A stretch of DNA of 64,000 nucleotides from Candidatus Hadarchaeota archaeon (lineage in GTDB: Archaea > CAYQAE01 > CAYVLA01). The position numbers were made by a program, and so were the translations under genes. Location of the stretch: positions 35,263-99,262 of the forward strand of contig CAZUNO010000009.1 in assembly GCA_964621445.1 (NCBI GenBank). Direction: 5' to 3'. This document shows positions 1 to 64,000 of the stretch, piece after piece (the first letter of the stretch is position 1; each line of letters begins with the position of its first letter). The notes under the pieces were generated by a model. The model was not told the origin of the DNA. It ran no database searches and was given only the letters and a program-made list of their open reading frames with translations.

Positions 1-1
1 C

Positions 2-952
2 GAGGTCAAGTTCATAGATGATATTATGGGTCCGGCGGCCAGGAAGACAATATCGGAGTTGGAGAAAGGAGATGTACTACTCCTGGAAAACACCCGCTTC
101 CTGGCAGAGGAGACCCTTAACCGTGAACCCGAAGAGCACGCCAACAGCTTCCTGGTCAAGAAGTTACTGCCTCTTGCTGATATCTTCATCAATGACGCCT
201 TCTCTGCCGCTCACAGGTCCCATGCATCATTGGTTGGCTTTACTGTTGATTTGCCGAAAGCACTCGGTCTAACCATGGAAAGGGAGATATCCTCCATATC
301 CAAGGCCATGCAATCCCCCGAGAAGCCCTGCGTATACGTTCTGGGTGGTCTCAAGCCCGAGGAGGCATTCAATGTCATGCTTAACGGACTTGAAGGAGAG
401 AGCATAGACCAGGCTCTTACCTGTGGGGTCGTGGGAAGGATATGTCTCCGGGCCAAGGGAGTTGACACCGGACCGGAGGATGATAAGTTCTTCCAGAAGA
501 AAGGGTTCGACGATTTCGTCCCCGAGGCCAGGAAGATAATCGATAAATTCGGTGAAAAGGTCCTGACCCCCGTCGATGTCGGAGCCTTCAAGGACCAGCA
601 AAGGGTGGACATCGACGTCTCGGATCTGCCAACTGATCTGGAGATATTCGATATAGGTCCCGACACCGTTGACAAGTACGGCGATCTGATAGACTCTGCC
701 AGGACCGTGGTTATGAATGGCCCTGCCGGGGTCTACGAGGAGCCGAAATTCGGCCTGGGTACCGAGGGTCTATTGAAATCTATTTCGAATTCCGATGCCT
801 TCTCATTGATGGGCGGTGGCCATACCCTCAAGGCCATGGATAAGCTGGGCTTCTTCAAGGAGGACTTTTCCTATGTGAGTCTCGCCGGCGGGGCGTTGAT
901 AAGCTATCTAAGTGGCGAGAAAATGCCTGCAATTGAAGCGCTAAGAATATAG
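2..952 (+). CDS. pgk: Phosphoglycerate kinase (5' end lies outside the window)
   Basis: LLENTRF, FINDAFSAAHRSHASLVG, DIGPDT, NGPAGVYE, GGGHT and SLAGGA motifs; frame stays open to the window edge. Confidence 0.95.
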   Translation, partial: EVKFIDDIMGPAARKTISELEKGDVLLLENTRFLAEETLNREPEEHANSFLVKKLLPLADIFINDAFSAAHRSHASLVGFTVDLPKALGLTMEREISSISKAMQSPEKPCVYVLGGLKPEEAFNVMLNGLEGESIDQALTCGVVGRICLRAKGVDTGPEDDKFFQKKGFDDFVPEARKIIDKFGEKVLTPVDVGAFKDQQRVDIDVSDLPTDLEIFDIGPDTVDKYGDLIDSARTVVMNGPAGVYEEPKFGLGTEGLLKSISNSDAFSLMGGGHTLKAMDKLGFFKEDFSYVSLAGGALISYLSGEKMPAIEALRI

Positions 953-1025
953 AACCTTTGGAATTACCCGAAAGCTTTTCATATCGGAAAATACACAGTA
1001 CTTCTCTCCCTCCCGGAGGCCTTAT

Positions 1026-1958
1026 TTGTCCTCGCAGAACATTCTGGTGGAGTCACACGGACATAGGACGCCATTCTCTAAGGGTATTCTTGCACAGTCC
1101 CTAAAGGCGGCTGGAATAGACGAGGCATCAGCCAACCGTATAGCTAGGAATATTGAGGGCCATCTTCTAGAGGAGGAGAAGTACAAAGTTCAGCGTAGAG
1201 AGATAAGAAAACTCGCAGTGGAGCACATTGAGTCCCTCATAGGGGAGAGCGGGGCCGAGAAGTATTTGACCTGGCGTCAACTCCAGCATGGACGCGAGCC
1301 GATGGTCATTCTCATAAGCGGTGCCACAGGTGTAGGCAAGTCCACCACAGCAGCTCAGCTAGCCCATCGGCTGGGCATAATGCATGTGATAGGGACTGAT
1401 GCGGTGAGAGAGGTCATGAGAAAGATCATATCTCCCGATCTGATGCCCACTCTACACCTATCTTCCTACACGGCCTGGAAGGCGCTCAAGACACCTGGAA
1501 CCGGGGGAAAGGACTCCACTGTTGCAGGCTTTGAAAGGCATGCAAAATATGTTCTTGTAGGGGTTGAGGCGGTCATAGAGAGAGCCCTGAGAGAGGGGCT
1601 CAGCATAATTATCGAGGGAGTGCACCTGGTACCGGGTTTCATACGTAAGGAGATAATGAACCGGCCCAACGTCGTATTGGTCGTTGTCACTGCCAGCGGG
1701 GAGGAGCAGCACCGGAGTCGCATGTATACAAGGTCCGAGTCGATAGCCACCAAGCGACCCGTTGATAGCTATATAAAGGAGTTCTCCAGGATCCGCACTA
1801 TTCAGAACTATGTGGTAAAAAGGGCAAAGGAAAAGGACCTCCTAATCATCCAAAACGACGCAATAGAGGAGACCATCGACAAGGTATTCGAAGAGGTAAT
1901 GAGCCGAGCTAGAAAGATAGTCTTCGACAAGAAAACAAATGAAAAGGAAGAGGACTAG
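1026..1958 (+). CDS. 2-phosphoglycerate kinase with N-terminal ATP-cone
   Basis: PFSKGILAQSL ATP-cone start; Walker A GATGVGKST; IGTDAVREVMR, LHLSSY and IIEGVHLVPG motifs of archaeal 2-PGK. Confidence 0.85.
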   Translation: MSSQNILVESHGHRTPFSKGILAQSLKAAGIDEASANRIARNIEGHLLEEEKYKVQRREIRKLAVEHIESLIGESGAEKYLTWRQLQHGREPMVILISGATGVGKSTTAAQLAHRLGIMHVIGTDAVREVMRKIISPDLMPTLHLSSYTAWKALKTPGTGGKDSTVAGFERHAKYVLVGVEAVIERALREGLSIIIEGVHLVPGFIRKEIMNRPNVVLVVVTASGEEQHRSRMYTRSESIATKRPVDSYIKEFSRIRTIQNYVVKRAKEKDLLIIQNDAIEETIDKVFEEVMSRARKIVFDKKTNEKEED

Positions 1959-2695
1959 ACGAGCTCCTCTTCTACCAGATCCGGCTCCTCCGGACGCAGA
2001 CCTTCCAGACCCTCTTCACCCTCAAGGCCTTCAACGCCTTCAATGGCTTCGCCCGGCTCGATTCCAAGGAGAGCGGCTTCTGCAGCTGCCCTTTCCCTGG
2101 CTTCCTCCTTCTTCCTTCGGGCCTCACGTTCCTCTTCCAGCTTCTCAAGTTCTGCTATTCTATCCAGCTTGGATTCGTCAACTTCCACGTACTCGATATC
2201 GCTGTGGCAAGGCATGGGGAGCTTCATTCTGGCCCTTCTGAGGGATTCGCGTGCTATGGATTCCTTATTCTCATAAACCCATACCGACATTAGCGGTTGT
2301 CCCTTCTGGACCCTTGCCGCACATCCAACGGGTCTGCCGAAGGAACCTCTCATTCCCGTCTGATATCTATCGGCTCCGGCCCCCGTGGCCATGGAGTTCT
2401 CCCTCAGTATGTGATGTGGATAGACCCTTATTTTGAGATGGTAGCCCCACTTCTCGGTTGCCTTCATTAGGTACCTGTTGGCCATTACCCTTGATGCCTC
2501 GAGGGAGTTATGCCGGACTTGACCCATTTCATCGGCGTACAGCGTTGCCTTTACGGGAAACTTCGCGGTTCTTGCCCCCATATCGAAGGTCACTATCTTC
2601 TTTCCGGGAATCCCGCTTATATACTCCTTTTTGGTATAGGGCCTTCCCTTCAACTGTCTATAGCATCTATTGGGTCTTACTGGCATGAACATCAA
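1955..2695 (-). CDS. rpl10e: 50S ribosomal protein L10e (uL16) with acidic C-terminal extension
   Basis: RHNSLEASRV, YPHHILREN, GAGADRYQTGMRGSFGRPVG; start may be ATG 2686. Confidence 0.95.
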   Translation of the reverse strand: MMFMPVRPNRCYRQLKGRPYTKKEYISGIPGKKIVTFDMGARTAKFPVKATLYADEMGQVRHNSLEASRVMANRYLMKATEKWGYHLKIRVYPHHILRENSMATGAGADRYQTGMRGSFGRPVGCAARVQKGQPLMSVWVYENKESIARESLRRARMKLPMPCHSDIEYVEVDESKLDRIAELEKLEEEREARRKKEEARERAAAEAALLGIEPGEAIEGVEGLEGEEGLEGLRPEEPDLVEEELV

Positions 2696-2780
2696 CTCGA
2701 TGAAATTATTCCCTAAACTACGGCCGGAAGCAAAGGTAGGTTTTCGCCATTTTAAATATTTTCACATCCAGGCCAGGTTT

Positions 2781-3959
2781 CTAATTGGGCAGGTCCCTCT
2801 GGGAGAGTATCTTCAAATCAGGCGGCTTCTTGGTGACGTTTCCTATCTTCGCACCCACAACATACCTTACATTAGCGACCGATCCAACGTCGATCAGCCT
2901 CTGGGTGACGATCCCGTCAAGGATAACCGCCATTACCCCTTCTGAGCCCTTGAAGGTGGAGATGAGCTTGGAGACGTCGACCTCGGCCATTACATCAAGT
3001 TCCTTGTCTAGGAGCTTGGCCTTTCGGGAACCCTGTATCTCGTTGAATACCTCACTGAACTTCTTCATCTCGGAGCTATCTTCCCTTTTCTTCTTTTTAC
3101 GCTGCTGGAAGTATTGATCTACTGAAATCCTGTTCTTAAGGTATTCGATTATCTGCTTTCTACTCATATCCTCGACGCTTTCTCCAGGAGGACCCTGGGC
3201 CACGTACGAGATGTCGGCAACCTGGAAGAGCTCCCTGAGAATGAGTTCTCCTCCCCTGTCTCCATCCACGAAAGCTATGGTCGTCTTCTTCTTCGACAGA
3301 TTGGCTATCGACTTGGGAATGTTCGTCCCCTCTACCGCTATGCAGTTCTTGACTCCGGCCTTCAAAAGATTTAGAATATCCGCTCGGCCCTCCACGATTA
3401 TCAGGGAGTCGGAATCCTTTATCCCGGGGCCGGCCGGGAGCTTCTCTCGGCCATACTTGGTTATCTCCCCCACCTCAAAGGACTGCTTTAGCTCGCTGCT
3501 AATCTCAGAGGTATCTATGGTGACGTCCTCGAATAGGGTGTTCAGAATCTGTTTGGCCCTTTCAACCAGAACTCTCCTCTTCGCCGCCCTGACGTCCTCG
3601 ATCCTGAGCACATTTATCCGCGCCTCGCAGGGACCGACCCTGTCCACCGTCTCCAGAGATGCGGCTAGAATTGCCGTATCTATCTTATCCAGGCTACTCG
3701 GAAGTCTAATAACCCCGGTAGAACGGCCGCCTCTGGACTTTATCTCCGCCTCGATTCTTCCTATCCTGCCCGTCTTTAGCAGTTCCCTGAGATCCAGATC
3801 ATCCCCGAGCAAGCCCTCGGTCTGGCCGAAAATGGCACCTATGACATCGGGTCTCTCAACAACGCCATCGGTCTCTATCTGCGCATAGATTTCGTACTTA
3901 GTCGTCGACTCTGCTTGATCCTCGATATTCTTCTTATTCTTCTTATTCTTCTTTGACAT
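2781..3959 (-). CDS. dnaG: Archaeal DnaG (primase-like, exosome-associated)
   Basis: DGVVERPDVIGAIFGQTEGLLG, TOPRIM IIVEGRADILNL and FVDGDRGG, C-terminal LDGIVTQRL. Confidence 0.95.
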   Translation of the reverse strand: MSKKNKKNKKNIEDQAESTTKYEIYAQIETDGVVERPDVIGAIFGQTEGLLGDDLDLRELLKTGRIGRIEAEIKSRGGRSTGVIRLPSSLDKIDTAILAASLETVDRVGPCEARINVLRIEDVRAAKRRVLVERAKQILNTLFEDVTIDTSEISSELKQSFEVGEITKYGREKLPAGPGIKDSDSLIIVEGRADILNLLKAGVKNCIAVEGTNIPKSIANLSKKKTTIAFVDGDRGGELILRELFQVADISYVAQGPPGESVEDMSRKQIIEYLKNRISVDQYFQQRKKKKREDSSEMKKFSEVFNEIQGSRKAKLLDKELDVMAEVDVSKLISTFKGSEGVMAVILDGIVTQRLIDVGSVANVRYVVGAKIGNVTKKPPDLKILSQRDLPN

Positions 3960-4066
3960 GTGACCACCAAAATATCAACACAATTTACATTACTGGACTC
4001 GAAATGCGAAAGGAAAAGTACAGTAACCCAGGATGAATTACCGACCACCTGTGGAATGAGCCACTA

Positions 4067-4345
4067 TCAGGACCCATCCGAGGGTAGATTTTCAATAACC
4101 CTATCAACTACATCTTCATTGATGTAGATTCGAACCAATTTTCTCCGACTTCTTCTACCACGTACAATCTCGATATTTTTTGTACCAAATACCTTGTAAA
4201 GGATCCCGAGCAGCTCCCTGTTTGCTTTTCCCTTCTTAGCGGGTGAAGTTACCTTGACCTTTATTTCATCCTCCTTTCTTTGAATCGATGAACGAGCTGA
4301 GTTTGGCGAAACTCTAACTCTTACGAGCTTTTCATTTCTTCCCAT
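4067..4345 (-). CDS. DUF167/UPF0235 (YggU-like) protein
   Basis: VRVSPNS...VKVTSPAKKGKANRELL...IVRGRRSRRK pattern. Confidence 0.85.
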   Translation of the reverse strand: MGRNEKLVRVRVSPNSARSSIQRKEDEIKVKVTSPAKKGKANRELLGILYKVFGTKNIEIVRGRRSRRKLVRIYINEDVVDRVIENLPSDGS

Positions 4346-4347
4346 GC

Positions 4348-4557
4348 TACTACGTCCGTTCCCCGCAAGGGGGGGGGGGGCGCCTGTAACCTTCTACACT
4401 AACTCCTGGGCTTCATCGTACGGGTTAATCCTCCCTCGACCCAGATGTCCTCGTGGAAGGATATATCGGCGCCTCCCTGTTGCTATGCGGGGTTGTCCGC
4501 CAGATCATCGTCTTAGGATTGACCAGTAACTCTCCGTGGGACCCAAACGTATAGCAA
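4348..4557 (-). ncRNA. Candidate two-hairpin box H/ACA guide sRNA / structured leader
   Basis: No credible ORF; begins about 25 nt after BRE-TATA; two closed hairpins each followed by ACA (4480-4478, 4387-4385); two CGAUGA K-turn-like motifs. Confidence 0.5.
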
Positions 4558-4576
4558 TATTACTATTGTTGCGTCC

Positions 4577-4593
4577 TATAAATAAGTTTTTCG
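4577..4593 (-). promoter_or_regulatory. BRE + TATA box for the sRNA/DUF167/dnaG transcript
   Basis: Minus strand CGAAAAACTTATTTATA. Confidence 0.6.
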
Positions 4594-4706
4594 TACGGAT
4601 AAAAACCGCGCCTTCGCGAAATCCATGAAACAGGCCTTGAGGAAATTCCGAGGACCGGCATTCAAATCGGGAGATATATATCAGAAATGCCCTTAGTAGA
4701 GTTCCA

Positions 4707-5294
4707 GTGTTAACAAAATCGGTTATCAGGCGAAAGCTGGTACTGCTAGCCCTGGGAATCTACATGATTGGATTCGCCCTCGGAGTGGCGATGAAGCTCA
4801 ACTATCCTGAAGCCGCCGGAATGATAGAGGACCAGATTTCAAGGATATCGGCCCAGTTCGAGGATATTGAGAGCCCGGTTAGGATCTACTCCAAGATACT
4901 TCTGCATAATCTGGCCGTTTGCGCCATAATGTCCTTTGCCGGCATAATATTCGCCCTTCCGCCCCTCTTCATTCTATTCATAAACGGTATTCCCCTTGGA
5001 ATCGTTCTCTCCGGGTCGGACAAACCCTTATGGGTATTTCTCACCGCCATACTACCTCACGGGGTATTTGAGCTATCGGCCACCTTCATTGCCGGTGCTT
5101 TGGGAATCCTATTGGGGGTCGACGCCTTCCAGCTGATTCAGAACTGGATGAAGGGAGAAGGAGAAGCCTCCACGAGGATACTTCTCTCCGACCTCAGGAA
5201 GATACTCAAGGCATTTGCCCTGGTAATAATCCTTCTGGCCGTTGCCGCCGGTGTTGAAACCTTTCTCTTCTTCTTTTATCGGGCCAGCGCGTAG
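4707..5294 (+). CDS. Stage II sporulation protein M-like (DUF95) membrane protein
   Basis: ILLHNL, LFINGIPLG, ILPHGVFEL and AAGVE motifs; several TM helices. Confidence 0.85.
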   Translation: MLTKSVIRRKLVLLALGIYMIGFALGVAMKLNYPEAAGMIEDQISRISAQFEDIESPVRIYSKILLHNLAVCAIMSFAGIIFALPPLFILFINGIPLGIVLSGSDKPLWVFLTAILPHGVFELSATFIAGALGILLGVDAFQLIQNWMKGEGEASTRILLSDLRKILKAFALVIILLAVAAGVETFLFFFYRASA

Positions 5295-5600
5295 TCACAT
5301 TAGCCAGGTGAAGTGAAACTTTATTTCACAGTTGGGGCAGGTATAGAAACCTCCCTCATACCTTACCTTCCGGTGTCCGCAGTTGGGGCAGAATCTTACC
5401 ATTATCTTGAGGTCCGCATCCCTCACATACCAGCCTGAACCGACCCTGAAGAAAAGGTCCTCTTCCTTGAGTACTTCCCTTAGTTCAGACGTCCTGTCCG
5501 ACTTCAAGCCGATGGCTTTTCTGAGATCCCCAAGACGCACCGGGTTCCTCTTTCTCCTGATGTAGGTCTCTGCCCTTTTCTTCAGACTATCTTTCTTCAC
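5295..5600 (-). CDS. Small wHTH-like protein with C-terminal Zn ribbon
   Basis: CPNC...CPNC pairs; basic helical N-terminus. Confidence 0.6.
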   Translation of the reverse strand: MKKDSLKKRAETYIRRKRNPVRLGDLRKAIGLKSDRTSELREVLKEEDLFFRVGSGWYVRDADLKIMVRFCPNCGHRKVRYEGGFYTCPNCEIKFHFTWLM

Positions 5601-5642
5601 GGAAATAGATGTAATGGACCCCTTATATCTTGATCGAAAATG

Positions 5643-5670
5643 AAAAAAACCAGGGCGGGTTACCGCCCTG
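5643..5670 (-). terminator. Hairpin + T-tract terminator of the BMP ABC operon
   Basis: Minus strand CAGGGCGG-TAAC-CCGCCCTG followed by GTTTTTTT, about 25 nt after the BMP stop. Confidence 0.7.
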
Positions 5671-5693
5671 AATGGTTGCTTTTAGTGCAGAGT

Positions 5694-6983
5694 TCACTCT
5701 AGACTTCCGACCACGTTGTCAGCGAGCCAATCTAGAGACCAAAGGGTCTGGATGCTAGCTCTCTTTCCTTCCTCTATCTTTAACTCGCCATTCTGGTCAT
5801 AGATGGGACCGGTGAATGGATCGAAGCCGACGTTGACGTCCTTCATCTGCTCAACCCTCTTCATGACCAGGTCATAGACGCTGATCTCGCCCAAAACCTC
5901 GTCATTCACCGTCACCGCCTTGAGGGCAGACTCGAACTTAGGATTGATGGGAGTGCCAAATTCTGCTCCCAGTTCGACTCCTCCCTCTGCCAGGAGCCAG
6001 TTATAGTCCCTAGCATCCCACGTATCGGTGTACAACCTCATGATGATCTGTTCGTACAATCTCTCCCAGTGTACCAGCTGACCGCTAACACACGAGTCTT
6101 CCCCGTACTCCTGCATCGGACTATAGTGGCTGAACGAGTATATCGTATTGCCAGAATCCGTGTTCTGTTCCGCAATCTGTACTATGGTTGGAGAATCCTC
6201 GGTGAAGGCGAACACGTCACACCCCTCGGCGATCAGAGCATTGGCGGCCTCGGTGGCCTTATCCGGATTGTACCAGTCCTTTATCCACCTTACATGGACA
6301 TCAGCCTCGGGGTTTACCTCCTTTGCTCCGATGGCAAACGCATTGATGTGTCGCTTGACCTCGGGTATCGGGAAGGCGCCCACATACGCCAATTTATTGC
6401 TCTCAGTGAGCGCTCCTGCCATCAGCCCATTCAGGTAGTAAAGCTGGTAGAAATCGGCAAAGTAGGTACCCAGATTCTCCCTGCGCTCATACCCGGAGCA
6501 GTGCATCAGTAGTTTATCAGGGTTATTTTCGGCGTATTCCACGGTGGGGACCATGAAATCGAAGCTCGTGGTGAACACCATGTCGCATTTCTCCTCATCG
6601 AAGAGTCGCCGTATTGCATCAAGGCAGTCAGCCTTGGCAACGTCCTCAACATACACAGTTTCCAGCCACGGGAACTTGTCCTCAACATGGAGACGCCCTT
6701 GCTCGTGGGCATGGGACCATCCGTAGTCTCCGATCGGCCCCACATAGATGAAGCCAACCTTGAGCTTTGCCGATTCCTTTAGAATATCGGGCGAAACTTC
6801 CGATATGGCATCCTTGATATCCTGTTCACCGGCCGTTTCCAGATATTGCTCGACATCGCTTTGGGTTACGTTCTCTGCACCCTTTCCAGGGGCCATGTAG
6901 TAGGCCACCCCGGCCGCAATTACTGCAACCACGATGGCCACTACCACATACCCAACATAATTTGTAGATTCAGAAGATTCCAC
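5694..6983 (-). CDS. BMP-family ABC transporter substrate-binding protein (nucleoside/purine type)
   Basis: KVGFIYVGPIGDYGWSHAHEQGR, AFPIPEVKRHINAFAIGA, WYNPDKA; N-terminal TM anchor. Confidence 0.9.
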   Translation of the reverse strand: MESSESTNYVGYVVVAIVVAVIAAGVAYYMAPGKGAENVTQSDVEQYLETAGEQDIKDAISEVSPDILKESAKLKVGFIYVGPIGDYGWSHAHEQGRLHVEDKFPWLETVYVEDVAKADCLDAIRRLFDEEKCDMVFTTSFDFMVPTVEYAENNPDKLLMHCSGYERRENLGTYFADFYQLYYLNGLMAGALTESNKLAYVGAFPIPEVKRHINAFAIGAKEVNPEADVHVRWIKDWYNPDKATEAANALIAEGCDVFAFTEDSPTIVQIAEQNTDSGNTIYSFSHYSPMQEYGEDSCVSGQLVHWERLYEQIIMRLYTDTWDARDYNWLLAEGGVELGAEFGTPINPKFESALKAVTVNDEVLGEISVYDLVMKRVEQMKDVNVGFDPFTGPIYDQNGELKIEEGKRASIQTLWSLDWLADNVVGSLE

Positions 6984-7068
6984 TCGGCCCTCTCCTATGG
7001 CGCTGTTCAGCGCCCAATTTGGACCAAACCCTTGTCATTGAAATAGATTTTGCCGCTTTCGGATCCCT

Positions 7069-7998
7069 TCACTGTTCCTCCCGGGAATAGGAAGTGGATA
7101 AAGCCCCAGGGGCACCCATCCGCTTTCTTATGGACTCCTTGGATATGATAACCAGGGTTATCATAGTCACCAGGTAAGGTAAGGCCTGGAGAAGGCTGGT
7201 GTGCACTCCAAGGGGCTGAAGTTTGTAGGGAAGGACGAAGAGAAGCCCGAACATGTAGGAAGCGGCTATTGCCCTCAGTGGTCGCCAAAATGCGAAGATG
7301 GTTAGCGCTATCACAATCCACCCCCTCCCACCGCTCATCCCCTGAGTCCAGGAGGGCACGTAGGCCAGGGAGAGGTAGGCACCCGCCAGTCCGGCCAAAA
7401 GTCCGCCTATGTATACGCTTAGATGTCGAACCCTGTATACGTTGATCCCTGAAACGTCTGCCGCGGCGGGATTCTCCCCACATGATCTGATATTTAGACC
7501 CAATCTGGTTCGAAAGAGGACAAACCACCCCAGCACTGCAATAATTAGCGAGAGGTAGACCAAGGGATCCTGGTTAAATAGAATCTTGCCCAGTATGGGT
7601 ATCCTGGAAAGTAGGGGTATCTCCAAGGGGTCCAGGGTAGCCCCCGGGGGTTTTCCAACATAGCTCTTGCCAAGCAGGCCACTGATGCCTAGGCCCAGCA
7701 TGGTCAACGCCAGGCCGGATACAACTTGATTTGCCCTAAGGTTTACAGTGGCCACGCTGTGAACGAGGGAAAGGGCGCCACCAGCGAGTGCTGCAGCGAT
7801 TAGTCCTAGCCATGGATTTCCAGTGGACAGACATACCCCAAAAGCAACTACCGCACCCATGCTCATCATGCCCTCAACGCCCAGGTTCAATATTCCCGAT
7901 CTCTCGGCATAAATCTCCCCTAGCGTCCCCAGAAGCAAAGGAGTGCCGTAGATGATCATTCTTCGGAGAGTGAATATGGCCTCCTCTTCGAAAGTCAA
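7069..7998 (-). CDS. ABC transporter permease (BPD_transp_2, nucleoside type)
   Basis: ERSGILNLGVEGMM, GENPAAADVSGINV, GRGWIVIAL. Confidence 0.9.
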   Translation of the reverse strand: MTFEEEAIFTLRRMIIYGTPLLLGTLGEIYAERSGILNLGVEGMMSMGAVVAFGVCLSTGNPWLGLIAAALAGGALSLVHSVATVNLRANQVVSGLALTMLGLGISGLLGKSYVGKPPGATLDPLEIPLLSRIPILGKILFNQDPLVYLSLIIAVLGWFVLFRTRLGLNIRSCGENPAAADVSGINVYRVRHLSVYIGGLLAGLAGAYLSLAYVPSWTQGMSGGRGWIVIALTIFAFWRPLRAIAASYMFGLLFVLPYKLQPLGVHTSLLQALPYLVTMITLVIISKESIRKRMGAPGALSTSYSREEQ

Positions 7999-9086
7999 CC
8001 TCTCCCCTCCCTTTCGATCTTGATCTCGTACTTCCTGAGAATCTCCGTTGAAACCAAAAGTAGAAGTATCAGCCCCATGAATATGTCTATTGACGCCGCC
8101 GGGACTCCTCCCGTCCTAACCGCATTACCCCCTACCAGCAGGCCGGAAACAAATATGGAGGACACCACCACACCGAGCGGATTAAGCCTGGCCAGCCAGG
8201 CCACTATAATGGCCGTAAAACCATACCCGGCAGAGATATCCAGGGGGTAAGAAAGCTTTCCGTGAACTCCGGCGACCTCTCCCACCCCCGCCAGTCCCGC
8301 GAGGCCACCGCTAATCAGCCCGATAATGATCAGGGTCTTGGCATAGCTGATGCCAGCGTATTTACCGGCCTTTGGATTCTCCCCTGTAACCTTGATCTCA
8401 TAACCCGACCTCGTCCTGGATAGGAAGAAGTAGAGACCCAGCGAGGCAACGATGGCCATAATCAGTGTTGGATAGGCGATCCTGGTTCCTGGAAGAAGAG
8501 GAACCCTAGCCGCCTGTACAAAGGGGTCCGTGTAGGGGTAGCCGTGTTGGGTTGGGCCCTTCCAGGGACCGTCCACCAGATAGGTCACGAAGTATATGGC
8601 CACATAATTGAGCATGAGAGTGGTGATAACCTCGTTAACCTTCAACTTGGCCCTGAGCAGGGCGGGTATCATACACCACGCGGCACCGAGCAGGGACCCC
8701 AGGGCAAACATTGCAGGGAGCAGGACCCAGGACGGCGTCTCCTGAAAAGACAAAGCCAGCCAGGTGGCACCCGCGGCACCCGCGAGTATCTGACCCTCGG
8801 CCCCGATATTCCAGAACACGGCGCGAAAGGCGATGGCCAGGCCTGCCCCACATAGCATCAGGGGGATGGCCTTCCTCATTATCTCCTTCCAACCACTCAG
8901 GCTACCGAAGGACCCTAGCAGAATCCTCTCGTAGGCAAAGATGGGGCTGACCCCTATCAGGGAGAAGAAGAGCCCGCCCAGTATTATGCCCAATATGATC
9001 ATGGAAACGGTAACCAGGAACCCCTTGCTACCTAGTTCCTCTTTCCGTCTCCTTATTCTAATCCTGGGAAGCCAACCCATAACCAT
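7995..9086 (-). CDS. ABC transporter permease (nucleoside type)
   Basis: WNIGAEGQ, NEVITTLMLNY, GENPKAGKYAGI, GYGFTAIIVAWL. Confidence 0.9.
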   Translation of the reverse strand: MVMGWLPRIRIRRRKEELGSKGFLVTVSMIILGIILGGLFFSLIGVSPIFAYERILLGSFGSLSGWKEIMRKAIPLMLCGAGLAIAFRAVFWNIGAEGQILAGAAGATWLALSFQETPSWVLLPAMFALGSLLGAAWCMIPALLRAKLKVNEVITTLMLNYVAIYFVTYLVDGPWKGPTQHGYPYTDPFVQAARVPLLPGTRIAYPTLIMAIVASLGLYFFLSRTRSGYEIKVTGENPKAGKYAGISYAKTLIIIGLISGGLAGLAGVGEVAGVHGKLSYPLDISAGYGFTAIIVAWLARLNPLGVVVSSIFVSGLLVGGNAVRTGGVPAASIDIFMGLILLLLVSTEILRKYEIKIEREGRG

Positions 9087-10609
9087 TATGAAAGAGCACC
9101 TCCCATCAACATGCCCACCCTCTCCCTGGTTGCCCCATCTCTATCCAGTATCTCCACTATTTGCCCGTCGGAGATTACCGCTATCCTGTCACTCAGCGTG
9201 AATATCTCATCGAGGTCCTCCGAATCCAGGAACACCGATGCCCCTCTACCTGCCTCGTTCAGAAGCCGCTTCCTGATATCGCTGGCCGCCTTGACATCCA
9301 AACCGGAGGTAGGATGGGAGGCGATTATCAACCTAGGTTCTCTCGAGGTCTCCCTAGCCAGTATCAATCGTTGGATATTCCCCCCGGACAATTTCTTCAC
9401 CGGCGTACCCGTGGAGGGAGTAAAAATGGAATATTCATCGATCATCTCCCTTGCAAAGTCCTCGATCTCCTCTCGGTTGAGCATGATCCCGCTGGAGAAA
9501 GGTTCTTGCCAGTACTTCCTTAGGACAAGATTTTCAGCGACGCTCATCCCCTCCACCACGCCGAACTCAACCCTGTCCTCTGGTATGTAGGCAACTCCCA
9601 GCGATACGATACGCCTGGGATTAGCGTTGGTTACATCCTGGCCATCGATCACTACAGTTCCAGAAACCGAGGGCCGGAGGCCGGTTATTGCCTCCACCAG
9701 CTCCCTCTGACCGTTCCCTGCTACTCCAGCTACACCCAGTATTTCGCCCGCGTGAACCTCGAATGAAACGTCACTGACGGCCTCATACCCGCGGTCCCCC
9801 AAAACCGAGAAGTTTTCCACCTTCATAACCTCCTTGGCCTCAACGGTTCCCATTCTCTTGGCCGGCTGCGAGAGGTGTTCACCGACCATCATCCTGGCCA
9901 GCTCCTCCCTGCTGGTTTCCTCTATATCCTTGGAGCCGACCAGCTTTCCGTTCCTGAGTACGGTTACCCAGTCGGCGACGGACATGACCTCGTTCAGCTT
10001 GTGGGTAATGAATATCAGAGCTTTACCCCTCTCGGCCATTAGCCTGAGAGCCGAGAACAGGTCCCTGGACTCGATGGGTGTCAGAACCGAGGTCGGCTCG
10101 TCCAGTATTATCATTCTGGCCCCTGAAAATAGAGCCTTTAGTATCTCTATGGTCTTCTTCTCTCCCGCCGATAACTGCCATACCTCGGCCTCGGGATCCA
10201 CTTTGAGACCGTAGACATCGGAGTATTTATCCACCCAATCCTTTACCTGATCCTCCGGGAAGAGCAGGCTGCCTTCAGGGAGCCCCAACGAAATGTTTTC
10301 TGCAACCGAACTAGGATTTACCAACATGAAGTGTTGGTGAACCATCCCAACACCCAGGTCCCTGGCATCCATTGGGGACCGTATATTGACCTTTTCCCCC
10401 TGGATGCGTATCTCGCCCGAATCCTGGCGGTAAATGCCGTATAATATATTCACCAGCGTGGTCTTTCCCGCCCCGTTCTCCCCCAGAAGAGCATGAATCT
10501 CCCCGGCCTTCACGGTGAGGTCTATGCCATCGTTGGCCACCACCCCAGGGAAGCTCTTGGTAATTCCCTTGGCCTCCAATACGATATCGCCATTTTCAGG
10601 CTGAGGCAA
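9086..10609 (-). CDS. ABC transporter ATP-binding protein, two ATPase domains (CUT2/nucleoside type)
   Basis: GENGAGKTT, LDEPTSVL, GVAGNGQREL, LSGGNIQR; start reassigned to TTG 10609 because a promoter lies inside the longer ORF. Confidence 0.88.
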   Translation of the reverse strand: MPQPENGDIVLEAKGITKSFPGVVANDGIDLTVKAGEIHALLGENGAGKTTLVNILYGIYRQDSGEIRIQGEKVNIRSPMDARDLGVGMVHQHFMLVNPSSVAENISLGLPEGSLLFPEDQVKDWVDKYSDVYGLKVDPEAEVWQLSAGEKKTIEILKALFSGARMIILDEPTSVLTPIESRDLFSALRLMAERGKALIFITHKLNEVMSVADWVTVLRNGKLVGSKDIEETSREELARMMVGEHLSQPAKRMGTVEAKEVMKVENFSVLGDRGYEAVSDVSFEVHAGEILGVAGVAGNGQRELVEAITGLRPSVSGTVVIDGQDVTNANPRRIVSLGVAYIPEDRVEFGVVEGMSVAENLVLRKYWQEPFSSGIMLNREEIEDFAREMIDEYSIFTPSTGTPVKKLSGGNIQRLILARETSREPRLIIASHPTSGLDVKAASDIRKRLLNEAGRGASVFLDSEDLDEIFTLSDRIAVISDGQIVEILDRDGATRERVGMLMGGALS

Positions 10610-10716
10610 CGAAAGAGATGTTCCCGTCCTCTCCCCACTGAGAACTCTCAGAAAGGACCTCGCCTGGGACCCAAATGACGACAGGGAACCTTGTCCGGGG
10701 ATACTCCCACCTGGAC
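10610..10716 (-). promoter_or_regulatory. Structured 5' leader (three-way junction) of the BMP ABC operon
   Basis: GUUCCC/GGGAAC, UCGUC/GGCGA and GUCCUUUC/GAGAGGAC stems, with G-U pairs valid only on the mRNA strand; BRE-TATA GAAAAGTCTTTTAT at 10749-10736. Confidence 0.45.
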
Positions 10717-10792
10717 TGGGCCTCTCGGAGATGGGATAAAAGACTTTTCTAGATTTGGAAGTGCCGCCCGCACAGACCCCGAGGCATATCAA

Positions 10793-13700
10793 TCAGGACC
10801 CGCTCTTGAGCTGTTCCCGGGCCAAAAATGTGGCCGATAACGAGATTATCCAGAGCCCCAGGCCCAGCAATCCATTCTCAGTTATTTGGAATCCCCTGAA
10901 ATCCCTTCGGTATTGAAGATCTGTGTCAGCGTCAAAGATACCGTTCGAATTGGTATCCAGGACGATGTCATAGGAACCGAGCTCCAGCCGGTTTTCCCAA
11001 ACCGGATAGGTGGAAGAACCGGACGGAGCCACTATTTCATCATAGCCATCGGTGGAAATGTCCACCAGCGGTTCACCACTCCTCGCTTTCCCGTCTCTAA
11101 CCACGCGAAACCGGAGCGAATAGTCCCTGGGGGATACCACCGTAACGTAAACGGTATCGGTGATGGAGTAATCGACCTTCTCCCCGCCCCGCTCATCCGA
11201 TGCAAAAAATCGGATATCGGGGGTTGCCGCTAGGGAGATGGCAAGTGACTCGTTAACGCTAACCCACCTTTCCAACCGTTGATAGCCGGTCTTGTTAATC
11301 GATACCCGCCATTCTCCCTCCTCAAGCCATATATCCAACGGGAATTCCTCTACCAGGTATTCTTCTCGACCCACACAAACCGAGAGGTCGGCCAGGGGAA
11401 CTAGATTGACAGCGTCCCTAACAACGATCGATACCTGGTGCATCTCCTTCTGGCTGCTTATACCGGCGGTTGTATTTTGGGAACTGGAATCTCCGTCATC
11501 ATCCATAACCTCCAACATAATCTCATATTTTCCGGGCCCGGAATATGTATGATTGACCACCATTCCGGTCCCCGTCGTACCGTCCCCGAAGGCCCAGCGG
11601 TAGGTAACCACCCTGCCGTCCACGTCATAGGACCATGACCCGTCAAAGGTCACCGGTTCTCCCACAGAGCCCGAGTAGGGTCCGTGTGGATCGGCTCTCG
11701 GCAGGCGGTTCGAAGGCCTGATCTCTATGAAACCATTCTGGACATGATTATCCCGGGGATCTCTTTCCCAGGCAAGTACCTCTGCTCTGGCAGCTATGGT
11801 CCTCTCACCCATACTGGCTTCCGAGGTATCCCAAGTAAATTCATAAATTCTCTCGGTTCCCGAATCCAGCTCCGCCTCGAATGAGCCCACAACCTCCTCT
11901 CCCCATTCAATCCAAATTGACATATTCTGATCCGTTGACCCCTTGTTCTCGATACCAATGCTGATCTCCACGTCCTTTCCCCTGTGAACGCTTCTGGTTC
12001 CCGGGAGAACAGAATTTACCCTTATATCAGGCGCTGCCTCAACCTCCACCAATCCCCACTCCAGGTAATTATCTCCAACTGAGGTTTCTCCCTCCAGAGG
12101 TTCAAGAACCAGGCAGAGCATCGCTTTTCCTGCCTCGATGTCCGATGTGTTCCACATAAAACTGGTATTCACCGTGGACCCGGAAGATATGGAGAAAATC
12201 TTCTCGGTATCTCTGCTGGAATTAAATTCGAGGGCCAGAACTCCCTGTTGAGTCGAGCCTCCATAATTCTTGATTTTGACCCAAACGTCAACCCTCTGCC
12301 CCTGAACTGGAGAATCGTTGGAGATGGTTACCTCTAGAATTCCTAGGTCCGGCCTCGGAAGCACCTCAAAGCTGGATTGGCTCTCCGTATCCGTTCCGTC
12401 CGCCATCCCATTCCTATTGAGGTCCAACCAGGCCCTGTAAAGGCCCTCTTCGCCTATATCTCCCACTGGCGTGCAGGAAATACGCCCTTCCCCGTCCGCA
12501 GTTATCTCCTTCTCCAGGGAGGCAAGGGTTGGGTCCATATCCTGATCGGAATGCCCGATATAGGCGTCAAAGGTGATGTTTGACGGGAAGCCGCTGCCGG
12601 AGATATGTATGGTGTCCCCTGGAAAGAAGTGATCTCTCTCGCGGCCTAACTCGTCACAGAAGTCAAGCTTCATCTCAGGAGGATCGTCTCCCAGCCAGAA
12701 ATAGACGTAACAGGATGGCGGCCCGGTGTAGTCCCCTCTCACCTGGGCACCCACGACATGGTAACAACCGCTTCCCTGGCCCTGAGGCAGGAACTGTATG
12801 TCGAATTCTCCTTCAGACGACACCTCGCCGGCCTTTACAAACAGGTCATCCCAGATTATCTTTACGCTGGCGTTGGGTGGAAATCCCTGACCCACGACAT
12901 TTACCGTTGAACCCGGCAAAGCGTTTTCCGGTTCCAGATACATCTCCATCGGCCATTGGGAAACTTCAAATGTCCGATTTACGTGATCCAAGCCCGGGAA
13001 CCCGGTAGATATGCTTAGCTCATGAGCTCCCAGGTCGATGGTCCTATTCAATTGATAATCCATCTGGAAGCAACCCTCAACATCTATCACTCCACCTCCG
13101 ACCTTCACCCCGTCCACCAGTGCAAAATACACCGATTCCGGGGGGTAATTACAGCCAATTACGGTTATCAACCCTCCCGGGTACTGATGGTCGGAAACTA
13201 CTCCCGTTTCTGCCCTCCACTGGGTTATGTTTAGTCTGTAATTTCTAGTCGGGGGTCCCGAATAACCATCGACGGTAAAGGTCAAATCATGGAGACCTAA
13301 TGCAATATCCCTTGATAGAACAATGGATATGGTAAAGTTACCATCCCCGCTGGTAATTCCGGAAAATCTCTTTGAGGAATCCATATAGACCTCGAAGTCC
13401 GCTGCGGGTGGGAACTGGCTTCCGGTTAAGGTCAGATTGGAGCCTGGATGAATATCGGATGGCCGGATATCTACCAATAGGGGCCATTGGGTTAGATTGA
13501 AGGAGAGTTCCGCCTTGGGAGGACCTGTGAACTGGGGTGTCACCCCTGAGATCGTATGTTCCCCCAGAGTGGCGTTATTCCTGAACTCATGGACAAAGCT
13601 GAACCTCCCACGAGAACTCGTGTTCCCTGATCCTATTTCCTCATTATCAAGGCTGACCACAAACCGGGTATTAGGAGGGAAGAATCTGCCTTTCACGGTG

Positions 13701-14596
13701 ACGTTGCTGCCGGGGTGTCGATGAATTGGCTCCAGGGTGATCTCACAGGGCCATTGAATTACCTCAAAATCAATGTAGGTCCTCGGGGGACCGGTGTATT
13801 TCGTTGCGGTAATCTCCAGGACATGATTTCCCGTGGATATGTGTGGCGAAATCTGATAATTCCTGGAGAATTCTCCCCGTGCATCGGACGTGCCCACCCG
13901 AACCGAAGCTCCGTCGAGCAATATCTCGTATCTCGATAGGGGAGGTAGATGGGATCCGGATATGGACACGAAGGCGCCTGGATATGGGTCTGAGGGGTCA
14001 ATTACCAATTCCGGCTCCCACTGGTCTACCTTTAGCACCTCAGCTGCCGATGGGGGACCCGCAAACATGGGAGCCTTTCCAGTGACCTCGCAATCGCCAA
14101 CCAGCATTTGTTTTGGTACCGAGTAAAGACGGCAAAAGGTACCATTCTCATCGGTAGCACCCTCTAGAGTGGCGTTACCACAGATATCCACTCTATAGAA
14201 AGCATTCGGCGGGTAGCCCCGTCCGCAGATCGTCAGGTCCTGGCCTGGTTTGAGAATACTTGGGCTCAGATTCATCGCCGCGGGCCATTGAACGACCCGT
14301 ATCTCCGTTGAGGCGTTTATTGACCCCGAAACGGCCGTGAGGTTGTGCAATCCTATTGTTGTCTGCCTGGGAAGGGTCATCTTTCGGTGAAATGTACCGC
14401 CAGGATAGCTAGTGTCGCTAGCCACGCTCTCATTATCTATGAAAATCTCGAAATCTGCTGAGCCGGGAAACCCGGAACCGCTCACGGTAATCCTCGTACC
14501 CGGATGTGGTGATTCCTCCTCGACCACCACCGTGGGAGATGCTAGTACCCCACAAATAGCGGAAATCATGCATAGGAAGACCGGGATGGCGATCAT
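10793..14596 (-). CDS. Large surface protein: about 8 IPT/Ig-like repeats, 2 CARDB, PKD, PEGA-like domain, C-terminal TM anchor
   Basis: Signal peptide from ATG 14596; repeats PGxxxxxxGxxFPP...QW; PDLGILEV/PDIRVNSV CARDB; PKD FDGSWSYDVDG..YRWAFGDG; DxNxNG loops. Confidence 0.8.
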   Translation of the reverse strand: MIAIPVFLCMISAICGVLASPTVVVEEESPHPGTRITVSGSGFPGSADFEIFIDNESVASDTSYPGGTFHRKMTLPRQTTIGLHNLTAVSGSINASTEIRVVQWPAAMNLSPSILKPGQDLTICGRGYPPNAFYRVDICGNATLEGATDENGTFCRLYSVPKQMLVGDCEVTGKAPMFAGPPSAAEVLKVDQWEPELVIDPSDPYPGAFVSISGSHLPPLSRYEILLDGASVRVGTSDARGEFSRNYQISPHISTGNHVLEITATKYTGPPRTYIDFEVIQWPCEITLEPIHRHPGSNVTVKGRFFPPNTRFVVSLDNEEIGSGNTSSRGRFSFVHEFRNNATLGEHTISGVTPQFTGPPKAELSFNLTQWPLLVDIRPSDIHPGSNLTLTGSQFPPAADFEVYMDSSKRFSGITSGDGNFTISIVLSRDIALGLHDLTFTVDGYSGPPTRNYRLNITQWRAETGVVSDHQYPGGLITVIGCNYPPESVYFALVDGVKVGGGVIDVEGCFQMDYQLNRTIDLGAHELSISTGFPGLDHVNRTFEVSQWPMEMYLEPENALPGSTVNVVGQGFPPNASVKIIWDDLFVKAGEVSSEGEFDIQFLPQGQGSGCYHVVGAQVRGDYTGPPSCYVYFWLGDDPPEMKLDFCDELGRERDHFFPGDTIHISGSGFPSNITFDAYIGHSDQDMDPTLASLEKEITADGEGRISCTPVGDIGEEGLYRAWLDLNRNGMADGTDTESQSSFEVLPRPDLGILEVTISNDSPVQGQRVDVWVKIKNYGGSTQQGVLALEFNSSRDTEKIFSISSGSTVNTSFMWNTSDIEAGKAMLCLVLEPLEGETSVGDNYLEWGLVEVEAAPDIRVNSVLPGTRSVHRGKDVEISIGIENKGSTDQNMSIWIEWGEEVVGSFEAELDSGTERIYEFTWDTSEASMGERTIAARAEVLAWERDPRDNHVQNGFIEIRPSNRLPRADPHGPYSGSVGEPVTFDGSWSYDVDGRVVTYRWAFGDGTTGTGMVVNHTYSGPGKYEIMLEVMDDDGDSSSQNTTAGISSQKEMHQVSIVVRDAVNLVPLADLSVCVGREEYLVEEFPLDIWLEEGEWRVSINKTGYQRLERWVSVNESLAISLAATPDIRFFASDERGGEKVDYSITDTVYVTVVSPRDYSLRFRVVRDGKARSGEPLVDISTDGYDEIVAPSGSSTYPVWENRLELGSYDIVLDTNSNGIFDADTDLQYRRDFRGFQITENGLLGLGLWIISLSATFLAREQLKSGS

Positions 14597-14673
14597 CTTA
14601 TTCCTTATGCCAAACACCCCGACAGTAACTCCGCGATTCAGATAAGTATGTTTCGAAACCCAATGCGTCAAGT

Positions 14674-15459
14674 TTAGGGGAAGATGAACAGGACAAAAAC
14701 AACATACAGGCAGCATAGGGAACAGATCATCAAGTCGCCTCTACCGAAATGGCTTTTTCTCAGATAGGTCCTTTTTCGTGACGAACCAAATCCCCGGCCT
14801 TCCATGGAAATTGAAATTTGGTCCACCCTTGTTAGCGCCGACACAAGCAAGGGGTACAACGTGTATCGGGCAACTCTCAGTAAGGTTCTTGGCCCCGGCT
14901 TATCTATCTTCAGACCCCTTGCGATCTGGGCCGTCCTCACCGTATTGGCCTCGATCTGGAAAAGTGGTATAAACCGGAGCGCAAGTATCAGGGTGAACCC
15001 ATATCGATATGGTATGCCTCTTTCCATCAGCGAGTAAGCCATTATTGAGGGATCGGTGGTTCCCACAAATACCAGGCTCGACACTATTATTATCATCAGC
15101 CTCAAGGCTATTCTGGCCCCGGTGGTGATGCCCCCGGTGGTGATAACCAGGGGACCAAGGGGTCCCAGGTCAAGACCAATCAGAGGGCCGCCGCTCCTGT
15201 TGAACAGGGCCTGGAGCAGGAACAAAACAAGACAGAGACCGGTAATGGCCCTTATCCTCCGCATTCCGGCCATAAAACCCATTCCCGATGCCCCCACCAG
15301 TCCCAGAGTAATGAGGATAGTTAGGATCATTACCAGCAAACTGGTCGAAAACAGGGCTATCAGGCAGAAAGAGATTAGCATGACTATCTTGGAAAGAGGG
15401 TCCATTTTATGCAGAAACGAATGACCTGGAACATATCCAATTCTTCTCAATTTTTCCAC
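14674..15459 (-). CDS. ecfT: ECF transporter transmembrane component T (CbiQ-like)
   Basis: SFLHKMDPLSK, LALRFIP, AQIARG and SMEGRGF conserved Arg motifs. Confidence 0.92.
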   Translation of the reverse strand: MEKLRRIGYVPGHSFLHKMDPLSKIVMLISFCLIALFSTSLLVMILTILITLGLVGASGMGFMAGMRRIRAITGLCLVLFLLQALFNRSGGPLIGLDLGPLGPLVITTGGITTGARIALRLMIIIVSSLVFVGTTDPSIMAYSLMERGIPYRYGFTLILALRFIPLFQIEANTVRTAQIARGLKIDKPGPRTLLRVARYTLYPLLVSALTRVDQISISMEGRGFGSSRKRTYLRKSHFGRGDLMICSLCCLYVVFVLFIFP

Positions 15460-16940
15460 CTGGTGGGCAGGTAATAATCCTCGCCCGACCGTTCAAGGTA
15501 TCGGAAGACATCATTCGGCCTTCCTTCCCGGACTATCCTCCCTCGTCTCAGGAAAACTAATCTGCTGCAATATCGGTCAACGAAATTGGGGTCGTGGGTG
15601 GTGATCACGCAACTGGAACCGTCCTCAACTCGGGGTATTACTACCTCCATGATCCTCTCCACGTTATCCATGTCCTGTCCTATGAAAGGTTCATCCAGGA
15701 GGTATAGTTTGGGCCTGTAAACGGCCACCGAAGCCACATTAACCCTTCTCTTCTCCCCCGTGCTGAGGCTGTAGGGTGACTCATCGGCGTACTTGACGAG
15801 ATGTAGGGACTCCAGCATCTCACCAGTCCCTCGCTCAATCTCCCGATTCTTCATACCGAAGTTACGGGGGCCAAACTCCACCTCGCGTCTAACCGTCATC
15901 TCAACTATCTGGTGGGTTGGGTTCTGGAAGATAATTCCCACATCCCGTGATACCTCGGAGGTTGGCCCCACCATATTGCCGTCAATCAGCACCTCTCCCT
16001 GGTCAAGTTCCAGAAGTCCAACCAAACAGGCGAGGAGAGTGGTCTTTCCTGAACCATTATCACCCATGAGACCGATGATTTCCCCCCGATTTACCTCCAA
16101 GTCTATTCCCTTCAGCACCTTCTTGCCCCCTAAACTTATGCAAGCATTTCTAGTCACCGCTAGAGGTGCGGGCCCGATTTCTCCCTCTACACCAACATCC
16201 CTCGGGTGATATTCTCTAACATGGGATGGAATGGAATGAGATACGTTGATGTGCCCTTCGGATAATTTTCCCACCTTCATTTTCCTCGGCCCCAACCAGT
16301 CATATCGATGCTCAATGAGCACTATGGTAACTCCTCTGGCGTTAAGGGAATCCAACACTACTCTAAGTTCTCTCTTTGATGGAGGATCCAGGCTGGAGGT
16401 TGGTTCATCTAAAATCAGGATCTCTGGCTCCAGGGCCAGGATGGAGGCAATGGCAACCTTCTGCTTCTCACCTCCTGATAACTCAGCTATGTTCCTGGTT
16501 ATCAGATGATCCCCCTTTACCGAACGCAGTGCCCACTCAATCCGCTGTCTCATATCTGCCTCTTTCATCCCCATGTTTTCTGGGCCAAAGGCAACCTCAT
16601 CCTCCACTCTCAGTGTAACTATTTGAGAATCCGGGTCCTGTTGGACTAGACCGATAACCGTGACCAGGTCCTCCCTATCACGCGAGAAAACGCTCTCCCC
16701 ATCGATTCTCACATCGCCCGCCAGGTGCCCATCATCCGGGCCGAGGAAGCCCGTCGCCAGTTTTGCCAGAGTACTCTTGCCGCTACCGCTTTCGCCGGTT
16801 ATTAGTATGAAATCCCCACCCCCCACCTCGAGATTCATGTTTTTGATTACCGGTTCGGCACTTCCCGGATATCTAAAGGTGAGGTCTTTGAAATCTAACA
16901 ATCTCAGATCAGCTCTATGAAGGAGATCTTGCGGACCCAA
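15447..16940 (-). CDS. ecfA: ECF transporter fused double ATPase (EcfA-EcfA')
   Basis: Two Walker A motifs (GESGSGKST, GDNGSGKTT); QQDPDSQ/FQNPTHQ Q-loops; LSGGEKQK and LSTGEKRR; start may be slightly downstream. Confidence 0.92.
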   Translation of the reverse strand: MGPQDLLHRADLRLLDFKDLTFRYPGSAEPVIKNMNLEVGGGDFILITGESGSGKSTLAKLATGFLGPDDGHLAGDVRIDGESVFSRDREDLVTVIGLVQQDPDSQIVTLRVEDEVAFGPENMGMKEADMRQRIEWALRSVKGDHLITRNIAELSGGEKQKVAIASILALEPEILILDEPTSSLDPPSKRELRVVLDSLNARGVTIVLIEHRYDWLGPRKMKVGKLSEGHINVSHSIPSHVREYHPRDVGVEGEIGPAPLAVTRNACISLGGKKVLKGIDLEVNRGEIIGLMGDNGSGKTTLLACLVGLLELDQGEVLIDGNMVGPTSEVSRDVGIIFQNPTHQIVEMTVRREVEFGPRNFGMKNREIERGTGEMLESLHLVKYADESPYSLSTGEKRRVNVASVAVYRPKLYLLDEPFIGQDMDNVERIMEVVIPRVEDGSSCVITTHDPNFVDRYCSRLVFLRRGRIVREGRPNDVFRYLERSGEDYYLPTRWKN

Positions 16941-17917
16941 AGTGATCCATCAAGGTTATCTGCAACTAAACTAAATTCGCCCTCTTCCTCCTCCACAATT
17001 ATTGTTTTATCATTTCTCACCCGTTTCAGTTCAAGCTTCACCTTATATCCATCCTCAGCAACCAGCCTCACTCCAGTTGCATTGGGTTTTGGAATGGCCT
17101 CCTCAATTACCAGAGCCAGGGGGACCCCCGTGTAGTTACGAGGTTCAAGGTGGACGTAAGATCCCTCCAACTCCGCTTCAACGGTAATTACATCATCCCT
17201 GAAATCTTCCTCCTTGTAGCTATATGGGTTCTCGACCAGACCCCTTACCTCTATGCCCTGCCCAACACCCCAGGAGTAAACGGTGGAGTAATACCAAATT
17301 GAACCCGCTAGCAAAAGTACCACTACGATGTACCCGATGGCAGCCACCCCTTTTGAGACTTCATCCCGGTCAGGGACGGTAACTATCCCCGAATGGATAA
17401 GGGAAGCTAGCACCCCTTTGGCAAAATAACCCGCGAACAACACCCCGCTGGCAAATGCCAGGAGGGTTATTCCCAATATAAAGTAGATAGGTACCCCGGA
17501 AAGAAATAGCAGCTGAAAAACGAAGACATTTGATGCCGTGCTCAACCCACCTGACAACATCATGGTGAATCCCTGATTTGATTTTGATCTTAGCATCAGG
17601 ACATCAACTATAAGACCCTCCACCAGGGATACGAGAACGACTATCACCCCGTGAACGCTTCCCATAAGAAGCTCAATAACACCCTTGGAAAGGCCGGTCA
17701 GAGTGCCAGAACCATTTCTCCTGGTGGTCCCCCTGGCCAATAGTATCCAGAAAACATGGAGACCGGCCAGAAACTGGCCGGCACCGAAGGGCGTTCCCAC
17801 GAAATTGTTTACCAGGTTGGCCAAATAACCTATGTAGGTGCTTGAGACCCCTCCCAGGCCACTAATCACCGCTATGGTCACAAGATCTCTGGTAGAGAAA
17901 CTGGAAGGTAGCTTCAT
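16904..17917 (-). CDS. ECF S component (YkoE-like) fused to an extracellular Oxidored_molyb-like domain
   Basis: FSTRDLVTIAVISG start, about 6 TM plus 1 extra TM; C-terminal VRGLVENP..YTGVPL..A.DGY..WVRKISFIE sulfite-oxidase-fold pattern. Confidence 0.75.
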   Translation of the reverse strand: MKLPSSFSTRDLVTIAVISGLGGVSSTYIGYLANLVNNFVGTPFGAGQFLAGLHVFWILLARGTTRRNGSGTLTGLSKGVIELLMGSVHGVIVVLVSLVEGLIVDVLMLRSKSNQGFTMMLSGGLSTASNVFVFQLLFLSGVPIYFILGITLLAFASGVLFAGYFAKGVLASLIHSGIVTVPDRDEVSKGVAAIGYIVVVLLLAGSIWYYSTVYSWGVGQGIEVRGLVENPYSYKEEDFRDDVITVEAELEGSYVHLEPRNYTGVPLALVIEEAIPKPNATGVRLVAEDGYKVKLELKRVRNDKTIIVEEEEGEFSLVADNLDGSLWVRKISFIELI

Positions 17918-17950
17918 GCTGAATCGCTCCCGTCCGGGTTCAACCGCTCA

Positions 17951-19843
17951 TCACTGCCCCGGTACATGATATATTATCTTTACTAAATTGCTTACCATAT
18001 ACTTACTTGACAGATCGCTGCCAACAACCCTCAGAGGCCCCTCATCCTCAGGCAGAACCTCGCCATCCTTCTTGTAAGCAAGAATGATATCATCATTCCT
18101 AGCAACCAGGGTGCTGTTCAAAGTCCTCGAATAACCATCACCAGCAATGACCTCAACACCATAACCCCCAGCAGCCAGATCATCATCAAAAAGATAATGA
18201 CCCTCCGGATCCATCTTACCATCCACAATACTAAGCACAACCCACAAAGGAAAACCAGAATACATATGAGTCTCATCATGCATAGTAACCTCCACCGAGG
18301 TACGATGAGTCCCACAAGTGGCACCGGAGATGAAAGAAGACCTGTTCAACACAGCATTCACACTACCCGAAAGCTCGACATCCCAATCCTTAACAGGCTG
18401 GTTTACCACTATTTCGGCAACCTCCTTCACCCAGTAGTGACCATCGGTTATCTGTCCCGAATCGCCAACGTAACCAAGGCGGAGAGGACCTCCGCTGAAA
18501 TCACTGCTTCCGTCCATTTCATAGATCAACACTCCATCAACACCCCCCATCCCGGTTTCCGTGCCCTGGCTATCATAGGTGATAACCTGACCCTCGATCT
18601 CCTCGTGGGAAAGCATCATGCTATAGCCATCTGAGGCAATAACCTCCACGCTGTAATTTGCTGGCAGGTCTCCGGTCATTTCTATTAGAGGCTCTATGGG
18701 AGCCCCAACCACCTCGTAGGGTCCCCGAACTGTTCCTGTGACCTTCTTGAATCCCGCACTTCCCTCAATGTTCTCCATTCTGATTATGTCCGAAAGGAAC
18801 AGTTGCTTAGTCTTCTCACCCTCTACCTTTAACTTCCACAGGGTGTAGAACTCAATGCTATCCACGTCCTCAACCAAGATGCCCTCTCCCACCAAAGCGG
18901 GGGCAGCTAGGGAATCTCCATCGGCCATCTGGGCAATAATCATCTGACTTTCAGACAGGGCCCTGCTATCCAGGCTAGTACTGTTGGCCCCTGAAACCCT
19001 TACCTCATAGCCACTTTGCGCATAACTAAGGTTGAAAGTGGAGTCACCTATTTTGGGACCACCATCCACCAGGCCAAGAATCCTGGATATCTCCAGGCCA
19101 CTCCAACTTGTCCCCGACGCTCTTGTGATGTTGGTTAGATTTCCGTACGAAAGTGATTCAAATTCCGACCTCGACAGGTCCATGGAACGGCTCCCGTTTA
19201 ACGTCATCGTCCATTCGGTTTCCGGCGACCGCTCTCGCGTAATCTCGAATTTCCACGTGTCTCTAACCAAACGGGATCCAGCTGATGGATTTACGAAATA
19301 TCCATGACCAGCTCCCGATGTGTATCTCACGTCGATATTACTCAGATCCCCGTCTTCAGGTAAGAACACCGTTCTAGGGCCTTTCTCCCAACCGGGTATA
19401 TCCTCTCCATCGAGGGAGAATGCGAGTATGAAATCCCCCTGAAGACTCTCCCAGTATGGGCTTGGATAAACGTTATAATAGTTATACTCCTGAAAATACC
19501 CGTCGGTACTGGAAATGGTCAGTATGTCACCAGGTTCCATGCCCCCGACCTTTTCTACCAGTTCCGAGATCTTAACCCCTTCAAAGGTCGACGATTCTCC
19601 CCAATTACCGAGTCGATTCTCGTATCGCATATCACCGGACATGGAATCCATATCCTTGAGCTCACTAAAGTCGAGGATAACCTCCGATCCCTCTCTCCCT
19701 ATCAAGGTAATGTTTGCATAGGTCTTGTTCTCCGATTCCGAGGGACCGGAAAATAGGAACCAGACGAATCCTCCTCCTATTATTACTATGGCTACCAATA
19801 TGAGGGCTAGTTGCTTTCCATTTTGATCTCCGTTACCAGACAT
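17951..19843 (-). CDS. Membrane-anchored protein with four Oxidored_molyb (sulfite-oxidase-fold)-like repeats
   Basis: N-terminal TM; repeated FEGVKISEL/WSGLEI/VVGAPI/YSGFPL, (S/G)DGY, ILA(F/Y)xxDG and GP(L)R motifs; RBS GGTGTGA before ATG 19843. Confidence 0.75.
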   Translation of the reverse strand: MSGNGDQNGKQLALILVAIVIIGGGFVWFLFSGPSESENKTYANITLIGREGSEVILDFSELKDMDSMSGDMRYENRLGNWGESSTFEGVKISELVEKVGGMEPGDILTISSTDGYFQEYNYYNVYPSPYWESLQGDFILAFSLDGEDIPGWEKGPRTVFLPEDGDLSNIDVRYTSGAGHGYFVNPSAGSRLVRDTWKFEITRERSPETEWTMTLNGSRSMDLSRSEFESLSYGNLTNITRASGTSWSGLEISRILGLVDGGPKIGDSTFNLSYAQSGYEVRVSGANSTSLDSRALSESQMIIAQMADGDSLAAPALVGEGILVEDVDSIEFYTLWKLKVEGEKTKQLFLSDIIRMENIEGSAGFKKVTGTVRGPYEVVGAPIEPLIEMTGDLPANYSVEVIASDGYSMMLSHEEIEGQVITYDSQGTETGMGGVDGVLIYEMDGSSDFSGGPLRLGYVGDSGQITDGHYWVKEVAEIVVNQPVKDWDVELSGSVNAVLNRSSFISGATCGTHRTSVEVTMHDETHMYSGFPLWVVLSIVDGKMDPEGHYLFDDDLAAGGYGVEVIAGDGYSRTLNSTLVARNDDIILAYKKDGEVLPEDEGPLRVVGSDLSSKYMVSNLVKIIYHVPGQ

Positions 19844-19849
19844 GATCAC

Positions 19850-19891
19850 ACCGATATGCACGGCCATGCATAACGGTCTTTAAACTCTTTC
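19850..19891 (-). promoter_or_regulatory. BRE/TATA promoter with ModE-box-like operator overlapping the predicted start site
   Basis: Inverted repeat ACCGATATGCA-N6-TGCATAACGGT (19850-19877, 1 mismatch) directly downstream of GAAAGAGTTTAAA. Confidence 0.65.
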
Positions 19892-20029
19892 CTACCAGTT
19901 AGGTTTGGCTCCATATCGATCATCAATGAAGGAATCCGCCATCTTTTTGAACTTCTCACAAGCGACCGGATCATCTTCAACAATGCTTTTTACCATTTCA
20001 ACTCCTCCACCAGCCCATCATTTCACCGG

Positions 20030-20407
20030 ATGCGTGTAAAGAAAATGAAGCACCCATTGGTTGGCATCGGAGCGGCGGGAATCGTATCCACACTTGCCTT
20101 TACGCTCTTCATTCTGCCCCAGTCTCCGTCCTTCGAGGTGGGGGATGTAGTCGACACTACCATTCTTCTGAGTCTCGGATTCACCGCTCTACTTGCAGTT
20201 GGTTTGGCCAGGATGGCTAGAGGGATAAACCCCAGGAACCAGGGCCAGTCACCCTCAACCGCGGGTTGGTCAACGAGGTGCCCGGATTGTGGTCGATTCA
20301 TTGAAAGAAGGAGAACCTACTGCCCCCAATGCGGCGCTGATCTAAGGTTTGAGAGGGGAAATCCGCCGCGATCCCTGGCCTGCGAAAATTCAGATGATTC
20401 TGGTTAA
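20030..20407 (+). CDS. Two-TM protein with C-terminal Zn ribbon
   Basis: Two hydrophobic segments; CPDCG...CPQCG. Confidence 0.65.
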   Translation: MRVKKMKHPLVGIGAAGIVSTLAFTLFILPQSPSFEVGDVVDTTILLSLGFTALLAVGLARMARGINPRNQGQSPSTAGWSTRCPDCGRFIERRRTYCPQCGADLRFERGNPPRSLACENSDDSG

Positions 20408-21781
20408 AGGTAGATCGGATCTGGCAATCGGCCTGAATTTGCTTCTCATTCTGATATTCTCAGGAGGGCAATCAATGTCCTGCAGAACGGAGAGAAATTC
20501 TCCATGTGCCGACCTTGCATCCTCTTCACGCCACTCCATGAGGTTACATTCCTCCCCAGGATCGTTCCCCAGGTCAAAATATTCGCTTTCACACTCATCT
20601 CCACCATATACATAGAGGTAATTGGAGGTCCTAAGAGATGTGGGAGGCCGAACTTCGCGGTCCTGAACATAGGTATGACTCGACACCGCCCATTCTCTAC
20701 CCCTTTGGTTCCCACGGACCACCGGAAGCATGGATATTCCCTGTACGGTTTCCGGGATCGATGCTCCAGCTGCATCCAGTATGGTTGGCATAAGGTCTGG
20801 TGGCTGGAAGAATGCGGGACATGATCCCGGTTTTAGTCCGGGCATCCTTATGATCAAGGGGATATGGGAGATCGTCCCGTACAGGGGCCACCTCCTGGTT
20901 ATCCGGTTCTCCCTGTCAAGTTCCACCTTTCCTATAAAACCATGCTCACCATGATAGAAACCATGATCGCTAGTGAGGATGATGCAGGTTTCATCATATA
21001 TACCCATGCCCTTCAAGGTGTCCAGGAGATGCCCGACCCATCGATCAACAAGACTCACTTCCCCGGCGTACATGAACATCATGTGCTTTATCTCTGAGCT
21101 AGTCGCGTAATCCGATGACTCGTATGCGGGTTCGAAAAGCTCCTGCCCTTCATATCCGGGATCATATTGATCTATATAGTATCTCGGAGGGTTCCAGGGC
21201 TCGTGTGGATCAAAAGTATCGACGGAAAGGAAGAAGGTGTCATCCAAGGAATGTATTTTCTCCAGCAGGCAGGAAGCTCGTCTCATAGTCCTCGCAACGA
21301 ACCGATCCTCCTCGCATTTCCACGTGGATTCCACCTTCTTGATCCTTCGTAGCCTCTCCAAAGGCACTCTGAGCTTCCTCTTTTCGGCAGGAAGGTCGAT
21401 TGCGCCCCCCTCTTCGACCTCAACTCCATGCCCGGCCTGCCCTTCTATCAATTCGAATTGCTGAAATCCTCTCCTGTGGGGTGAGTTTGATGGCGTGTCG
21501 GTAATCATGCCAGTTTGGAATCCATCCTTCTGAAGGATCTCAGGTAGCACAGCGTGGCTCGGATCCCAGGTATCTCGCCAACTTAGGTAGGGAAAGGTGA
21601 ACCTCCCGGAATACAGGTCCCTTCTCATTGGGCCAGTGGGAAAACTGGCTGCAAAGAAGTTGGTGAATGTCACCGATTCTCGGGCCAAGGAGTCTATCCG
21701 CGGGGTTCTTATCCAAGTGTTGCCATAGCAGCTCAAATAGTCCTGTCGAAGCGAATCGCAGACGATAAGCAGGATATTCAT
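20390..21781 (-). CDS. Sulfatase-like hydrolase (alkaline phosphatase superfamily) with Thr at the nucleophile position
   Basis: NILLIVCDSLR, TPRIDSLA, FDPHEPW, TSDHG; signature reads TGPMR instead of (C/S)xPxR. Confidence 0.85.
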   Translation of the reverse strand: MNILLIVCDSLRQDYLSCYGNTWIRTPRIDSLARESVTFTNFFAASFPTGPMRRDLYSGRFTFPYLSWRDTWDPSHAVLPEILQKDGFQTGMITDTPSNSPHRRGFQQFELIEGQAGHGVEVEEGGAIDLPAEKRKLRVPLERLRRIKKVESTWKCEEDRFVARTMRRASCLLEKIHSLDDTFFLSVDTFDPHEPWNPPRYYIDQYDPGYEGQELFEPAYESSDYATSSEIKHMMFMYAGEVSLVDRWVGHLLDTLKGMGIYDETCIILTSDHGFYHGEHGFIGKVELDRENRITRRWPLYGTISHIPLIIRMPGLKPGSCPAFFQPPDLMPTILDAAGASIPETVQGISMLPVVRGNQRGREWAVSSHTYVQDREVRPPTSLRTSNYLYVYGGDECESEYFDLGNDPGEECNLMEWREEDARSAHGEFLSVLQDIDCPPENIRMRSKFRPIARSDLPLTRII

Positions 21782-21834
21782 TCAAATCACTCCTATACAG
21801 CTATCATAAATCTCAAAAGAAGACGAGACCGTCA

Positions 21835-22698
21835 TCACATCTCCTTGAGTGCCCTTAAACGGGATTGAATCTGGGAGATATGCTTATCTCTCGCTTCCTG
21901 CCGCATAGATGTCGCCTTCACCGTGTAGAGCTTGTCCAGAAACTGGCGCCTTGAATGGAGTTTCATGAACTCTCTAAAATCCATTTTCTCAGGGATGGCC
22001 CTTCCGCAAGTAGAACAGAGTTCCCTTTCCCTGACCCAGGTGCCGCAGAAAGGACATGTGCCGAGCTTGTTTGGCGATACCTCATCCATGGGCAGATCAT
22101 TTTCTATATTCTCGATATCCATGCCAAGGGATCTAACCACTAGTTCACACAGAAAAAATGTCTCATTGTGAAGAAAGGTCATCGAGTAGGTGAAGTTCTC
22201 ATCTCTCATCGGCCTTCCACTGGTAAGAAAAGACCATCTTCTAGCCTCCTCTTTCGATATCTGTTCGGGGACAAGTGTCAGGTCGGTTACGAGGGAGGTG
22301 ATGCCCTGCTTTTCAAGTATCCTGGAAATAACATACTCCAGGTGGTAGTAACATCGGATATCTCCATTAATCTCCACCGACATGGTATCCATCTGGACCC
22401 TGTGGTATCTCTTGAACTCCAAAACCAGGTTTTCCCTAACTTCCTCCCCCAAGAGAAATTCATGCTTTATCTTTGCCCGGATCTTACGAGGAATAATGCC
22501 TTTGGTCTCCCCCTCATCCTTACCCTCGCCTTCTCTCTCAAATGCAGGAACAAGGGTCTCCGTGGACCCTCTTTGACACTCCAAACACTTCCCTCCAAAT
22601 CCATGCGCCGGACAAAACCACCTGCCGCATTGACATTTTTTGAGATCAAAATCATTCCCACAGGCATAGCATTTTCTTCCCTTTCCAAAGAGCCTCAA
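21835..22698 (-). CDS. Hypothetical protein with N-terminal AN1-like Zn finger and C-terminal Zn ribbon
   Basis: CYAC..CQCGRWFCPAH..CLEC; CPFCG..CSTCG. Confidence 0.65.
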   Translation of the reverse strand: MRLFGKGRKCYACGNDFDLKKCQCGRWFCPAHGFGGKCLECQRGSTETLVPAFEREGEGKDEGETKGIIPRKIRAKIKHEFLLGEEVRENLVLEFKRYHRVQMDTMSVEINGDIRCYYHLEYVISRILEKQGITSLVTDLTLVPEQISKEEARRWSFLTSGRPMRDENFTYSMTFLHNETFFLCELVVRSLGMDIENIENDLPMDEVSPNKLGTCPFCGTWVRERELCSTCGRAIPEKMDFREFMKLHSRRQFLDKLYTVKATSMRQEARDKHISQIQSRLRALKEM

Positions 22699-22792
22699 AG
22701 GAATACCACTCTAGATAAGGCTTCCTCCAATAAGAATTCCCCTTTCAACCGGGCCGGTATAGGTTTGAGTCAATGGTGGAACAGTTTACAGA

Positions 22793-23653
22793 TCACACGG
22801 GAAGACTTCTTATCGGCACATGATGGGTATCCATGGCGAATGCCTCCCCCCGGTAGGAATAGATTAAGGCGCCCCGTTGGTCTGCAACCGCTTTGGTCCA
22901 CCGTTTGTAGCTGTCAATGTCCTCAACCGTTTCCGCGTAAGCATTGTCCAGAATCTCCAGCTTCGTCTCATAGGGCTCCCCGCTGATATCGCAAACAACC
23001 ATCGGTGCTTGCACCTGTGATCGGTATTCAAACCTGAAGCTAGGGCTCTCATAGTAGAAAATTCCCATGGGCAGCCATGGACTAAGCACGGGGTCGGCAT
23101 TGGGTCCCTTGAAAAGATCCTTCTCTAGTTGGTCCGAGGTGTAGTACTTTGCCTCCTCCAGGTAGGTGTTGCTGCCAGCGTGGTAAACCGACTCCAATAC
23201 TGCCTCCGATACCGCCCGGTGAGTCCGGTGCCTATCCTCCGGGTGAGGTAAGAAGACCCATTGAGGGCGGATCTCCCGCATCTTGTTTGCTAACTTGCCG
23301 ATTATCTCGTCATTAAACCCGGAATCGATATCGAAGTCAAGACACCTAGAATTAACCTCATCACACCCCAGGGACTGGAGTGCCTTGTCGAATTCCTCCA
23401 GCCTTCTCTTCTCGGCGCCCTTGACAAGAAGAACGATGATCTGGGATCCGTGGAACCTTGCGTATTTGTATATCATCCCCCCACATGAGATGGTTTCGTC
23501 GTCCGGGTGAGGAGAAAAAACCAGTATCCTCTCGGGCACCAGGATGGGAATCTCTTCGTACTCCCTTCCAAAAACCTTGGCAGCACCCGGATTAAAGTTC
23601 ACCCTTATGGTCTTGAATGGCTTGAAACTCAACGGATCATCTCCTGAATTCAA
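22793..23653 (-). CDS. PIG-L/LmbE-family N-deacetylase
   Basis: SPHPDDETISCGG, RRLEE, PHPEDRHRTH metal motifs. Confidence 0.85.
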   Translation of the reverse strand: MNSGDDPLSFKPFKTIRVNFNPGAAKVFGREYEEIPILVPERILVFSPHPDDETISCGGMIYKYARFHGSQIIVLLVKGAEKRRLEEFDKALQSLGCDEVNSRCLDFDIDSGFNDEIIGKLANKMREIRPQWVFLPHPEDRHRTHRAVSEAVLESVYHAGSNTYLEEAKYYTSDQLEKDLFKGPNADPVLSPWLPMGIFYYESPSFRFEYRSQVQAPMVVCDISGEPYETKLEILDNAYAETVEDIDSYKRWTKAVADQRGALIYSYRGEAFAMDTHHVPIRSLPV

Positions 23654-23865
23654 CCCTCCCTTTGTTTTCTCCCCTTAATGAGTTTACCCATCCTCTCATG
23701 CAGAAATAAGCCGTAGACGATTAGACCCAGACCAATTATGAAGAGTATGTAAAGGACCACGGTTATCGCCCCCTCGTAATCACCAGCCCTTCCCTTCATG
23801 AGCAAGGCCATTATTATACCCAGGATAAGGAACAGTCCCAGCTCCTGAAGTTCCTTCGGGTCCAA
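23650..23865 (-). CDS. Small two-TM membrane protein
   Basis: Two hydrophobic helices; overlaps the deacetylase start (coupled). Confidence 0.6.
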   Translation of the reverse strand: MDPKELQELGLFLILGIIMALLMKGRAGDYEGAITVVLYILFIIGLGLIVYGLFLHERMGKLIKGRKQREG

Positions 23866-23974
23866 GGCAATTACCGGTTGTCTCTCTGTCCTATTGTATA
23901 TATTTTCATCCTCCCGGATGGTCCCCGAAACGGGTCCGATAAATTATTATTCGGACACCCAGGTTCTTCCAGTG

Positions 23975-25071
23975 ATGGATACAGTTTTAGGTCTGATTTT
24001 AGTGGCCGTCGCAACCTCTCTGGGGTGGGGACTTAGAGGTGAGTGGGGTCACTGGTGGGGGGCGACGGTTCCCGGTGCCTTCTGTGGAATGTCACTATGG
24101 CTGGGCTTCGGCACGGTGAGCAATGGTTGGCAGATGATCGTTCTAGGTGCGGTTATGGCCGTAAGCCTATCCCTTGGAGGCGTTCTCAGCTATGGACGCA
24201 TAGTGGGATATGTAAAGGGGCAACATGATAGGCCTCCCCTATTCGGAGTCCTGGCCCTATTTCTGGTCGGGGGACTCTGGGGTTTCTTCGGCGGAACTGC
24301 CCTGGGGCTGATAGCCTCAGAAAAGGATTATGTCTTCGGGGATATGGCACTGTGGGCGGTTTTGTCCTCCATAGCCGCTTTTGGCTGCTATAAGCTACTG
24401 GTAAAAGGTCTTGACCTCCACCTCTCCCCACCCCGCAGTGATGCATGGGCACCGGTTCTAGGTGCCGCCCTGGGCACCCTGGCCTTCTTCATGATCTATC
24501 CCGGGGACTGGTTGGTTGTAGGATTCGGCCTCATAGGCTGGGCTGGCTTCGGAGGGGGATTCTCCCTGGGATCATTGATTCATCGCTTCTGCCATAATGC
24601 TGGATTGGATGTCGACTCCTGGAAATTCATGGAGCACAGCGTAGGATTCTGGGGAGGTCTCTCCCTTGGAATTGCAGCCTTTCTAAACAACGGGTTGGTC
24701 AAATGCCCACCAGCCCCCCGGTCCTACTTACCGCCGGTCTGGTTGCAATATGGTTGGTGCCCTACATGAATATAACGGATAACGTTCGGTACTGGTCAAT
24801 GGAAAGGGAATGGATTACACGCCGTTGGTATACAATATTCCAGGTCTTTGCTCTTCTCTCCCTGATTCCATTTCTATATGTGCTTCAATTGGCCTTAACG
24901 GCATGGAGTGGTCTGAACCACCTAAACATGATAATTACGGCCATGATCTGGTTCTTTGTATTGATGGCCATGGCGAAATTCAGATTTAAGATCAGGGGAA
25001 AACGGATCCTGGTTAACGGAACTTTCATCATCCAGGCCGCTTTATGCACCGTGATAATCTGGGTCCTATGA
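23975..25071 (+). pseudogene. Multi-pass membrane protein interrupted by a frameshift near 24701-24703 (true pseudogene or sequence error)
   Basis: ORF1 (GWGLRGEWGH...SWKFMEHSVGF) loses TM character after GLVK; ORF2 continues with TM helices; one extra A in the AAA run fuses them. Confidence 0.6.
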
Positions 25072-25112
25072 TCTCGATCCGAGGAGATTTAAGTGCCTGA
25101 CACAATTGTGTC

Positions 25113-26357
25113 TTGATGGTTAATTGGAAATTTTTCATCGTTTTTTTCCTTATCTTTGTGAGCCAGGCTTCCGGCTCTACAGATGTTGATTCCCTGGAGG
25201 TACTCTGCACCGGCCACGCCTCGGGAATGCCCCTAATGGCATCCATACTGAAACGTGAGCCAATGACCGATTCGGTAATAATCCCCACCCGGATTGGGAG
25301 CCACAACGTCAACCTTGATGGATCCACAATTCGGAGATACATGAGGCTCTATTTTCCTAGGACCTTCCAAGACTTGACCTCCAAATACGAATTCCTTCTT
25401 CTGGAGCAGATAGACAGCAGCTACTTCACCCAGAAACAATTCCAATGGATGAGGAGGGCAGTTGAGGAGGAGGGACTTGGAGGATTACAGGATCGGAGCG
25501 TGATGAGCATGCACCGGGTTTACTCGGATGCTTGGGCACAGTCCCCATTGTCCGACGCCTTTCCAAACGATGCAGATATCGTGGTTGAGGTCGACTATCA
25601 CAGAAATGGTCCTCTGGAGGTCATAATTAACGAGGACCCGGGCATCCCGGATGTGGTGAAACGATATCAGGATGTCCTCAACCTAAACATTGGGGCCTGG
25701 GGCAGCAACCTAATGATCCCCAAAGAGGGCTCCCAAATCTACACCTGGTCCAAGACCGGCCAGTTTCCAGAATTCGCCTTCCCGATAAAGGGCCTTTTCC
25801 CTCATATACTGGGATGGCAGTATGGAAAGGGATATACGTGGTCGGTCCAGGATATACTTGGCTCCAGCTTCTGGCATGAGGGGATCAACCCATATGGAAC
25901 GGACGTAATGATCGCCATGATGATGTACAGCACGGGAAGAAAGCTACCAGAGGATGTCGTCCTTGTCCACAAGCTGAGATCTAGATTTTCAAATTATCTT
26001 GAAAGCAAGAGCTACATTTTCTCGTTGATAGAGTTCGTGGACAAGTTCGGTGCCAACACACAGGATGTCGAGGAGGAGATTCATGCCCTAGATCTCAGGT
26101 GGACCGACTGCAAGGACCTGTACATGCAACAGGCCTATGACGACTCCTGGAATTCCTTGGAAAGCGTTCTCCAGGAACTTAGCACGCTGAGAAAGGAGGC
26201 AATTGAACTAAAGGAGTCCGCCCTGTTCTGGGTCTATGCCACAGAATGGCTAGCCATAACCGGTACATTCCTGATAACAGGCTTCGTGGTCTGGACTCTC
26301 ATGGTTAAGAGGAGGCTTTTCAGGTCCGTTAGTTCCACCAAATTGAAGTCGATCTAG
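25113..26357 (+). CDS. Secreted protein with C-terminal TM anchor, paralog of 30071-31315
   Basis: Signal peptide; IIPTR..RYMRLYFPRT; SDAFPND; helical stalk; LFWVY..EW..TG.FL..GFV.WTLMV. Confidence 0.8.
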   Translation: MMVNWKFFIVFFLIFVSQASGSTDVDSLEVLCTGHASGMPLMASILKREPMTDSVIIPTRIGSHNVNLDGSTIRRYMRLYFPRTFQDLTSKYEFLLLEQIDSSYFTQKQFQWMRRAVEEEGLGGLQDRSVMSMHRVYSDAWAQSPLSDAFPNDADIVVEVDYHRNGPLEVIINEDPGIPDVVKRYQDVLNLNIGAWGSNLMIPKEGSQIYTWSKTGQFPEFAFPIKGLFPHILGWQYGKGYTWSVQDILGSSFWHEGINPYGTDVMIAMMMYSTGRKLPEDVVLVHKLRSRFSNYLESKSYIFSLIEFVDKFGANTQDVEEEIHALDLRWTDCKDLYMQQAYDDSWNSLESVLQELSTLRKEAIELKESALFWVYATEWLAITGTFLITGFVVWTLMVKRRLFRSVSSTKLKSI

Positions 26358-26374
26358 ACAAACCTCGATAAGAG

Positions 26375-26421
26375 TTATATACGAATCGCAGCCAATATTA
26401 TACAAGTTACAGCTTGAATAA
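26375..26421 (+). promoter_or_regulatory. pdxS promoter: TATA box plus inverted-repeat operator
   Basis: TTATATA at 26375-26381; TTATACAAG-N6-CTTGAATAA at 26398-26421; RBS GAGGT. Confidence 0.55.
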
Positions 26422-26432
26422 GAGGTATTAGA

Positions 26433-27335
26433 ATGGCCGAAAAGATCGTAGGAACCGATAGGCTCAAGAGAGGATTTGCCAAGATGCAGAAGGGCGGGGT
26501 AATAATGGATGTCGTCGACGCCGACCAAGCTGGCATCGCCGAGGACGCCGGTGCCGTCGCCGTCATGGCTCTCCATGCCGTTCCCGCCGATATCAGGGCT
26601 GCTGGTGGAGTGGCTAGGATGGCCAACCCAGAGAAGGTTCAGGAGATCATGGACGCGGTCTCCGTACCGGTGATGGCAAAGGTCAGAATAGGGCATTTTG
26701 CCGAGGCCCAGGTGCTGGAGGAAATCGGCGTGGACATGATCGATGAAAGCGAGGTACTTACCCCCGCCGATCAAGCCAACCATATAGATAAGAAGAAATT
26801 TGACATTCCCTTCGTCTGTGGGGCACGGGATCTGGGGGAGGCACTGCGCCGGATAGACGAAGGTGCAGCCATGATACGGACAAAGGGCGAGGCTGGAACC
26901 GGCAACGTGGTCGAGGCTGTCAGGCACATGAGGACGGTTAACAAACAGATAGCGGAACTCAGGGGGCTGGCCGATATCTGCGATGATATTGAACTTTTGG
27001 CCAAGGCTCGAGAATATGGGGCAACCCTGGATCTGGTGAGAGAGGTGGCCAAACTAGGCAGGCTACCCGTCGTCAACTTCGCGGCCGGGGGCATAGCAAC
27101 CCCGGCGGATGCCTCCCTGTGCATGCAGCTCGGTGTGGACGGCGTTTTCGTTGGCAGCGGAATATTCAAGTCCGAATCACCTGAAAAAATGGGCAGTGCC
27201 ATAGTCGAGGCCACCCACAACTACAAGGATCCGAAAATCGTGCTCGATTCATCCAGGTCCCTGGGAGAACCCATGAAGGGCCTGGAGATATCAGACCTGC
27301 CCTCCGATCAAAGGCTTCAGGAAAGAGGCGTATAG
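26433..27335 (+). CDS. pdxS: Pyridoxal 5'-phosphate synthase lyase subunit
   Basis: [53 protein letters not shown]. Confidence 0.97.
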
Positions 27336-27372
27336 CTAGGACCCTGTTTTCACGCCCGAGGAGAGGGATTGC

Positions 27373-28011
27373 TTGCCTACGAAAAGCCCAGATCAATTAG
27401 TGGTTCTGGGTTTTCAAGGCAACGTCGCTGAACATGTGGAAGCCCTGCGATCTGCGGTTGACCGCCTTTCCCTGGACGCGGAAGTGAAATCGGGAACGGA
27501 TCCAGGATCAATAAGAAAGGCCAGCGCGGTCTCCATCCCCGGGGGAGAAAGCACCACCATATCCAGGCTCATAGCACGTAGGGGTCTAAAAAGGGATCTG
27601 ATTCACCTGGCCCGGGAGGGTAAACCCATTCTCGGTACATGTGCCGGGCTTATCCTATTGGCCAGAGAGGTGAATGGGCAGGACGTCACCAAACACCCCG
27701 GATTTCCGGCCGTAATGGATATTTCAGTGCAGAGAAATGCCTTCGGTCGCCAGCGAGAGAGTTTCGAAACCGAGCTGGAGTTGAGATTTCCGGAAAGGAC
27801 CATGAGGGAAACAGGGGTCTTCATCCGCGCCCCGATGATAGAGGAAACCCGAGGCGAATGCTGGCCCATCTCCTGGATCGATGGTGCCATAGTAGCGGCC
27901 ACAGAGGGAAATATAATCGGGACCTGCTTCCACCCGGAGCTAACTAGAGAATCTCGTATATACGATCACCTTCTCCTCAGGGCCGGTATGGGGGATGGGC
28001 AGGCTGACTGA
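27373..28011 (+). CDS. pdxT: PLP synthase glutaminase subunit
   Basis: IPGGESTT, GTCAGLILL, RNAFGRQRESFE, FIRAP, FHPEL. Confidence 0.95.
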   Translation: MPTKSPDQLVVLGFQGNVAEHVEALRSAVDRLSLDAEVKSGTDPGSIRKASAVSIPGGESTTISRLIARRGLKRDLIHLAREGKPILGTCAGLILLAREVNGQDVTKHPGFPAVMDISVQRNAFGRQRESFETELELRFPERTMRETGVFIRAPMIEETRGECWPISWIDGAIVAATEGNIIGTCFHPELTRESRIYDHLLLRAGMGDGQAD

Positions 28012-29494
28012 ACAGGCATTCCTGGGCTTTCAATGCAATAGATGTGGATTAACCAGATCCAGCCCTGGAAATTTTCACTGTGATTCCTGCGATGGGGGTG
28101 TATTCGAGGCCCGGTACGATCTATCCGCCATCTCAGAAATGCCCAAGGACGAAAGCCCATCGGTCTGGAAATACGCCAAGCTTCTCCCCCCCGTCGAGTC
28201 CAGCATAACCCTTGGAGAAGGAGGAACGCCGCTTTTCGAATGTGAGAGGGCCATTTCCAATAGGAGGATATTTCTTAAGGATGAATCGAGAAACCCCACC
28301 TCCTCCTTTACAGACCGGGGAAGCACGGTCGCCGTTAGCGCCTCGCTAAATTCCGGTATTTCCAGGGTCGTTTGCGCCACCCATGGTGACACGGGGGCCT
28401 CCGTGGCCGCCTACTCATCAAAGGGCGGACTTCCATGCACCATCTTCGCTCCCACCTCGGCGGAGGCCAGCAAGCTACTCCAGACCCTGGTCTACGGGGC
28501 AAAGCTCGTGAGAATTCCTGGTGCCTTTAGAAATTCCCTGGAAAGATGCAAGGCTGCTTGCAGGGAGGGGTGTACTAACCTTACCCTCGAGACGAACGTC
28601 CACGCTGTCGAGGGCGAAAAGACCACTGGAATTGAAATAGCCGATCAGCTGGGATGGACAGCGCCCGATTTCGTGGTTGTCCCGGCGGGCACGGGAACCA
28701 ATCTCTACGCCACCTGGAAGGGCTACAAGGAGATGGAGCAGGCGGGAATTATCTCAAGGCTGCCGCAGATGGTTGCAGTCCAGGCCGAAGCCTGTGCCCC
28801 CATAGCCAACGCACATAAGGAGGGAAATCAGGTCCAGCGCCAGGAAGCCACAAGGTCTATCGCTTCGAGCATCGCAATTAGGGATCCCCTAAATGGTCAC
28901 CTGGCATTAAATGCCCTTCGGGAATCGGGAGGAACTGCCTTTACCGTATCCGAGGAGGGCATGATCCAGGCCGTTAACATACTGGGAGCCAAGGAAGGGA
29001 TCTTCGCGGAACCCGCATCTGCTGCAACCATTTGTGCGGCCCAAATGTTATTTGAGACGGGAAGAACGGATAGCTCCGATATGGTAGTATGTGTGGTCAC
29101 CGGAAGCGGACTCAAGGTACCGGAAGGAATCGCCAGTAGCCTAAAGCCCAGGCTTCAGTCCTCCTGGGACCTGGTTAGCATGGAACAGAAATCATTGGGA
29201 GCCCTGGGACGGACAAAGATGCAGATACTGGAGATAATTGGCATCGCTCCCAGCTATGGATATGACATCCGGAAACAGCTAGCGGAGAGATACCGGGATG
29301 AAATCAGCCTTCAAGCCGTGTATCAACATCTGGATGAGCTTAGGGAAATGGGCCTCATAACCGTTGAGTCTACGGAAGAGAAGACCTCCAGAAGGAATTA
29401 CTTTCGGCTAACCACCAGAGGGGAGGAGACATTTAGATCCCTGAACACCATACGAGATACCCTCCTGAATTACTCGAAAGAAGAAACCAAATAA
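27995..29494 (+). CDS. Threonine-synthase-fold protein lacking the PLP lysine, fused to a C-terminal PadR-type wHTH
   Basis: Zn ribbon, ITLGEGGTPL, KDESRNPTSSFTDRG (K to T), PAGTGTNL, EPASAA, VVTGSGLK; tail SYGYDIRKQL..AVYQHLDELREMGLI..RRNYFRLTTRG. Confidence 0.85.
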   Translation: MGRLTEQAFLGFQCNRCGLTRSSPGNFHCDSCDGGVFEARYDLSAISEMPKDESPSVWKYAKLLPPVESSITLGEGGTPLFECERAISNRRIFLKDESRNPTSSFTDRGSTVAVSASLNSGISRVVCATHGDTGASVAAYSSKGGLPCTIFAPTSAEASKLLQTLVYGAKLVRIPGAFRNSLERCKAACREGCTNLTLETNVHAVEGEKTTGIEIADQLGWTAPDFVVVPAGTGTNLYATWKGYKEMEQAGIISRLPQMVAVQAEACAPIANAHKEGNQVQRQEATRSIASSIAIRDPLNGHLALNALRESGGTAFTVSEEGMIQAVNILGAKEGIFAEPASAATICAAQMLFETGRTDSSDMVVCVVTGSGLKVPEGIASSLKPRLQSSWDLVSMEQKSLGALGRTKMQILEIIGIAPSYGYDIRKQLAERYRDEISLQAVYQHLDELREMGLITVESTEEKTSRRNYFRLTTRGEETFRSLNTIRDTLLNYSKEETK

Positions 29495-29664
29495 CATCCT
29501 GACTCCATATCATTCTATACCCGCTTGCAACCCCTGGCGGACCTGCGAAGGCGAAAAATGCTATTTTTAACTGATTGGGTGGCTCTACGCCCCCTATTAT
29601 CCCCCGGCGAGTTGGAAATCTTTTTATTTGCCCTAACAAGAAGTTATGGTACCGGTGATAAGCA

Positions 29665-29868
29665 ATGGGAAAACTTCCGCTGGCACCAGTTGAAAGGATA
29701 ATCAAACAGAATGCAAATGCCGAGAGAGTTAGTGCATCGGCTTCCGAGGAATTGGCAGAGGTCCTTGAGGAATATGGAACAGAGGTAGCCTCCAAGGCCG
29801 TTGAGTTGGCTAGACACGCCGGACGGAAGACCGTGAAGGCCGAAGATATCAAGCTGGCTGCCAGGTAA
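29665..29868 (+). CDS. Archaeal histone (HMf family)
   Basis: [33 protein letters not shown]. Confidence 0.95.
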
Positions 29869-30070
29869 TTCTTACCTATCTGGAGGCTAATCAAGCCTCC
29901 TTGGCAACATTTGTTGTTCCACTAATACCTTGACCTGCCTAGTTATTAGTTTAGAGTGACTTCAGGCACATGACTCGAAGCGGGTCTGAGAATGTCTAAT
30001 AATTGGTATTTGAGCAGGATTGGAAACGATCTTTATAAGCTAGGGGAATAAAATTACTTGTGGTGGAACC

Positions 30071-31315
30071 TTGTCTTCAAGGCTCACGATAATTACCGTC
30101 ACCGTTCTACTTCTGGGAATTATAGCAGGCGCATCAGCTCAGGAAAAACCCAGGATAATCAAGGTTATCGGTACGGGAAAGGCCGAGGGCATGCCCATAC
30201 TCACCTCCTGGTTCACCACCGAGCCTTCAACTGAGCCAATAATAATTCCGACCAGGGCCTATGGTGAAGTTGGTGCAGGGGATATCCAGAGATTCATGCG
30301 GATATACTTCCCGAGAACCTATGAAAACCTTCTACAATACGAGTTCTTTTTCATGGCCCAGGTGGACATGCAGTTTATAGGGCCAAAGCAGGAGAAGTGG
30401 ATCTTCAATGCGCTGTCCCAACATCCCAAGGGAGGGGTGAACACGAGAAGCATAATGAGCACTCACGACTGGCTCCACCTCCCATGGAGGGACAGCATAA
30501 TTTCCGATGCCTTCCCAAATGACGTTTCCGCGATAATTGCCGATACGGGAAATAAACAGGGAGAGCCAGGAACGCTCATCATAAAGGATGATCCAGCACT
30601 GCCCAACATAATGAAATCATTCAAGGACCCCATAGAGGGGGTTTTTGGTCAATACGCGGGCCTCAATACCATCCCAAAACCCGGCTCAGTTATCCTCTCT
30701 TACACCAGGAACAATCAAGGCATAGGACACCCCGTGCCTGGCCAGATAGCCCATGTTTTTTACTGGAGGTGGAACGAATCGATAACCTTCACCTTCCAGG
30801 ATATGGTTTACGACAGGTTCTGGAGTCCCAGGCAATCAACCGGCCAGACAAACCCCTATGCCCCCGATATCATCGCCAATATCGTCTGGTTTAGCACGGG
30901 CAGGGAGCTACCAAATGACCCATTCAAGGTCCACGACTTCAGGAGGGACCTTTACGACTTCCAGATCAAGAAGAGCCTCCTAGTCAGCCTCCTGGAATTC
31001 GCCGAAAGTTTCGGGGCCAATCCGGATCGGGAATATGATAACCTGGGCGAGGTGGAAGATATGAGATCCACGGCTTCCGATTATTACCTGGAAGGGGACT
31101 TCGATGCCGCCTACAATGAAATGGAGCTAGCACTTGAACAGATGGTGGAGCTGGAAGAGCAGGCTTCCCAGCTCAAGAACAAAGCCCTATTCTGGGTATA
31201 CGTAGTCGAGTGGACGGTTACTACCGGCGTTTTTCTGGTTGCCGGTTTCGTCCTTTGGACGCTTATGGTTAGAAGAGCACTATATCATGAGGTTGGGGAA
31301 ACCAGGACCTTCTAG
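30071..31315 (+). CDS. Secreted protein with C-terminal TM anchor, paralog of 25113-26357
   Basis: Same length (414 aa) and shared motifs FMRIYFPRT, SDAFPND, NPY, TGRELP, FGAN, LFWVY. Confidence 0.8.
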   Translation: MSSRLTIITVTVLLLGIIAGASAQEKPRIIKVIGTGKAEGMPILTSWFTTEPSTEPIIIPTRAYGEVGAGDIQRFMRIYFPRTYENLLQYEFFFMAQVDMQFIGPKQEKWIFNALSQHPKGGVNTRSIMSTHDWLHLPWRDSIISDAFPNDVSAIIADTGNKQGEPGTLIIKDDPALPNIMKSFKDPIEGVFGQYAGLNTIPKPGSVILSYTRNNQGIGHPVPGQIAHVFYWRWNESITFTFQDMVYDRFWSPRQSTGQTNPYAPDIIANIVWFSTGRELPNDPFKVHDFRRDLYDFQIKKSLLVSLLEFAESFGANPDREYDNLGEVEDMRSTASDYYLEGDFDAAYNEMELALEQMVELEEQASQLKNKALFWVYVVEWTVTTGVFLVAGFVLWTLMVRRALYHEVGETRTF

Positions 31316-31437
31316 CCACCGGTGAGAATTGATAGGATAATAATAACCACCAGGATTATTACGAAGAGTACGATCAGAAATACTAACCTCAAGTTGTAAA
31401 AGCGAAGCCTGCTCTCAATTTTTTTCTCTTTGCTCAA
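31312..31437 (-). CDS. 41-aa single-TM small protein (below the ORF-track cutoff)
   Basis: TTG start, MSKEKKIESRLRFYNLRLVFLIVLFVIILVVIIILSILTGG; purine-rich RBS and TTATTAA upstream. Confidence 0.55.
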   Translation of the reverse strand: MSKEKKIESRLRFYNLRLVFLIVLFVIILVVIIILSILTGG

Positions 31438-31607
31438 GCAGTTAAACCCCTTTCTAGATTCTATTTGGGTTGTGATGGTCCCTTAATAACTAAGGTGCTC
31501 GTTAGATAGTAATTTCCCCCCGATATGAATGCTATCTTACCATTTCACGACCATCATTTGCATCTTTTATGGAATCGTTTTATTTTAGCCCGAGGTAATG
31601 CTCAGGG

Positions 31608-32354
31608 ATGAAATCTGACCAGGCCCTCGAAACCCCGGAGTTACTCAGAGCCCTGTCCAGAGAGGGGGCAATGGGAATTCTCAGAGAGGCAGAAAATGGA
31701 TTCGAAAGTGGCAAGGAAACCATTCGGCAGCTCGGTCTGGGGCAAAAGGCCTATTATTCACGGCTTGGGGACCTGAGAAGGCTAGGCCTCATCAGGAAGG
31801 ATGGCATCAACAAATACATCATCACCCAAAAGGGAACCATTGCTGTAAACGTCCAGAAAAGACTTGCCAATGCCCTTCACGGGGACGTAAGCTTGCTGCC
31901 CATGGAATCGAGGGTAATGGTAACCTACCAGGAAATGATGAACACCCTTTCCCAGAGGATAGACGCCGCCACGAGCAGGCTCAAACTGGCGACCCGATAC
32001 ATCGACACCACCATTGCCAAGAAGACCTTCGATGCCATGGATAGAAACGTTTCCATCGAGATCTTGTACAAAAAGGGGAGACAGCATCTTGGACCTATGG
32101 CTTTGGAGCTCCTGGGAATGGTAAAAAATGATATCGCCAGCAGAGCCAAGGAACTCCGAAAAATGACCAGAATCTCCGACATACCCTTTTCCTTCGCGGT
32201 TATCGATGGTCACTGGTCCGGAATAGAGATAGTTGGAGGTGACGATACATTCGTTGCCGCCTTTGAATTTGAGGGGGAGGAAGCGGCAAAGACGCTTTCT
32301 TGGTTATTTAGGCATTACTATAGGGTAGGAACTGTTTTTCCAAGGTTTCAGTAG
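31608..32354 (+). CDS. wHTH transcriptional regulator with TrmB/PLD-like C-terminal domain
   Basis: LGLGQKAYYSRLGDLRRLGLI..YIITQKG wHTH; FSFAVIDG PLD-like strand. Confidence 0.7.
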   Translation: MKSDQALETPELLRALSREGAMGILREAENGFESGKETIRQLGLGQKAYYSRLGDLRRLGLIRKDGINKYIITQKGTIAVNVQKRLANALHGDVSLLPMESRVMVTYQEMMNTLSQRIDAATSRLKLATRYIDTTIAKKTFDAMDRNVSIEILYKKGRQHLGPMALELLGMVKNDIASRAKELRKMTRISDIPFSFAVIDGHWSGIEIVGGDDTFVAAFEFEGEEAAKTLSWLFRHYYRVGTVFPRFQ

Positions 32355-32482
32355 GATTCGCACCGTTGTGTTTTTTTCCAAATACATAAAGGCCTTTCTA
32401 AGAAATATTTATTAACAAAATCCAAAAAAATATTTTACATCAATTCGGCGGGAACACTGTCTGGAAAAATCGGGGTCGGGAA

Positions 32483-32950
32483 ATGCCCATAAAGAAAAAC
32501 GAAATTAAGGTACTTAGAGCGCTCTGCAAGGACGCCCGTAGAACCCTTGAGGATATCGGTAGCGAGACTGGGCTCACAGGACCTGGCGTCGGCAAGATTA
32601 TAGACAGGCTCGAAAGAAACGATGTAATAACCGGATATATAGCTGTACCGGCTCTTCAGAAAATCGATTTCAAGGTAGTCCATCTTCTACTTTTCAGGTG
32701 GGATCACGCCAAGGGCAACACAGGAGACCTAGATGATTATCTTAGAGAAGAAAAGGGCATCATATTTGCAGCTCCCATAGAGGGGTCCGGGTACACCCAT
32801 CTAGTGCTATCCGCACATGCCGATTTCTCAGCGCTGGTGAACTTTCTCAAGGAATTCAGGTCGGAGTGGGACGAGTTCGTAAAGGAGGACAGCTCCATTC
32901 TACTGTCTCCTGAGCATACTATTAAGGGCCCCAATTTCGAGGTTTTCTAG
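32483..32950 (+). CDS. Lrp/AsnC-family transcriptional regulator
   Basis: LRALCKDARRTLEDIG..GLT..RLERNDVITGY; RAM-like C-terminal domain. Confidence 0.85.
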   Translation: MPIKKNEIKVLRALCKDARRTLEDIGSETGLTGPGVGKIIDRLERNDVITGYIAVPALQKIDFKVVHLLLFRWDHAKGNTGDLDDYLREEKGIIFAAPIEGSGYTHLVLSAHADFSALVNFLKEFRSEWDEFVKEDSSILLSPEHTIKGPNFEVF

Positions 32951-32954
32951 CCAA

Positions 32955-33500
32955 TTAGGCCAAACCCGCTTCTGTCAGCCTCTCAAGCAAGCCGTCTACG
33001 ACTCCTCTTGCTTCATCCGCATCCTTTAGACCGGCAACCACGAGTTTCCCGGTACCGAAAACCAAAACGGATACCGTTGACTCGTAGGGCTTGTAGACAA
33101 GACCGGGGAACTGCTCCGGCTCGTATTCCACGTTCTCAATGTTCAGCGCAATCTCATCCAGGTTCATGATCAAGCCCAGGTCCACCGTTGCCACGACGTT
33201 TGTCACGTTGATCTTCGGGTCCTTCCTGATATCAATATCCAGGTCGCGAAGCTGCTCGACGAGCTTGGCCACTCCTTCCTCAATTCTGCTGATGTGGTCC
33301 GCGCCCGTGCAGTTCATCTTGCCATTTCTAAATACCAGAAAGGATATCTTCGGTTCCTTGAATTTAACAATCAATGCAGGGAATCGATCGGGATCGTATT
33401 CACTGTTCGGTAACTCAAATGCTAGGCGTTCTAGATCGAGCTCTGTCTTAAGATCCACAAATGCTACGATATTCTGAACTTCAATTCTCGGCCTCTCCAA
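32955..33500 (-). CDS. tbp: TATA-box binding protein
   Basis: Two repeats: QNIVA..LDL..EYDPDRFPAL..LVFRNGK and NVVAT..EYEPEQFPGLVY..LVFGTGKLVVAG. Confidence 0.93.
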   Translation of the reverse strand: MERPRIEVQNIVAFVDLKTELDLERLAFELPNSEYDPDRFPALIVKFKEPKISFLVFRNGKMNCTGADHISRIEEGVAKLVEQLRDLDIDIRKDPKINVTNVVATVDLGLIMNLDEIALNIENVEYEPEQFPGLVYKPYESTVSVLVFGTGKLVVAGLKDADEARGVVDGLLERLTEAGLA

Positions 33501-33584
33501 TCACAAAGCTCCTTTTAAACTATGGTGAGCTTTATCAACGTGGCACATATAACTATATTTGTCTATTTCGGCCCTGTGGTACTC

Positions 33585-33749
33585 ATGTCATACGAAGAGG
33601 AGATCCCAAGAAGGAAGAAAGACCCATTAAAATCCTTCAGAGACCCTAAAATGGAAAGGGAAGAGCATTACAAGAGAACGGTGAAGATAGAGGAGAGGAA
33701 TCGACGCGAGAGATGGCCCGGTAAGAGAAGGAAGAAGGACGAGGACTAA
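33585..33749 (+). CDS. Small highly charged hypothetical protein
   Basis: ATG about 30 nt after an AT-rich TATA-like element; K/R/E-rich. Confidence 0.5.
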   Translation: MSYEEEIPRRKKDPLKSFRDPKMEREEHYKRTVKIEERNRRERWPGKRRKKDED

Positions 33750-33774
33750 CACCGCCATCGAACTCCATGCATTC

Positions 33775-34107
33775 CTACAACCTTTCTGCACCCGCTTTCC
33801 CAAGAACCCATATGCCCACCACGATAAGAACTATGGCAAACCAGTTGTAATCAAGTTCCTGTAATCTGGTCCAGCCTAGAATTAATAGGATGGCCCCCAA
33901 AACCAAGGTAAAGGAATTAATCCCAACATGGAGAAGGGCCCTTCCCAGGTTAAGTATCAGAAGCATGGCTCCTGCGCCTATGGCCGCAATGGCCCAGAAA
34001 TCGAATGTGTATAGGTCCTGGAGTAGAATTACCATTCCAAGGTAAAGTATGAATGACCCGATTGCCAACCGATCAAGAAAAATTCCCGTGTTCCTTCCCC
34101 CTGGCAT
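33775..34107 (-). CDS. Small four-TM membrane protein
   Basis: Four hydrophobic helices. Confidence 0.65.
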   Translation of the reverse strand: MPGGRNTGIFLDRLAIGSFILYLGMVILLQDLYTFDFWAIAAIGAGAMLLILNLGRALLHVGINSFTLVLGAILLILGWTRLQELDYNWFAIVLIVVGIWVLGKAGAERL

Positions 34108-34131
34108 AACTTTTCTTTACTTAACTCAAAT

Positions 34132-35592
34132 TTAAGACTTGTTATCGGAGCTATTCTGGAGAATATTTGCGTAGATATTCATTGCTCGCCGGTATGACTC
34201 CTGTACCTCAACTCTCTCCTTCTCATCCCCGTAACGACGGTCATCCTGGATGGATCTCTCAAGCAACTCCCGGCACCAGTTAAGATAGAATTCCGCGTCC
34301 TCAGGAGAGGGGTTCATAGGGCTTTCAGTCTGTAGGAAGAATGGATTGGAGTGGGCAAATATGGTATCGTTCCTGGCCTCGAAAGCTCTTACTGCCAACC
34401 AACAGCTTTCCTCTATCTCCAGGTCAATAATCTGTTCAAAGGTTCTCTCATCCTGCGCATCCCAGGAGTCATCTACAGATCCATTCCTGACCAGGTCCAC
34501 CGTCCTCAATTTATGGCCCGATATTACCTTAATCTCGATCTGTACCTCCCTGGTTTTGATAGGCCTGAGGCGTATCCCCGGGCCCTCACCACTAATACAG
34601 GTGAAAAGCATTGGCCCATTTGTTGCAAAGCCTCTACCCTCCTTCATTGCCTGGCACCATGATCCGTAGTTGAAATCCTCGCCCTCCATTTTCACGTAAA
34701 GCCGGTTAAAACCCACCGGGTTTAGCATAACCCCAGATGCGGATCCTGCCGAAATGGGGATCCTCATTCCCAGGTTCAGATACCTGTAATAGAGATCCAA
34801 CACGTAGTCTAGAAACCCTCTAGTGCCTGGATATCTATCCCTGTCCCTCGGCCTACCCCAGGCTTCATCATCCCTGACCTCACGTCTCTGAAGGTGGTTG
34901 TTTACAACTCCCATGGTGTCCACCAGGCCCAAAGCAACATTGACCGGGGCCTCCCACCAGAACGGTTTTTCCTGTTCGATGATTGCCCCCCGTTCTTTCA
35001 TTCTACGAAGCAGGAGGTTCTGTGCGGGATGCCAATTACCGGTCGCGACCTTGACGGGATTGCAGATATTTATGCCCATCGCCGCTCCCCCGGACCTTTC
35101 ATCCTCCTGAGTCATGAAGCTATACGACCTTTTCCCCCTCTGCCAAATATCCCCCTGGAACAGAAGGCCTTCGAATTGCCATTCCTGGTTCCAGTAGCTT
35201 ATGACCGGGGCAACGTTGAGATCCTCGGCCTCCAGAAGGTGCGGCATCCTTCGGGGGTTGCGGTGAACGTGGGTGTCTCCCGAATACCAGCCCAGTTTCG
35301 CCATGTCGATCCATCTTCTCATTTCAAAGAGGCGAGTGGTAACCTCCCCCTCGCTTATCTCAATTGTATCCGAGATGCCCTCATACTCCTTTCCCTTTTC
35401 AATCAGGATATGTGCAATGCCCCTAGGAAGGTGGATTGAGAAGCCCCCGTAGATGGTGAAATGGAGGTCCTTTTTGTAGGGAACTCCGCCTCTAGGGTAC
35501 CTATACTCCCCATCTGCATCCTGTAGCTGGATCCTGGCATGTGTGGGCTTTCCACTTTCCTCTATCCGGAGGTCAAGACTCCCGTTTTCCAT
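34132..35592 (-). CDS. CehA/McbA-like PHP-fold metallohydrolase
   Basis: KGKEYE, RWIDM..GWYSGDTHVH, YRYLNLG..SAGS, GRGFATNGP, AHSNPF. Confidence 0.75.
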   Translation of the reverse strand: MENGSLDLRIEESGKPTHARIQLQDADGEYRYPRGGVPYKKDLHFTIYGGFSIHLPRGIAHILIEKGKEYEGISDTIEISEGEVTTRLFEMRRWIDMAKLGWYSGDTHVHRNPRRMPHLLEAEDLNVAPVISYWNQEWQFEGLLFQGDIWQRGKRSYSFMTQEDERSGGAAMGINICNPVKVATGNWHPAQNLLLRRMKERGAIIEQEKPFWWEAPVNVALGLVDTMGVVNNHLQRREVRDDEAWGRPRDRDRYPGTRGFLDYVLDLYYRYLNLGMRIPISAGSASGVMLNPVGFNRLYVKMEGEDFNYGSWCQAMKEGRGFATNGPMLFTCISGEGPGIRLRPIKTREVQIEIKVISGHKLRTVDLVRNGSVDDSWDAQDERTFEQIIDLEIEESCWLAVRAFEARNDTIFAHSNPFFLQTESPMNPSPEDAEFYLNWCRELLERSIQDDRRYGDEKERVEVQESYRRAMNIYANILQNSSDNKS

Positions 35593-35613
35593 ACCCGTAG
35601 ATCCCCTGAATTC

Positions 35614-36006
35614 CTATTCGGAATTCCCAAGGCCAACGCTGATAAAAATAATGACCAGTGTATCCTCGCTATTGTTCCTGGCCGCGTGCGAGGTGTTGGT
35701 AGGGGCGTAAATCACATCGCCGGTCTTTACATCGAACCATTCATCATTTAACATGAATTGGCCCTCCCCTTCCAGAACGAAGAAGACCTGCTCAACATCC
35801 GAGTGTGAGTGAGGCTCATGAAAGCCTCCCGGACGGTAGTTCTGGACAAGTATAGTTAGATTTCTCGAACCGCTAATGGCTCCCTTTTCTCCCGTGGTTA
35901 TGAGGTCCTGGCCATCCAGCAGGGTGGCAATTGGCTTTGGTTCTCCTTCTTTAGGTTTCTTCCATTTCTTCACGGGAACATCTGAGATGTTTGTGGCATA
36001 ATTCAT
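35614..36006 (-). CDS. Cupin-domain protein
   Basis: PHSHSDVEQVFFVLEGEG and GDVIYAPTNTSH cupin motifs. Confidence 0.85.
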   Translation of the reverse strand: MNYATNISDVPVKKWKKPKEGEPKPIATLLDGQDLITTGEKGAISGSRNLTILVQNYRPGGFHEPHSHSDVEQVFFVLEGEGQFMLNDEWFDVKTGDVIYAPTNTSHAARNNSEDTLVIIFISVGLGNSE

Positions 36007-36123
36007 ACTAAACCTCCAAATTCCTATTCAGGTGATCCTCTTCTTTTCTTTAATATCCTCCCTAATAATCCTGGGAAAGATGTTCGAATTAATAAACGAG
36101 TGGTAGAAAGCCCAGGAGATCAA

Positions 36124-37113
36124 ATGAGTACTCTCTCCGTTGGTTTCATAGGTGCCGGTGGCATAGCCCGTTCACACACCAAGGCTCTCCAGGAACTTGG
36201 AAACGTTGAATTCGCCGCATTCTGCGATATTGTGAAGCAGAAGGCAGAATCGTATAGCCAGGAATATGGCGGTGAGGTATACACCGATTATACCAGGATG
36301 CTGGAAGGGACGGAAATGGATGCCGTATACATCTGCCTGCCACCATTTGCTCACTCGGATGAGGTCCAGGTGGCCGCTGAAAACGGGATCCACGTGTTCA
36401 TGCAAAAACCGATAGCTCTGGACATGGAACTGGCCAATAAAATGGTGTCCGCGGTGAGAAAAACAGGTGTAAAAAGCCAGGTCGGTTACCAGCTCAGGTT
36501 TGGCAAGGGGGTTCAAAGGGCACGGGAACTCCTCGAGGGAGGAGACCTTGGCCCCATCACCATGGCTTTGGCCAGGTATATCTGCAACTTCGTGGGAGGT
36601 TCCTGGTGGAAGGACCCCTCAAAAAGCGGAGGGCAAATCGTGGAACAGTCAACCCATGCCGTTGATCTCCTCAGATACCTATGCGGAGATGTCAAGAGGG
36701 TACAATCCGAAATGGACACCAGATACTGGACGGAGATCGAGGATCTGGAGATAGAGGACGTGAGTTCGACTGCCATGCGATTCGAAAACGGGGCGGTGGG
36801 GTCAATGGTGGCCACAACCGGTGGTTTTCCTGGAAAATGGATACTTGATCTTGCCGTGTTTACAAAGAAGGCGGTGCTCGAATTGAAGGACCCCCATTCA
36901 CTGAAGATAACCTGGAACAGGGAAAATACGGTGGAGGAATCCTATAGCCAGACCACGAACCTCAGTCTCTTGGAAGCCAAGCATTTCACCAACGCAGTGA
37001 TGAATGATAAGCCGACCTCCACCCCGATCTCTGAGGGCGCCAAAACTCTTGAGGTGACCCTGGCAATCAGGAGGAGCGGCCTGGAAGGCGTGCCTGTCAA
37101 CCTGACCAATTAG
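36124..37113 (+). CDS. Gfo/Idh/MocA-family NAD(P) oxidoreductase
   Basis: GFIGAGGIA, DAVYICLPPFAH, QKPIA, SGGQIVEQSTH. Confidence 0.9.
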   Translation: MSTLSVGFIGAGGIARSHTKALQELGNVEFAAFCDIVKQKAESYSQEYGGEVYTDYTRMLEGTEMDAVYICLPPFAHSDEVQVAAENGIHVFMQKPIALDMELANKMVSAVRKTGVKSQVGYQLRFGKGVQRARELLEGGDLGPITMALARYICNFVGGSWWKDPSKSGGQIVEQSTHAVDLLRYLCGDVKRVQSEMDTRYWTEIEDLEIEDVSSTAMRFENGAVGSMVATTGGFPGKWILDLAVFTKKAVLELKDPHSLKITWNRENTVEESYSQTTNLSLLEAKHFTNAVMNDKPTSTPISEGAKTLEVTLAIRRSGLEGVPVNLTN

Positions 37114-37132
37114 CATTCAGGGGCACGAAGCT

Positions 37133-37450
37133 CTACATACCCTCTTGACCGCCTCGGAAAATACGCTTTATCTTGTTGGCCAGGGACTGCCTATTTCGAA
37201 CCACGTGCCAGTAATAGAGATCAGGATATGGTAGTCCGTGCCTCTCTGGTTTCTTTCCGCTTTTCACCCGATTCGCTAGCTTCTTTCTTATAAACACAGA
37301 GACGACGATGATTACCCCAAGGACCGCCAGAAGCTGACCTACGACTATCAGCGCAGCCCCATACCCGACCCAGAATTGCATGCTATCAACTGCCGGGGAA
37401 TTCTTAAAACTCTTTTTGGACTCTAGGTTGAAGGACGGGACTTTCCACAT
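37133..37450 (-). CDS. Hypothetical single-TM protein
   Basis: One long hydrophobic helix and basic tail; start uncertain (possibly ATG 37381). Confidence 0.5.
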   Translation of the reverse strand: MWKVPSFNLESKKSFKNSPAVDSMQFWVGYGAALIVVGQLLAVLGVIIVVSVFIRKKLANRVKSGKKPERHGLPYPDLYYWHVVRNRQSLANKIKRIFRGGQEGM

Positions 37451-37552
37451 TCAACCTTGAACCCTTACGGTTAGGACCTATTATTTCCACGACGAAGAAA
37501 ACCTGTAAGATTTTTATATAAGCCGTAAGTAATTAGCGGAGCTACGTGCGAG

Positions 37553-39199
37553 GTGAATAGAAACATGGCAGCTCAATTAGGAGGAACACCTGTCCTAATT
37601 CTCAAGGAAGGTGCTGAAAGAAAGAGAGGAAGAGATGCTCAGAGGAACAACATCATGGCCGCCAAGGTGATCGCGGAATCCGTTCGAACAACCCTGGGGC
37701 CGCGGGGAATGGACAAGATGCTCGTGGACACCCTGGGCGACGTTGTTATAACCAATGACGGCGCGACCATCCTCGATGAGATGGACGTGGAACACCCCTC
37801 AGCCAAGATGCTGGTAGAGGTGGCCAAGACCCAGGATGAGGAGGTCGGGGACGGAACCACTTCCGCAGTCGTGCTAGCGGGTGAATTACTGTCCCAGGCC
37901 GAGGAGCTCCTGGATGAGGAGGTCCACGCCACGGTCATCATCAAGGGTTATAGGATGGCCGAAGCAAAGGCCCTGGAGATTCTGAACGAGATCGCCAAGG
38001 ATATCGATCCCGACGAGGATACGCTCCGACAGATAGCCATTACCGCCATGACCGGCAAGGGTGCAGAGGCGGCCAGAGAAGAGCTCGCTGACCTGGCCGT
38101 AAAGGCCGTGAGAATGGTAGCCGAGGAGGAAAAAGGAAAATTCCTCGTGGATACCGATCATGTCAAGCTCGAGAAAAAGGAAGGCGGGTCCATCAGCGAT
38201 TCTGAGATGATAAACGGCATCCTGATAGACAAGGAGGTCGTGCATGCCAGCATGCCCACCAAGCTCGAGAATGCCAAGATAGCCCTGATCAACCAGGCGC
38301 TGGAGATAGAGAAGACGGAAACCGACACCAAGATAAACATCTCATCACCGGACCAGCTCCGGAGCTTCCTGGACGAGGAGGAAGGGATGCTGAGAAAGAT
38401 GGTTGACAAGGTCAAGGAAACCGGTGCCAATGTGCTTCTCTGTCAGAAAGGTATAGATGACCTTGCCCAGCACTACCTAGCCAAGGGCGGAATCCTAGCC
38501 GCGAGAAGGGTTAAGGAGTCCGACATGGAGAAGCTGGGAAGGGCAACGGGCGGTAACGTGGTCACCAGCCTAAAGGAACTGACCCCGGAGGACCTGGGCG
38601 AAGCAGGACTGGTTGAGGAAAGAAAGATAGCCGGAGACGAGATGATCTTTGTCGAGGACTGCAAAAACCCCAAGGCGGTCACCGTACTGGTCAGAGGCGG
38701 AACCGAGCACGTGGTGGACGAGATAGAGCGTGCCCTTAACGATGCCATAAGCGTCGTCGCCGAGGTAATGGAAAATCCGAGGATCCTTGCCGGAGGAGGC
38801 TCCAGCGAGATCTCCGTTTGCAGAGAACTCGATAACTACGCCAAGACCGTTGGCGGAAGGGAAGGACTAGCAGTTGAGGCGTTCAGTGAGGCCCTCCGTG
38901 CTATTCCGAGAAGCCTTGCTGAGAATGCTGGCCTCGACCCCATCGACACCATGCAGGACCTTATAGCAGCCAGTTCGGAAAAGGGCCCGAGCATGGGTAT
39001 AGATGTCCTTACCGGCGAGATAAAGGACATGTACAATGAGAATGTCGTCGAGCCCTGGTCGGTCAAGGCCCAGGCAATCAAGTCCGCTTCCGATGCCACC
39101 ATGATGATACTGAGGATCGATGACGTTATCGCATCCAAGGAGCTAGACACCGAAGGACCCCCAGGACCCGGTGCCGGTGGAATGGGTCCAGGATATTAG
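37553..39199 (+). CDS. ths: Thermosome subunit (group II chaperonin)
   Basis: [41 protein letters not shown] tail; strong TTTTTATATA promoter at about 37511. Confidence 0.97.
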
Positions 39200-39207
39200 G
39201 TTACTAG

Positions 39208-39247
39208 CTTTTCATTTTTTTCATTTTTTTCCTTTCTTCTTTTTTCT
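39208..39247 (+). terminator. Oligo-T archaeal terminator after the thermosome gene
   Basis: Several consecutive T4-T7 tracts directly after the stop. Confidence 0.65.
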
Positions 39248-42032
39248 AATCCCAGAAGTCCCTCGTGGCCTCATATCTACCCTTGGCTCTCATCAGGTCG
39301 GCGATGAATCCCTGATCGTCGTCATGCATCTTGGAGAGAATCCTAGCTGCCGTCTGGGGTCCTATTCCTCTCACTGAAAGTGCCGTCACGGCTCGAATAC
39401 CATAAATCGAGACCAGATCCGCCTTTCTCTTCAGCCTCCCCAGGACCTCCCTGTTATCGATTTCGCTTTCCGAGTTCCTTAATTTTAATACAAGCCGTTC
39501 ATCTGCATCGGCCGGAATTGTTAGAAACCTGGATCCACACCTATCACATCTCGGTTCATCAGGCAGCTCCCCGATCCTCATCCATTTGCCCTTGCCGCAC
39601 TCAAAGCACCTGATTTCCTTCCTTCTCCTCAGAATCCTGGACTTGATCTTCTCGCTGGCCTCCCTCGTGGCACCGAATTCAAGTTCAGGGACGGCGGAAA
39701 ACCTATCCAGAATTCCCCTGGCCCGGGATGAAGGACCAATTTCGGCGCTTCTTTCCAGAAAACGTATCTCCATCTCTCCATCAGATAACTTCATGAGGAT
39801 CCTGGCCAGGCCCGGAACATCAAGCTTCTCGGTCTTTCCCTCCCGGACTCCCTCCTCGTAGATGGGCGTGTTTTGGTACTTCTCCACCAAATTCTTTGCT
39901 ACCGGGTCAAACAAATGAACGTTTCTGGGAATGGCCCCGAATCTGGCCGCAACATGCTTCAGCGGGAACGGGAACCGGCGGTCGATCTCCCTGTCAACGA
40001 TTTTTTCAACCTCCCCCGCGCTATCTATCAAAATTCCCATGATATTCTTCAACCAGTTAAGGTCTATTACCGTTGCGAATTCGAACATTACCCTATAGGG
40101 ATCGCACTGGCCCATTATCTCCAGGCCCTGGGAAAGGGATTCGGAACTCTCCCTGAGAAGCCCTTCCAGCGCCAGGCGAAGAGCCTGATTGATCCTCGTG
40201 CCCTGAGGTGAATGAATCACCAGAAATCTGTCATAAACCTCCAGCAAGAGCTGTTTGGGGTTTGGTAATACATCCTCATCACGCTCCACCTCCATTTCCT
40301 CCTCGGCTAGATCCATGGCCGAGTCATCCGCATGCAGACCTGGTTCAAGTAAATCCATATCCCTGGACAGGGCGGCCGTCTTCTGAGCAACCTCATGGGG
40401 CACAGGGGGTAGCTCGCCGTCCCAACCCGGGATAGCGCCCAGGTTCTGGTCGCTTGGACTGACATGGACCAACCCGTCAGCTCCCATCTCGTTAATGCGC
40501 CATATCTTACCCCTGCAAATGAAATCCAGACCAACCTCACAGGTCAGGGCGACGAACTCCTCGCCCAGATTGCCGACTATCCTACCCGTGCTATCATCCA
40601 AAATTGGATACCTTCTCTCATCCGGAATCATCGACATGTTATCGAAGTAGTATTTCCAGGTGTTTTCCGTCTTCTGAAGTCTGATCCCGGACTGGGCTAT
40701 GGTACCTAGGCCCTCCATGAAGTGAACCACCTCCATGAACCTCTTGTAGCCAATATTTCTATAGGGATGGGCCTTCACGATCATCTGGTAAATCCCTTTT
40801 ACGTCTAGGTCGAGCCCGTCCATGACCATCCCGGCGATCTGGTGGGAGAGGACGTCCAGTGGATTTTCATGTATTGAAATATGCTCAAGCCTGCCCTCCA
40901 GAAACAGCCGGCAAATGGCTATCGATTCCCGGATCTGTTCGGACGAGGTACATATGATGGAACCACGGGATACCTTCCCCATCATGTGTCCCGATCGACC
41001 AAATCTCTGGACGAAGGAGCTAACCTTCATGGGGGACATGTACTGTACGACATAATCAACCTGCCCGATATCAATGCCCAGCTCCAGGGTCGAGGTGCAG
41101 ACCAGGGCGGGAATCTCCCCGGCCTTGAACCCGTCCTCTGCGGATTCCCTCTCCTCCCTTGATATGGACCCGTGGTGAACGGCCGAGGGGATAACGCTGG
41201 ACAGCCTATGACCCAACATCTCGGTCAGAGTCCTTGCGTTGGCGAAAATCAGCACGGACCGGTGTGATTCCACCAGTTCCTTCATCCTGCGAATTCTTGC
41301 CGCGGCCTCGGGGGATGAGAATAGGTCATCGGCCAGGTCCAGGTCCCTGACCTCTGGCTCGGGGTACTCTATCCTTATCTCGTAGCTCTTCTCCCCCACC
41401 CAGGATTTGACCTTGAAGGGGCGTGGTCCACAGATGAGTTTCCCAGCCTCCCCAGGATCGGCCAGGGTCGCTGAGAGGGCGATCCGCTGGAAACCTGAAG
41501 ATACGACCTCCAATCGCTCCAGGGCCAAGGAGAGCTGCACACCCCTTTTGCTCCCCATAATAGCGTGTAACTCATCTATTATCACCGCTTTTACCCCTGA
41601 AAGGTTGCTTCTCAATCGTTTCCCGACCAGAAGTGCCTGCAGGGTCTCCGGGGTAGTGACCAGCAGATCGGGGGGTTCCAGTGCCTGCCTCCTGCGTTGG
41701 CTTCTCCCGGTGTCGCCATGTCTTATCTCGGCTGAAATGGAGAGATTTTCGGCCCATTTGGCCATCCTCTTCAGGATATCGCGGTTTAGAGCTCTCAGAG
41801 GTGTGATGTAGAGTATGGATATGCCTTTGGACTCCCTGGAGAGTTGACTGTTAAGAACGGGAAGGATGGAAGCCTCGGTCTTACCCGAGCCGTTCGGGGC
41901 GACCACCACCACGTTCTTCCCAGTCAGGATATCCGGGATGGCCATTCTCTGTATCTGGTTTAGCTCCTCCAGGCCCTCGGACCTGGCCAGCGAGACTATT
42001 CTGGGATCCAGAAGCTCCTCTACCCCTTCCAA
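39246..42032 (-). CDS. lhr: Lhr-family SF2 DEXH helicase with C-terminal Zn motif
   Basis: APNGSGKT, YITPLRALNRD, DELH, LSAT, HHGS, TLELGIDIG, QRFGRSGH, LDVLSHQI; CFECG..CDRCG. Confidence 0.9.
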   Translation of the reverse strand: MEGVEELLDPRIVSLARSEGLEELNQIQRMAIPDILTGKNVVVVAPNGSGKTEASILPVLNSQLSRESKGISILYITPLRALNRDILKRMAKWAENLSISAEIRHGDTGRSQRRRQALEPPDLLVTTPETLQALLVGKRLRSNLSGVKAVIIDELHAIMGSKRGVQLSLALERLEVVSSGFQRIALSATLADPGEAGKLICGPRPFKVKSWVGEKSYEIRIEYPEPEVRDLDLADDLFSSPEAAARIRRMKELVESHRSVLIFANARTLTEMLGHRLSSVIPSAVHHGSISREERESAEDGFKAGEIPALVCTSTLELGIDIGQVDYVVQYMSPMKVSSFVQRFGRSGHMMGKVSRGSIICTSSEQIRESIAICRLFLEGRLEHISIHENPLDVLSHQIAGMVMDGLDLDVKGIYQMIVKAHPYRNIGYKRFMEVVHFMEGLGTIAQSGIRLQKTENTWKYYFDNMSMIPDERRYPILDDSTGRIVGNLGEEFVALTCEVGLDFICRGKIWRINEMGADGLVHVSPSDQNLGAIPGWDGELPPVPHEVAQKTAALSRDMDLLEPGLHADDSAMDLAEEEMEVERDEDVLPNPKQLLLEVYDRFLVIHSPQGTRINQALRLALEGLLRESSESLSQGLEIMGQCDPYRVMFEFATVIDLNWLKNIMGILIDSAGEVEKIVDREIDRRFPFPLKHVAARFGAIPRNVHLFDPVAKNLVEKYQNTPIYEEGVREGKTEKLDVPGLARILMKLSDGEMEIRFLERSAEIGPSSRARGILDRFSAVPELEFGATREASEKIKSRILRRRKEIRCFECGKGKWMRIGELPDEPRCDRCGSRFLTIPADADERLVLKLRNSESEIDNREVLGRLKRKADLVSIYGIRAVTALSVRGIGPQTAARILSKMHDDDQGFIADLMRAKGRYEATRDFWD

Positions 42033-43168
42033 GATCGACCTCTTCCCTGCATTTCGGTGGGTATGAATTCCTTAAGTCTCTTCAGGGACCGCATCTTGTC
42101 CCGGTCGCCGATGCTGGAGTCCTTCACCGCATTCTCCAGGATCTCGATGCTTTCATCATATGATTCCCGGTTGACCGGGTAGGGCACCCCGTCCTTTCCC
42201 CCAAAGGTGTAGGAGTATTTCACCGGGTCCTCCCAGCTTGGAGGTTGTCCATATATGAGATCCGAAACCAGGGCCAGAGCCCTGACCGTTGATGGTCCAA
42301 GACCCCTGACCAACAATAGCTGTTCGTAATCCCTGGGATTGAAATCGTAGATCTTATCCATTGCCCCCCAGTTTATCCGGGGAGGCAGCACTCTCTCACT
42401 TGGCAGGGAAACCCCTGTCCACTCCAGCAATGACCTCTGGCTATCCTTTCTTATCCTTGCCATATCGTCCATAAGCTGGCCTCGGCCTCCGGTGGCTAAC
42501 TTGAGACTCTGTTCGCGACATTTCTCGCTTTTTCCTGAAGTCAGGTCCATCGCCTCTCTGGCCCGCTTGTCGCAGGCTATTCCCACGTGAGGCTCCTCCA
42601 CGAAATTGTCAAGGCTTGAGGACTGCCAGTGATACCTTCTTGCCATTCTGGACTCCGCATTCATCCCCTGTTGAATAACCGCCCACTCCCCTGATTCCAC
42701 TATGAACATTGAGTGATGGTATATTCCAAAACCGTCCTGCACCAGGGCAGAATCAACCTTGGCCGAAAGCCTTGACGACCTGCGTAGAGAACGAATTCTT
42801 GAGCTATGGAGGGACAATCTGTCCTGGAGGTTTTCGATCTCCTCCAATGACCTCCTGGCCCGAGAACCTTTTCCACCCACAGAGGCCATGCCATGTTCCT
42901 CCGGATCCAGGATTGACTTCAGCACACCGCAAAGCACGGTTGTGGTTCCCGAGCTATGCCAGTCAAATGCCAGGACGCAGCTCATGGCCTGGAACCAGTC
43001 CGGGTTGGAAAGACGGCGGAGATATTCATCCGGGCCATATTCATCTATCATTATATCCGATATGGCCCTGGCCAGCTTCTTCATTCTTCCAACCAGCCAG
43101 CCCGGAGCCGATCCCCCGTGAAGCGGTAGATCCATGGTTCCCTTCTTGGAAAAGCTCAACGGAAACAC
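42020..43168 (-). CDS. DUF763-family protein
   Basis: DLPLHGGSAP.WL..RM, DWHSSGTTT, SAKVDSALVQDG, QQGMN, ARRYHW, GGKDGVPYPV; true start probably a few codons downstream. Confidence 0.9.
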   Translation of the reverse strand: MFPLSFSKKGTMDLPLHGGSAPGWLVGRMKKLARAISDIMIDEYGPDEYLRRLSNPDWFQAMSCVLAFDWHSSGTTTVLCGVLKSILDPEEHGMASVGGKGSRARRSLEEIENLQDRLSLHSSRIRSLRRSSRLSAKVDSALVQDGFGIYHHSMFIVESGEWAVIQQGMNAESRMARRYHWQSSSLDNFVEEPHVGIACDKRAREAMDLTSGKSEKCREQSLKLATGGRGQLMDDMARIRKDSQRSLLEWTGVSLPSERVLPPRINWGAMDKIYDFNPRDYEQLLLVRGLGPSTVRALALVSDLIYGQPPSWEDPVKYSYTFGGKDGVPYPVNRESYDESIEILENAVKDSSIGDRDKMRSLKRLKEFIPTEMQGRGRSWKG

Positions 43169-43265
43169 ACACCGATCTACTCATTTAAGGCTTCCTTTCT
43201 CCCCCCTGGTTTTTGTTGTCCTGAGAAGTACCCGTCAAGATGCGGAGTCTTAGGGCAGAGGGCGG

Positions 43266-43817
43266 CTATTCAACGGGCTCCTCGGCTGGTGATCCTTCCT
43301 CTTCCGTTGATCGCGCGGATAGAAAACGGGATCTCAAGCGTTCTTGATCGATCTCGGCCATGGCTCTCCACGAGAGGGATAACACCTCTTCATCCCGGTA
43401 GAGATAACCGGCTTCCACCATGGTGTCAATCTTCTTTGAAGAGATATCCTTGCTTCGCAGAACGTCCATGACCTCCACCTCCTTGGCCCTGCCCCCCCTG
43501 CTAACCAGGAAACAGGTCACCGCAGCAAGCGCGGCAAGGAACCTTCGATCCCACCCGCAGATCTTGACCTGCTTGTCCTTAATGGGCTTCTTGGCCCTTA
43601 CAAAAACCCTTTTTCGTCCTTCCGAAAGTGGATCTCCCTTATCATCAACGGTAACCAGTTCCAGGCCCAGGTCCTCCAACCTACCTTTCAGTCCACCCAG
43701 GATATCCTGCAGCTCCTCGCCACAGATCTTCTCCAGTTCTGAGACGTATACACCAGGTCTCCTCCCCCGCTTGAATAGCAGCATGCCCAGTACCCTTGAT
43801 TCCCTATCCGAAACCAA
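43266..43817 (-). CDS. Tandem winged-helix kite protein (MAGE/Nse3-Nse1-like)
   Basis: LLFK..P..EL.K..DIL..LEDLGLELVTVD (WH-A); FLVSRGGRAKEVEV..GYL..LSWRAMAEID (WH-B); 1-nt gap to the kleisin-like gene. Confidence 0.65.
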   Translation of the reverse strand: MVSDRESRVLGMLLFKRGRRPGVYVSELEKICGEELQDILGGLKGRLEDLGLELVTVDDKGDPLSEGRKRVFVRAKKPIKDKQVKICGWDRRFLAALAAVTCFLVSRGGRAKEVEVMDVLRSKDISSKKIDTMVEAGYLYRDEEVLSLSWRAMAEIDQERLRSRFLSARSTEEEGSPAEEPVE

Positions 43818-43818
43818 G

Positions 43819-44580
43819 TCAGTTATCCTCCCTCAGCCTTCTCAGCACAATGGCCAGGCTGTGAGTATCTCCCTTCCGGCCATTGGTATTCTTCACCAAC
43901 TTGGGTCCCCCCTGGTTATCCACCAATTCAAGCCTTCCCTGGGATAGCAGGAAACTAGAAAGGTAGCTTCTCCTAACTGCATCATTGAAGTTCAGCCTCC
44001 CTTGCTCAGAGACGAACTCGTCATATTCGATCCCTGAACCCTCAATTCTAGAGGTGAACTCTGATTCAAGTGAATTAAGGACCTCGTCAAAATCTATGTC
44101 GCTGAACACACTCCTCGCCACTTCATCGTTTCTATCATAAGTCCGGAATTCCGATGGTGGGATATCCATCCCCTCAGAATCCCCCTCCGTGGATAGGTCC
44201 AACCAGTGTTCTCTGCCCATTTCCAGAGCCTTTTCATTGATCTCCTCCAGCTCAAGTAAGGGATGAAAACATCCGAGGAAAATTGAGAGGAGGCGGGAAA
44301 GGGGCAGTGAGGCGACCCTCTCCCTGGCAATATCCGAATCGACGTAGAGCTCGTCCGCCTCATACCTGAGCCACTCGCACTGTAGCCTGATGGTGGCAAC
44401 CAGGGACTTCATTAGACGAGCATAGAGTATATGGTCCTCAGGCTCCGACAGGTCCCCGCCGAGTTCGGATACGGTTTCCCAGACCTCCCAGGCGTCCACT
44501 TCGTGAGGGAGAATCTCTCCTCTCAGGGCTTCTCGACATTTAGCAAGTCCATCCCTCAGTACCTGGGTATTCCGGCTCAT
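43819..44580 (-). CDS. Kleisin-like protein (ScpA/Nse4-like)
   Basis: N-terminal helical domain (PHEVDAW), acidic linker, C-terminal WH YDEFV..F..AVRRSYLSSFLLSQGRLEL; 1-nt gap to the SMC gene. Confidence 0.65.
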   Translation of the reverse strand: MSRNTQVLRDGLAKCREALRGEILPHEVDAWEVWETVSELGGDLSEPEDHILYARLMKSLVATIRLQCEWLRYEADELYVDSDIARERVASLPLSRLLSIFLGCFHPLLELEEINEKALEMGREHWLDLSTEGDSEGMDIPPSEFRTYDRNDEVARSVFSDIDFDEVLNSLESEFTSRIEGSGIEYDEFVSEQGRLNFNDAVRRSYLSSFLLSQGRLELVDNQGGPKLVKNTNGRKGDTHSLAIVLRRLREDN

Positions 44581-44581
44581 T

Positions 44582-47527
44582 CTAGGCCTCCATTACCAGG
44601 CTTCCCACCTGGCTTTTGTCCTGCACACTCTGCACAACTATCACGTTCTCGGCTTCGTTTAGATCTACCTCCGATAGATAAGAAGGAGTGATAGCTATGT
44701 ACTGCTTTGAGTCCTGCTCCACGGCCGCTCTGAGTAGTCTTGTTACCTTATCCCGATTCGCGGGGTCGAGATGAACATCGTACTCATCTACCGCCCTGAA
44801 CGGGGATTTGACCTGGCGCTGTAGAGCCAGGAGGAAGGCCATGGTCGATAGGCTCTTCTCCCCGCCGCTCTGAGTCAGGGTGCTTATTGAGGTCATTTCC
44901 TTGCCCTCAAACCCCACCTTTATGTCCAGGCCCACCTCTCTAACGTCATCATTTACCAGCTCTACCCTTCCCCTTGCTCTGATATCTGACAATATCTCAT
45001 TGAAATCGTGATTGATCTCCTCCAGGTGCTCTTCCATTATTTCCCGCCACTTGGCGAGCCCCCGCCTCAGCTCAACCTGCATCTCCTCCCTTTTCTCGAT
45101 GATCTTCTGGAGGCTCTCCTTCAGCTCCTTGAAGTCCTTAAGATATGTCCTGTAGACGCCCTCGATATCATCTGGGACATCGGAAAGCTCTCCCAGTGAC
45201 CCCCTGACGCTGCTCATCTCCTTCTCGAGTTCCCGGAGGGAACCCGGGGATTTGATTCTGGGTGATAGCTCCTCGGCCTGCCCAATTAGGTCCTGAAGGC
45301 CGGTTTGTTGACTGGCAATCTCCTCCTTCAGGTTCTCGACCTCTGATTTAGTCGAGCTTATCCTCTCGGAAAGCAGGATTCTCTTGCTCTTGAGATCATA
45401 ATAGGATTCGAGTTGTTTCTCGAGGTCCTTTTTGGCCCTTTCAAACTTCTGTTCGCTTTCCTCAAGACCTGCAGACGCTCGATCTACGGCCTCCCTGGCC
45501 GAATTAAGTTCCTCCTCCAGCTGGCCCAGGAGCCGATCCTTCTCCTTAAGTTCTCTCTCCCTCAGCTCGACAATGGCACCGGAAGAAATTCTGATTCGTT
45601 CGGCCTCTCGCTCCATAATGGCCTCGGATGAGATATGTTCCAGGCTCGCTAGCTCCCTTTTTGAGCCCACGGAAATCAATCTCCGTATCAGATTACCGAT
45701 TTTATTCTCCCGATCCGATTGGATGTCATCCAGTTCTCGGGAGAGGTCTCGTACCTCCCGTTTTAAACGGGAGTGCTCCTCCCGCAAGGACTCCATCTCC
45801 TCCCGGATCTTCAGGAGCTCCCCGCCCTTAGTCCAGCTCTCGCCGGTTATCATTCCTTTCATCAAACCGACGTAATCACCATCTGGATTAACCACCGGGA
45901 CCCCCAGGGATTCGGAAAGGCCCTTATGATCAACATCCCCGTCAACTAGCACCACATCCCCGGCTGATTTTCTAAGCAGCGCGCGCACTTGGTCAGGAGC
46001 ATCGATGCTGTCAACGACCCAGTCGATGACTCCTTTCTCCTTGGGCAGGTATCTCTCGTCAAGTAGAACCAGGGCGGAATTAGGAACCAGGTAAACGGAG
46101 GCGTCAACTCCCCTGTCCCGCAAGAAGCGAACCACCCTTCTCTTGTCGCTCTCGGTGGTGGTTACGAAGGAACGCAGTACACGTTCGCCAAAAAGGGTGC
46201 GAATAACGTGAAATTCAAGGTCATTTGACTCAATTACCGAGTATATGGGGCCGAAAACGGGACCGTCCAAATTTTCGAGGGACTCCACCTCCTGGCCAGC
46301 GGCCTCCAATTTTTCACCAAATGGATGTTCAAGCTCTCCTTTCAGGGAGCCCATCTCCCTTTCCAGCTCCTTCATCCTCTCCTTCTTGATTGCCATATCA
46401 TGTTTCAGATCCAAGGCTCGGTCATCGCTAACCATCCCCATTATGCTTTGTCTCAGATCCGAGAACTGGTCATCCAGGTCGGCCTCTAACTGTTCCTCCC
46501 CTGAACCTCTTCTCAGATCTTCCAGCCTCTCCGAGGCTTCCCTTACCTTCTCCCTGTTACGTTCCAGGGATTGATGGAGTCGATCACGGCCGGATCTTTC
46601 CTCCTCCAATCTCTCTTCCAGCATTTTCCTTCGGCTGGCGGCTCGGGCAAAATGATCCGAGGCCTCAACTAGGGAACCCTTGACCTGGTCCAGGGAGCGC
46701 CATGCGCCCTTAACTCTGGAAAGCCGATCATCCATCCTCCGACCCAGCTCCTCCATCTGGGCCCGCAGTCTGTTAAGCTCCCGGTCTCTCTCGCGTTTCC
46801 TGGTTTTTAGCTTCTTGAGCTCATTTTCGTTCTCGACAACCTTGGCCCACAGCGCCTCCGCGTTAAGGTCCTCGAGCCTATCCTCCAGCTTTCGCTTTCT
46901 TTGATATCTCTCATACAGTCTCTCCCACTCGGTCACTCTACGGCTCGAACCGTCTAGGACCCTCCTGGTTTCGCGTTCCTCGTTCAAAAGGGTCTCCAGG
47001 TCATCCCTGGCCTCGAGGAGATCCTGTCGGTAGGACTGGAACTCGATTACCTCCTCAAGCATTCCAAGTTTTTCCCTGCCCGAAAGGAGGCTGAATTCCT
47101 CTACCATGTCCTGTTGCATTATTATGAGCATGTTGTCCGGATTTATGCCCTGTTTCTGGATTAGCTCGGTTAGCTCCGACTTGGTGGAGGGTACTCCATC
47201 TATCTTGATCGGGTACGACCCTGATCTCTTTAGGGTCCTCTCCAGGACCACCTCGTCCTTGTCATAATCAGGGAAGGGCCGAGAGCCATCATTCTCCTGA
47301 TTGTCAAGGGTGAGACTAATGACGGACCCATCACATCCCCATCTGATCAGGTCGGATAGCTTATGACCTCGCTCCGTCTTAGATAGGCCGAGGGCCAGGG
47401 CTACCGCAACCAACAGGGTTGACTTGCCCGACCCGTTGGGCCCGCAGATAAAATTCACTCCTGATGAAAAGGGAATATCCGCACTCACGTAGGACATGAA
47501 ATTTCTTAAACTGAGTTTCTTTATCAT
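44582..47527 (-). CDS. SMC5/6-like ATPase (SMC superfamily)
   Basis: NFMSY, GPNGSGKST, Q-loop MQQD, long coiled coils, central hinge (VFGPIYSVI..DAPDQVRALL), QSGGEKSLSTMAFLLALQ..PFRAVDEYDVHLDPANR. Confidence 0.88.
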   Translation of the reverse strand: MIKKLSLRNFMSYVSADIPFSSGVNFICGPNGSGKSTLLVAVALALGLSKTERGHKLSDLIRWGCDGSVISLTLDNQENDGSRPFPDYDKDEVVLERTLKRSGSYPIKIDGVPSTKSELTELIQKQGINPDNMLIIMQQDMVEEFSLLSGREKLGMLEEVIEFQSYRQDLLEARDDLETLLNEERETRRVLDGSSRRVTEWERLYERYQRKRKLEDRLEDLNAEALWAKVVENENELKKLKTRKRERDRELNRLRAQMEELGRRMDDRLSRVKGAWRSLDQVKGSLVEASDHFARAASRRKMLEERLEEERSGRDRLHQSLERNREKVREASERLEDLRRGSGEEQLEADLDDQFSDLRQSIMGMVSDDRALDLKHDMAIKKERMKELEREMGSLKGELEHPFGEKLEAAGQEVESLENLDGPVFGPIYSVIESNDLEFHVIRTLFGERVLRSFVTTTESDKRRVVRFLRDRGVDASVYLVPNSALVLLDERYLPKEKGVIDWVVDSIDAPDQVRALLRKSAGDVVLVDGDVDHKGLSESLGVPVVNPDGDYVGLMKGMITGESWTKGGELLKIREEMESLREEHSRLKREVRDLSRELDDIQSDRENKIGNLIRRLISVGSKRELASLEHISSEAIMEREAERIRISSGAIVELRERELKEKDRLLGQLEEELNSAREAVDRASAGLEESEQKFERAKKDLEKQLESYYDLKSKRILLSERISSTKSEVENLKEEIASQQTGLQDLIGQAEELSPRIKSPGSLRELEKEMSSVRGSLGELSDVPDDIEGVYRTYLKDFKELKESLQKIIEKREEMQVELRRGLAKWREIMEEHLEEINHDFNEILSDIRARGRVELVNDDVREVGLDIKVGFEGKEMTSISTLTQSGGEKSLSTMAFLLALQRQVKSPFRAVDEYDVHLDPANRDKVTRLLRAAVEQDSKQYIAITPSYLSEVDLNEAENVIVVQSVQDKSQVGSLVMEA

Positions 47528-47720
47528 TCTCCGTGTCCCGTGATTATCGGTGGTCTGCTGAACTTACAAATATTCCCTTATGGCACCCTGCGATGCGTAT
47601 TCCCGGGTAAAACGGCACCAGGTCCAGCTCTTGACAATCTTTTCAGAATGCAATATCATGAACGTCGCCAGCAAAATACTGGACCACATTTATTATTCCT
47701 CATATCTTCCCAGAATCCTA

Positions 47721-48110
47721 ATGTCAAGAACTCCATCGCCGGAGCAGGTGATCGAAAAATTCGCCAGAGGATACCGACGGGGAGATTACTCCGGTATCTA
47801 CAACCTTTATTCAAAACGGAGCGATATCAAGAAAAAGTTCAGCAAGCAGGCATACAGCTCCAAGATGAGAACCACCGCTAAACGAACCCAGATGGAGATT
47901 GAGGAATCCCATGTGGCTGGATCCCAGGTCTCTGGTGGTAAAGCTCGGGTAACTCTGGTCAGCAAGACCAAAAGCATAGTTGGTGAATGGCACATGGAGG
48001 AACAGTTCACCCTGGTACAGGAAGACGGAAGCTGGAGGATCCTTGAAATGAAAAAGGTAAGGCAGTGGCCCGTCGGAGAAAGAGGAACGGCCACCAAGGG
48101 AAGGATGTGA
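47721..48110 (+). CDS. NTF2-like (DUF4878-like) small protein
   Basis: SPEQVIEKF..GDYSGIYNLYS..GKARV..LVQEDGSWRI; ATG 47721 follows a TTTATT element. Confidence 0.6.
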   Translation: MSRTPSPEQVIEKFARGYRRGDYSGIYNLYSKRSDIKKKFSKQAYSSKMRTTAKRTQMEIEESHVAGSQVSGGKARVTLVSKTKSIVGEWHMEEQFTLVQEDGSWRILEMKKVRQWPVGERGTATKGRM

Positions 48111-48114
48111 TAAC

Positions 48115-48672
48115 TTGGCAGAGGTATACTTCGTGGCAGGACTATCAGGAGTTGGAAAATCCTCCGTCGTCAATTACGCCCTGAATAGAATTGAGGGCGT
48201 GGAGAGGGTGAACTTTGGAGATGCCATCATGCAGGAGGCCCTGGACCAGGGGCTTGTCGAGAACCGTGACGAACTTCGGCTGCTCGGCACATCGGTTCAG
48301 AGGGGATTACAGGCCAAGGCGGCCAAGAAGATCGGGAAAATGGAGGGACGGGTAATCGTTGACACCCACCTCACCATACCAACCCCCGATGGCTATGTAC
48401 CGGGTGTTCCCATAGATATCCTGGCCGAGTTGAACCCCAAAAAGATAGTCATACTTGAGGCTGACCCTGGCGACATACTCAAGAGAAGAATATTGGACAA
48501 GGGCAGAGAAAGGGTCGACGAGACCCTGGAAGAGATCGAGGAACACTTCGATTTCGATCGTGCCGCAGCCATATCCATGGCCATCCAGGTTGGGTCACCG
48601 GTGAAAATCATAAGAAATGACATCATAAAGGAGGCCGGGGAGGAGCTTCTCGAACTTCTGAAGAGGGGATAA
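48115..48672 (+). CDS. adkA: Archaeal adenylate kinase
   Basis: GLSGVGKSS, VNFGD, RDELR, VDTH..TPDGYVPG, EADP..ILKRR. Confidence 0.92.
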   Translation: MAEVYFVAGLSGVGKSSVVNYALNRIEGVERVNFGDAIMQEALDQGLVENRDELRLLGTSVQRGLQAKAAKKIGKMEGRVIVDTHLTIPTPDGYVPGVPIDILAELNPKKIVILEADPGDILKRRILDKGRERVDETLEEIEEHFDFDRAAAISMAIQVGSPVKIIRNDIIKEAGEELLELLKRG

Positions 48673-48779
48673 TCCCCCACGTCCCATAAAATGTTCTGAA
48701 ACCTTCACCAAATCTTTTTAAGCATCCGATGCTATCATCCTGACATCGGGGACACCTCAAGAGGGGTGTTGAGTTACAG

Positions 48780-48962
48780 ATGTTAGTATCAAGAATTGCA
48801 ATTAGCGAGGAATCGATAGTTGACGCCGTAGAGAATCTGAGGGTGTCAAGAGAAGGCATCTATCATATAGACGTCGACTCCCTACTGAAAGGAACGCCAC
48901 TTGTCATGAGAGCCGAGAACGGCGTATACTTCATCGGGTCCCGCCAGCCAAAGGATATATAG
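48780..48962 (+). CDS. Small hypothetical protein
   Basis: 60-aa ORF with GAGGGG RBS and upstream TTTTTAA. Confidence 0.5.
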   Translation: MLVSRIAISEESIVDAVENLRVSREGIYHIDVDSLLKGTPLVMRAENGVYFIGSRQPKDI

Positions 48963-49033
48963 AAAGGAATCAAAGTTTGCCCGTAGATACCTTTTAATGG
49001 ATAGATAGTCCAATTACCTCTGGGAAGAGAGTC

Positions 49034-49297
49034 ATGGGTGATTCATCGGCAATAAGGGAAGCAAGAACACATCTGGAGCGCGCGCTTGACCTACTTAGTA
49101 CAAATGACCAGCCTGAAGCAGTGCTCCAGCTACAGATGGTTAGGGATAACCTGGAATCGATCTCGGGGCCTCCTCCCAAGGAAGAGGTCCATAAGAATCA
49201 CGACTGGCTTGTCATCGATCCCTATAGGGCCCAATGCCGCATATGCGGGAGATCAAAGCCCCTGGAAGTCGAGGAGCGCATGATCCCGACCCCCTAG
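49034..49297 (+). CDS. Small protein with HxW..CxxC Zn-binding tail
   Basis: Helical N-terminus, HKNHDW..CRICG. Confidence 0.55.
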   Translation: MGDSSAIREARTHLERALDLLSTNDQPEAVLQLQMVRDNLESISGPPPKEEVHKNHDWLVIDPYRAQCRICGRSKPLEVEERMIPTP

Positions 49298-49537
49298 GGT
49301 GATCCTGTCTTTTCACATCCCTGATAAAATTACTTCAATGCTACTTTTCTATAATCCCCCTAGAACGGATTTAAGGGTCATTGGTCAACCTGGAATAGTA
49401 CAATGATCATGAACCTCCCGACCATCCTGAAATAATCGCAACCAGATCTGGAGATCAATTCCTTAGTTTTATTGGAAATAAAGCAGGTAATTAGGAATTG
49501 AAGCCGGCAATCATAGATTTACCCTGAATTTCCTTCA

Positions 49538-49861
49538 TTGCCGGGTCAGAGGAATGGTATGCTGCTATTGACCAACCAGGTGGATCCCTTCGGTGCGCTG
49601 CTCATGGTGGGGGCGGGCCTTTCGGCCGTAGCGTTAGTTCTATCCATACGGCTCAACCGCATAACCGATTCCTCAAGTCCCTGGAGCACCATATCCACTA
49701 GCATATCGGTGCTCATGGCGGTGATCATTGTCGACCTACTCCTGCTGGCCACAAATTCGCTGAGGACTAACTATTCTGCAGTTCTTCTGGTTCTGGTTTC
49801 AGTCACTCTTGCCCTTTACTACCAGGGAATCCGAAAGCTCCAAAGATTGAGGACGGGATGA
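49538..49861 (+). CDS. Three-TM membrane protein coupled to the KaiC-like gene
   Basis: Three hydrophobic helices; ATGA overlap with the next gene. Confidence 0.6.
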   Translation: MPGQRNGMLLLTNQVDPFGALLMVGAGLSAVALVLSIRLNRITDSSSPWSTISTSISVLMAVIIVDLLLLATNSLRTNYSAVLLVLVSVTLALYYQGIRKLQRLRTG

Positions 49862-51384
49862 ACCACATGGAAACTTATCTCCCCATCATAGGCATTGGCT
49901 TCCTATTCACCCTGGCATTCTCGATTTGGGTCCTCTACAAGACCAATCAGCTTATTCGGAAGAAGACGACCATCAGGGCCTGGAGACTCAAGTTATTTGC
50001 ACTGCTCCAGTTCGCACATCTGTCCATTCTCACTATGTCCCTCATACACCCAAATACCCCAACGGGAACTATGGTCCTAAACGCACTTTTTTCAATCCTT
50101 GTACCATCCTCGGCCATTCTCACCCTTCAATCCCTACTGCATCTATTCAATGATGAGGTCAGTGATGTAGAGAATATCGAATGGTCACTGCTGGGAAAGA
50201 GGATTGGGGCGTGTAAGTTTTTCTGCTTAATAACCAGAAAGGTCGTCAGTCTCACCAAACCGGCCCTGGGCCTGGAGATGATACGGTCCATCCACTCCGA
50301 ACTTGCCGGTTCATATCCCTCATTGAGAACGCTGTCCATAGACCAGGACGGTTCAGTTACCTGGAATTCCTCCCATGCACAGGATTCCGATGCAGGACGA
50401 GCCATCTATTCATTTTCCCTCTTTCTTAACTCCATCTATCGGTCCTACGGGAAGGTCCTGGGCAGGGATGCAGAAAGTAGATTGAAGGACGCTCTTCAAC
50501 CCATAATCGAGGATGTGCAGGTATCCCCGGAAAGCAAGGATCGCATCCTTTCCTCCCTTTTCGGCGGTCTTTTCTCCGAGAAAGCGGCGACTGGTACCGC
50601 CCTGGACAACTTGCTCGCAGGAGGACTGAACAGAGGCACAATCAACCTCCTTGTTGCACGGCCGCATGAGGCGAGAAATAGCTTCCAGACCAGCTTCCTA
50701 GTCCAGGGAATCCTCTCCGGTGAGAGAACTCTCTACGTAACTTCAACCCGACCCCCGAATCAAATAAGGGAAAATTATAGGGAACTGATAGGGAAAACCG
50801 GCGACGCTCTTCACATAGTAGATTGCCATAGCTTCCTGGCCGGCAAGACGGAGGAGTACAAGGCCTTTGAAAATGAAAATATCATTCAATGCCCCAACTT
50901 CGAGCTGGTGAACTATGCCATATCCGAAGCGCTTCCGGAATCCAGCACCCGCCACGGCAGGGCTTTGCTGGACATTCTGCCATCATGGATTATGGTATCT
51001 AAGGACCGTTCCATGGAATCCATCATCAGCAGCATTGCCTCGATGGCAGAGGAGTTCAGGAAGAAGGGCATCGTCTCGGTCTTCCTACTAGATCCCTCCC
51101 TGCTGGAAAAGAAGGACCAGTCCTTATTGTCCGAATTGGTCGATGCCAGCATCGAGTTAAAGGAGAGAAACGATCAACTCGAAATTCGCATACCCAAGGG
51201 TGCCCCAAGAAATAGCCGCAGGTCAAAAGTTTCCATCCAGAAGTGGACAACGGAAACCATCTCTCATCTGGTCAGGTCGGGGGGAAGTAAGATCGATTTC
51301 CGTTCACGAAGTCCCCGAATTAGCGGAGGCCATGAAGCGGCCCTGTCATCGACTGATGCAGGGACAAAGACCTGCCAGGTATAG
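49858..51384 (+). CDS. Membrane-anchored inactive KaiC/RecA-fold ATPase
   Basis: 3 N-terminal TM; TG..LDNLLAGGLNRG, LYVTS..P, IVDCHS, LSELVDASIEL; Walker A degenerate (ARPHEARN). Confidence 0.7.
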   Translation: MNHMETYLPIIGIGFLFTLAFSIWVLYKTNQLIRKKTTIRAWRLKLFALLQFAHLSILTMSLIHPNTPTGTMVLNALFSILVPSSAILTLQSLLHLFNDEVSDVENIEWSLLGKRIGACKFFCLITRKVVSLTKPALGLEMIRSIHSELAGSYPSLRTLSIDQDGSVTWNSSHAQDSDAGRAIYSFSLFLNSIYRSYGKVLGRDAESRLKDALQPIIEDVQVSPESKDRILSSLFGGLFSEKAATGTALDNLLAGGLNRGTINLLVARPHEARNSFQTSFLVQGILSGERTLYVTSTRPPNQIRENYRELIGKTGDALHIVDCHSFLAGKTEEYKAFENENIIQCPNFELVNYAISEALPESSTRHGRALLDILPSWIMVSKDRSMESIISSIASMAEEFRKKGIVSVFLLDPSLLEKKDQSLLSELVDASIELKERNDQLEIRIPKGAPRNSRRSKVSIQKWTTETISHLVRSGGSKIDFRSRSPRISGGHEAALSSTDAGTKTCQV

Positions 51385-51386
51385 GA

Positions 51387-52037
51387 TTATTTCTCCACCA
51401 AGGCGATGGCCCTGATCCAGGAGGAGTCTATGCCGTTAAGGTATATTGGCAAACCTATGTATAGGAACCTCTCCGTGTCCAGCTTCTCCAGGTTCTTTAG
51501 ACCCTCTATTATGGGGATGTCATTTAGGAGGAATGTCTCATGACTGGCCATGGAACCCGGTGCCTCAAGTCCCACTCCCTGTATACCAATCATTTTGACA
51601 CCCCTTTCCTGGAGAAATTCCGCGGCTCCAGGAGATATATAGGGTGCATCTTCCCCCTCCCTCGAGCTCCACATGAGGACAATATCCCCGGCCCGGACCT
51701 CCTGAAGGTGATTGGGTTCTATGGGCCGTGACCCATCCTCGGAGGGAGGAATGTCATCAAATCTGAGAAGGATGGCCTTCCCAATGAAGGTTCGTATTGG
51801 AAGGTCGGAAAGGCATTTCCCAGCGTCCGGATGATGGCTCGGGCCCTCTACGTGGGTTCCAATATGGCTCTCCGTCTCCACCCAGTTCATTAGCATCTTG
51901 TCCGGTTCAAAGATGAACTCCCTGATTTCCAGACATCTCGATTCCGAACCGTGGACATACTCTCCGTTCACCTTTAGTATACCGGGTTTCATTTCCTGGG
52001 ATAGGTCAACGATTTCGTACATATCAAGATCAACCAT
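51387..52037 (-). CDS. Cyclase/kynurenine-formamidase family metallohydrolase
   Basis: IVDLSQ, HIGTHVEGPSH, H..LL.NDIPIIEGLKNL, IRAIA. Confidence 0.85.
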   Translation of the reverse strand: MVDLDMYEIVDLSQEMKPGILKVNGEYVHGSESRCLEIREFIFEPDKMLMNWVETESHIGTHVEGPSHHPDAGKCLSDLPIRTFIGKAILLRFDDIPPSEDGSRPIEPNHLQEVRAGDIVLMWSSREGEDAPYISPGAAEFLQERGVKMIGIQGVGLEAPGSMASHETFLLNDIPIIEGLKNLEKLDTERFLYIGLPIYLNGIDSSWIRAIALVEK

Positions 52038-52143
52038 TACAATCGATTGGATTATCAGGGGATATATGAAAACTATGATGTCCTGGTTGATTGTTTATCA
52101 GGATGGAAAGCATTTTTCAGAAATAGCACACACCAGCTCAAGT

Positions 52144-52265
52144 CCCGCGGTAGCTCAACTTGGCAGAGCGGACGGCTGTAGACCCATGTCCGTGATAGCC
52201 ACCGTCAGGCGTGGGGTCCCCATGCCCGGTATAGGTTGTGAGTTCAAATCTCACCCGCGGGACCA
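52144..52265 (+). tRNA. tRNA-Tyr(GTA) with two introns (52182-52200 at 37/38; 52207-52232 at 43/44), CCA encoded
   Basis: CCCGCGG/CCGCGGG-A-CCA acceptor with C1-G72 (archaeal Tyr identity); GACGG/CCGTC anticodon stem; GTGAG-TTCAAAT-CTCAC T arm; BHB motifs. Confidence 0.9.
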
Positions 52266-52329
52266 TCTGATTTTTACTATAGGTAAAAATGCTTAAGAGA
52301 GTGAAGCCCCCCAAAAATGGGTCTCCGAA

Positions 52330-52560
52330 TTGAAAGAGGGAATAGTTAGGGGTTTGAGCATTGGAACGGGAGCAATAGTTCTAGTGGCCATAGTGCTAAT
52401 CGTGGGCCTCATGGTCCTGAAGCTGGTATGGGCCTGGGTAGTTCCCGACATGTTTCCAGGGGCGGTGGAAAAAGGTCTCATTGCCGGGGAAATCTCCTGG
52501 TGGACCAGCCTCAAACTTGCCATAGTGCTGGCCGTATTATCCATTTTTCTACGGACGTGA
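52330..52560 (+). CDS. Small two-TM membrane protein
   Basis: LVWAWVVPDMFPGAVEKGLIAGEISWWTSLKLA, hydrophobic. Confidence 0.7.
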   Translation: MKEGIVRGLSIGTGAIVLVAIVLIVGLMVLKLVWAWVVPDMFPGAVEKGLIAGEISWWTSLKLAIVLAVLSIFLRT

Positions 52561-52597
52561 TTCCGGAGGTTAACCTCATTGAAGGAGATGGGAAAAA

Positions 52598-53128
52598 ATG
52601 AATAGGAAAATCCACCAGACCGACCTGGAACTGATTCAAGGCGACATAACCCAAGCGGATATGGAGGCCATAGTTAACGCGGCAAACTCATCGCTTACGA
52701 TGGGAGGCGGCGTGGCCGGCGCCATCAGGAGGAAGGGTGGACCCAGCATACAGAGGGAATGCGACGAGATCGGCGGTACCCATGTTGGTGGAGCGGTCTT
52801 AACCACTGGAGGCCGGTTAAGGGCCGATTATGTTATACATGCAGTGGGGCCTAGAATGGGAGAGGGAAGAGAGGACCAGAAGCTCGGTGATGCAACCCGT
52901 AATTCCCTGAAACTTGCTGAGGAGAAGGGCATCAAGAGCATAGCGTTTCCGGCCATATCCACCGGAATATTCGGCTTTCCCCTTGACATATGCGCAAAGG
53001 TCATGCTATCCACGACCCTGGATTACCTCAAGGATAACTCCCGCCTGTCGAGAGTCGTCTTCTACCTTTATGACCAGGAAGCGTTAAGGATTTTTAAGGA
53101 GGAACTCAACTCCCAGCTCGGGGAATGA
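52598..53128 (+). CDS. Macrodomain (O-acetyl-ADP-ribose deacetylase/ADP-ribosylhydrolase)
   Basis: GDIT, AIVNAAN, GGGVAGAI, VIHAVGP, AFPAISTGIFGFP. Confidence 0.93.
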   Translation: MNRKIHQTDLELIQGDITQADMEAIVNAANSSLTMGGGVAGAIRRKGGPSIQRECDEIGGTHVGGAVLTTGGRLRADYVIHAVGPRMGEGREDQKLGDATRNSLKLAEEKGIKSIAFPAISTGIFGFPLDICAKVMLSTTLDYLKDNSRLSRVVFYLYDQEALRIFKEELNSQLGE

Positions 53129-53131
53129 TGT

Positions 53132-54244
53132 TTAGCTCTTGAACTCGGCCTCTAGCTCCCTTATTCTGTTCATGTAGTAACGGAAGTTCTCCCAAGGTAT
53201 ATCCGGAGGCGCTGCGTGGTCCAGGGAGGGAATGAATCCACCTCTCTCAAGCATGGGTTTCACCTTGCCTTCCAGCTCCTTGTCTATAGCCCTTTTGTCC
53301 TTAGCCAAGGCCAGCTTGTCCAGCCCGCAAAAGATGGTCAGCTCAGGAAACTCCTCGCCTATCTTCACCACGTCGTTCCCGGCTTGAACCTCAAAGGGGA
53401 TCATGCCGTTGACTCCCCCGCGCCGGAATAGGGGTAGCAGGTCGATCACCTTCCCGTCGCTGTCAACTATAACGTTTTCTACCCCTATCCTGTTGGCGTG
53501 GGAGGTTAGCTTACTATAGCAGGGGAGCAGGAACTTCTCGAATAGGGCTGGGCTGATCAGGGGGCCGTTTCTATAACACATGTCCTCCCACACCATTATG
53601 TAGTCCAAGTCAACGTTTTCCTGGACCCTGCTCAGGACCTCCATGTTGAATTTGGTCCAGTGATCCAGTATCCGCTTCACGAGGCCGCCCTCCCTGTACA
53701 TGAAATGGGGGACCTTGGAGGGTCCCAATAGATTGCGGAGATGGCCATAAAAGCCACAGAGGGGCATGGCGATGGGGAAGTCCCTGTCCGAGTATCTTTC
53801 AACCAGCTCGCTCCAGTCACCAGGATACCGCCTCTCGTCGCTGGCATCCAGTCTACCCACCAACTGATTGTAGTCATCCCCATTCTTTACCGGGAACTCC
53901 AGCCACTGGGGAATGGAGTTACCCTTGCCGGCCTTGAATTCGCGTCGAATCACCCCGTTCTGGTCCCTTACCACCCTTGAGTCCTTCCCCTTCTCAAGCA
54001 CCACCACCTCGAATTCTGGGAGGTAGGGAGTGCTGGTAAAACCCGACTTGACGGGGATCTTGGAGGAAAAGTGGAGAGGAGATATCTGAGGGTCCATTTC
54101 GAATACCTCATCGGGGTGACCCTCCAGCCCCTCGGACCTCCATGTGTCCAGGGTTTCCCCCCAGTAGGCAATGCACTCCCAGCGGAATGGCCTGTCCGGA
54201 TCACCGAATTCGAAAACCTCCAGTAATCTTTCCCTGGCGTTCAA
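53132..54244 (-). CDS. Uroporphyrinogen decarboxylase-family (MtaA/CmuA-like) protein
   Basis: MNARER..PDR, WEDMCYRNGPLISP, DSDG, PFEVQAG, GLDK, GGFIPSLDH. Confidence 0.85.
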   Translation of the reverse strand: MNARERLLEVFEFGDPDRPFRWECIAYWGETLDTWRSEGLEGHPDEVFEMDPQISPLHFSSKIPVKSGFTSTPYLPEFEVVVLEKGKDSRVVRDQNGVIRREFKAGKGNSIPQWLEFPVKNGDDYNQLVGRLDASDERRYPGDWSELVERYSDRDFPIAMPLCGFYGHLRNLLGPSKVPHFMYREGGLVKRILDHWTKFNMEVLSRVQENVDLDYIMVWEDMCYRNGPLISPALFEKFLLPCYSKLTSHANRIGVENVIVDSDGKVIDLLPLFRRGGVNGMIPFEVQAGNDVVKIGEEFPELTIFCGLDKLALAKDKRAIDKELEGKVKPMLERGGFIPSLDHAAPPDIPWENFRYYMNRIRELEAEFKS

Positions 54245-54407
54245 AACAAAAGAGGAGATGAACCTTCCCTAAAAAAAGCTTCCCGGTGGTTCGAATCGAT
54301 ATGCACTCCAGGCAACCCCGGGAGGCACAGCATCAAATCCATTTGGTGCCTTCTGAAGGAGAACACCTCGCCGTTTTTATAAAGAAACCCGGACATCAAA
54401 TACCTGA

Positions 54408-54974
54408 ATGAAGGTCTCTTCACTGGGGGAGCTACTCGAGGAGATAGAGAGCTGCCAGGATCAAACTGAACCGGATGACCCGCACGAAGAGACCGGGAAA
54501 TCCCCCGTTTTGGGGGATTCGAAAAAGAAACTGAGACCAAGATTGATATCCAGTTTGGACAAGGAATACCTAGAGGCCCTGTCACTGATTGGATATAGGA
54601 GGCAAGGGCGTGACCTCCTTCAAAGGGCCTACCGTGCCAAGGAAAGCGAGGTTGAAAACCGGCGCTGGCTGTCTCCCCCGACTGAACCGCTAACGGACCT
54701 GGATATCGAGTACCTGGAAGCCCTGATTCTCCTTGGGGACCGGAAATCCGCCTTGATCGAGGTCCATAAGATAATTGATCAACACGAGATAAGGGTCCAC
54801 GGGCAGATAATGGACAAGGAATCCGCCTCCTCCCCCATTGATCAGGAATATCTTAGGATCATGGAAATGATAGATCGGGGGCAAACTCTAAGAAATAACG
54901 AGAAGAAGGATGGACACGAAATCCTCTACCTTCTAAAGGACATTTTTAGATCGCTTAAGATCAGGAGCATCTGA
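54408..54974 (+). CDS. Hypothetical protein with three DxEYL helical repeats
   Basis: LDKEYLEALSLIG / LDIEYLEALILLG / IDQEYLRIMEMID; TTTTATAAA upstream. Confidence 0.6.
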   Translation: MKVSSLGELLEEIESCQDQTEPDDPHEETGKSPVLGDSKKKLRPRLISSLDKEYLEALSLIGYRRQGRDLLQRAYRAKESEVENRRWLSPPTEPLTDLDIEYLEALILLGDRKSALIEVHKIIDQHEIRVHGQIMDKESASSPIDQEYLRIMEMIDRGQTLRNNEKKDGHEILYLLKDIFRSLKIRSI

Positions 54975-54992
54975 TTATCTTTCACCAGGGTT

Positions 54993-56150
54993 CTATTTTT
55001 TGGACTTTTTCTTTTTCTTCTTCTTTTTCCTCAGGGAATCCACCTCGGAGGGCAGCTCCAGGTCCCGCAAGGGCAGCGCCGCCTCCTCCCTCATAATCTC
55101 TATTAGCCTCTCGTTACCTTTCTTCCTCTTGGTGTGAGATAGCCTCCTGAGGGTCTTGGGCTTGGTCAGTTTCCGTCGTTCCAGTTCACCCCTCTCCAGT
55201 AGTCCATCAAGGATTTCCTCGCCCTCTACGGTCCTGGCTATAACCGCACACCAACCACCCGGAGCGCCCACCGAACCCACGGAGATGTCGGCGAGTTCCG
55301 CCGTAAAGTCCCTACAGGCAAGGCATCCAGGATTGACGACCTCCTCCATCTCCTTGAGTCCTATCTTCTCGGTTCTACCACCACTCTCGACCAGGAAGGT
55401 TCCCTTGATAGACAGCTTGGTTATCTCATTTGGGTCTATACCCCTCTGGGGCAGGAAATCGGTAAGCATATCCGAGCAGAAATTCTCACTGCAGAACAGA
55501 CCTATGGTCATTGTCACCCTTTTTGCCAGGTTCTTGGGGCCGCCTTTCTCCAGCTTTCTGTAGGCAGCTATATGGCAGGGAAGGCCAACGAGGGCCACCC
55601 TCTCCAGCCCCTGGTCCTTGGCCCATTTCAGGGCCAAAAGATTGGGCGAAAGATTGTACTTTGAGCCCGACGCGCTCCTCGCCTCATCCCAGCTCCTGGC
55701 CAGGTAAGGTTGTCCCTGGAAATTTTCGTTCTCCTTGCAGACAATAGCCCCGTCTATCAACTCGTTTTCGAAAGCTTGCTTGAGAATGGCAGAAACTACC
55801 CCACCGTCCTGACTAGATTCTCGAATCTTTGCGTCGGTTGCCCTCGCCGAAAATTTGGCCCGGTAGTATCCTAACTCGTCACGCTTACCCTCAAAGAGGA
55901 GTTCCTGCAGCTCCCTGGTATTTGAGAAACTCCTGGGACAGTGAACAGCACAAAGGCCGCAGGACACACAATCGTTTGCCTCATCCAGAACCGGACTGCC
56001 CTTAGGGGAGTAAACGATTGCATCCTTGGGACATACCGCCGCACACATCCCGCACCCCGAGCAAAGCCCCCTACCAACGACCTCCTTTCCTAGGGTATCG
56101 AAGCCCTCTTCCCTTGCTCGCTTCCTGAAAAGATCAATGGCTGATTCCAA
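54993..56150 (-). CDS. Coenzyme F420 hydrogenase/dehydrogenase beta-subunit family (FrhB/FpoF-like) with N-terminal 2x[4Fe-4S]
   Basis: CSGCGMCAAVCP, CVSCGLCAVHCP, SQDGGVVSA, SGSKY, VGLPCH, IGLFC, C..CRDF..ADISVGSVGAP.GW; start taken as TTG 56150. Confidence 0.88.
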   Translation of the reverse strand: MESAIDLFRKRAREEGFDTLGKEVVGRGLCSGCGMCAAVCPKDAIVYSPKGSPVLDEANDCVSCGLCAVHCPRSFSNTRELQELLFEGKRDELGYYRAKFSARATDAKIRESSQDGGVVSAILKQAFENELIDGAIVCKENENFQGQPYLARSWDEARSASGSKYNLSPNLLALKWAKDQGLERVALVGLPCHIAAYRKLEKGGPKNLAKRVTMTIGLFCSENFCSDMLTDFLPQRGIDPNEITKLSIKGTFLVESGGRTEKIGLKEMEEVVNPGCLACRDFTAELADISVGSVGAPGGWCAVIARTVEGEEILDGLLERGELERRKLTKPKTLRRLSHTKRKKGNERLIEIMREEAALPLRDLELPSEVDSLRKKKKKKKKSKK

Positions 56151-56310
56151 TTTATTACTTCCCTTTGGCCAGTAAATACCGCTAACTGAATTTCCCTCCC
56201 AACGACATAGAATAAATGTATTCGGGACCAAGCATCATTTCAACAACTGTAAACACCGGGGCTAAAACCAGTCTTTTTAAGTTAGCCTCCTAGGATGGGC
56301 TGTGAGAAAC

Positions 56311-56475
56311 ATGGAATCCCCAAGTAATCGCAAGGCTGAGCGAAAGCCCACCTCCAAGAACCTGGTAAGCAGGCTCCGTGATTATGTTGAGTCCAAGAAT
56401 ATGAGCTGCATACTGGAGAAGGAGGATGGGGCCATAGTGCTCCAGTTCAAGCGAGGCCGGTCCTGCCTGGGATAG
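56311..56475 (+). CDS. 54-aa hypothetical protein (below the ORF-track cutoff)
   Basis: MESPSNRK..NLVSRLRDYVESKNMSCILEKEDGAIVLQFKRG; TTTTTAA promoter upstream. Confidence 0.45.
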   Translation: MESPSNRKAERKPTSKNLVSRLRDYVESKNMSCILEKEDGAIVLQFKRGRSCLG

Positions 56476-56519
56476 GCAATTGATCAAATTTTTCAACAAC
56501 ATCCGCCTCTCCTACCCAG

Positions 56520-56618
56520 GCCGGGGTAGCCAAGACTGGAAAGGCGGCAGATTCGAGAGGTAAAACCGTCATATCTGTTGCTCTTTTGAGCACGTGGGTT
56601 CAAATCCTGCCCCCGGCG
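56520..56618 (+). tRNA. tRNA-Ser(CGA) with 15-nt intron (56558-56572) at 37/38
   Basis: GCCGGGG/CCCCGGC-G acceptor; GCAGA/TCTGT anticodon stem; long variable arm TGCTC-TTTT-GAGCA; TTCAAAT T loop. Confidence 0.9.
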
Positions 56619-56667
56619 CTCTTTTACCGGTATGACTCCTAATTTTGGGGTGTATATTTTTTTCAGG

Positions 56668-56822
56668 ATGAGACTTGGCACAAAGAAGCGGGTTATTCAT
56701 TCTTACTCATCGCTATACCGGCTGATTGGTAGAAGAAGACCGCTGAGAAACAGGGCTTAAGCATATCTAGGATCGTAATTGAACATTTTGAGAACTCGTT
56801 TAGAAGGGGTCCCTTTCCTTTA
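56668..56822 (+). pseudogene. Possible decayed ribbon-helix-helix-like gene fragment
   Basis: TKKRVIHSY then, in a shifted frame, DW*KKTAEKQGLSISRIVIEHFENS; contains a stop and a frameshift. Confidence 0.3.
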
Positions 56823-57021
56823 GCCCAGTCCGAGCTGGTATCGAATGGGTAAAGGAATATCCAAATAGCTCCTGGGAGACATGAGGATCTCGCAGGGAGA
56901 GACCACACAGCGCCCTAACACCGGAATCACGTATCGAGAGTCATTTGAGAGGTTTACTAATAGCTCCAGGAGTCGTTTTGGATGTGATTTCCGGGCCCAG
57001 CACCAAGACCTCAACCCTTAA

Positions 57022-60000
57022 ATGGGAGAAGGCAAATTTCTTCTCGAAGGCATGGCCCCCGCACCTCGCGACCTCTCAGAGATATCCACTTTTGCCATAC
57101 CGACGCTGCGGACCTTCTTTGTTCTAACTTGCTTTCTCTCGCTATTGCTACCCAATGTTATTGCCGACAATGGACTGGCTTCGGAGTACCTTGTCCAGAT
57201 ATATCCAATGAGAACGGAGATTGTTGAGGGTGAATCAGTCATGGTCCGGGTCAGCGTCTACAGGCGGAGCTACGAGGGACCAAATCAAGGGGTTTCGGGT
57301 GCAGTCATATACCTTGCCGTCACCCATGGAACCTACCAACCACAGAGCCGGGTCACCGATGCCTCGGGCAGGTGCACATTCACGTACTTCGCCCCGGATG
57401 GACTATCACAACCCCTCAGCGCGAACCTCACCGCTATAGGCAACATAGGCGAGGTCCTGTTGCCCGCCGCATCTTACCAGATTCACGTCGCGCTGGCGCC
57501 CAATCTCGAGGTTCAACTCGACGGGCCTCTTCAAGTCCAGGTAGGTGGGCCGCCCGTGAACTACACTGTATCCGTGAGCTGTGAGGGAGAGCCTGTGAGG
57601 ATGGCAGAGTTCACACCGTCGGCTACGGCCGGAGGTATTGGACAACAATCTGACTGGACAAATGGAAGCGGCGGGGCGAAATTCGAATATCTACCTTCCG
57701 AAAACTACACCGGCCCACTGGACCTGACGGTGAGAGCATACAAGGGAGGATATCAAGATGGCTATGGTTACAAGACCATCGTACTGGTCCATGCCATCGG
57801 ACCTCTGGAAGCCGAGTTGAGCACCGACCGCCCCTTCTGCAAGAGTTGGGCAAGCCTCCTTCTCACCTGCAACGTAACAAGGGCCGGCTTTCCGGTAGAG
57901 AATGCCGCCATTGACTGGGAAGCAAATGAAGGCTGGTTGAATGCGTCCCGGACAAACACCAATCATAGCGGCCTCTCCAGCATCATCTATACTGCCACGG
58001 CGGATCAGGAAGGGCCCTGGTCGGGTAATGTCACCATAACCGCCCACGTTGATTATCCCGGTGAACAGGCGGACGCCCAATACGTTTTCCAAGTCCTGGG
58101 TCAGGAGTTGGACTGGCAGGCAAATGTTGGATGCAGATTCAACCACGCCCAGCTCTTTCCAGGGGAGATCTTCCAGGTCAAGCCAAGCTACTATGTACCC
58201 CATGGCACCTCCGATTTCGTGGCCGGAATGGCGGTGGACTTCATCGTCAAACAACCCTCAGGGGAGGAATACGTTACGGTCAACCTGGCGGAGAATCTCA
58301 GAGTCAGAGATGGGCTCTCGTGGTACCCCGGCTGGAGCGAGGTCCTCACGGTCCCGGATGGGGTTACTGCCGGCGACTATCCATGGGATATCGTCGTCAC
58401 CTCCCCTAACCGAGTTCACGTCTACGGCAGGCTTTCCCCACACCCTGATCTCAACCTCAATCCTACCGGGATCGATGACTGGACGATATTGATGTACATA
58501 AACGGGGACAACGATCTCACCTCTTACTACGACCAGCTTGTCGACCTTTTGGAATCCGAGGCCCCCGACGGCGAATTCCGCGTCCTGTTGCAGTACGACC
58601 GTAAGCCCCAAAATGATGGGCATGAGACCTCATATGGAGCGATTAGGGCCGAGCTCATGCCGAATCCCGCCAATGACAGGTTCGATTCCCCGGTTTTAGG
58701 GAGATTGAGTAGCGTCGACTCGGGAGATAGACAGACTCTGAAGGATTTCATGATGTGGGGCAGCCACTATGCGCCGGCGGGCCACTACTGTCTCGTTATT
58801 TCGGACCACGGTGGTGCCTTTGAGGGAGTCTCCTATGACTACTCCTGCCAAAGCGTCATCGCTCCTACCGAGATCGCCTCAATGTTCTCAAGACATACGG
58901 TCTTCAGTCCCTTCAACTTCGATGCTGCGCGGAGGGATCTGGATGTCATGGTTTTCGACGCATGCTCCATGTCCTCGATGGAGGCCAGCTACTACTTTGG
59001 GAATGGCGCCAGGTATCTGGTCGCCAGCACCACGGTTATGGTCTGGCCCGGTCTCTATACACCGGGAGCCTTGGAGAACCTGCGTTCCTTCTACGATACC
59101 TTCGACTCGTCGCCAACGCCGCTCCAGTTAGCATCAGACTTCATCGCGGCGTGCGATCAGTACTGGATTCAACGTGACTTTCCGGCCTGTGTAATTGACC
59201 TCGAGAAGGCCAACGACACGATCTACGCGTTCAATGACCTCTGCGAATTCCTGGTAGATCACTGGAGCTTTTTCGGTGACGGTGTGAACGAGGCGATCGA
59301 AGATACCCAGAGGCTCCGGGGGCCTTCCGAGGGCGCCTGGTGGCTGATGGATCTCGGGACAATGGTTCAGAATATCAAGGACGAGCTGATGAGCTACGTA
59401 ATCGACCCGGTCGGCTACCTAGCGGTCCAGCATGCTGATGAAGTACTCGATAAACTCGATGAGGCCGTTGTCAATTACATCCCTGTTGAGGGGATCACCG
59501 GGCTTAACCTGTTCGTGCCCCATTCTCGCAGCCTTTGGGAGGAGGAGAAGGATTCCTACGAGATGAGTAAGATCATGTGGGGCCATGCCTGGTGCCGGCT
59601 ACTAGATACGCTCTGGATCCTCCCTCACGACACGACAGGAGAGTCGGAGGAAGAATTTGTGCCCCTTGAACAGGTTCAGCCCACCATCATCGACCAGAAT
59701 GATGATGGCAACGGGGACATCGTGGCGGTAAACTTCCCCAAAGAAATGGAAAACCCGGCAAACCAGTTCGTTGTAGTGGATCTAATCGGGCAGGGATCTC
59801 GTCTCTCAACATCCAGTCTCTATAATCTATCCTCGAGGTCCGTCCTGAGACTCGGGCCCGGCTTGCAGGAAACCGAGACCGCTTTCCTGAGGCCAGGTGA
59901 GGAAGGTTTCCACACCCTAATGGTTTCCATCGTATCGGACGACGGTAGGATCGTGAACCAGGGCTTTCTGGCAAATGCCACTTTGAAACCTGTGGAAGAC

Positions 60001-60987
60001 AACAACACCGATCCGGAGCTATCCATCTCCGCACAACCCCGTGCCGTGAAAGCTGGGGAATCGGTTGAGTTCACTGCTTCCGTTCATGACCCCGATGGCG
60101 ACCGAGTTCAGCTCTGGTGGGATTTCGATGACCGGGACGGGATATCCATAGACTCCACAAATGCCACAGAGAACCGATTCTATCTCAGTCCCGGCCGGAT
60201 AACCGTCACCTGCATAGCTTCAGATGGCTCAACCGCCGTTGTTGACACCCTTGATTTGAACGTGACCCCCGCGGTCGACAATACTGAACCTTTCGCCAAT
60301 ATGACAGCGGTTCTGGACGAGGTCAGGACGGTGCTAATCAATGCTTCATCTTCTTTTGACCCTGACGGGGACCAAATGGAATACAGGTTTAGCTTTGGGG
60401 ACGGGTTCTTCTCCGGATGGCAGGCCTCACCCGTTATGCTCCATAGCTATCCAAAAAGCAGCAACTACACCTGCTCTCTCAAAGTTCGGGACCTCAGGGG
60501 AGGGGAGTCGGATAGGGTATTCCTGACCGTTGATTCCGGGGGGCCTGTCAGGAATCATCGCCCGCAGGCTGAGCTATCCATGCCCGTGAATGAAGTTGGC
60601 ACGCTCACAGAGGTTTTTGCCAACGGTTCAACGTCCCGCGACCGGGACTCCGATGAGCTCGAGTACCTCTTTGATTGGGGGGACGGAAATGCCACCATCT
60701 GGGGATCTGAATCCTCGGCCTCACACTGCTATTCTCATTTGGGTAACTTCACCGTGACCCTGAGTGTCCGTGACCCGGCAGGTCTCCGTGACTCTGACAC
60801 GAGAGTTCTAAGGGTCGAGGAAGCCCCCAAAACCCCGATCTGCTTGGCATTCATGATTTCATTTGCGCTTTTTATCGGCACGAATATTCCACCAACTTCC
60901 GAAACCCCATTGACGGAAAAGGTGCATTTCAGTAGGCTATTGGAGATCGGAGAATTGGAAAAGATCACCTATCGGACCGGACCTTAA
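57022..60987 (+). CDS. Surface-anchored clostripain-family (C11) cysteine peptidase with Ig-like and PKD domains
   Basis: Signal peptide; invasin-like TDASG/TNGSG/TNHSG repeats; WTILMYINGDNDL, SDHGG (His), FDACSM (Cys); three PKD-like domains; C-terminal TM. Confidence 0.85.
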   Translation: MGEGKFLLEGMAPAPRDLSEISTFAIPTLRTFFVLTCFLSLLLPNVIADNGLASEYLVQIYPMRTEIVEGESVMVRVSVYRRSYEGPNQGVSGAVIYLAVTHGTYQPQSRVTDASGRCTFTYFAPDGLSQPLSANLTAIGNIGEVLLPAASYQIHVALAPNLEVQLDGPLQVQVGGPPVNYTVSVSCEGEPVRMAEFTPSATAGGIGQQSDWTNGSGGAKFEYLPSENYTGPLDLTVRAYKGGYQDGYGYKTIVLVHAIGPLEAELSTDRPFCKSWASLLLTCNVTRAGFPVENAAIDWEANEGWLNASRTNTNHSGLSSIIYTATADQEGPWSGNVTITAHVDYPGEQADAQYVFQVLGQELDWQANVGCRFNHAQLFPGEIFQVKPSYYVPHGTSDFVAGMAVDFIVKQPSGEEYVTVNLAENLRVRDGLSWYPGWSEVLTVPDGVTAGDYPWDIVVTSPNRVHVYGRLSPHPDLNLNPTGIDDWTILMYINGDNDLTSYYDQLVDLLESEAPDGEFRVLLQYDRKPQNDGHETSYGAIRAELMPNPANDRFDSPVLGRLSSVDSGDRQTLKDFMMWGSHYAPAGHYCLVISDHGGAFEGVSYDYSCQSVIAPTEIASMFSRHTVFSPFNFDAARRDLDVMVFDACSMSSMEASYYFGNGARYLVASTTVMVWPGLYTPGALENLRSFYDTFDSSPTPLQLASDFIAACDQYWIQRDFPACVIDLEKANDTIYAFNDLCEFLVDHWSFFGDGVNEAIEDTQRLRGPSEGAWWLMDLGTMVQNIKDELMSYVIDPVGYLAVQHADEVLDKLDEAVVNYIPVEGITGLNLFVPHSRSLWEEEKDSYEMSKIMWGHAWCRLLDTLWILPHDTTGESEEEFVPLEQVQPTIIDQNDDGNGDIVAVNFPKEMENPANQFVVVDLIGQGSRLSTSSLYNLSSRSVLRLGPGLQETETAFLRPGEEGFHTLMVSIVSDDGRIVNQGFLANATLKPVEDNNTDPELSISAQPRAVKAGESVEFTASVHDPDGDRVQLWWDFDDRDGISIDSTNATENRFYLSPGRITVTCIASDGSTAVVDTLDLNVTPAVDNTEPFANMTAVLDEVRTVLINASSSFDPDGDQMEYRFSFGDGFFSGWQASPVMLHSYPKSSNYTCSLKVRDLRGGESDRVFLTVDSGGPVRNHRPQAELSMPVNEVGTLTEVFANGSTSRDRDSDELEYLFDWGDGNATIWGSESSASHCYSHLGNFTVTLSVRDPAGLRDSDTRVLRVEEAPKTPICLAFMISFALFIGTNIPPTSETPLTEKVHFSRLLEIGELEKITYRTGP

Positions 60988-61171
60988 ACGCAACCAAGAC
61001 CGTCGCTTGGTATTCCGTTATCTCGTCGCCCTCAACCAGTGCCCTGAGGTCCTTAACCTCTACCCACTTTATGCCCTTCAGAGTCCTCGCGGCCTCGGAA
61101 AATGCATCCTGAACGGCCTCGGAAAAGCCCTCATCCGAGGCGCCCACCAGCTCGATCTTCTTGAATACCAC
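60965..61171 (-). CDS. Dodecin (flavin-binding)
   Basis: VFKKIELVGAS..FSEAVQDA..AARTL..KWVEV..EYQATVLVAF. Confidence 0.9.
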   Translation of the reverse strand: MVFKKIELVGASDEGFSEAVQDAFSEAARTLKGIKWVEVKDLRALVEGDEITEYQATVLVAFKVRSDR

Positions 61172-61499
61172 TTGCCCACCACTCTAGATTACTTGCCTTT
61201 CCCTTTTAAGCTTGCCGTAGGGTGGTAGCAGAGAGGCCCCTAGACACCGCCAGTGGTTGTCCGGTACATCTTTCCGTATCGGGCCTTACTTATGGGGACT
61301 TCGAATAGTACTCCGCCGAACACCTTCCAGGCTCTGTTGGTTTGCCACTGGTTTTCAGCCCTCCAGATTATAGCTCGAAGTAACTTGAATTCGTAAAACT
61401 GATCCACTTGATTGGATCGTAAAGGGCTATTCCCTGGACCTTATCCCAGAATCCTATTCCCAAATCCAGCGGCGCAGGAGTCCTTCCAGAGGCCAGGGT

Positions 61500-62669
61500 C
61501 TATCTGGTGTCCCGATTCTTCCTATAGAAGATAATCACTACGCCAATCAGGGCCGGCATTGCCAAGGCTTGGGAAACCTCAGTCCCGTCGGAAGGCTGTG
61601 GCCCACCCCGCAGAGCAAGGACATCCCTCACGCCCTGCATCTCGAGAAGGTCGTCTGGTGTGACGTCCAGGGACCTAACCCAGTAGGCGTTGGACTCCTC
61701 TGTGTACTCGGCGGCCTTCCCCATGTAGGATGCGTTGTATTTGGAAAGAAGCCGATTCCAGTCATCATCATCCGGCTCATCCTCGAAGATCACTATGTAA
61801 CCGTAAAGCCATGGAGTACCGCTGACCGGGTCCTCCGCCGGCACCTCGGTTGGCCCCTCTCCGTATAGGTAGTCGTAAACCATCGATTCGGCAACCCGGG
61901 TCCGCTCCAGGGCTGCCCCGTACTCGCCATTCTCTAAGAGTTCCCGGGCCTCTTGGAGCAGATCCAAGGCCTCCTCCAGATCATCCTCGGCATCATTCTC
62001 GTGTATCCTGGTCAGGGTGGCATTGATGGTGTATGATATCTTGACTTCGTATTCCTCATCTATATCCACCGGCTCATCTCCATCGCCCTCATTGAGATAC
62101 TGGCTCACCAGTTCGCTGGCCTCGATCGCCGTAGCCAGGGCCTTCTCATAATCCTCAAGCTCCATCAGTTCTTCGGCCCGTTGAAGGATGTCCAAAGCAT
62201 CCCCCAGATCATCCTCGGCATCATTCTCGTATATCTTGGCCCGCGTGGTGTTGATCGTGTAGAGAATTCTCAGCCTGTATTCGTCCTCCATATTCCCGGG
62301 TTCGGCGCCCGGCGCTGATCCCGGTTCCGTCCAGTTCCCTGAGCCGCCGGAACCCTCGACCTCACAGCCCTCTTCGTACACCGCTCTGATCACCTGGAGG
62401 GTGCTGGGATCCATTGTGAGCTGTGTAATGACATGGCACAGCATTCCCTCTCTGTCCGTCCGATACTCGATCACCACCCACGCCGTCTCCTTGTTAATGG
62501 TCGAATTCAGGACCTTCTCCGCGTACCCCCCGCTTGACGAGTAGTGATCGGAGCTTATCACATAATCCAAGGCAGCGCTCTTCAAATCCTCCAGGGTGGG
62601 GTTAGCCAGGCCAATTGACAATGAAATAACGACCAAAAAGCAGATAACGACCTTGATATGGAATCTCAT
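61500..62669 (-). CDS. Acidic secreted protein with an internal duplicated helical repeat and C-terminal TM anchor
   Basis: Signal peptide; two copies of EY....YTIN.T...I.ENDAEDDL..ALD.LQ.A.EL.E..Y..AL; TM plus RKNRDTR. Confidence 0.8.
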   Translation of the reverse strand: MRFHIKVVICFLVVISLSIGLANPTLEDLKSAALDYVISSDHYSSSGGYAEKVLNSTINKETAWVVIEYRTDREGMLCHVITQLTMDPSTLQVIRAVYEEGCEVEGSGGSGNWTEPGSAPGAEPGNMEDEYRLRILYTINTTRAKIYENDAEDDLGDALDILQRAEELMELEDYEKALATAIEASELVSQYLNEGDGDEPVDIDEEYEVKISYTINATLTRIHENDAEDDLEEALDLLQEARELLENGEYGAALERTRVAESMVYDYLYGEGPTEVPAEDPVSGTPWLYGYIVIFEDEPDDDDWNRLLSKYNASYMGKAAEYTEESNAYWVRSLDVTPDDLLEMQGVRDVLALRGGPQPSDGTEVSQALAMPALIGVVIIFYRKNRDTR

Positions 62670-62779
62670 AAGGCTTCCTCTAAGTGGTATATCGGTGAAA
62701 CGATACTAATAGGTTGTCTGAAACGCTTGTAGCAACCTCAAACACGCCGCATCGGCCTATTCCAGCTAAGATATTGGCT

Positions 62780-63000
62780 CACTTCATTTTTGGTTACTAA
62801 AGTGATCACTTTCTCATCGATATCTCGGATGAGGCCATCTCCATTGGAGGGCTTGAAGAGAAATGGCGCGACGTCCGCATTGAAATCTTCGACGAATAAG
62901 GCAACCGCTTATCCATGACAGACTCCAACGAGGGCAGCAACTTCGGCGAGTACCGCCCCCTCGGGATAGTCATCATCCAGTTGAGATGGGGAATTCTTGA
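62780..63000 (+). pseudogene. Degraded paralog of the adjacent 63163-63630 gene
   Basis: DISDEA..GGLEEKWRDVRIEIFDE*GNRLSMTDSNEGSNFGEYRPLG aligns to DISEEA..GYFERAWSEVSIKVFDPNNNSLRLVKSGGEDNYGDYHPYG; TAA at 62897. Confidence 0.65.
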
Positions 63001-63162
63001 TGATGCTTCAATCGGTGGAGTATCTATCGAGTACGTCTGATGGAGAACATGGTTTCAGCTTGCATCGGCAGCAAGTGAAAAAATATATCAGATGCAGAAT
63101 GGTCCCTCAGGGGGCCACGAACTTATGTTGGTGGCCGTGCGACTCATCGATAGAGTGTTCTC

Positions 63163-63630
63163 ATGAAAACCAAGGTCCCGTTAGTAATTATGATGGCGGG
63201 TGTTCTTGCCCTGATAGTGGCGGGGATACTTGGGGGAATAGCATTAACCATCGTAACCACTGATATCTCGGAGGAGGCGAACTACACCGTCGACGCTCCG
63301 GGTTACGGGACCCTCGAGAAGGGGAAATACAAGCTCTGGGTGGAGATCGAAATCGATCCCGGATACTTTGAAAGAGCGTGGAGCGAGGTCAGCATCAAGG
63401 TCTTCGATCCGAACAACAACTCCCTGCGCCTTGTGAAGTCCGGCGGAGAGGACAACTACGGCGATTACCATCCTTATGGCAATCTCACCGTCCCCTCGGA
63501 TGGCAAATACCGCTTTGAGACCGACACCGCCAGGGAGGTCTATGTTACGGAACCAATGGACGCCGGAGCCCAAGGCGATATCATAGAAAGGGTATCTGAG
63601 AAATCTCATTCGATTCTTTTGAAAAGGTAG
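63163..63630 (+). CDS. Membrane-anchored beta-rich hypothetical protein (possibly 3'-truncated)
   Basis: N-terminal TM; runs into the convergent AT-richer gene. Confidence 0.65.
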   Translation: MKTKVPLVIMMAGVLALIVAGILGGIALTIVTTDISEEANYTVDAPGYGTLEKGKYKLWVEIEIDPGYFERAWSEVSIKVFDPNNNSLRLVKSGGEDNYGDYHPYGNLTVPSDGKYRFETDTAREVYVTEPMDAGAQGDIIERVSEKSHSILLKR

Positions 63631-64000
63631 GCTGTTGGAGACTTGGTGTAGCTTACTCCTCTTCTTGTTCTTTCGAGATAGTCTCTTGTGACGTCTCTTG
63701 GTTTCTTTGTAATAAAATAGGAATCCAAGTCCTTTTCAGAAAATGAATACTTGTCGCGTCTCTTTTTCATAACACCAACAAATCTGTAATCATTGTCTAT
63801 TGAGGACATGCTTGCATCTCCATGACTGTTATTTGCCAGTAAGATACCTCCAGTTTTGAGATATCTCTTACAGAATTGGGACACGAAACCTGCATATTGT
63901 GAAACTAGTAAGTCAAAAGATTCTATTGGTTCTCCCAAATCCTTCCTGTAGTCTTTATGATGGAAGAAGATCACTGAATCTTCATTGTACAACTTCTTTC
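63606..64000 (-). CDS. Class I SAM-methyltransferase-like protein (5' end lies outside the window)
   Basis: DYR..ESFDLLVSQYAGF..YLKTGGILL pattern; visibly lower GC than flanks. Confidence 0.55.
   Translation of the reverse strand, partial: KKLYNEDSVIFFHHKDYRKDLGEPIESFDLLVSQYAGFVSQFCKRYLKTGGILLANNSHGDASMSSIDNDYRFVGVMKKRRDKYSFSEKDLDSYFITKKPRDVTRDYLERTRRGVSYTKSPTAYLFKRIE

What the first reader, a model, noticed from the sequence alone, without database searches (positions are those of the whole stretch)
10793..19891. Candidate molybdenum/tungsten-cofactor (pterin) scavenging ECF transporter
Seen: one minus-strand run of overlapping or closely spaced genes. It encodes a membrane-anchored protein with four sulfite-oxidase-fold (Oxidored_molyb/MsrP-like) repeats, an ECF S component carrying a fifth such domain outside the membrane, EcfAA', EcfT and a large Ig-repeat surface protein. 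Where MsrP/SUOX have the Mo-ligating Cys, these domains read RYENRLG, FKKVTG and ELEGSY; only repeat 4 has a Cys (ATCGTH). No Tat signal or heme partner is evident, so they look like binders rather than enzymes. Established: ECF modules import vitamins, cofactors and metal ions, and this fold binds molybdopterin. I know of no characterised prokaryotic ECF importer for Moco/Wco. Inference: extracellular domains capture Mo/W-pterin (or a precursor) and pass it to the fused S component.
Basis: partly seen in the sequence, partly recalled or inferred. Interest (0 to 1): 0.9.

Follow-up and report, generated by a model that had tools for sequence, protein, structure and literature searches.

The report
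Candidate tungsten/molybdenum cofactor salvage transporter
An archaeal operon encodes an ECF-type importer decorated with outward-facing pterin-binding domains that most likely scavenges ready-made tungsten/molybdenum cofactor, which would explain how many uncultured anaerobes run cofactor-dependent enzymes without any genes to make the cofactor.

Summary
On the minus strand lie a membrane-anchored protein with four SUOX/PruR-like domains, a YkoE-type ECF S component with a seventh helix and a fifth such domain, fused EcfAA', and EcfT. The Ig-repeat protein is adjacent but not conserved.

Three independent lines tie the system to Mo/W-cofactor supply.
1. In 10 of 29 bacterial homologous loci, a P3-less ("Tuco-type") Moco riboswitch sits upstream on the same strand.
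2. The window's genome (96% complete) has 5 AOR genes. It shows no MoaA, MoaC, MoaE, MoeA, MogA/MoaB, ModA/WtpA or TupA.
3. In a 201-genome archaeal class sample, the transporter occurs in:
   - 17 of 22 AOR+ MoaC- genomes
   - 5 of 57 AOR+ MoaC+ genomes
   - 0 of 122 AOR- genomes

In 57 of 81 loci, an extracellular metallophosphoesterase fused to the same domain sits beside the S gene. The domains match solved pterin-binding PruR proteins and Moco domains.

Best reading (about 0.65): an importer of Mo/W-pyranopterin cofactor. The main rival is tungstate/molybdate uptake. No binding or transport has been shown. My searches of the held library found no described prokaryotic Moco importer.

The parts
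17951..19867 (-). P0001: N-terminal membrane anchor plus four extracellular SUOX/PruR-like domains (about 53-151, 216-325, 345-434, 504-630). It is the proposed outer capture or relay protein. The real start may be the ATG at 19843, judged from homologue N-termini.
   Evidence: Its cluster is found on the same strand in 78 of 81 sources.
16904..17917 (-). P0002: a YkoE-type ECF S component (residues about 6-187), an extra transmembrane helix (189-212), and an extracellular SUOX/PruR-like domain (214-337). Invariant residues in that domain are AEL-G, T-G, D-G-Y and G..W.
15447..16940 (-). Fused EcfA-EcfA' double ATPase (YkoD-like).
   Evidence: two PF00005 stretches. (TIGR04520 at 350.9 bits, TIGR04521 at 340.5 bits).
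14674..15459 (-). EcfT transmembrane coupling component (CbiQ family).
   Evidence: PF02361, E 1.3e-29..
10793..14716 (-). P0003: large surface protein with GxPGS Ig-like repeats, CARDB and PKD domains and a C-terminal anchor. It is adjacent on the same strand, but its membership in the system is doubtful.
   Evidence: No SUOX-like domain. Singleton cluster c352 among 81 sources.

Best explanation
This is a dedicated (group I, YkoEDC-like) ECF importer for the pyranopterin cofactor of tungsten/molybdenum enzymes. The substrate is Tuco/Wco or Moco, or a close MPT-level derivative. The proposed path runs as follows. Extracellular PruR/SUOX-like domains bind the pterin cofactor released from other cells. 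These domains are the four on the anchored protein P0001 and the one on the S component. In most relatives there is also one fused to a membrane-anchored metallophosphoesterase, which in this genome is P0138 on another contig. The phosphoesterase probably trims phosphoester or pyrophosphate-linked forms such as dinucleotide cofactors. The S component then takes the ligand into its membrane pocket, and EcfAA'T drives import. The imported cofactor feeds the five AOR-family enzymes and one SUOX-family enzyme of an organism that cannot make it. What is shown here: the gene architecture, the folds, the regulatory link in bacteria, and the phyletic pattern. What is inferred: the ligand, the role of the phosphoesterase, the relay, and the metal-loaded state of what is imported.
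For: (1) Regulation. RF01055 lies upstream on the same strand, 0.13-3.2 kb from the S gene, in 10 of 29 bacterial loci scanned. Many of the other loci are contigs cut short upstream. No TPP or B12 riboswitch was reported in any of these loci. In two hits, cmscan shows the P3 hairpin deleted. All 12 aligned copies lack an insert at that position. Regulski et al. 2008 (PMC2408646, passages) assign this class to the tungsten cofactor.

(2) Own genome (96.2% complete). There is no match to MoaA_C, MoaC, MoeA_N or MoaE. The two PF00994 hits are CinA-like. There is no ModA/WtpA or TupA. There are 5 AOR genes and one true PF00174 protein with the Cys.

(3) Own phylum, 5 genomes held. G000, G002 and G003 have the transporter, lack MoaC and MoeA, and each have 5 AOR genes. 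G004 lacks the transporter, has MoaC, MoeA and TupA on one contig, and has 5 AOR genes. G001 has none of these.

(4) Fifty genomes carrying the fused S component. AOR is present in 50 of 50. MoaC and MoeA_N are present together in the same 24 and absent together in 26. The 26 comprise 22 of 27 archaeal and 4 of 23 bacterial genomes, and include two complete chromosomes, G018 and G020. Counting G000 with those 26, TupA is found in 0 of 27, and PF13531 only weakly in 2. Of the 24 synthesisers, 22 have one or the other.

(5) Class sample of 201 genomes. The transporter is in 17 of 22 AOR+ MoaC- genomes, 5 of 57 AOR+ MoaC+ genomes and 0 of 122 AOR- genomes. In two of the five, MoaC is partial or carries 5 in-frame stops. 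Fisher p is 6e-9 without correction for relatedness.

(6) Two bacterial genomes, G036 and G046, have the riboswitch-controlled operon but no MoaC or MoeA. In them the riboswitch ligand could only come from outside.

(7) Fold. The C-domain matches SorA (Z 15.0) and PruR (Z 13.9, rmsd 2.3 over 114 residues). The C-domain profile hits SoxC at E 1.5e-6. The repeat-domain profile has its best PDB hit in PruR 7kom at E 1.7e-7. In that alignment the invariant D-G-Y lines up with PruR N-D-Y, the Asn/Tyr that contact the pterin according to PMC11194511 (passages).

(8) A metallophosphoesterase fused to the same domain is found in 57 of 81 sources, on the same strand and mostly directly upstream of S. 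The genome's own copy, P0138, is membrane-anchored.

(9) Weak support only for P0001 binding P0002. The score is 0.38 against a best control of 0.00. That mark was reached by 58 of 80 solved complexes and 2 of 110 mismatched pairs. At 0.60 or under, only 7 of those 80 and both of the passing mismatches reached it. The runs agree in at least 62% of contacts, and the partner pLDDT is at least 80.
Against: - There are no binding, transport or expression data.
- The window's own operon has no riboswitch, so the regulatory link is by homology only.
- In bacteria, 19 of 23 carriers also have MoaC and MoeA.
- In L058 two TupA-like tungstate binders sit between the riboswitch and the S gene, and in L038 modABC lies just upstream. 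Both facts fit an oxyanion importer equally well.
- The domains are short (about 100-150 aa). The PruR paper states that the truncated cleft of PruR cannot hold MoCo (PMC11194511, passages).
- Five of 22 AOR+ MoaC- genomes in the class sample lack the system.
- Without MoeA, MobA-type or related functions, it is unexplained how an imported cofactor becomes the bis-pterin form of AOR.
- Free Moco/Wco is very labile (general knowledge).
- MoaA and MoaE were tested only in G000.
- The counts are not corrected for relatedness, and most genomes are MAGs.
Confidence: 0.65

Rival explanations
1. It is a tungstate/molybdate importer. The SUOX-like domains and the TupA-like proteins bind the oxyanion outside the cell and feed an ECF module, as CbiMNQO and NikMNQO do for metal ions.
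For: Moco/Tuco riboswitches commonly control mod and tup genes (PMC2408646, abstract and passages). TupA-like genes lie inside the L058 operon, and modABC is adjacent in L038. Genomes without MoaC/MoeA also lack ModA/WtpA/TupA, so this would be their only candidate Mo/W transporter.
Against: Twenty-six of 50 carriers and the window's genome show no MoaC and no MoeA, and G000 also shows no MoaA or MoaE. An imported oxyanion would therefore have no pterin to join, yet all of them keep AOR genes. A conserved extracellular phosphoesterase in 57 of 81 sources has no role in oxyanion uptake. The best structural and profile relatives of the domains bind pterins. G036 and G046 have the riboswitch but no synthesis genes.
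Confidence: 0.17
2. It imports a metal-free or partial pterin, such as dephospho-MPT, cPMP or a breakdown product. Unknown cytoplasmic enzymes then complete it.
For: The short PruR-like cleft may fit only a smaller pterin (PMC11194511, passages). The Metallophos partner scores weakly against cyclic-nucleotide phosphodiesterases, and cPMP carries a cyclic phosphate.
Against: Carriers without MoaC also lack MoeA. G000 also lacks MoaE, MogA/MoaB and any Mod/Wtp/Tup. So neither sulfur insertion, metal insertion nor metal uptake is accounted for.
Confidence: 0.12
3. It imports thiamine or HMP like YkoE, or an unrelated pterin such as folate or neopterin. On this reading the SUOX-like domains have nothing to do with Moco.
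For: The S component is PF09819, and its best structural match is YkoE 5edl (Z 23). Some database names call it a thiamin/HMP permease. PruR binds non-Moco pterins.
Against: No TPP or THF riboswitch was reported in the 29 bacterial loci, while RF01055 was. Only 2 of the 5 thiamine-contact residues of YkoE are kept: Glu77 and Gln95. Tyr46, Trp49 and Asp131 correspond to Ala51, His54 and Gln135 (with PMC5037267 passages). The phyletic pattern follows AOR and Moco synthesis.
Confidence: 0.04

Closest known systems
YkoEDC, the group I thiamine/HMP ECF transporter of Bacillus subtilis (YkoE structure 5edl)
   Same: The gene order is the same: S, then a fused double ATPase, then T. The S family is the same (PF09819). 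The S fold matches at Z 23.0, rmsd 2.4 over 180 residues, and the profile E-value is 1.2e-12. The Glu and Gln that bind the aminopyrimidine ring in YkoE are kept.
   Different: This S component has an extra transmembrane helix and an extracellular SUOX/PruR-like domain. Three of five thiamine contacts are replaced. In bacteria it is under a Moco/Tuco riboswitch, not a THI box. It has partner proteins with the same outer domain.
PruR, the periplasmic pterin-binding protein of Proteobacteria (7kou, 7kom, 7rkb, 7kp2)
   Same: Both are small SUOX-like folds without catalytic partners, located outside the cytoplasm. The match is Z 13.9 and profile E 1.7e-7. The D-G-Y motif aligns with the pterin-contacting N-x-Y.
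   Different: PruR is a signalling protein paired with the DcpA cyclase/phosphodiesterase and binds monapterin or neopterin. Here the domain is repeated, or fused to a transporter or a phosphoesterase. It tracks Mo/W-cofactor metabolism. No GGDEF/EAL partner is present.
SUOX-family molybdoenzymes (sulfite oxidase, SorA, SoxC, YedY/MsrP)
   Same: The Moco-domain core is homologous. Matches are SorA at Z 15.0, SoxC at E 1.5e-6, and PF00174 over the cut-off for repeat 4.
   Different: The domains are about half the size. The S-component domain has no Mo-ligating Cys and carries an invariant A-E-L-G instead. There is no Tat signal, dimerisation domain or haem partner. They are probably binders rather than enzymes.
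Vitamin salvage systems with an outer hydrolase (for example NAD or FAD cleavage before uptake; recalled, not from a call)
   Same: The logic is the same: an extracellular phosphoesterase sits next to an importer in organisms that have lost the biosynthetic pathway.
   Different: The cofactor class is different. Here the hydrolase itself carries the ligand-binding domain.
Dietary Moco uptake in Caenorhabditis elegans (bioRxiv 10.1101/2020.10.08.332338; abstract in the search listing)
   Same: An organism uses Moco made by others.
   Different: That case is an animal, and no transporter is named in the abstracts I saw. In my searches of the held library I found no prokaryotic importer.

Membership tests
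ECF transporter, group I (dedicated module) | S component with the six-helix S fold | tested here: met
   PF09819 at E 6.4e-16. VIA Z 23.0 to 5edl over 180 residues, and matches to ThiT, RibU, BioY and PanT.
ECF transporter, group I (dedicated module) | EcfA/EcfA' ATPases and EcfT encoded with the S gene | tested here: met
   TIGR04520 and TIGR04521 over their cut-offs, and PF02361. The genes overlap. EcfA clusters are found in 68 of 81 sources.
ECF transporter, group I (dedicated module) | ATP-driven import of a micronutrient | not testable with these tools
   Needs uptake assays.
YkoE thiamine/HMP S components | THI-box (TPP riboswitch) control in bacteria | tested here: not met
   No RF00059 hit was reported in the 29 bacterial loci. 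RF01055 was reported instead.
YkoE thiamine/HMP S components | Thiamine-contact residues Tyr46, Trp49, Glu77, Gln95 and Asp131 (PMC5037267, passages) | tested here: not met
   In the profile alignment to 5edl only Glu77 and Gln95 are kept. The others read Ala51, His54 and Gln135 in P0002 numbering. The +2 residue offset was worked out by hand.
SUOX-family molybdoenzymes (PF00174) | Moco-domain fold and profile match | tested here: met
   Repeat 4 scores 43.4 bits against a cut-off of 24. The S domain scores only 18.2 bits, but its profile hits SoxC at 1.5e-6 and its fold matches at Z 15.0.
SUOX-family molybdoenzymes (PF00174) | Conserved Mo-ligating cysteine | tested here: not met
   The S-component domain has no Cys and carries invariant A248-E249-L250 in that segment in 51 of 51 sequences. 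Repeats 1-3 have none. The repeat-4 Cys is present in 10 of 14 homologues, but its equivalence to the SUOX Cys is unresolved.
SUOX-family molybdoenzymes (PF00174) | Cytoplasmic cofactor loading with Tat export, or a cytoplasmic location | tested here: not met
   P0001 has no twin-arginine motif. The S domain follows a seventh transmembrane helix. The genome shows no Moco synthesis genes.
PruR-type pterin-binding proteins | Small extracytoplasmic SUOX-like fold lacking the Cys | tested here: met
   Z 13.9, 13.7 and 12.6 to 7kou, 7rkb and 7kom. Foldseek TMt is 0.69-0.75 for P0001. The profile hits four PruR entries at E 1.7e-7 to 6e-3.
PruR-type pterin-binding proteins | Pterin sandwiched by Tyr and Trp and hydrogen-bonded by Asn | tested here: inconclusive
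   D-G-Y aligns with N-D-Y of 7kom. The alignment ends before the Trp. The invariant W327 of the S domain is a candidate only.
PruR-type pterin-binding proteins | Operon with a DcpA-type GGDEF/EAL protein | tested here: not met
   No such gene appears among the recurrent neighbour clusters that I annotated.
Moco/Tuco riboswitch regulon | RF01055 aptamer upstream on the same strand | tested here: met
   Met in 10 of 29 bacterial homologous loci. Not met in the window or three archaeal loci, as expected if archaea lack this riboswitch.

The most novel reading that the evidence does not exclude
Intact tungsten/molybdenum pyranopterin cofactor is a traded micronutrient among anaerobes. On this reading a dedicated ECF system harvests it from the environment, including dinucleotide forms. 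The system combines a relay of surface pterin-binding domains with a cofactor-directed extracellular phosphoesterase. Large groups of uncultured archaea have become obligate cofactor auxotrophs that depend on neighbours. These groups are Thermoplasmata-like lineages, Asgard lineages and the window's own small phylum.
Probability: 0.55. Interest if true: 0.95.

Novelty: new variant of a known kind. Interest (0 to 1): 0.88.

Why it matters
Moco/Wco is generally held to be too labile to be shared, so each cell is assumed to make its own. Peng et al. 2018 (PMC6147048, passages) reported several hundred organisms with "orphan" molybdoenzymes and no complete Moco biosynthetic pathway. They proposed unknown biosynthetic components or metal-independent enzymes as explanations.

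A dedicated importer would resolve that puzzle. It would also add a new substrate class to ECF transporters and show a new use of the SUOX fold as a capture module. It would predict a cultivation requirement for many uncultured archaea, namely a supply of cofactor or a producer partner. It would give Moco research a defined uptake protein to test.

Tried and rejected
- A direct sequence search of P0001 against PDB gave only chance-level hits. Profiles were needed.
- Searches at class and phylum level around the window's own genome returned only 5 genomes. The wider test was therefore centred on another carrier, G020.
- P0003 as part of the system: rejected for lack of conservation and of the domain.
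- The two PF00994 hits as remnants of MogA/MoaB: rejected, because they are CinA-like.
- Equivalence of the repeat-4 Cys with the Mo ligand: left open. A Cys-bearing repeat subtype exists (70 of 252 non-S domains, in 43 of 78 loci), but its spacing from the preceding helix differs from that in the genome's true SUOX protein.
- Pocket inspection was not possible, because model coordinates are not given to scripts (listing).
- My crude ORF caller chose wrong-strand ORFs in some GC-rich loci such as L053. Gene content between riboswitch and S gene was therefore not verified there.
- Literature: seven full-text searches found no described prokaryotic Moco/Wco importer and no mention of this fusion. 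The library lacks many subscription papers, and supplements were closed. Unseen material that may bear on this includes Fig. S4 and gene tables of PMC2408646, Additional file 1 of PMC6147048, and RegPrecise tables of PMC3766115.
- I asked for genomes at least 90% complete, but the outputs do not display completeness.
- The protein atlas and the representative search (1243 hits at E<=0.001, 91 at 1e-30) only confirm that the fused architecture recurs in Archaea, Bacillota and Chloroflexota.

Full report
WHAT IS THERE

The minus strand of the window carries a tight run of genes:
- P0001: 17951-19867, 638 aa.
- P0002: 16904-17917, 337 aa.
- A fused double ATPase: 15447-16940.
- An EcfT/CbiQ protein: 14674-15459.
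- P0003: 10793-14716, 1307 aa.

Pfam and NCBIfam identify the transporter parts:
- P0002 matches PF09819 at E 6.4e-16.
- The ATPase matches ECF_ATPase_1 and ECF_ATPase_2 over their cut-offs.
- EcfT matches PF02361 at E 1.3e-29.

PF00174 (Oxidored_molyb) passes its cut-off only for the last repeat of P0001 (43.4 bits). It is sub-threshold for the tail of P0002 (18.2 bits). P0003 is a surface protein with Ig-like GxPGS repeats, CARDB and PKD domains.

Downstream (7995-10792) lies an unrelated ABC system. Upstream (20390-21781) lies a sulfatase-fold gene.

THE DOMAINS

The AlphaFold model of P0002 (pLDDT 86.0, pTM 0.79) has seven long helices followed by a beta-rich domain at residues 214-337.
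- The helical part matches the YkoE S component 5edl (Z 23.0, rmsd 2.4, 180 residues).
- The tail matches Moco domains: SorA at Z 15.0, SoxC at 14.5 and plant sulfite oxidase at 14.1.
- The tail matches the solved pterin-binding protein PruR about equally well: 7kou at Z 13.9, rmsd 2.3 over 114 residues, and 7rkb (the neopterin complex) at 13.7.

S components end in the cytoplasm after helix 6 (established for ECF structures). The hydrophobic seventh helix (189-212) should therefore put the tail outside. This is inference.

A profile of 27 such tails hits SoxC at E 1.5e-6 and SorA at 1.2e-4 in PDB. Across 51 full-length homologues the tail has these invariant residues: A248, E249, L250, G252, T263, G264, D289, G290, Y291, G324 and W327. 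It has no cysteine.

P0001 has an N-terminal anchor, no twin-arginine motif, and four domains of the same kind. The second is the weakest.

A profile of 39 outer repeat domains has PruR 7kom as its best PDB hit (E 1.7e-7). Three more PruR entries and SorA follow. In that alignment the most conserved motif, D-G-Y, lies on PruR's N-D-Y. According to passages of the PruR paper (PMC11194511), the Asn hydrogen-bonds the pterin ring and the Tyr stacks on it. So the fold claim holds, and the "binder, not enzyme" idea has a solved precedent.

HOW WIDESPREAD

The fused S component is not a one-off.
- 376 proteins scored E<=0.001 among the 8000 candidates scored. The 120 listed cover 94-100% of the query.
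- 291 stretches in the one-genome-per-species collection encode a relative, of which 80 loci were kept.
- By record title these are Thermoplasmata, Asgard lineages, "Hadarchaeota" and "Thermococci" MAGs, Bacillota (Syntrophomonadaceae, Pelotomaculum and others) and Thermotogae.

I clustered ORFs around the S gene in the 80 loci plus the window.
- A cluster of SUOX-like repeat proteins lies on the same strand in 78 of 81 sources.
- EcfA clusters are present in 68 of 81.
- A calcineurin-like metallophosphoesterase fused to the same SUOX-like domain is present in 57 of 81. It is nearly always the gene directly upstream of S.
- Pfam confirms the Metallophos plus PF00174-like architecture for L017 and L055, and the Metallophos domain for L046.

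The window's operon lacks this gene, but the genome has it on contig C16 (38% identity over 391 aa, E 1e-79). This is P0138, which has an N-terminal membrane anchor and the GD/GNHD motifs. P0003 has no counterpart elsewhere and no SUOX-like domain. I do not count it as part of the system.

REGULATION IN BACTERIA

Rfam scans covered 29 bacterial loci.
- The Molybdenum/Tungsten cofactor riboswitch RF01055 appears in 12 of them.
- In 10 it is upstream on the same strand as the S gene, 0.13-3.2 kb away: L017, L022, L038, L041, L046, L053, L055, L056, L058 and L076.
- Where I checked, the intervening genes are the SUOX-like, Metallophos or TupA-like genes of the same operon.
- Many negative loci are contigs that end less than 3.6 kb upstream of S.
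- No TPP, cobalamin or THF riboswitch was reported in these loci.
- The window and three archaeal loci have none.

The cmscan alignments of the two L038 copies show that the third hairpin of the model (about positions 59-74) is deleted. In an alignment of 12 copies none has an insert there. Regulski et al. 2008 (PMC2408646, passages) divide Moco RNAs by presence or absence of P3 and link the P3-less class to tungsten-cofactor (Tuco) metabolism.

In L038 and L058 a second such riboswitch precedes a 1761-1859 aa surface protein. The L038 protein carries PKD, Shr-like haem-binding HID and SUOX-like domains. The L058 protein falls in the same cluster.

THE PHYLETIC TEST

Own genome. The window's genome is 96.2% complete with 4.2% contamination.
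- No match to MoaA_C, MoaC, MoeA_N or MoaE. Each control search found the family in 11 of 14 reference genomes.
- Its two PF00994 hits are CinA-like.
- No ModA/WtpA-type or TupA-type binding protein.
- Five AOR-family genes.
- One full SUOX-family protein with the Cys motif.
- Two weak PF00384 hits.

Own phylum. Only five genomes are held for its class and phylum.

| Genome | Transporter | MoaC / MoeA | AOR genes |
|---|---|---|---|
| G000 | yes | no | 5 |
| G002 | yes | no | 5 |
| G003 | yes | no | 5 |
| G004 | no | yes (with TupA, all on one contig) | 5 |
| G001 | no | no | 0 |

Fifty carrier genomes (50 of the 80 loci; 27 archaeal and 23 bacterial by title):
- AOR is present in 50 of 50.
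- MoaC and MoeA_N are present together in the same 24 and absent together in the other 26.
- The 26 comprise 22 archaeal and 4 bacterial genomes. They include two complete chromosomes, G018 and G020.
- Counting G000 with those 26, TupA is found in 0 of 27. PF13531 is found only weakly in G006 and G046.
- Of the 24 with synthesis genes, 22 have one or the other.

Class sample. I searched a sample of 201 genomes from the class of G020. Full-length hits were required de facto: all 22 hits cover profile positions 1-4 to 344-345. Cross-tabulating by handle gives:

| Group | Genomes | With transporter |
|---|---|---|
| AOR+ MoaC- | 22 | 17 |
| AOR+ MoaC+ | 57 | 5 |
| AOR- | 122 | 0 |

Among the five AOR+ MoaC+ carriers, G026 has only a partial MoaC match and G169 has a MoaC with five in-frame stops. 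Fisher's exact p is 6e-9, not corrected for shared ancestry. The pattern recurs in several phyla.

Two bacterial carriers, G036 (L017) and G046 (L056), have the riboswitch-controlled operon but no MoaC or MoeA. There the riboswitch ligand could only be acquired from outside.

READING

An oxyanion importer cannot stand in for pterin synthesis. The rival is therefore weakened mainly by the following, taken together:
- the joint loss of synthesis, metal insertion and oxyanion uptake;
- the retention of AOR genes;
- the presence of this system;
- pterin-type binding domains;
- an extracellular phosphoesterase that makes sense only for a phosphorylated organic ligand.

The S pocket keeps the Glu and Gln that hold the aminopyrimidine ring of thiamine in YkoE. 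It replaces Tyr46, Trp49 and Asp131 by Ala51, invariant His54 and invariant Gln135 (with PMC5037267 passages; the offset was worked out by hand). This fits a different ligand that still has an aminopyrimidine-like ring, as pterins do. This too is inference.

The riboswitch class and the universal AOR link point to the tungsten cofactor.

A complex prediction for P0001 with P0002 gave weak support only:
- Score 0.38 against a best control of 0.00.
- The mark was reached by 58 of 80 solved complexes and 2 of 110 mismatched pairs.
- At 0.60 or under, only 7 of those 80 and both passing mismatches reached it.
- Runs agree in at least 62% of contacts, and partner pLDDT is at least 80.

WHAT SPEAKS AGAINST

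- Nothing has been measured.
- Most bacterial carriers also synthesise the cofactor.
- TupA-like and modABC genes sit in or next to two Pelotomaculum operons.
- PruR's truncated cleft is said not to fit MoCo (PMC11194511, passages), and I could not examine the pockets here.
- Five AOR+ MoaC- genomes lack the system.
- How an imported cofactor would be matured into the bis-pterin form without MoeA or MobA-type functions is open.
- The cofactor is notoriously unstable.

NOVELTY

Seven full-text searches found no prokaryotic Moco/Wco importer.
- A riboswitch-regulon survey lists uptake categories for B12, thiamin, riboflavin, queuosine and folate, but none for Moco (PMC3766115, passages).
- Peng et al. 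2018 describe organisms with orphan molybdoenzymes and no biosynthesis, without proposing uptake (PMC6147048, passages).
- In the hits I saw, Moco uptake is described only for nematodes (listing).

I rate this a new variant of a known kind: an ECF importer with a new substrate class and a new outer capture apparatus. The interest is high.

Noticed in passing
window 52144-52262 and 56520-56618 (+): Rfam reports two tRNAs of 119 and 99 nt that ARAGORN did not report. Their length suggests intron-bearing archaeal tRNAs.
   Followed up: no
window 20390-21781 (-); L090:7775-9253 (= G000 C16): A sulfatase-fold protein without a signal peptide lies just upstream of the operon. Where sulfatases usually carry C/S-x-P-x-R, it reads TGPMR. 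A paralogue directly follows the Metallophos-SUOX fusion P0138 on C16. The gene is syntenic in L002 and L003 (cluster c25). It could be a lineage-specific extra part, such as a phosphodiesterase.
   Followed up: partly
G000 C21:3169-3876 (L088:1462-2160, P0140): This is a full SUOX-family protein (PF00174, 125 bits) with the Cys motif MYCVEGW. It has a lipoprotein-like N-terminus without a twin-arginine, in a genome that shows no Moco synthesis genes. It may be loaded outside the cell or belong to the salvage route.
   Followed up: partly
L038:14248-19991 and L058:14258-20384: A second P3-less Moco riboswitch precedes a 1761-1859 aa surface protein. The L038 protein has PKD, Shr-like haemoprotein-interacting, SUOX-like and CHB_HEX_C domains. 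It looks like a cofactor-harvesting surface protein.
   Followed up: partly
G169:C4:48611-49027 (class sample): MoaC carries five in-frame stops in a genome that has the transporter and six AOR genes. This may be pathway decay in progress.
   Followed up: no
repeat domains of 78 loci: A subtype of the outer repeat carries a conserved Cys after the first helix (70 of 252 non-S domains, in 43 of 78 loci). Repeat 4 of P0001 is of this subtype. The Cys could touch the metal of a bound cofactor. Its equivalence to the SUOX Cys is unresolved.
   Followed up: partly
window 20030-20407 (+): A small ORF (125 aa) with hydrophobic stretches and a zinc-ribbon (Pfam) sits between the sulfatase-like gene and P0001, on the opposite strand.
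   Followed up: no
window 7995-10792 (-): A separate ABC system lies directly downstream of P0003: a BPD_transp_2 permease and a double ATPase of 568 aa. No link to the finding was seen.
   Followed up: no
P0001 residues 64-135 (window about 19463-19678): Repeat 1 matches part of NCBIfam NF041762 'GEGP motif-containing diheme protein' (E 7.9e-8, far below its cut-off). The same domain type may also occur in a haem protein family.
   Followed up: no
L090:13552-15357 (G000 C16): The most divergent of the five AOR genes lies about 6 kb from the Metallophos-SUOX gene P0138.
   Followed up: no

Follow-up and report, generated by a model that had tools for sequence, protein, structure and literature searches.

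The window analyzed here, a 64,000-nucleotide stretch from contig C9 of a Candidatus Hadarchaeota genome (G000), carries on its minus strand an operon in which a membrane-anchored SUOX-fold protein precedes the components of an ECF transporter:

17951–19843, minus strand: gene 1, a 630-aa, N-terminally membrane-anchored protein with repeated SUOX-fold (Oxidored_molyb) domains (PF00174, E = 3.2e-11)
16904–17917, minus strand: gene 2, ECF substrate-specific (S) component (PF09819)
15447–16940, minus strand: gene 3, fused EcfA-EcfA′ ATPase with two ABC_tran domains (2× PF00005)
14674–15459, minus strand: gene 4, EcfT (CbiQ family) transmembrane component (PF02361)

With the S component, two ATPase domains, and the T component encoded in one operon, this is a Group I (dedicated) ECF transporter, and the gene order S/ATPase/T is kept in loci L012, L013, L016, L017, and L018. 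Orthologs of gene 1 in the related genomes G001 and G003 show 48–50% identity, and orthologs of gene 2, in operons of the same type, show 44–45% identity in G185, G265, and G401. After EcfT, and overlapping it by 43 nt, lies the gene for a 1307-aa PKD/CARDB/TIG surface protein (10793–14716, minus strand), which may belong to the same transcription unit. Shorter paralogs of the SUOX-fold protein, of 428–496 aa, also occur (G000:C16:16242–16688, locus L011; L009 and L010; L077:536–2026 and L078:584–2062). In G185 and G265, the shorter paralog stands alone behind a perfect ModE-type site; no ModE-type site was found at the G000 paralog.

The region upstream of gene 1 contains a near-palindrome and the putative elements of an archaeal promoter:

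19891–19885, minus strand: putative BRE, GAAAGAG
19884–19879, minus strand: putative TATA box, TTTAAA, 1 nt upstream of the 28-mer
19850–19877, no strand assigned: candidate ModE-type operator, a 28-bp near-palindrome with a core conserved in orthologous promoters and at archaeal Mo/W genes
19852–19875: operator core, 24 bp, with the coding strand reading CGTTATGC-N8-GCATATCG
19844–19849, minus strand: GTGATC, the six bases between the operator and the start codon

On the coding (minus) strand, the order is GAAAGAG-TTTAAA-G, the 28-mer from 19877 to 19850, GTGATC, and the ATG at 19843–19841, where the BRE and the TATA box, recognized by their sequence, would constitute the promoter. The 28-mer, which reads ACCGATATGCACGGCCATGCATAACGGT on the plus strand, consists of two 11-bp arms, mismatched at one position, and the 6-bp spacer between them, exactly as an earlier note on this DNA had described it; treated as a 14+14 palindrome in a repeat search, it is complementary at 12 of 14 positions (86%). 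The same note had placed the palindrome immediately downstream of BRE-TATA, and TTTAAA is indeed 1 nt away on the coding strand, although the range that it gave, 19850–19891, takes in the BRE/TATA element in addition to the operator itself (19850–19877). GTGATC, together with the last bases of the operator (GGTGTGATC), might be read as resembling a Shine-Dalgarno sequence. The list of open reading frames has gene 1 starting at the ATG at 19867, inside the palindrome; we rejected this start because alignment with the orthologs places it at 19843. A 34-codon ORF (MVKSIVEDDP...KPNW; 19892–19996, minus strand) abuts BRE/TATA and ends 15 nt upstream of the operator.

The palindrome is unique in its genome. 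Allowing up to one mismatch, the pattern CGNTATRY-N8-RYATANCG has a single match in the window, where 0.02 would be expected on the basis of 100 shuffles, and in the whole 3.21-Mb genome the pattern has exactly one match. Scoring with a weight matrix, which had been suggested along with the original observation, singles out the same site: a matrix built from five related sites assigns it 35.7 bits, compared with 17.7 bits for the next best place in the genome, which lies within a 567-aa ORF. No further site was found at the five AOR genes of G000 in the motif and weight-matrix scans of the genome. Two near-matches, G000:C8:83356 and G001:C104:64278, were set aside as chance occurrences, as they fall within ORFs of 567 and 410 aa, respectively. 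At G000:C2:198864 and C12:27099, only the outer CGNTAT-N12-ATANCG frame matches and the TATG/CATA core is missing.

Recurrence of the element in orthologous promoters and at archaeal Mo/W genes

The lineage is thinly sampled: of the 60 relatives searched, three genomes belong to the family of G000 and one to its class. With the single gene 1 protein as the query, no loci were found in the genome contigs; a three-sequence alignment as the query found orthologous loci. The element, CGATATGY-N8-RCATATCG, recurs at the corresponding position in the promoters of three other archaeal copies of the operon (G001, G003, and L016). It reads CGATATGCTCACGCGAACATATCG in G001 and CGATATGCACAGGCTTGCATATCG in G003, in both cases directly after AAAGAGTTAA and 0–7 nt before the ATG, with AAAGAGTT(A/T)AA at the same place in these two genomes. 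At the metagenome locus L016, where protein identity has dropped to 33%, the arrangement is ATATATATA, 7 nt, AGTTATGCTTGCTCAAGCATATCG, 11 nt, ATG. When five promoters are aligned, the element is the only conserved block. Furthermore, in a separate archaeal family, represented by G185 and G265, both genomes share a variant of the palindrome, TGATATGA-N8-ACATATCA, before the orthologous operon, which there encodes a metallophosphoesterase-SUOX-like fusion, the S component, and EcfA-A′. Among the archaeal promoters compared, the operator starts 1–7 nt past the TATA-like element and ends 0–11 nt before the ATG.

The element is also found at other genes. A search of five genomes of the class with CGWTATGY-N8-RCATWTCG detected perfect sites only at SUOX-fold/ECF operons and at one place in G002, the member of the family that lacks this operon. 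The G002 site is flanked on one side by the TATA-like GATTTAAG and on the other by the ATG of the first gene, TupA-like (NF041772, E = 4.6e-51), of the cluster tupA-tupB-tupC(TOBE)-moaA-moaE-moaC-moaB-moeA. On a broader scale, the exact pattern is present in 25 of 401 archaeal genomes, from 10 families, and the reversed control pattern in 1. Outside the family, it occurs at 26 places in 21 genomes, of which 23 were examined and 3 left out, and 16 of these 23 places flank Mo/W genes, namely those for TupA-like proteins (8), ModA (2), AOR (2), the tungsten-type FwdF (2), and membrane-anchored Oxidored_molyb (SUOX-fold) proteins (2). The remaining 7 flank Nif3-like genes (2), a gene for a BtuF/Fe/B12-type binding protein (1), or unknown genes (3), or lie inside a coding region (1). 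Thirteen of the 16 Mo/W-flanking sites lie 0–52 nt before the provisional start codon; the distance is 74–75 nt for both AOR genes, and at one TupA-like ORF, the site overlaps the called start by 20 nt. The half-sites mostly read GATATGY, A being the second base in 39 of 52, and the CG that flanks them is conserved.

The motif, then, is found in promoters of Mo/W transport, cofactor, or enzyme genes. According to the earlier note, absence of the motif upstream of orthologous operons and of other Mo/W genes would refute a ModE box. It is present before the orthologous operons in G001, G003, and L016, and as a variant in G185 and G265, as well as at the tupABC-moa operon of G002 and at TupA, ModA, AOR, and FwdF genes elsewhere. 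A Nif3-like (YbgI family) gene, which in two genomes of family f42 has a perfect ModE-type site in front of it (L065:686–1477 and L066:1568–2338), is possibly an unrecognized member of the regulon.

Resemblance to ModE sites and the candidate regulator

Methanosarcina acetivorans ModE binds RTTATGT-N8-RCATAAY in EMSA (PMC12327845); its sites precede the genes for formylmethanofuran dehydrogenase and for Fe and molybdate ABC transporters, in one case of a molybdate transporter at 29 bp from the start codon. The G000 sequence GTTATGC-N8-GCATATC agrees with this motif at 12 of 14 specified positions (hand count) and has the identical 8-bp spacer, so that the two share an archaeal inverted repeat with a TATG...CATA core. 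Unlike in M. acetivorans, the half-site here is mostly GATATGY with flanking CG, the C-terminal domain of the candidate regulator has no TOBE match, and the target is an ECF/SUOX-fold operon, which is not among the targets listed for that species. The E. coli ModE consensus, ATCGNTATATA-N6-TATATANCGAT, as quoted in PMC545781, agrees with the G000 site at 14 of 20 specified positions (hand count), with identical 11+6+11 geometry and the common CGNTAT...ATANCG frame. Operators of the E. coli type repress Mo uptake genes; their inner arm bases are AT, whereas those of the G000 site are GC, and the E. coli operator is located at a sigma-70 promoter, in contrast to the G000 site, which lies between an archaeal TATA box and the expected transcription start. 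The geometry itself is that of a ModE box, given that 11-bp arms around a 6-bp spacer are equivalent to 7-bp half-sites 8 bp apart. ModE operators in Archaea have already been published, and the G000 operator adds to them a further member and a variant half-site (CGATATGY) found in 10 archaeal families.

A candidate for the cognate regulator is encoded on a different contig of G000 (C16) from the operon (C9):

G000 contig C16, 34929–35162: ModE_repress-type HTH (TIGR00637, E = 8e-25; 88.2 bits, below the curated cut-off of 98.5)
L001, 1438–1923 (G000 contig C16, about 34866–35351): ModE-like regulator gene, ~160 aa

The N-terminal domain belongs to the ModE-type winged HTH family, and the PF00126 match, at 26.6 bits, is at the cut-off. 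No match to TOBE (PF03459) was found anywhere in G000, the regulator protein included, and instead of the pair of C-terminal Mop/TOBE domains typical of E. coli ModE, the AF2 model (pLDDT 81) predicts, after the winged HTH, a single five-strand beta domain of ~55 aa. Comparison of the regulator profile with the PDB retrieved 2ijl (7e-32) and E. coli ModE 1b9m (1e-18), and the best Foldseek matches of the AF2 model are E. coli ModE 1b9m and 1o7l, over ~180 columns (E = 5e-10), which extends beyond the DNA-binding domain. PMC12327845 describes M. acetivorans ModE as having a single Mop subdomain and not binding Mo in vitro, and E. coli ModE as having two Mop domains that bind molybdate. Full-length relatives of the G000 regulator are few. 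In many proteins of other archaea, some of them labelled Thermoplasmata, the ModE-type HTH is fused to a NUDIX hydrolase domain (homologs P0008–P0083).

Genomes G001, G002, and G003 encode one such HTH each, in the same context, after a PD-(D/E)XK gene, and none was found in genome G004. A ModE-like HTH gene, which the earlier note had proposed to look for, is present in G000 and in all 25 genomes with the motif, as judged by TIGR00637 (ModE_repress), compared with 84 of 376 other archaeal genomes; the qualifications are that, in G000, the score is below the cut-off and the gene has no canonical start codon. In family f33, about 2.3 kb separate the HTH gene from the tupA operator in four genomes. 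The genes preceding the ModE-like gene in L001 encode a NikR-like protein (RHH and NikR_C; 317–712) and a PD-(D/E)XK nuclease-like protein (723–1445), the latter neighbor being conserved in all four genomes of the family.

No ATG, GTG, or TTG is found upstream of the HTH in the G000 regulator gene; GTA occupies the position of GTG in G003 and overlaps the stop codon of the upstream PD-(D/E)XK gene. The regulator genes of G001, G002, and G003 start with ATG or GTG (ATG in G001). Contigs of a second strain, from a second study, retain both the GTA and an intact reading frame free of indels, and 15 of the 24 differences fall at third codon positions, so that the gene looks to be under purifying selection. 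Judging from these sequences, the G000 gene is probably functional, and its non-canonical or coupled initiation seems real.

Proposed operator function and alternative explanations

We consider it highly probable that a ModE-family transcription factor uses the palindrome as its operator and that the operon is a member of the Mo/W regulon, likely a cofactor importer. The recognition of a ModE box in the earlier note is supported by the orthologous promoters, the association with Mo/W genes, the HTH in all 25 motif genomes, and the shared geometry with proven motifs, all of which point in the same direction.

Archaeal transcription starts about 25 nt from the center of the TATA box. Given this distance and the spacing between the TATA box and the operator, the start is expected within the right half-site. 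Several archaeal repressors, for example, MDR1, Phr, and TrmB, have operators between the TATA box and the start of transcription; the G000 operator resembles theirs in its position relative to the TATA box and in the presumed block of RNA polymerase recruitment, and differs in protein family and signal. A regulator dimer would occupy the two CGATATGY half-sites, which are spaced by 8 bp, covering the expected start and the DNA immediately past the TATA box. In a cell replete in tungsten, molybdenum, or the pterin cofactor, the bound dimer would block recruitment of RNA polymerase, and in a starved cell, the operon would be released. We infer repression, as did the earlier note, since silencing under Mo/W or cofactor sufficiency would fit an uptake operon and would parallel the logic of the bacterial riboswitches described below. 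That note named molybdate or tungstate as the signal. The effector may not be a Mo/W oxyanion, considering that M. acetivorans ModE did not bind Mo in vitro (PMC12327845) and that the Mop-like domain of the present regulator is divergent, with no TOBE match.

The palindrome might instead be bound by a Mo/W-responsive regulator from another family, with the ModE-type HTH gene as a bystander. Such a reading would accommodate the separation of the ModE-like gene and the operon in G000 (contigs C16 and C9), the lack of a canonical start codon in the former, the occurrence in other archaea of ModE-type HTHs fused to unrelated sensors (NUDIX, for example), and the 84 genomes that have the HTH without the exact motif. 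However, the HTH is found in every one of the 25 motif genomes, the HTH gene is close to the tupA operator in family f33, and a near-identical motif is bound by M. acetivorans ModE in EMSA (PMC12327845), all of which makes a bystander unlikely. The missing start codon also bears on the possibility that the G000 site is a relic, the regulator being untranslated and the operon, therefore, constitutive. Indeed, G000 has none of the codons ATG, GTG, and TTG ahead of the HTH, whereas G001, G002, and G003 have ATG or GTG. This explanation appears quite improbable, given that the second strain keeps the GTA together with an intact frame and 15 of 24 differences at third codon positions, and that the operator is still palindromic at 12 of 14 positions.

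The remaining alternatives dispense with a DNA-binding protein. If fully transcribed, the palindrome would fold at −14.5 kcal/mol, and the 34-codon ORF ends 15 nt upstream of it, so that an RNA or DNA hairpin could be envisaged, acting either as a 5′-UTR mask of translation or as a terminator for the small ORF. We deem this very improbable: the sequence of the arms, beyond their ability to pair, is conserved at the unrelated genes tupA, modA, aor, and fwdF; no T-run follows the palindrome; no Rfam family matched the archaeal promoters; and, with a TATA box 1–7 nt upstream, transcription would be expected to start inside the palindrome. Nor does covariation favor pairing, because, among 26 distinct sites, the freely varying arm pair (positions 8–17) is Watson-Crick in 16, G-U in 2, and unpaired in 8, with ~50% expected; the arm pair 3–22 was excluded, one side of it having been fixed by the search pattern. 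A functionless chance occurrence, with which the single copy in the genome might be reconciled, has a vanishingly small probability: 0.02 matches are expected per window, the exact pattern is found in 25 genomes compared with 1 for the reversed control, and conservation at 33–50% protein identity effectively refutes chance.

Bacterial orthologs and the case for cofactor uptake

The value of the ModE-family operator lies in its target, a probable cofactor-salvage importer. Genomes G000, G001, G002, and G003 have five AOR genes each, and within this family, MoaC, MoaE, MoeA, and MoaA were found only in G002, as was the TupA-like gene. A search of the G000 genome identified no moaA, moaC, moaE, or moeA and no Mo/W ABC transporter; the organism appears to be incapable of synthesizing the cofactor. 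The only SBP_bac_11 match in G000 was rejected as a Mo/W-binding protein, being the phosphate-binding PstS rather than ModA or WtpA. When the eight tup/moa proteins of G002 were compared with G000 by tblastn, only generic ABC-ATPase and weak radical-SAM matches, and no specific homolog, were obtained. G185 and G265, with 9 and 10 AOR matches, respectively, likewise lack MoaC and MoeA. Altogether, five archaeal genomes (G000, G001, G003, G185, and G265) combine the operon and several AOR genes with no detectable moaC or moeA, the assemblies behind these absences being 96–100% complete. The link between the operon and loss of the pathway is not absolute because the bacterial metagenome-assembled genome G401 encodes MoaC and MoeA in addition to the operon.

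The Mo/W role of the operon, for which the earlier note had taken the palindrome as DNA-level support, receives independent support from the bacterial orthologs. Upstream of L014, L017, L018, L021, and L022, there is a Moco/Tuco riboswitch (RF01055), with scores of 50.6–69.6 bits compared with a gathering score of 36, and no ModE-type palindrome. In the three riboswitch alignments examined, stem P3 is missing, and Regulski et al. (2008, PMC2408646) associate the P3-less form with the tungsten cofactor. RF01055 was not found (E ≤ 0.1) at the archaeal loci L006 (the G000 locus), L007, L008, and L016. Upstream of L019 and L020, where the ortholog is fused to a metallophosphoesterase, neither a palindrome nor a riboswitch was detected. 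The riboswitch is a functional analog of the archaeal operator, with the same operon and the same physiological signal, but it is an RNA sensor of the cofactor rather than a protein operator. Thus, two unrelated sensors, a ModE-type operator in archaea and a P3-less Moco/Tuco riboswitch in bacteria, converge on the SUOX-fold/ECF operon. In bacterial loci L017 (6610–7686) and L018 (5575–6651), the S component (PF09819) carries an Oxidored_molyb domain as a C-terminal fusion, which physically ties the SUOX-fold module to the transporter. A TPP riboswitch (L014:206–318, minus strand; 56.2 bits) and a TwoAYGGAY RNA (L022:1445–1602, minus strand; 49.5 bits) lie near bacterial operons on the opposite strand.

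The operon most likely imports the preformed tungsten/molybdenum pterin cofactor or its pterin. A fuller scenario, to which we assign an even chance, is that a ModE-controlled ECF importer takes up the preformed cofactor with the aid of a SUOX-fold capture module; that G000, G001, and G003 and, independently, G185 and G265 have, as whole lineages, apparently lost the complete biosynthetic pathway, retained 5–10 tungsten AOR enzymes, and live in microbial mats as auxotrophs on the cofactor that their neighbors release; and that the signal perceived by the regulator may be the cofactor or its pterin instead of the oxyanion. If this scenario is true, it would provide a transporter and a regulator with which cofactor cross-feeding can be studied, and metabolic reconstructions in which such organisms are taken to be incapable of using AOR-type enzymes would be corrected. 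In the literature searched, we found no paper on prokaryotic uptake of the molybdenum/tungsten cofactor (PMC2408646 and PMC3766115 included) and no published account of ModE or riboswitch control of a SUOX-fold/ECF operon.

Most versions of the operon also include a calcineurin-like metallophosphoesterase, often as a SUOX-like fusion (L016:3989–5506, L017:5024–6628, L018:3131–4480, and L079:78–1481), which is absent from the operons of G000, G001, and G003. Speculatively, this enzyme could trim dinucleotide forms of the cofactor.

Follow-up and report, generated by a model that had tools for sequence, protein, structure and literature searches.

What does a gene related to threonine synthase (ThrC) and extended by a DNA-binding domain do at the end of a vitamin B6 operon in an archaeon? 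In the window, the 64,000-nt stretch of Candidatus Hadarchaeota DNA analyzed here, pdxS (26433-27335), pdxT (27373-28011, TTG start), and a gene for a 499-aa protein, ORF3 (27995-29494), form one operon, all on the forward strand, as are the other features given below unless stated. The first two genes encode the lyase and glutaminase subunits of PLP synthase, an assignment based on their adjacency and on matches of both products above NCBIfam equivalog cut-offs (PdxS, PF01680 E-value 2.7e-102 and NF003215 490.9 bits against a cut-off of 395; PdxT, PF01174 E-value 1.2e-42 and TIGR03800 163.5 bits against 105.55). As an earlier note had read, the ORF3 ATG at 27995 lies before the pdxT stop codon at 28009-28011, giving an overlap of 17 nt; a T5 run about 70 nt past the ORF3 stop (29564-29568) may be an archaeal terminator. 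Relatives of ORF3 with the same fusion carry the source annotation "threonine synthase". From profile matches, a structural model, family alignments, and gene neighborhoods, we put at roughly 70% the probability that ORF3 is not a threonine synthase but a transcription factor, in which a dead ThrC-fold domain serves as B6 sensor and a PadR winged helix-turn-helix (wHTH) binds DNA.

Pfam places two domains in ORF3, a fold-type-II PLP (PALP) domain at residues 71-370 (28205-29104; PF00291, E-value 1.9e-68) and a C-terminal PadR-type wHTH at residues 411-481 (29225-29437; PF03551, E-value 5.7e-14, 52.3 bits against a cut-off of 27), with no GntR or aminotransferase match. The domains are joined by a flexible linker at residues 375-401 (29117-29197; pLDDT <50), and the N terminus holds a zinc-ribbon-like CxxC...CxxC element read from the sequence (C16, C19, C31, and C34; 28040-28096). 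Its second Cys pair is invariant in 60 family members and its first pair nearly so (C29, C32 and C14, C17, respectively, in the alignment tool's residue count), and unfused ThrC of the long form, such as the neighbor at locus L015, has the element too. ORF3 scores 210.5 bits on the threonine synthase profile TIGR00260, above its cut-off of 167.1, and the best Foldseek matches of its AlphaFold2 (AF2) model (mean pLDDT, 86.6) are all threonine synthases (2zsj_A, E-value 6.7e-28, TMt 0.83). PDB chains of PadR and RosR match residues 405-482, where the model has helices at 406-417, 422-433, and 439-451 followed by a beta hairpin at 455-472, with block-mean pLDDT of 72-96 over residues 401-480.

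The motifs read in ORF3 are NPTSSFTDRG, CATHGDTGAS, VVPAGTGTN, and VVTGSGLK. Where 2zsj and 2d1f have the SFKDRG lysine that forms the Schiff base with PLP, ORF3 aligns Thr106, encoded by ACA at 28310-28312. The earlier note's account of SFTDRG in place of SFKDRG, a retained PAGTGTN glycine loop and TGSGLK, and a PadR-like wHTH is thus borne out; the change of STGN to THGD that it also described is present, but it is specific to ORF3, the closest relatives having TDGD and most of the family TNGN. The ACA codon, which the note proposed to confirm in reads, is the same in contigs of two studies: three public runs cover it (X1 record 2, X2 record 5, and X3 record 13), and no other letter is listed. 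X1 may be the source sample, X3 record 13 is a 95-99% variant that has 8 differences elsewhere, and rare variants can go unseen in contigs.

The same genome encodes a canonical ThrC of 365 aa on contig C11, with SFKDRG and ASTGNTSAS motifs (CASTGNTSAS, compared to CATHGDTGAS in ORF3) and 333.5 bits on TIGR00260. Its gene adjoins those for homoserine dehydrogenase and aspartate kinase and is unlinked to ORF3. ORF3 is therefore not the threonine-pathway copy of this genome.

Mapping the lysine position across relatives, we found that it follows the domain architecture, as the earlier note had suggested might be the case: Lys is present in 40 of 157 fused rows of the alignment compared to 125 of 127 unfused rows, and both unfused exceptions are fused genes truncated at contig ends. 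The replacements are A, T, I, L, V, M, R, and S, which share no chemistry. Thr itself occurs in a single fused row of the 157, the closest relatives having Ala. In a FastTree phylogeny of 284 rows, based on PALP columns only and with the Lys column masked, every fused row falls in a single clade (support, 67), within which subclades with I/L/V/M (n = 36; support, 99), A/T (n = 20; support, 100; including ORF3 of the window), and R/K (n = 103; support, 100) are resolved, with K nested within R twice. The fusion family is seen in contigs labeled Hadarchaeota, Bathyarchaeia, Thorarchaeota, Hermodarchaeota, Jordarchaeum, Nitrososphaerota, Thermoplasmata, and Methanomethylicota. Loss of the catalytic lysine is also what a decaying, functionless ThrC duplicate fused by chance to a PadR gene would show. 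However, the ORF3 frame is intact, the fused rows form a single deep clade with conserved synteny, and 43 columns are invariant over 60 family members from several phyla, wHTH residues K408, Y423, Y443, H445, and G476 included, so that we regard decay as highly improbable.

The cofactor site is retained throughout the fused clade. G232, G234, G372, and K374 are each present in 157 of 157 fused rows, T369 in 156, and F or Y at position 105 in 155. A conserved pocket would also suit a bifunctional "trigger enzyme" that catalyzes a reaction on a B6-related compound, with free PLP or none, and controls transcription as well. Indeed, Lys was kept or regained in a quarter of the fused rows (40 of 157), and these members could still form an internal aldimine or perhaps catalyze a reaction. 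Nevertheless, 115 of the 155 fused rows having a residue at this column are without the Schiff-base Lys, the replacements are chemically unlike, and, in the portion of PMC9997740 describing the pathway, PdxST makes PLP directly, a route without a missing reaction. We thus consider such catalysis improbable, slightly more so than the amino acid sensing discussed next.

Judging from Thermus thermophilus structures, the N-S and R of NSxNPxR presumably hold the O-phosphohomoserine phosphate. The N of these columns is found in 88 of 125 unfused rows; at position 199, unfused rows mostly have Ser (91 of 125) and fused rows Glu (117 of 157); and Arg at position 204, present in 107 of 125 unfused rows, does not rank among the five most frequent residues of the fused rows. 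ORF3 itself has L198, E199, and A204. The alignment thus indicates that the fused clade kept the PLP phosphate loop and TGxGLK while its presumed substrate-phosphate residues were replaced. This pattern speaks against a sensor that reads amino acid status (threonine, O-phosphohomoserine, homoserine, or a PLP-amino-acid aldimine) and tunes B6 supply to amino acid demand, a reading suggested by the origin of the domain from ThrC, by three related Bathyarchaeia loci (L015, L020, and L021) in which the second gene upstream, on the opposite strand, encodes a canonical ThrC, and by GabR-type MocR regulators, whose effector is a PLP-amino-acid adduct according to the relevant passage of PMC5320631. 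The thrC-hom-ask cluster of the window's genome lies elsewhere, however, and the recurrent neighbors of the fusion genes are B6 genes, not threonine genes; we therefore judge amino acid sensing unlikely, though the least unlikely of the alternatives to a B6 sensor.

Among 43 fusion loci, 6 have pdxST as neighbor and 26 an ECF S component, compared to none of 121 unfused ThrC loci next to either; of the remaining fusion loci, 8 were without the needed flank, and three exceptions (L024, L058, and L100) have full flanks yet no adjacent B6 gene. The linkage to B6 genes that the earlier note proposed to look for thus exists and extends beyond pdxST. The order pdxS-pdxT-fusion is colinear in all four genomes of the window's family, and divergent pdxS/fusion pairs are found at L018 (Thermoplasmata) and L032 (Nitrososphaerales). 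Since fusion relatives in many archaea adjoin B6 synthesis or uptake genes, we take ORF3 as a probable, so far undescribed regulator of gene expression that senses B6.

The neighboring S components match PF07155 with E-values of 1e-27 to 1e-37, and for three that were tested 4hzu_S was the only PDB match at E-values up to 1 (1.1e-20, 2.6e-11, and 4.8e-12). Riboflavin carriers belong to PF07155 as well, and HmpT was first predicted as a carrier of hydroxymethylpyrimidine (HMP). According to the parts of the source papers that concern these carriers, PF07155 includes PdxU and PdxU2 (PMC9997740), 4HZU is HmpT/PdxU2, and pyridoxamine, not HMP, was extracted from HmpT, whose pocket has six conserved residues, E41, H84, Q87, Y120, N140, and Q143 (PMC4860826). 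In the alignment of the L041 S component with this protein, as we read it, the pocket agrees at the acid, Tyr, and Asn, H84 is replaced by K and Q87 by E, and a Gln lies two residues off the position aligned with Q143. PdxS was not found in any of eight genomes with transporter-linked fusions, which are MAGs of ungauged completeness, nor PdxJ in any of the five tested; the window's own genome has no PF07155 S component above the cut-off.

These transporters could also be true HmpT, in which case the family would sense HMP, a B6-like thiamine precursor, or its phosphate. The sole PDB match of the neighbor is to the protein first given that name, and a PurM/ThiL-like gene follows the S component in nine R-type loci and in L033. 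Yet the PurM-like protein scores 87.1 bits, below the ThiL cut-off of 184.15, no thiamine gene is among the recurrent fusion neighbors, and it was pyridoxamine that came out of HmpT. Moreover, pdxST is linked at six loci from two subclades, and a motif of the regulator promoters recurs at one unlinked pdxS (see below). HMP sensing accordingly appears quite unlikely, below both amino acid sensing and catalysis.

A BRE/TATA-like promoter box, ATAAGAGTTATATAC, is located upstream of pdxS at 26368-26382, and a TAAGAGTTAAATAC-like box is found upstream of pdxS in all four genomes of the window's family; because the genome has 23 occurrences of related boxes within 2 mismatches, we take it as a generic promoter element, with promoter function inferred, and not as an operator. 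The candidate operator is a 14-bp imperfect palindrome, CAAGTTACAGCTTG, at 26403-26416 (no strand assigned), 30 to 17 nt before the pdxS ATG. Within 120 nt upstream of pdxS, the best match to CAAGTT-N2-AACTTG has 1, 1, 2, and 1 mismatches in the window, L003, L092, and L093, respectively, whose flanks have otherwise diverged, although the pattern was defined from the same four promoters on which it was scored. Genome-wide it has 3 matches at ≤1 mismatch, no more than expected by chance, and this palindrome is a candidate only. In the hydrophobic subclade, a sister to that of the window, 12 of 13 loci share a strong operator-like bipartite motif, ATATATAA-N7-CCTATATAT(AGG), ahead of the fusion gene. 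In five genomes (10.2 Mb), ATAT-N11-CYTATATRT has seven sites, namely five regulator promoters, the pdxS promoter of G011, and one other, while a reversed control pattern has none. In G011, where the regulator is unlinked to pdxS, the TATATA motif is found at two places only, the regulator's own promoter and that of pdxS. No shared upstream motif was found in the R/K subclade, and the putative operator of the window's own clade is weak.

Modeling supports an ORF3 homodimer through the ThrC-like face. The predicted pair is held by this face and the linker helix, not by the wHTH, and scores 0.80, the best control having 0.00. Among proteins of solved structure, 20 of 30 pairs reach the dimer mark, compared to 1 of 23 single chains. 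The runs share at least 54% of their contacts, with partner pLDDT of at least 81, but since ThrC dimers are already solved, the predictor may be reproducing known structures. In the mechanism that we favor, the sensor would be the ThrC-fold domain, dimerizing as ThrC does, with the cofactor pocket kept and the Schiff-base Lys gone, and the output would be the C-terminal PadR wHTH on its flexible linker. The sensor domain would bind a B6 vitamer (PLP, PMP, or PNP) without an internal aldimine, and occupancy would alter the placement of the two wHTH domains of the dimer. ORF3 may then bind an operator located downstream of the TATA box and ahead of the pdxS start codon, for which 26403-26416 is the candidate, so that plentiful B6 would lead to repression of pdxS-pdxT-ORF3, combining negative feedback with autoregulation. 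PadR proteins usually leave DNA upon binding their ligand, a response that would have the wrong sign for end-product control by ORF3; we infer the ligand, and its action as co-repressor rather than anti-activator.

Extending this reading, we think it somewhat probable that the fusions form a pan-archaeal family of B6-responsive transcription factors derived from a dead threonine synthase, which would be the first archaeal B6 regulator and the first regulator with a fold-type-II PLP sensor. Literature searches found no description of an ORF3-type regulator and no vitamin B6 regulator for Archaea. If the extended reading holds, the family would control pdxST in prototrophs and HmpT/PdxU2-like uptake in apparent B6 auxotrophs, and the vitamer sensed may depend on the residue in place of Lys (A/T, I/L/V/M, or R with regained K). 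It would also provide a Lys-less PLP-fold protein as a natural vitamer sensor. Hundreds of "threonine synthase" entries would then be regulators, affecting metabolic reconstructions of Bathyarchaeia, Asgard, and ammonia-oxidizing archaea. Such fusions would also point to probable B6 auxotrophy, together with a system for B6 uptake, in archaea that are abundant but uncultured, information of use in growing them, and the conserved motif provides directly testable candidate operators.

Compared to ThrC (TIGR00260; PDB 2zsj, 2d1f, 1uim, and 6cgq), ORF3 has the same fold with 31-38% identity over about 340 residues and shares the long-form zinc ribbon, PLP phosphate loop, TGxGLK, and predicted dimer face, but it has lost the Schiff-base Lys, has other residues at the NS...R positions, has gained a wHTH, and lies outside the threonine operon. 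The 442-position profile NF004170 (PRK05638, "threonine synthase") covers both the ThrC-like and the wHTH parts, spanning ORF3 residues 13-480 with its positions 3-438 (342.6 bits, below the cut-off of 421). The fusion architecture is therefore already modeled, and if the regulator reading is right, the profile is named for an activity that most members cannot have. With PadR regulators (PF03551; PDB 6abt and 5dym; RosR 6qfd), ORF3 shares wHTH sequence, predicted fold, and, as predicted, a dimeric state. Classical PadR proteins are about 100-180 aa long and sense ligand at the wHTH or the C-terminal helix dimer, whereas ORF3 has a 390-aa enzyme-like domain placed before the wHTH. The archaeal thiamine regulator ThiR, with its ThiN enzyme-like sensor, has the design proposed here for ORF3, in which an enzyme domain from a vitamin pathway became the sensor of a DNA-binding protein that regulates the genes for that vitamin, but with another vitamin, another enzyme fold, and another DNA-binding domain. 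The closest parallel in Bacteria is PdxR, of the MocR subfamily of GntR regulators, to which the earlier note had likened ORF3, and the comparison fits. Like ORF3, PdxR joins a PLP-enzyme-derived sensor to a wHTH, and, in the passages of PMC5320631 on its regulons, it targets pdxST and the PdxU-type ECF S component, matching the neighbors of the fusion family (here by gene context and motif), from a gene that adjoins its targets, often divergently; the fusion genes likewise adjoin their putative targets. However, PdxR combines an N-terminal GntR wHTH with a fold-type-I aminotransferase-like domain, whereas ORF3 combines a putative fold-type-II ThrC-like sensor, mostly without lysine in its family, with a C-terminal PadR domain, and the same passages state that MocR regulators are absent from Archaea. 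The ORF3 family is thus an analogue and not a relative of PdxR, and, if our reading is true, the two represent a clean case of convergent evolution in which another PLP fold and another wHTH came to control the same regulon of pdxST and a PdxU-type transporter.

The window carries pdxS (26433-27335) and pdxT (27373-28011), both scoring above their NCBIfam equivalog cut-offs, followed in the same direction by ORF3 (27995-29494), which overlaps pdxT by 17 nt and encodes a 499-aa protein of four parts: a zinc ribbon (CxxC...CxxC), a PALP domain (residues 71-370; PF00291, 1.9e-68), a linker (residues 375-401) that is disordered in the AlphaFold2 model, and a PadR winged helix-turn-helix (wHTH; residues 411-481; PF03551, 5.7e-14). 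Alignments place a Thr of ORF3 where solved threonine synthases (ThrC) have the Schiff-base Lys of SFKDRG, in the motif SFTDRG (ACA codon at 28310-28312), and CATHGDTGAS, PAGTGTN, and TGSGLK are found further along. The earlier note had described this overlap with pdxT, the Lys-less ThrC fold, and the PadR wHTH, and all the motifs it quoted are present. The ACA codon is covered by contigs of three runs from two studies, the first run possibly being the source sample itself, with no other letters listed at this place; one of these contigs represents a variant strain at 95-99% with 8 differences at other places. An archaeal histone gene (29665-29868; PF00808, 9.4e-21) lies directly 3' of the operon and supports an archaeal origin of the window. 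Two paralogous 414-aa ORFs without a Pfam match (25113-26357 and 30071-31315) bracket the block of pdxST, ORF3, and histone gene. Homologues stand at the same position in two other loci (L003 and L092). On visual inspection, both ORFs begin with a hydrophobic N terminus and have a further hydrophobic stretch near the C terminus, and another relative is seen on contig C10.

The AlphaFold2 model of ORF3, built from 60 family members (mean pLDDT, 86.6), has only threonine synthases as its best structural matches (2zsj_A; E, 6.7e-28; TMt, 0.83). ORF3 is nevertheless a paralogue of ThrC and not the ThrC of this genome, whose canonical enzyme (365 aa, with SFKDRG and ASTGNTSAS) is encoded on another contig adjoining homoserine dehydrogenase and aspartate kinase and scores 333.5 bits with TIGR00260, versus 212.1 bits for ORF3. 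The NCBIfam model NF004170 (“threonine synthase”) covers both ORF3 domains, and ORF3 reaches 342.6 bits, below the cut-off of 421. A canonical ThrC of the long form, with its Lys (L015:155-1432 and its equivalents in L020 and L021), is located upstream of a ThrC-PadR fusion gene in three Bathyarchaeia contigs that are related to each other, on the opposite strand and one or two genes off, which may be a trace of the founding duplication of the family or a matter of chance.

Fusions of this kind form a large family in archaea, most members of which lack the Lys. Both PF00291 and PF03551 are present in 119 of the best 120 database matches to ORF3, a list skewed to relatives of a Lys-less query, and their source name, where given, is “threonine synthase.” We aligned these 120 proteins with the ThrC-like ORFs from 160-odd fetched loci, giving a set of 284 rows in which database and locus-derived proteins overlap, duplicates are kept, and one row of less than 330 aa was dropped. 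Few fusions were found among the at least 592 stretches of the metagenome scan, whose loci therefore sample the family without enumerating it, and fusion loci were likewise among the matches listed by the genome scan. At the Lys column, the 157 fused rows have R (58), K (40), A (17), I (15), L (11), V (8), M (3), S (2), T (1), or a gap (2), versus K in 125 and R in 2 of the 127 unfused rows, so that the suspected coupling between Lys loss and wHTH fusion is borne out. The two unfused R rows are cut off where their contigs end, and in the tree they group within the fused R-type rows.

In an unrooted FastTree phylogeny of the PALP columns with the Lys column blanked, which is to be read with caution given its long branches, the fused rows all belong to a single clade (support, 67), which divides into three subclades: a hydrophobic I/L/V/M subclade (n = 36; support, 99), an A/T subclade that includes the window (n = 20; support, 100), and an R/K subclade (n = 103; support, 100). 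Thr occurs only in the window's protein, every other member of the A/T subclade having Ala. Since the K-bearing groups (37 and 3 rows) are nested within R-bearing ones, the Lys of the R/K subclade looks regained from Arg, by one base change, and not retained, a regain that suggests shifts in how the ligand is held.

Much of the pocket is conserved in the fused rows, including the aromatic residue (F or Y) before the Lys column (155/157), D107 and R108 (155/157 each), the phosphate-loop glycines G232 and G234 (157/157), F337 and E339 of FAEP (157/157), and T369, G372, L373, and K374 (156 to 157 of 157). The S-T of ASTGN is mostly T-N in these rows, and its Asn is Asp in the window's clade. A second set of positions, NSxNPxR, is largely kept in unfused rows (N, 88/125; S, 91/125; R, 107/125), and its N-S and R are replaced in fused rows, with Glu at position 199 in 117 of 157 and A, S, F, V, or T at position 204. 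On the basis of the Thermus thermophilus structures, we take the N-S and R to hold the phosphate of O-phosphohomoserine. If these residue roles are right, the whole fused clade, K-bearing members included, would have lost the ability to bind the substrate of ThrC but kept the cofactor site. More speculatively, PMP might be favored in the window's clade by two substitutions near C4' that are acidic or polar (H/D130 and D132).

Mapping the gene neighborhoods, we found next to the fusions two kinds of genes that point to vitamin B6. The window's GTDB phylum has five genomes, and in all four that belong to the window's family the order pdxS-pdxT-fusion is colinear, once interrupted by a contig end; A/T-clade synteny is thus based on four genomes of one family. 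The sole ThrC-like gene of the fifth genome, from another family, is unfused, Lys-bearing, and away from pdxST. Independently, in the hydrophobic subclade, pdxS-pdxT is divergent from the fusion gene at a distance of 195 nt in a Thermoplasmata locus (L018, Leu at the Lys column) and 149 nt in a Nitrososphaerales locus (L032, Ile).

One neighbor family dominates among 40 fusion loci, being found in 24 by clustering and 26 by HMM. It follows the fusion gene immediately and in the same orientation in 16 R/K-type loci, is convergent and downstream in three (L041, L045, and L046), and immediately precedes the fusion gene in divergent orientation in the hydrophobic subclade. The neighbor is an ECF-transporter S component of PF07155, which PMC9997740 presents as the family of the B6 carriers PdxU and PdxU2 and which also includes riboflavin carriers. 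For the three S components tested, the sole solved match at E up to 1 is 4hzu_S (1.1e-20, 2.6e-11, and 4.8e-12), the HmpT/PdxU2 of Lactobacillus brevis; according to PMC4860826, mass spectrometry identified a compound extracted from this protein as pyridoxamine. As read from the alignment, of the six conserved pocket residues of HmpT the archaeal S components keep the acid, Tyr, and Asn, have a Gln near the Q143 position, and carry K for H84 and E for Q87.

Counting the window, 6 of 43 fusion loci lie beside pdxST and 26 beside the S component, 8 lack a flank on the relevant side, and 3 (L024, L058, and L100) have full flanks without a B6 neighbor, versus 0 of 121 unfused ThrC-like loci with either gene; the linkage to B6 genes anticipated from the single operon is therefore conserved. 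Where the fusion adjoins the transporter, PdxS was not found in eight of eight genomes nor PdxJ in five of five tested, and PdxS is present in four of four archaeal control genomes; since the former are MAGs whose completeness is not established, the absence of PdxS is suggestive only. The window's genome, with its pdxST, has no PF07155 gene above cut-off. The pattern is a fusion paired with B6 synthesis genes in genomes that have the pathway and with putative uptake genes in those that appear to lack it.

Two further genes recur at the transporter loci. A PurM/AIR-synthase-like gene of about 335 to 341 aa follows the S component in nine R-type loci (for example, L006:9234-10259 and the +2 genes of L005, L007, L010, L025, L095, L096, and L103), lies upstream in L033, and has a similar counterpart in only 1 of 121 unfused loci (L166). 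It matches PF00586 and PF02769 and stays below the cut-offs for HypE (124.4 versus 251.6 bits), ThiL (87.1 versus 184.15), and SelD (70.4 versus 125). One possibility is an ATP-dependent enzyme of B6 salvage, as yet undescribed, that serves lineages in which the search for PdxS found none. In Thorarchaeota, a common 426- to 464-aa gene adjoins the S component (L004:4858-6252 and equivalents in L008 and L019), and its L004 copy has no Pfam or NCBIfam match.

Operator-like motifs were most evident in the hydrophobic subclade, where 12 of 13 loci, from Thorarchaeota, Bathyarchaeia, Nitrososphaerota, Thermoplasmata, and Pelearchaeum contigs, have a bipartite element, ATATATAA-N7-CCTATATAT(AGG), also written ATATATAA-N7-CCTATATATAGG for the site of a regulator promoter, 20 to 130 nt upstream of the fusion gene. 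Nine sequences share a palindrome, versus never more than two in shuffled controls. The pattern ATAT-N11-CYTATATRT occurs at only seven places in five genomes (10.2 Mb in total), namely, the regulators' own five promoters, one site upstream of pdxS in genome G011, and one upstream of a PstS-like gene in genome G012, and its backwards control has no match in the same genomes. As read from the sequence, the pdxS site (G011:C4:39130-39153) stops 21 nt ahead of the first ATG in frame with pdxS, and the regulator of this genome (L058) has no B6 neighbor; such a match is of the kind that a regulon predicts and would have the motif acting in trans. The second site (L184, G012:C12:9870-9893) closely precedes the probable start of a gene whose translation resembles a PstS-type phosphate-binding protein, in a genome in which PdxS was not found. 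Because an estimated 0.4 or so matches per genome are expected by chance, this site may be fortuitous, or the gene may encode a phosphorylated-vitamer binding protein. The overlap of the bipartite element with TATA-like sequence would be in keeping with a repressor competing with TBP/TFB. Upstream of 19 R/K-type fusion genes, no palindrome is shared beyond close relatives; these sequences and those of three more such genes were also read by eye. The motif work excluded L015, in which a masked run of N, about 95 nt long and ending some 35 nt upstream of 2187, precedes the fusion gene.

The window's clade has a different and weaker motif, CAAGTTACAGCTTG (26403-26416), a 14-bp imperfect palindrome that is preceded by a BRE/TATA-like box (26368-26382) and followed by the start of pdxS, within the stretch 26390-26430 singled out for EMSA in the earlier note. 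Counterparts with one or two mismatches are found in three relatives whose flanks have otherwise diverged. Genome-wide, CAAGTT-N2-AACTTG at up to one mismatch has three matches versus about seven expected by chance (estimate): the pdxS site, one inside an ORF on contig C10, and one near ORFs at the start of contig C61 that read as PIN-domain-like from their translations; this search gave no evidence of a wider regulon. The palindrome is a candidate operator only, since it was derived from the same four sequences in which it is compared and occurs across the genome no more often than expected by chance. Two other elements, the TAAGAGTTAWATAC box and the direct repeat ATAAGAGTTAT / ATAAGAGGTAT, were rejected as operators because, with 23 related boxes in the genome, they look like generic promoter elements.

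Two copies of ORF3 residues 50-499 were modeled as a dimer, with PLP riding along unscored, so that the model bears on pairing and says nothing on ligand binding. The homodimer scored 0.80 versus 0.00 for the best control; among proteins of known structure, the mark was attained in 20 of the 30 solved as pairs and in 1 of the 23 solved as single chains. Its runs have at least 54% contact agreement and partner pLDDT of at least 81. This supports a homodimer, and since ThrC dimers are among solved structures, the pass may reflect mere likeness to them. In the modeled homodimer, the interface consists of the ThrC-like face (residues 99-103, 139-173, 327-337, and 371-374) and the first linker helix (376-390) and touches the NPT and TGSGLK stretches flanking the cofactor site, through which ligand occupancy could plausibly act on the geometry of the wHTH.

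Taken together, comparative genomics supports the regulator reading of the earlier note and would extend it from one operon to a pan-archaeal family; we put the probability that ORF3 is a B6-responsive transcription factor at roughly 0.7. The dead ThrC domain of a dimeric regulator would bind a B6 vitamer noncovalently, and the liganded dimer would occupy an operator located at the TATA box or shortly after it, thereby shutting off pdxS-pdxT-ORF3; in other lineages, it would shut off its own gene and a divergent or downstream B6 transporter. The vitamer could act as a co-repressor or, as in the bacterial PdxR, as an anti-activator.

No description of a ThrC-PadR or fold-type-II PLP regulator was found in open-access PMC/bioRxiv full texts. 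PMC5320631 describes PdxR as an anti-activator and reports MocR regulators as absent from Archaea. ORF3 is a structural member of the ThrC branch without the defining catalytic features of the enzyme, and its PadR domain is bona fide. In function, ORF3 would resemble bacterial PdxR, with the same putative targets and the same idea of a sensor derived from a PLP enzyme. Membership in the MocR group does not apply, since wHTH type, domain order, and PLP fold all differ.
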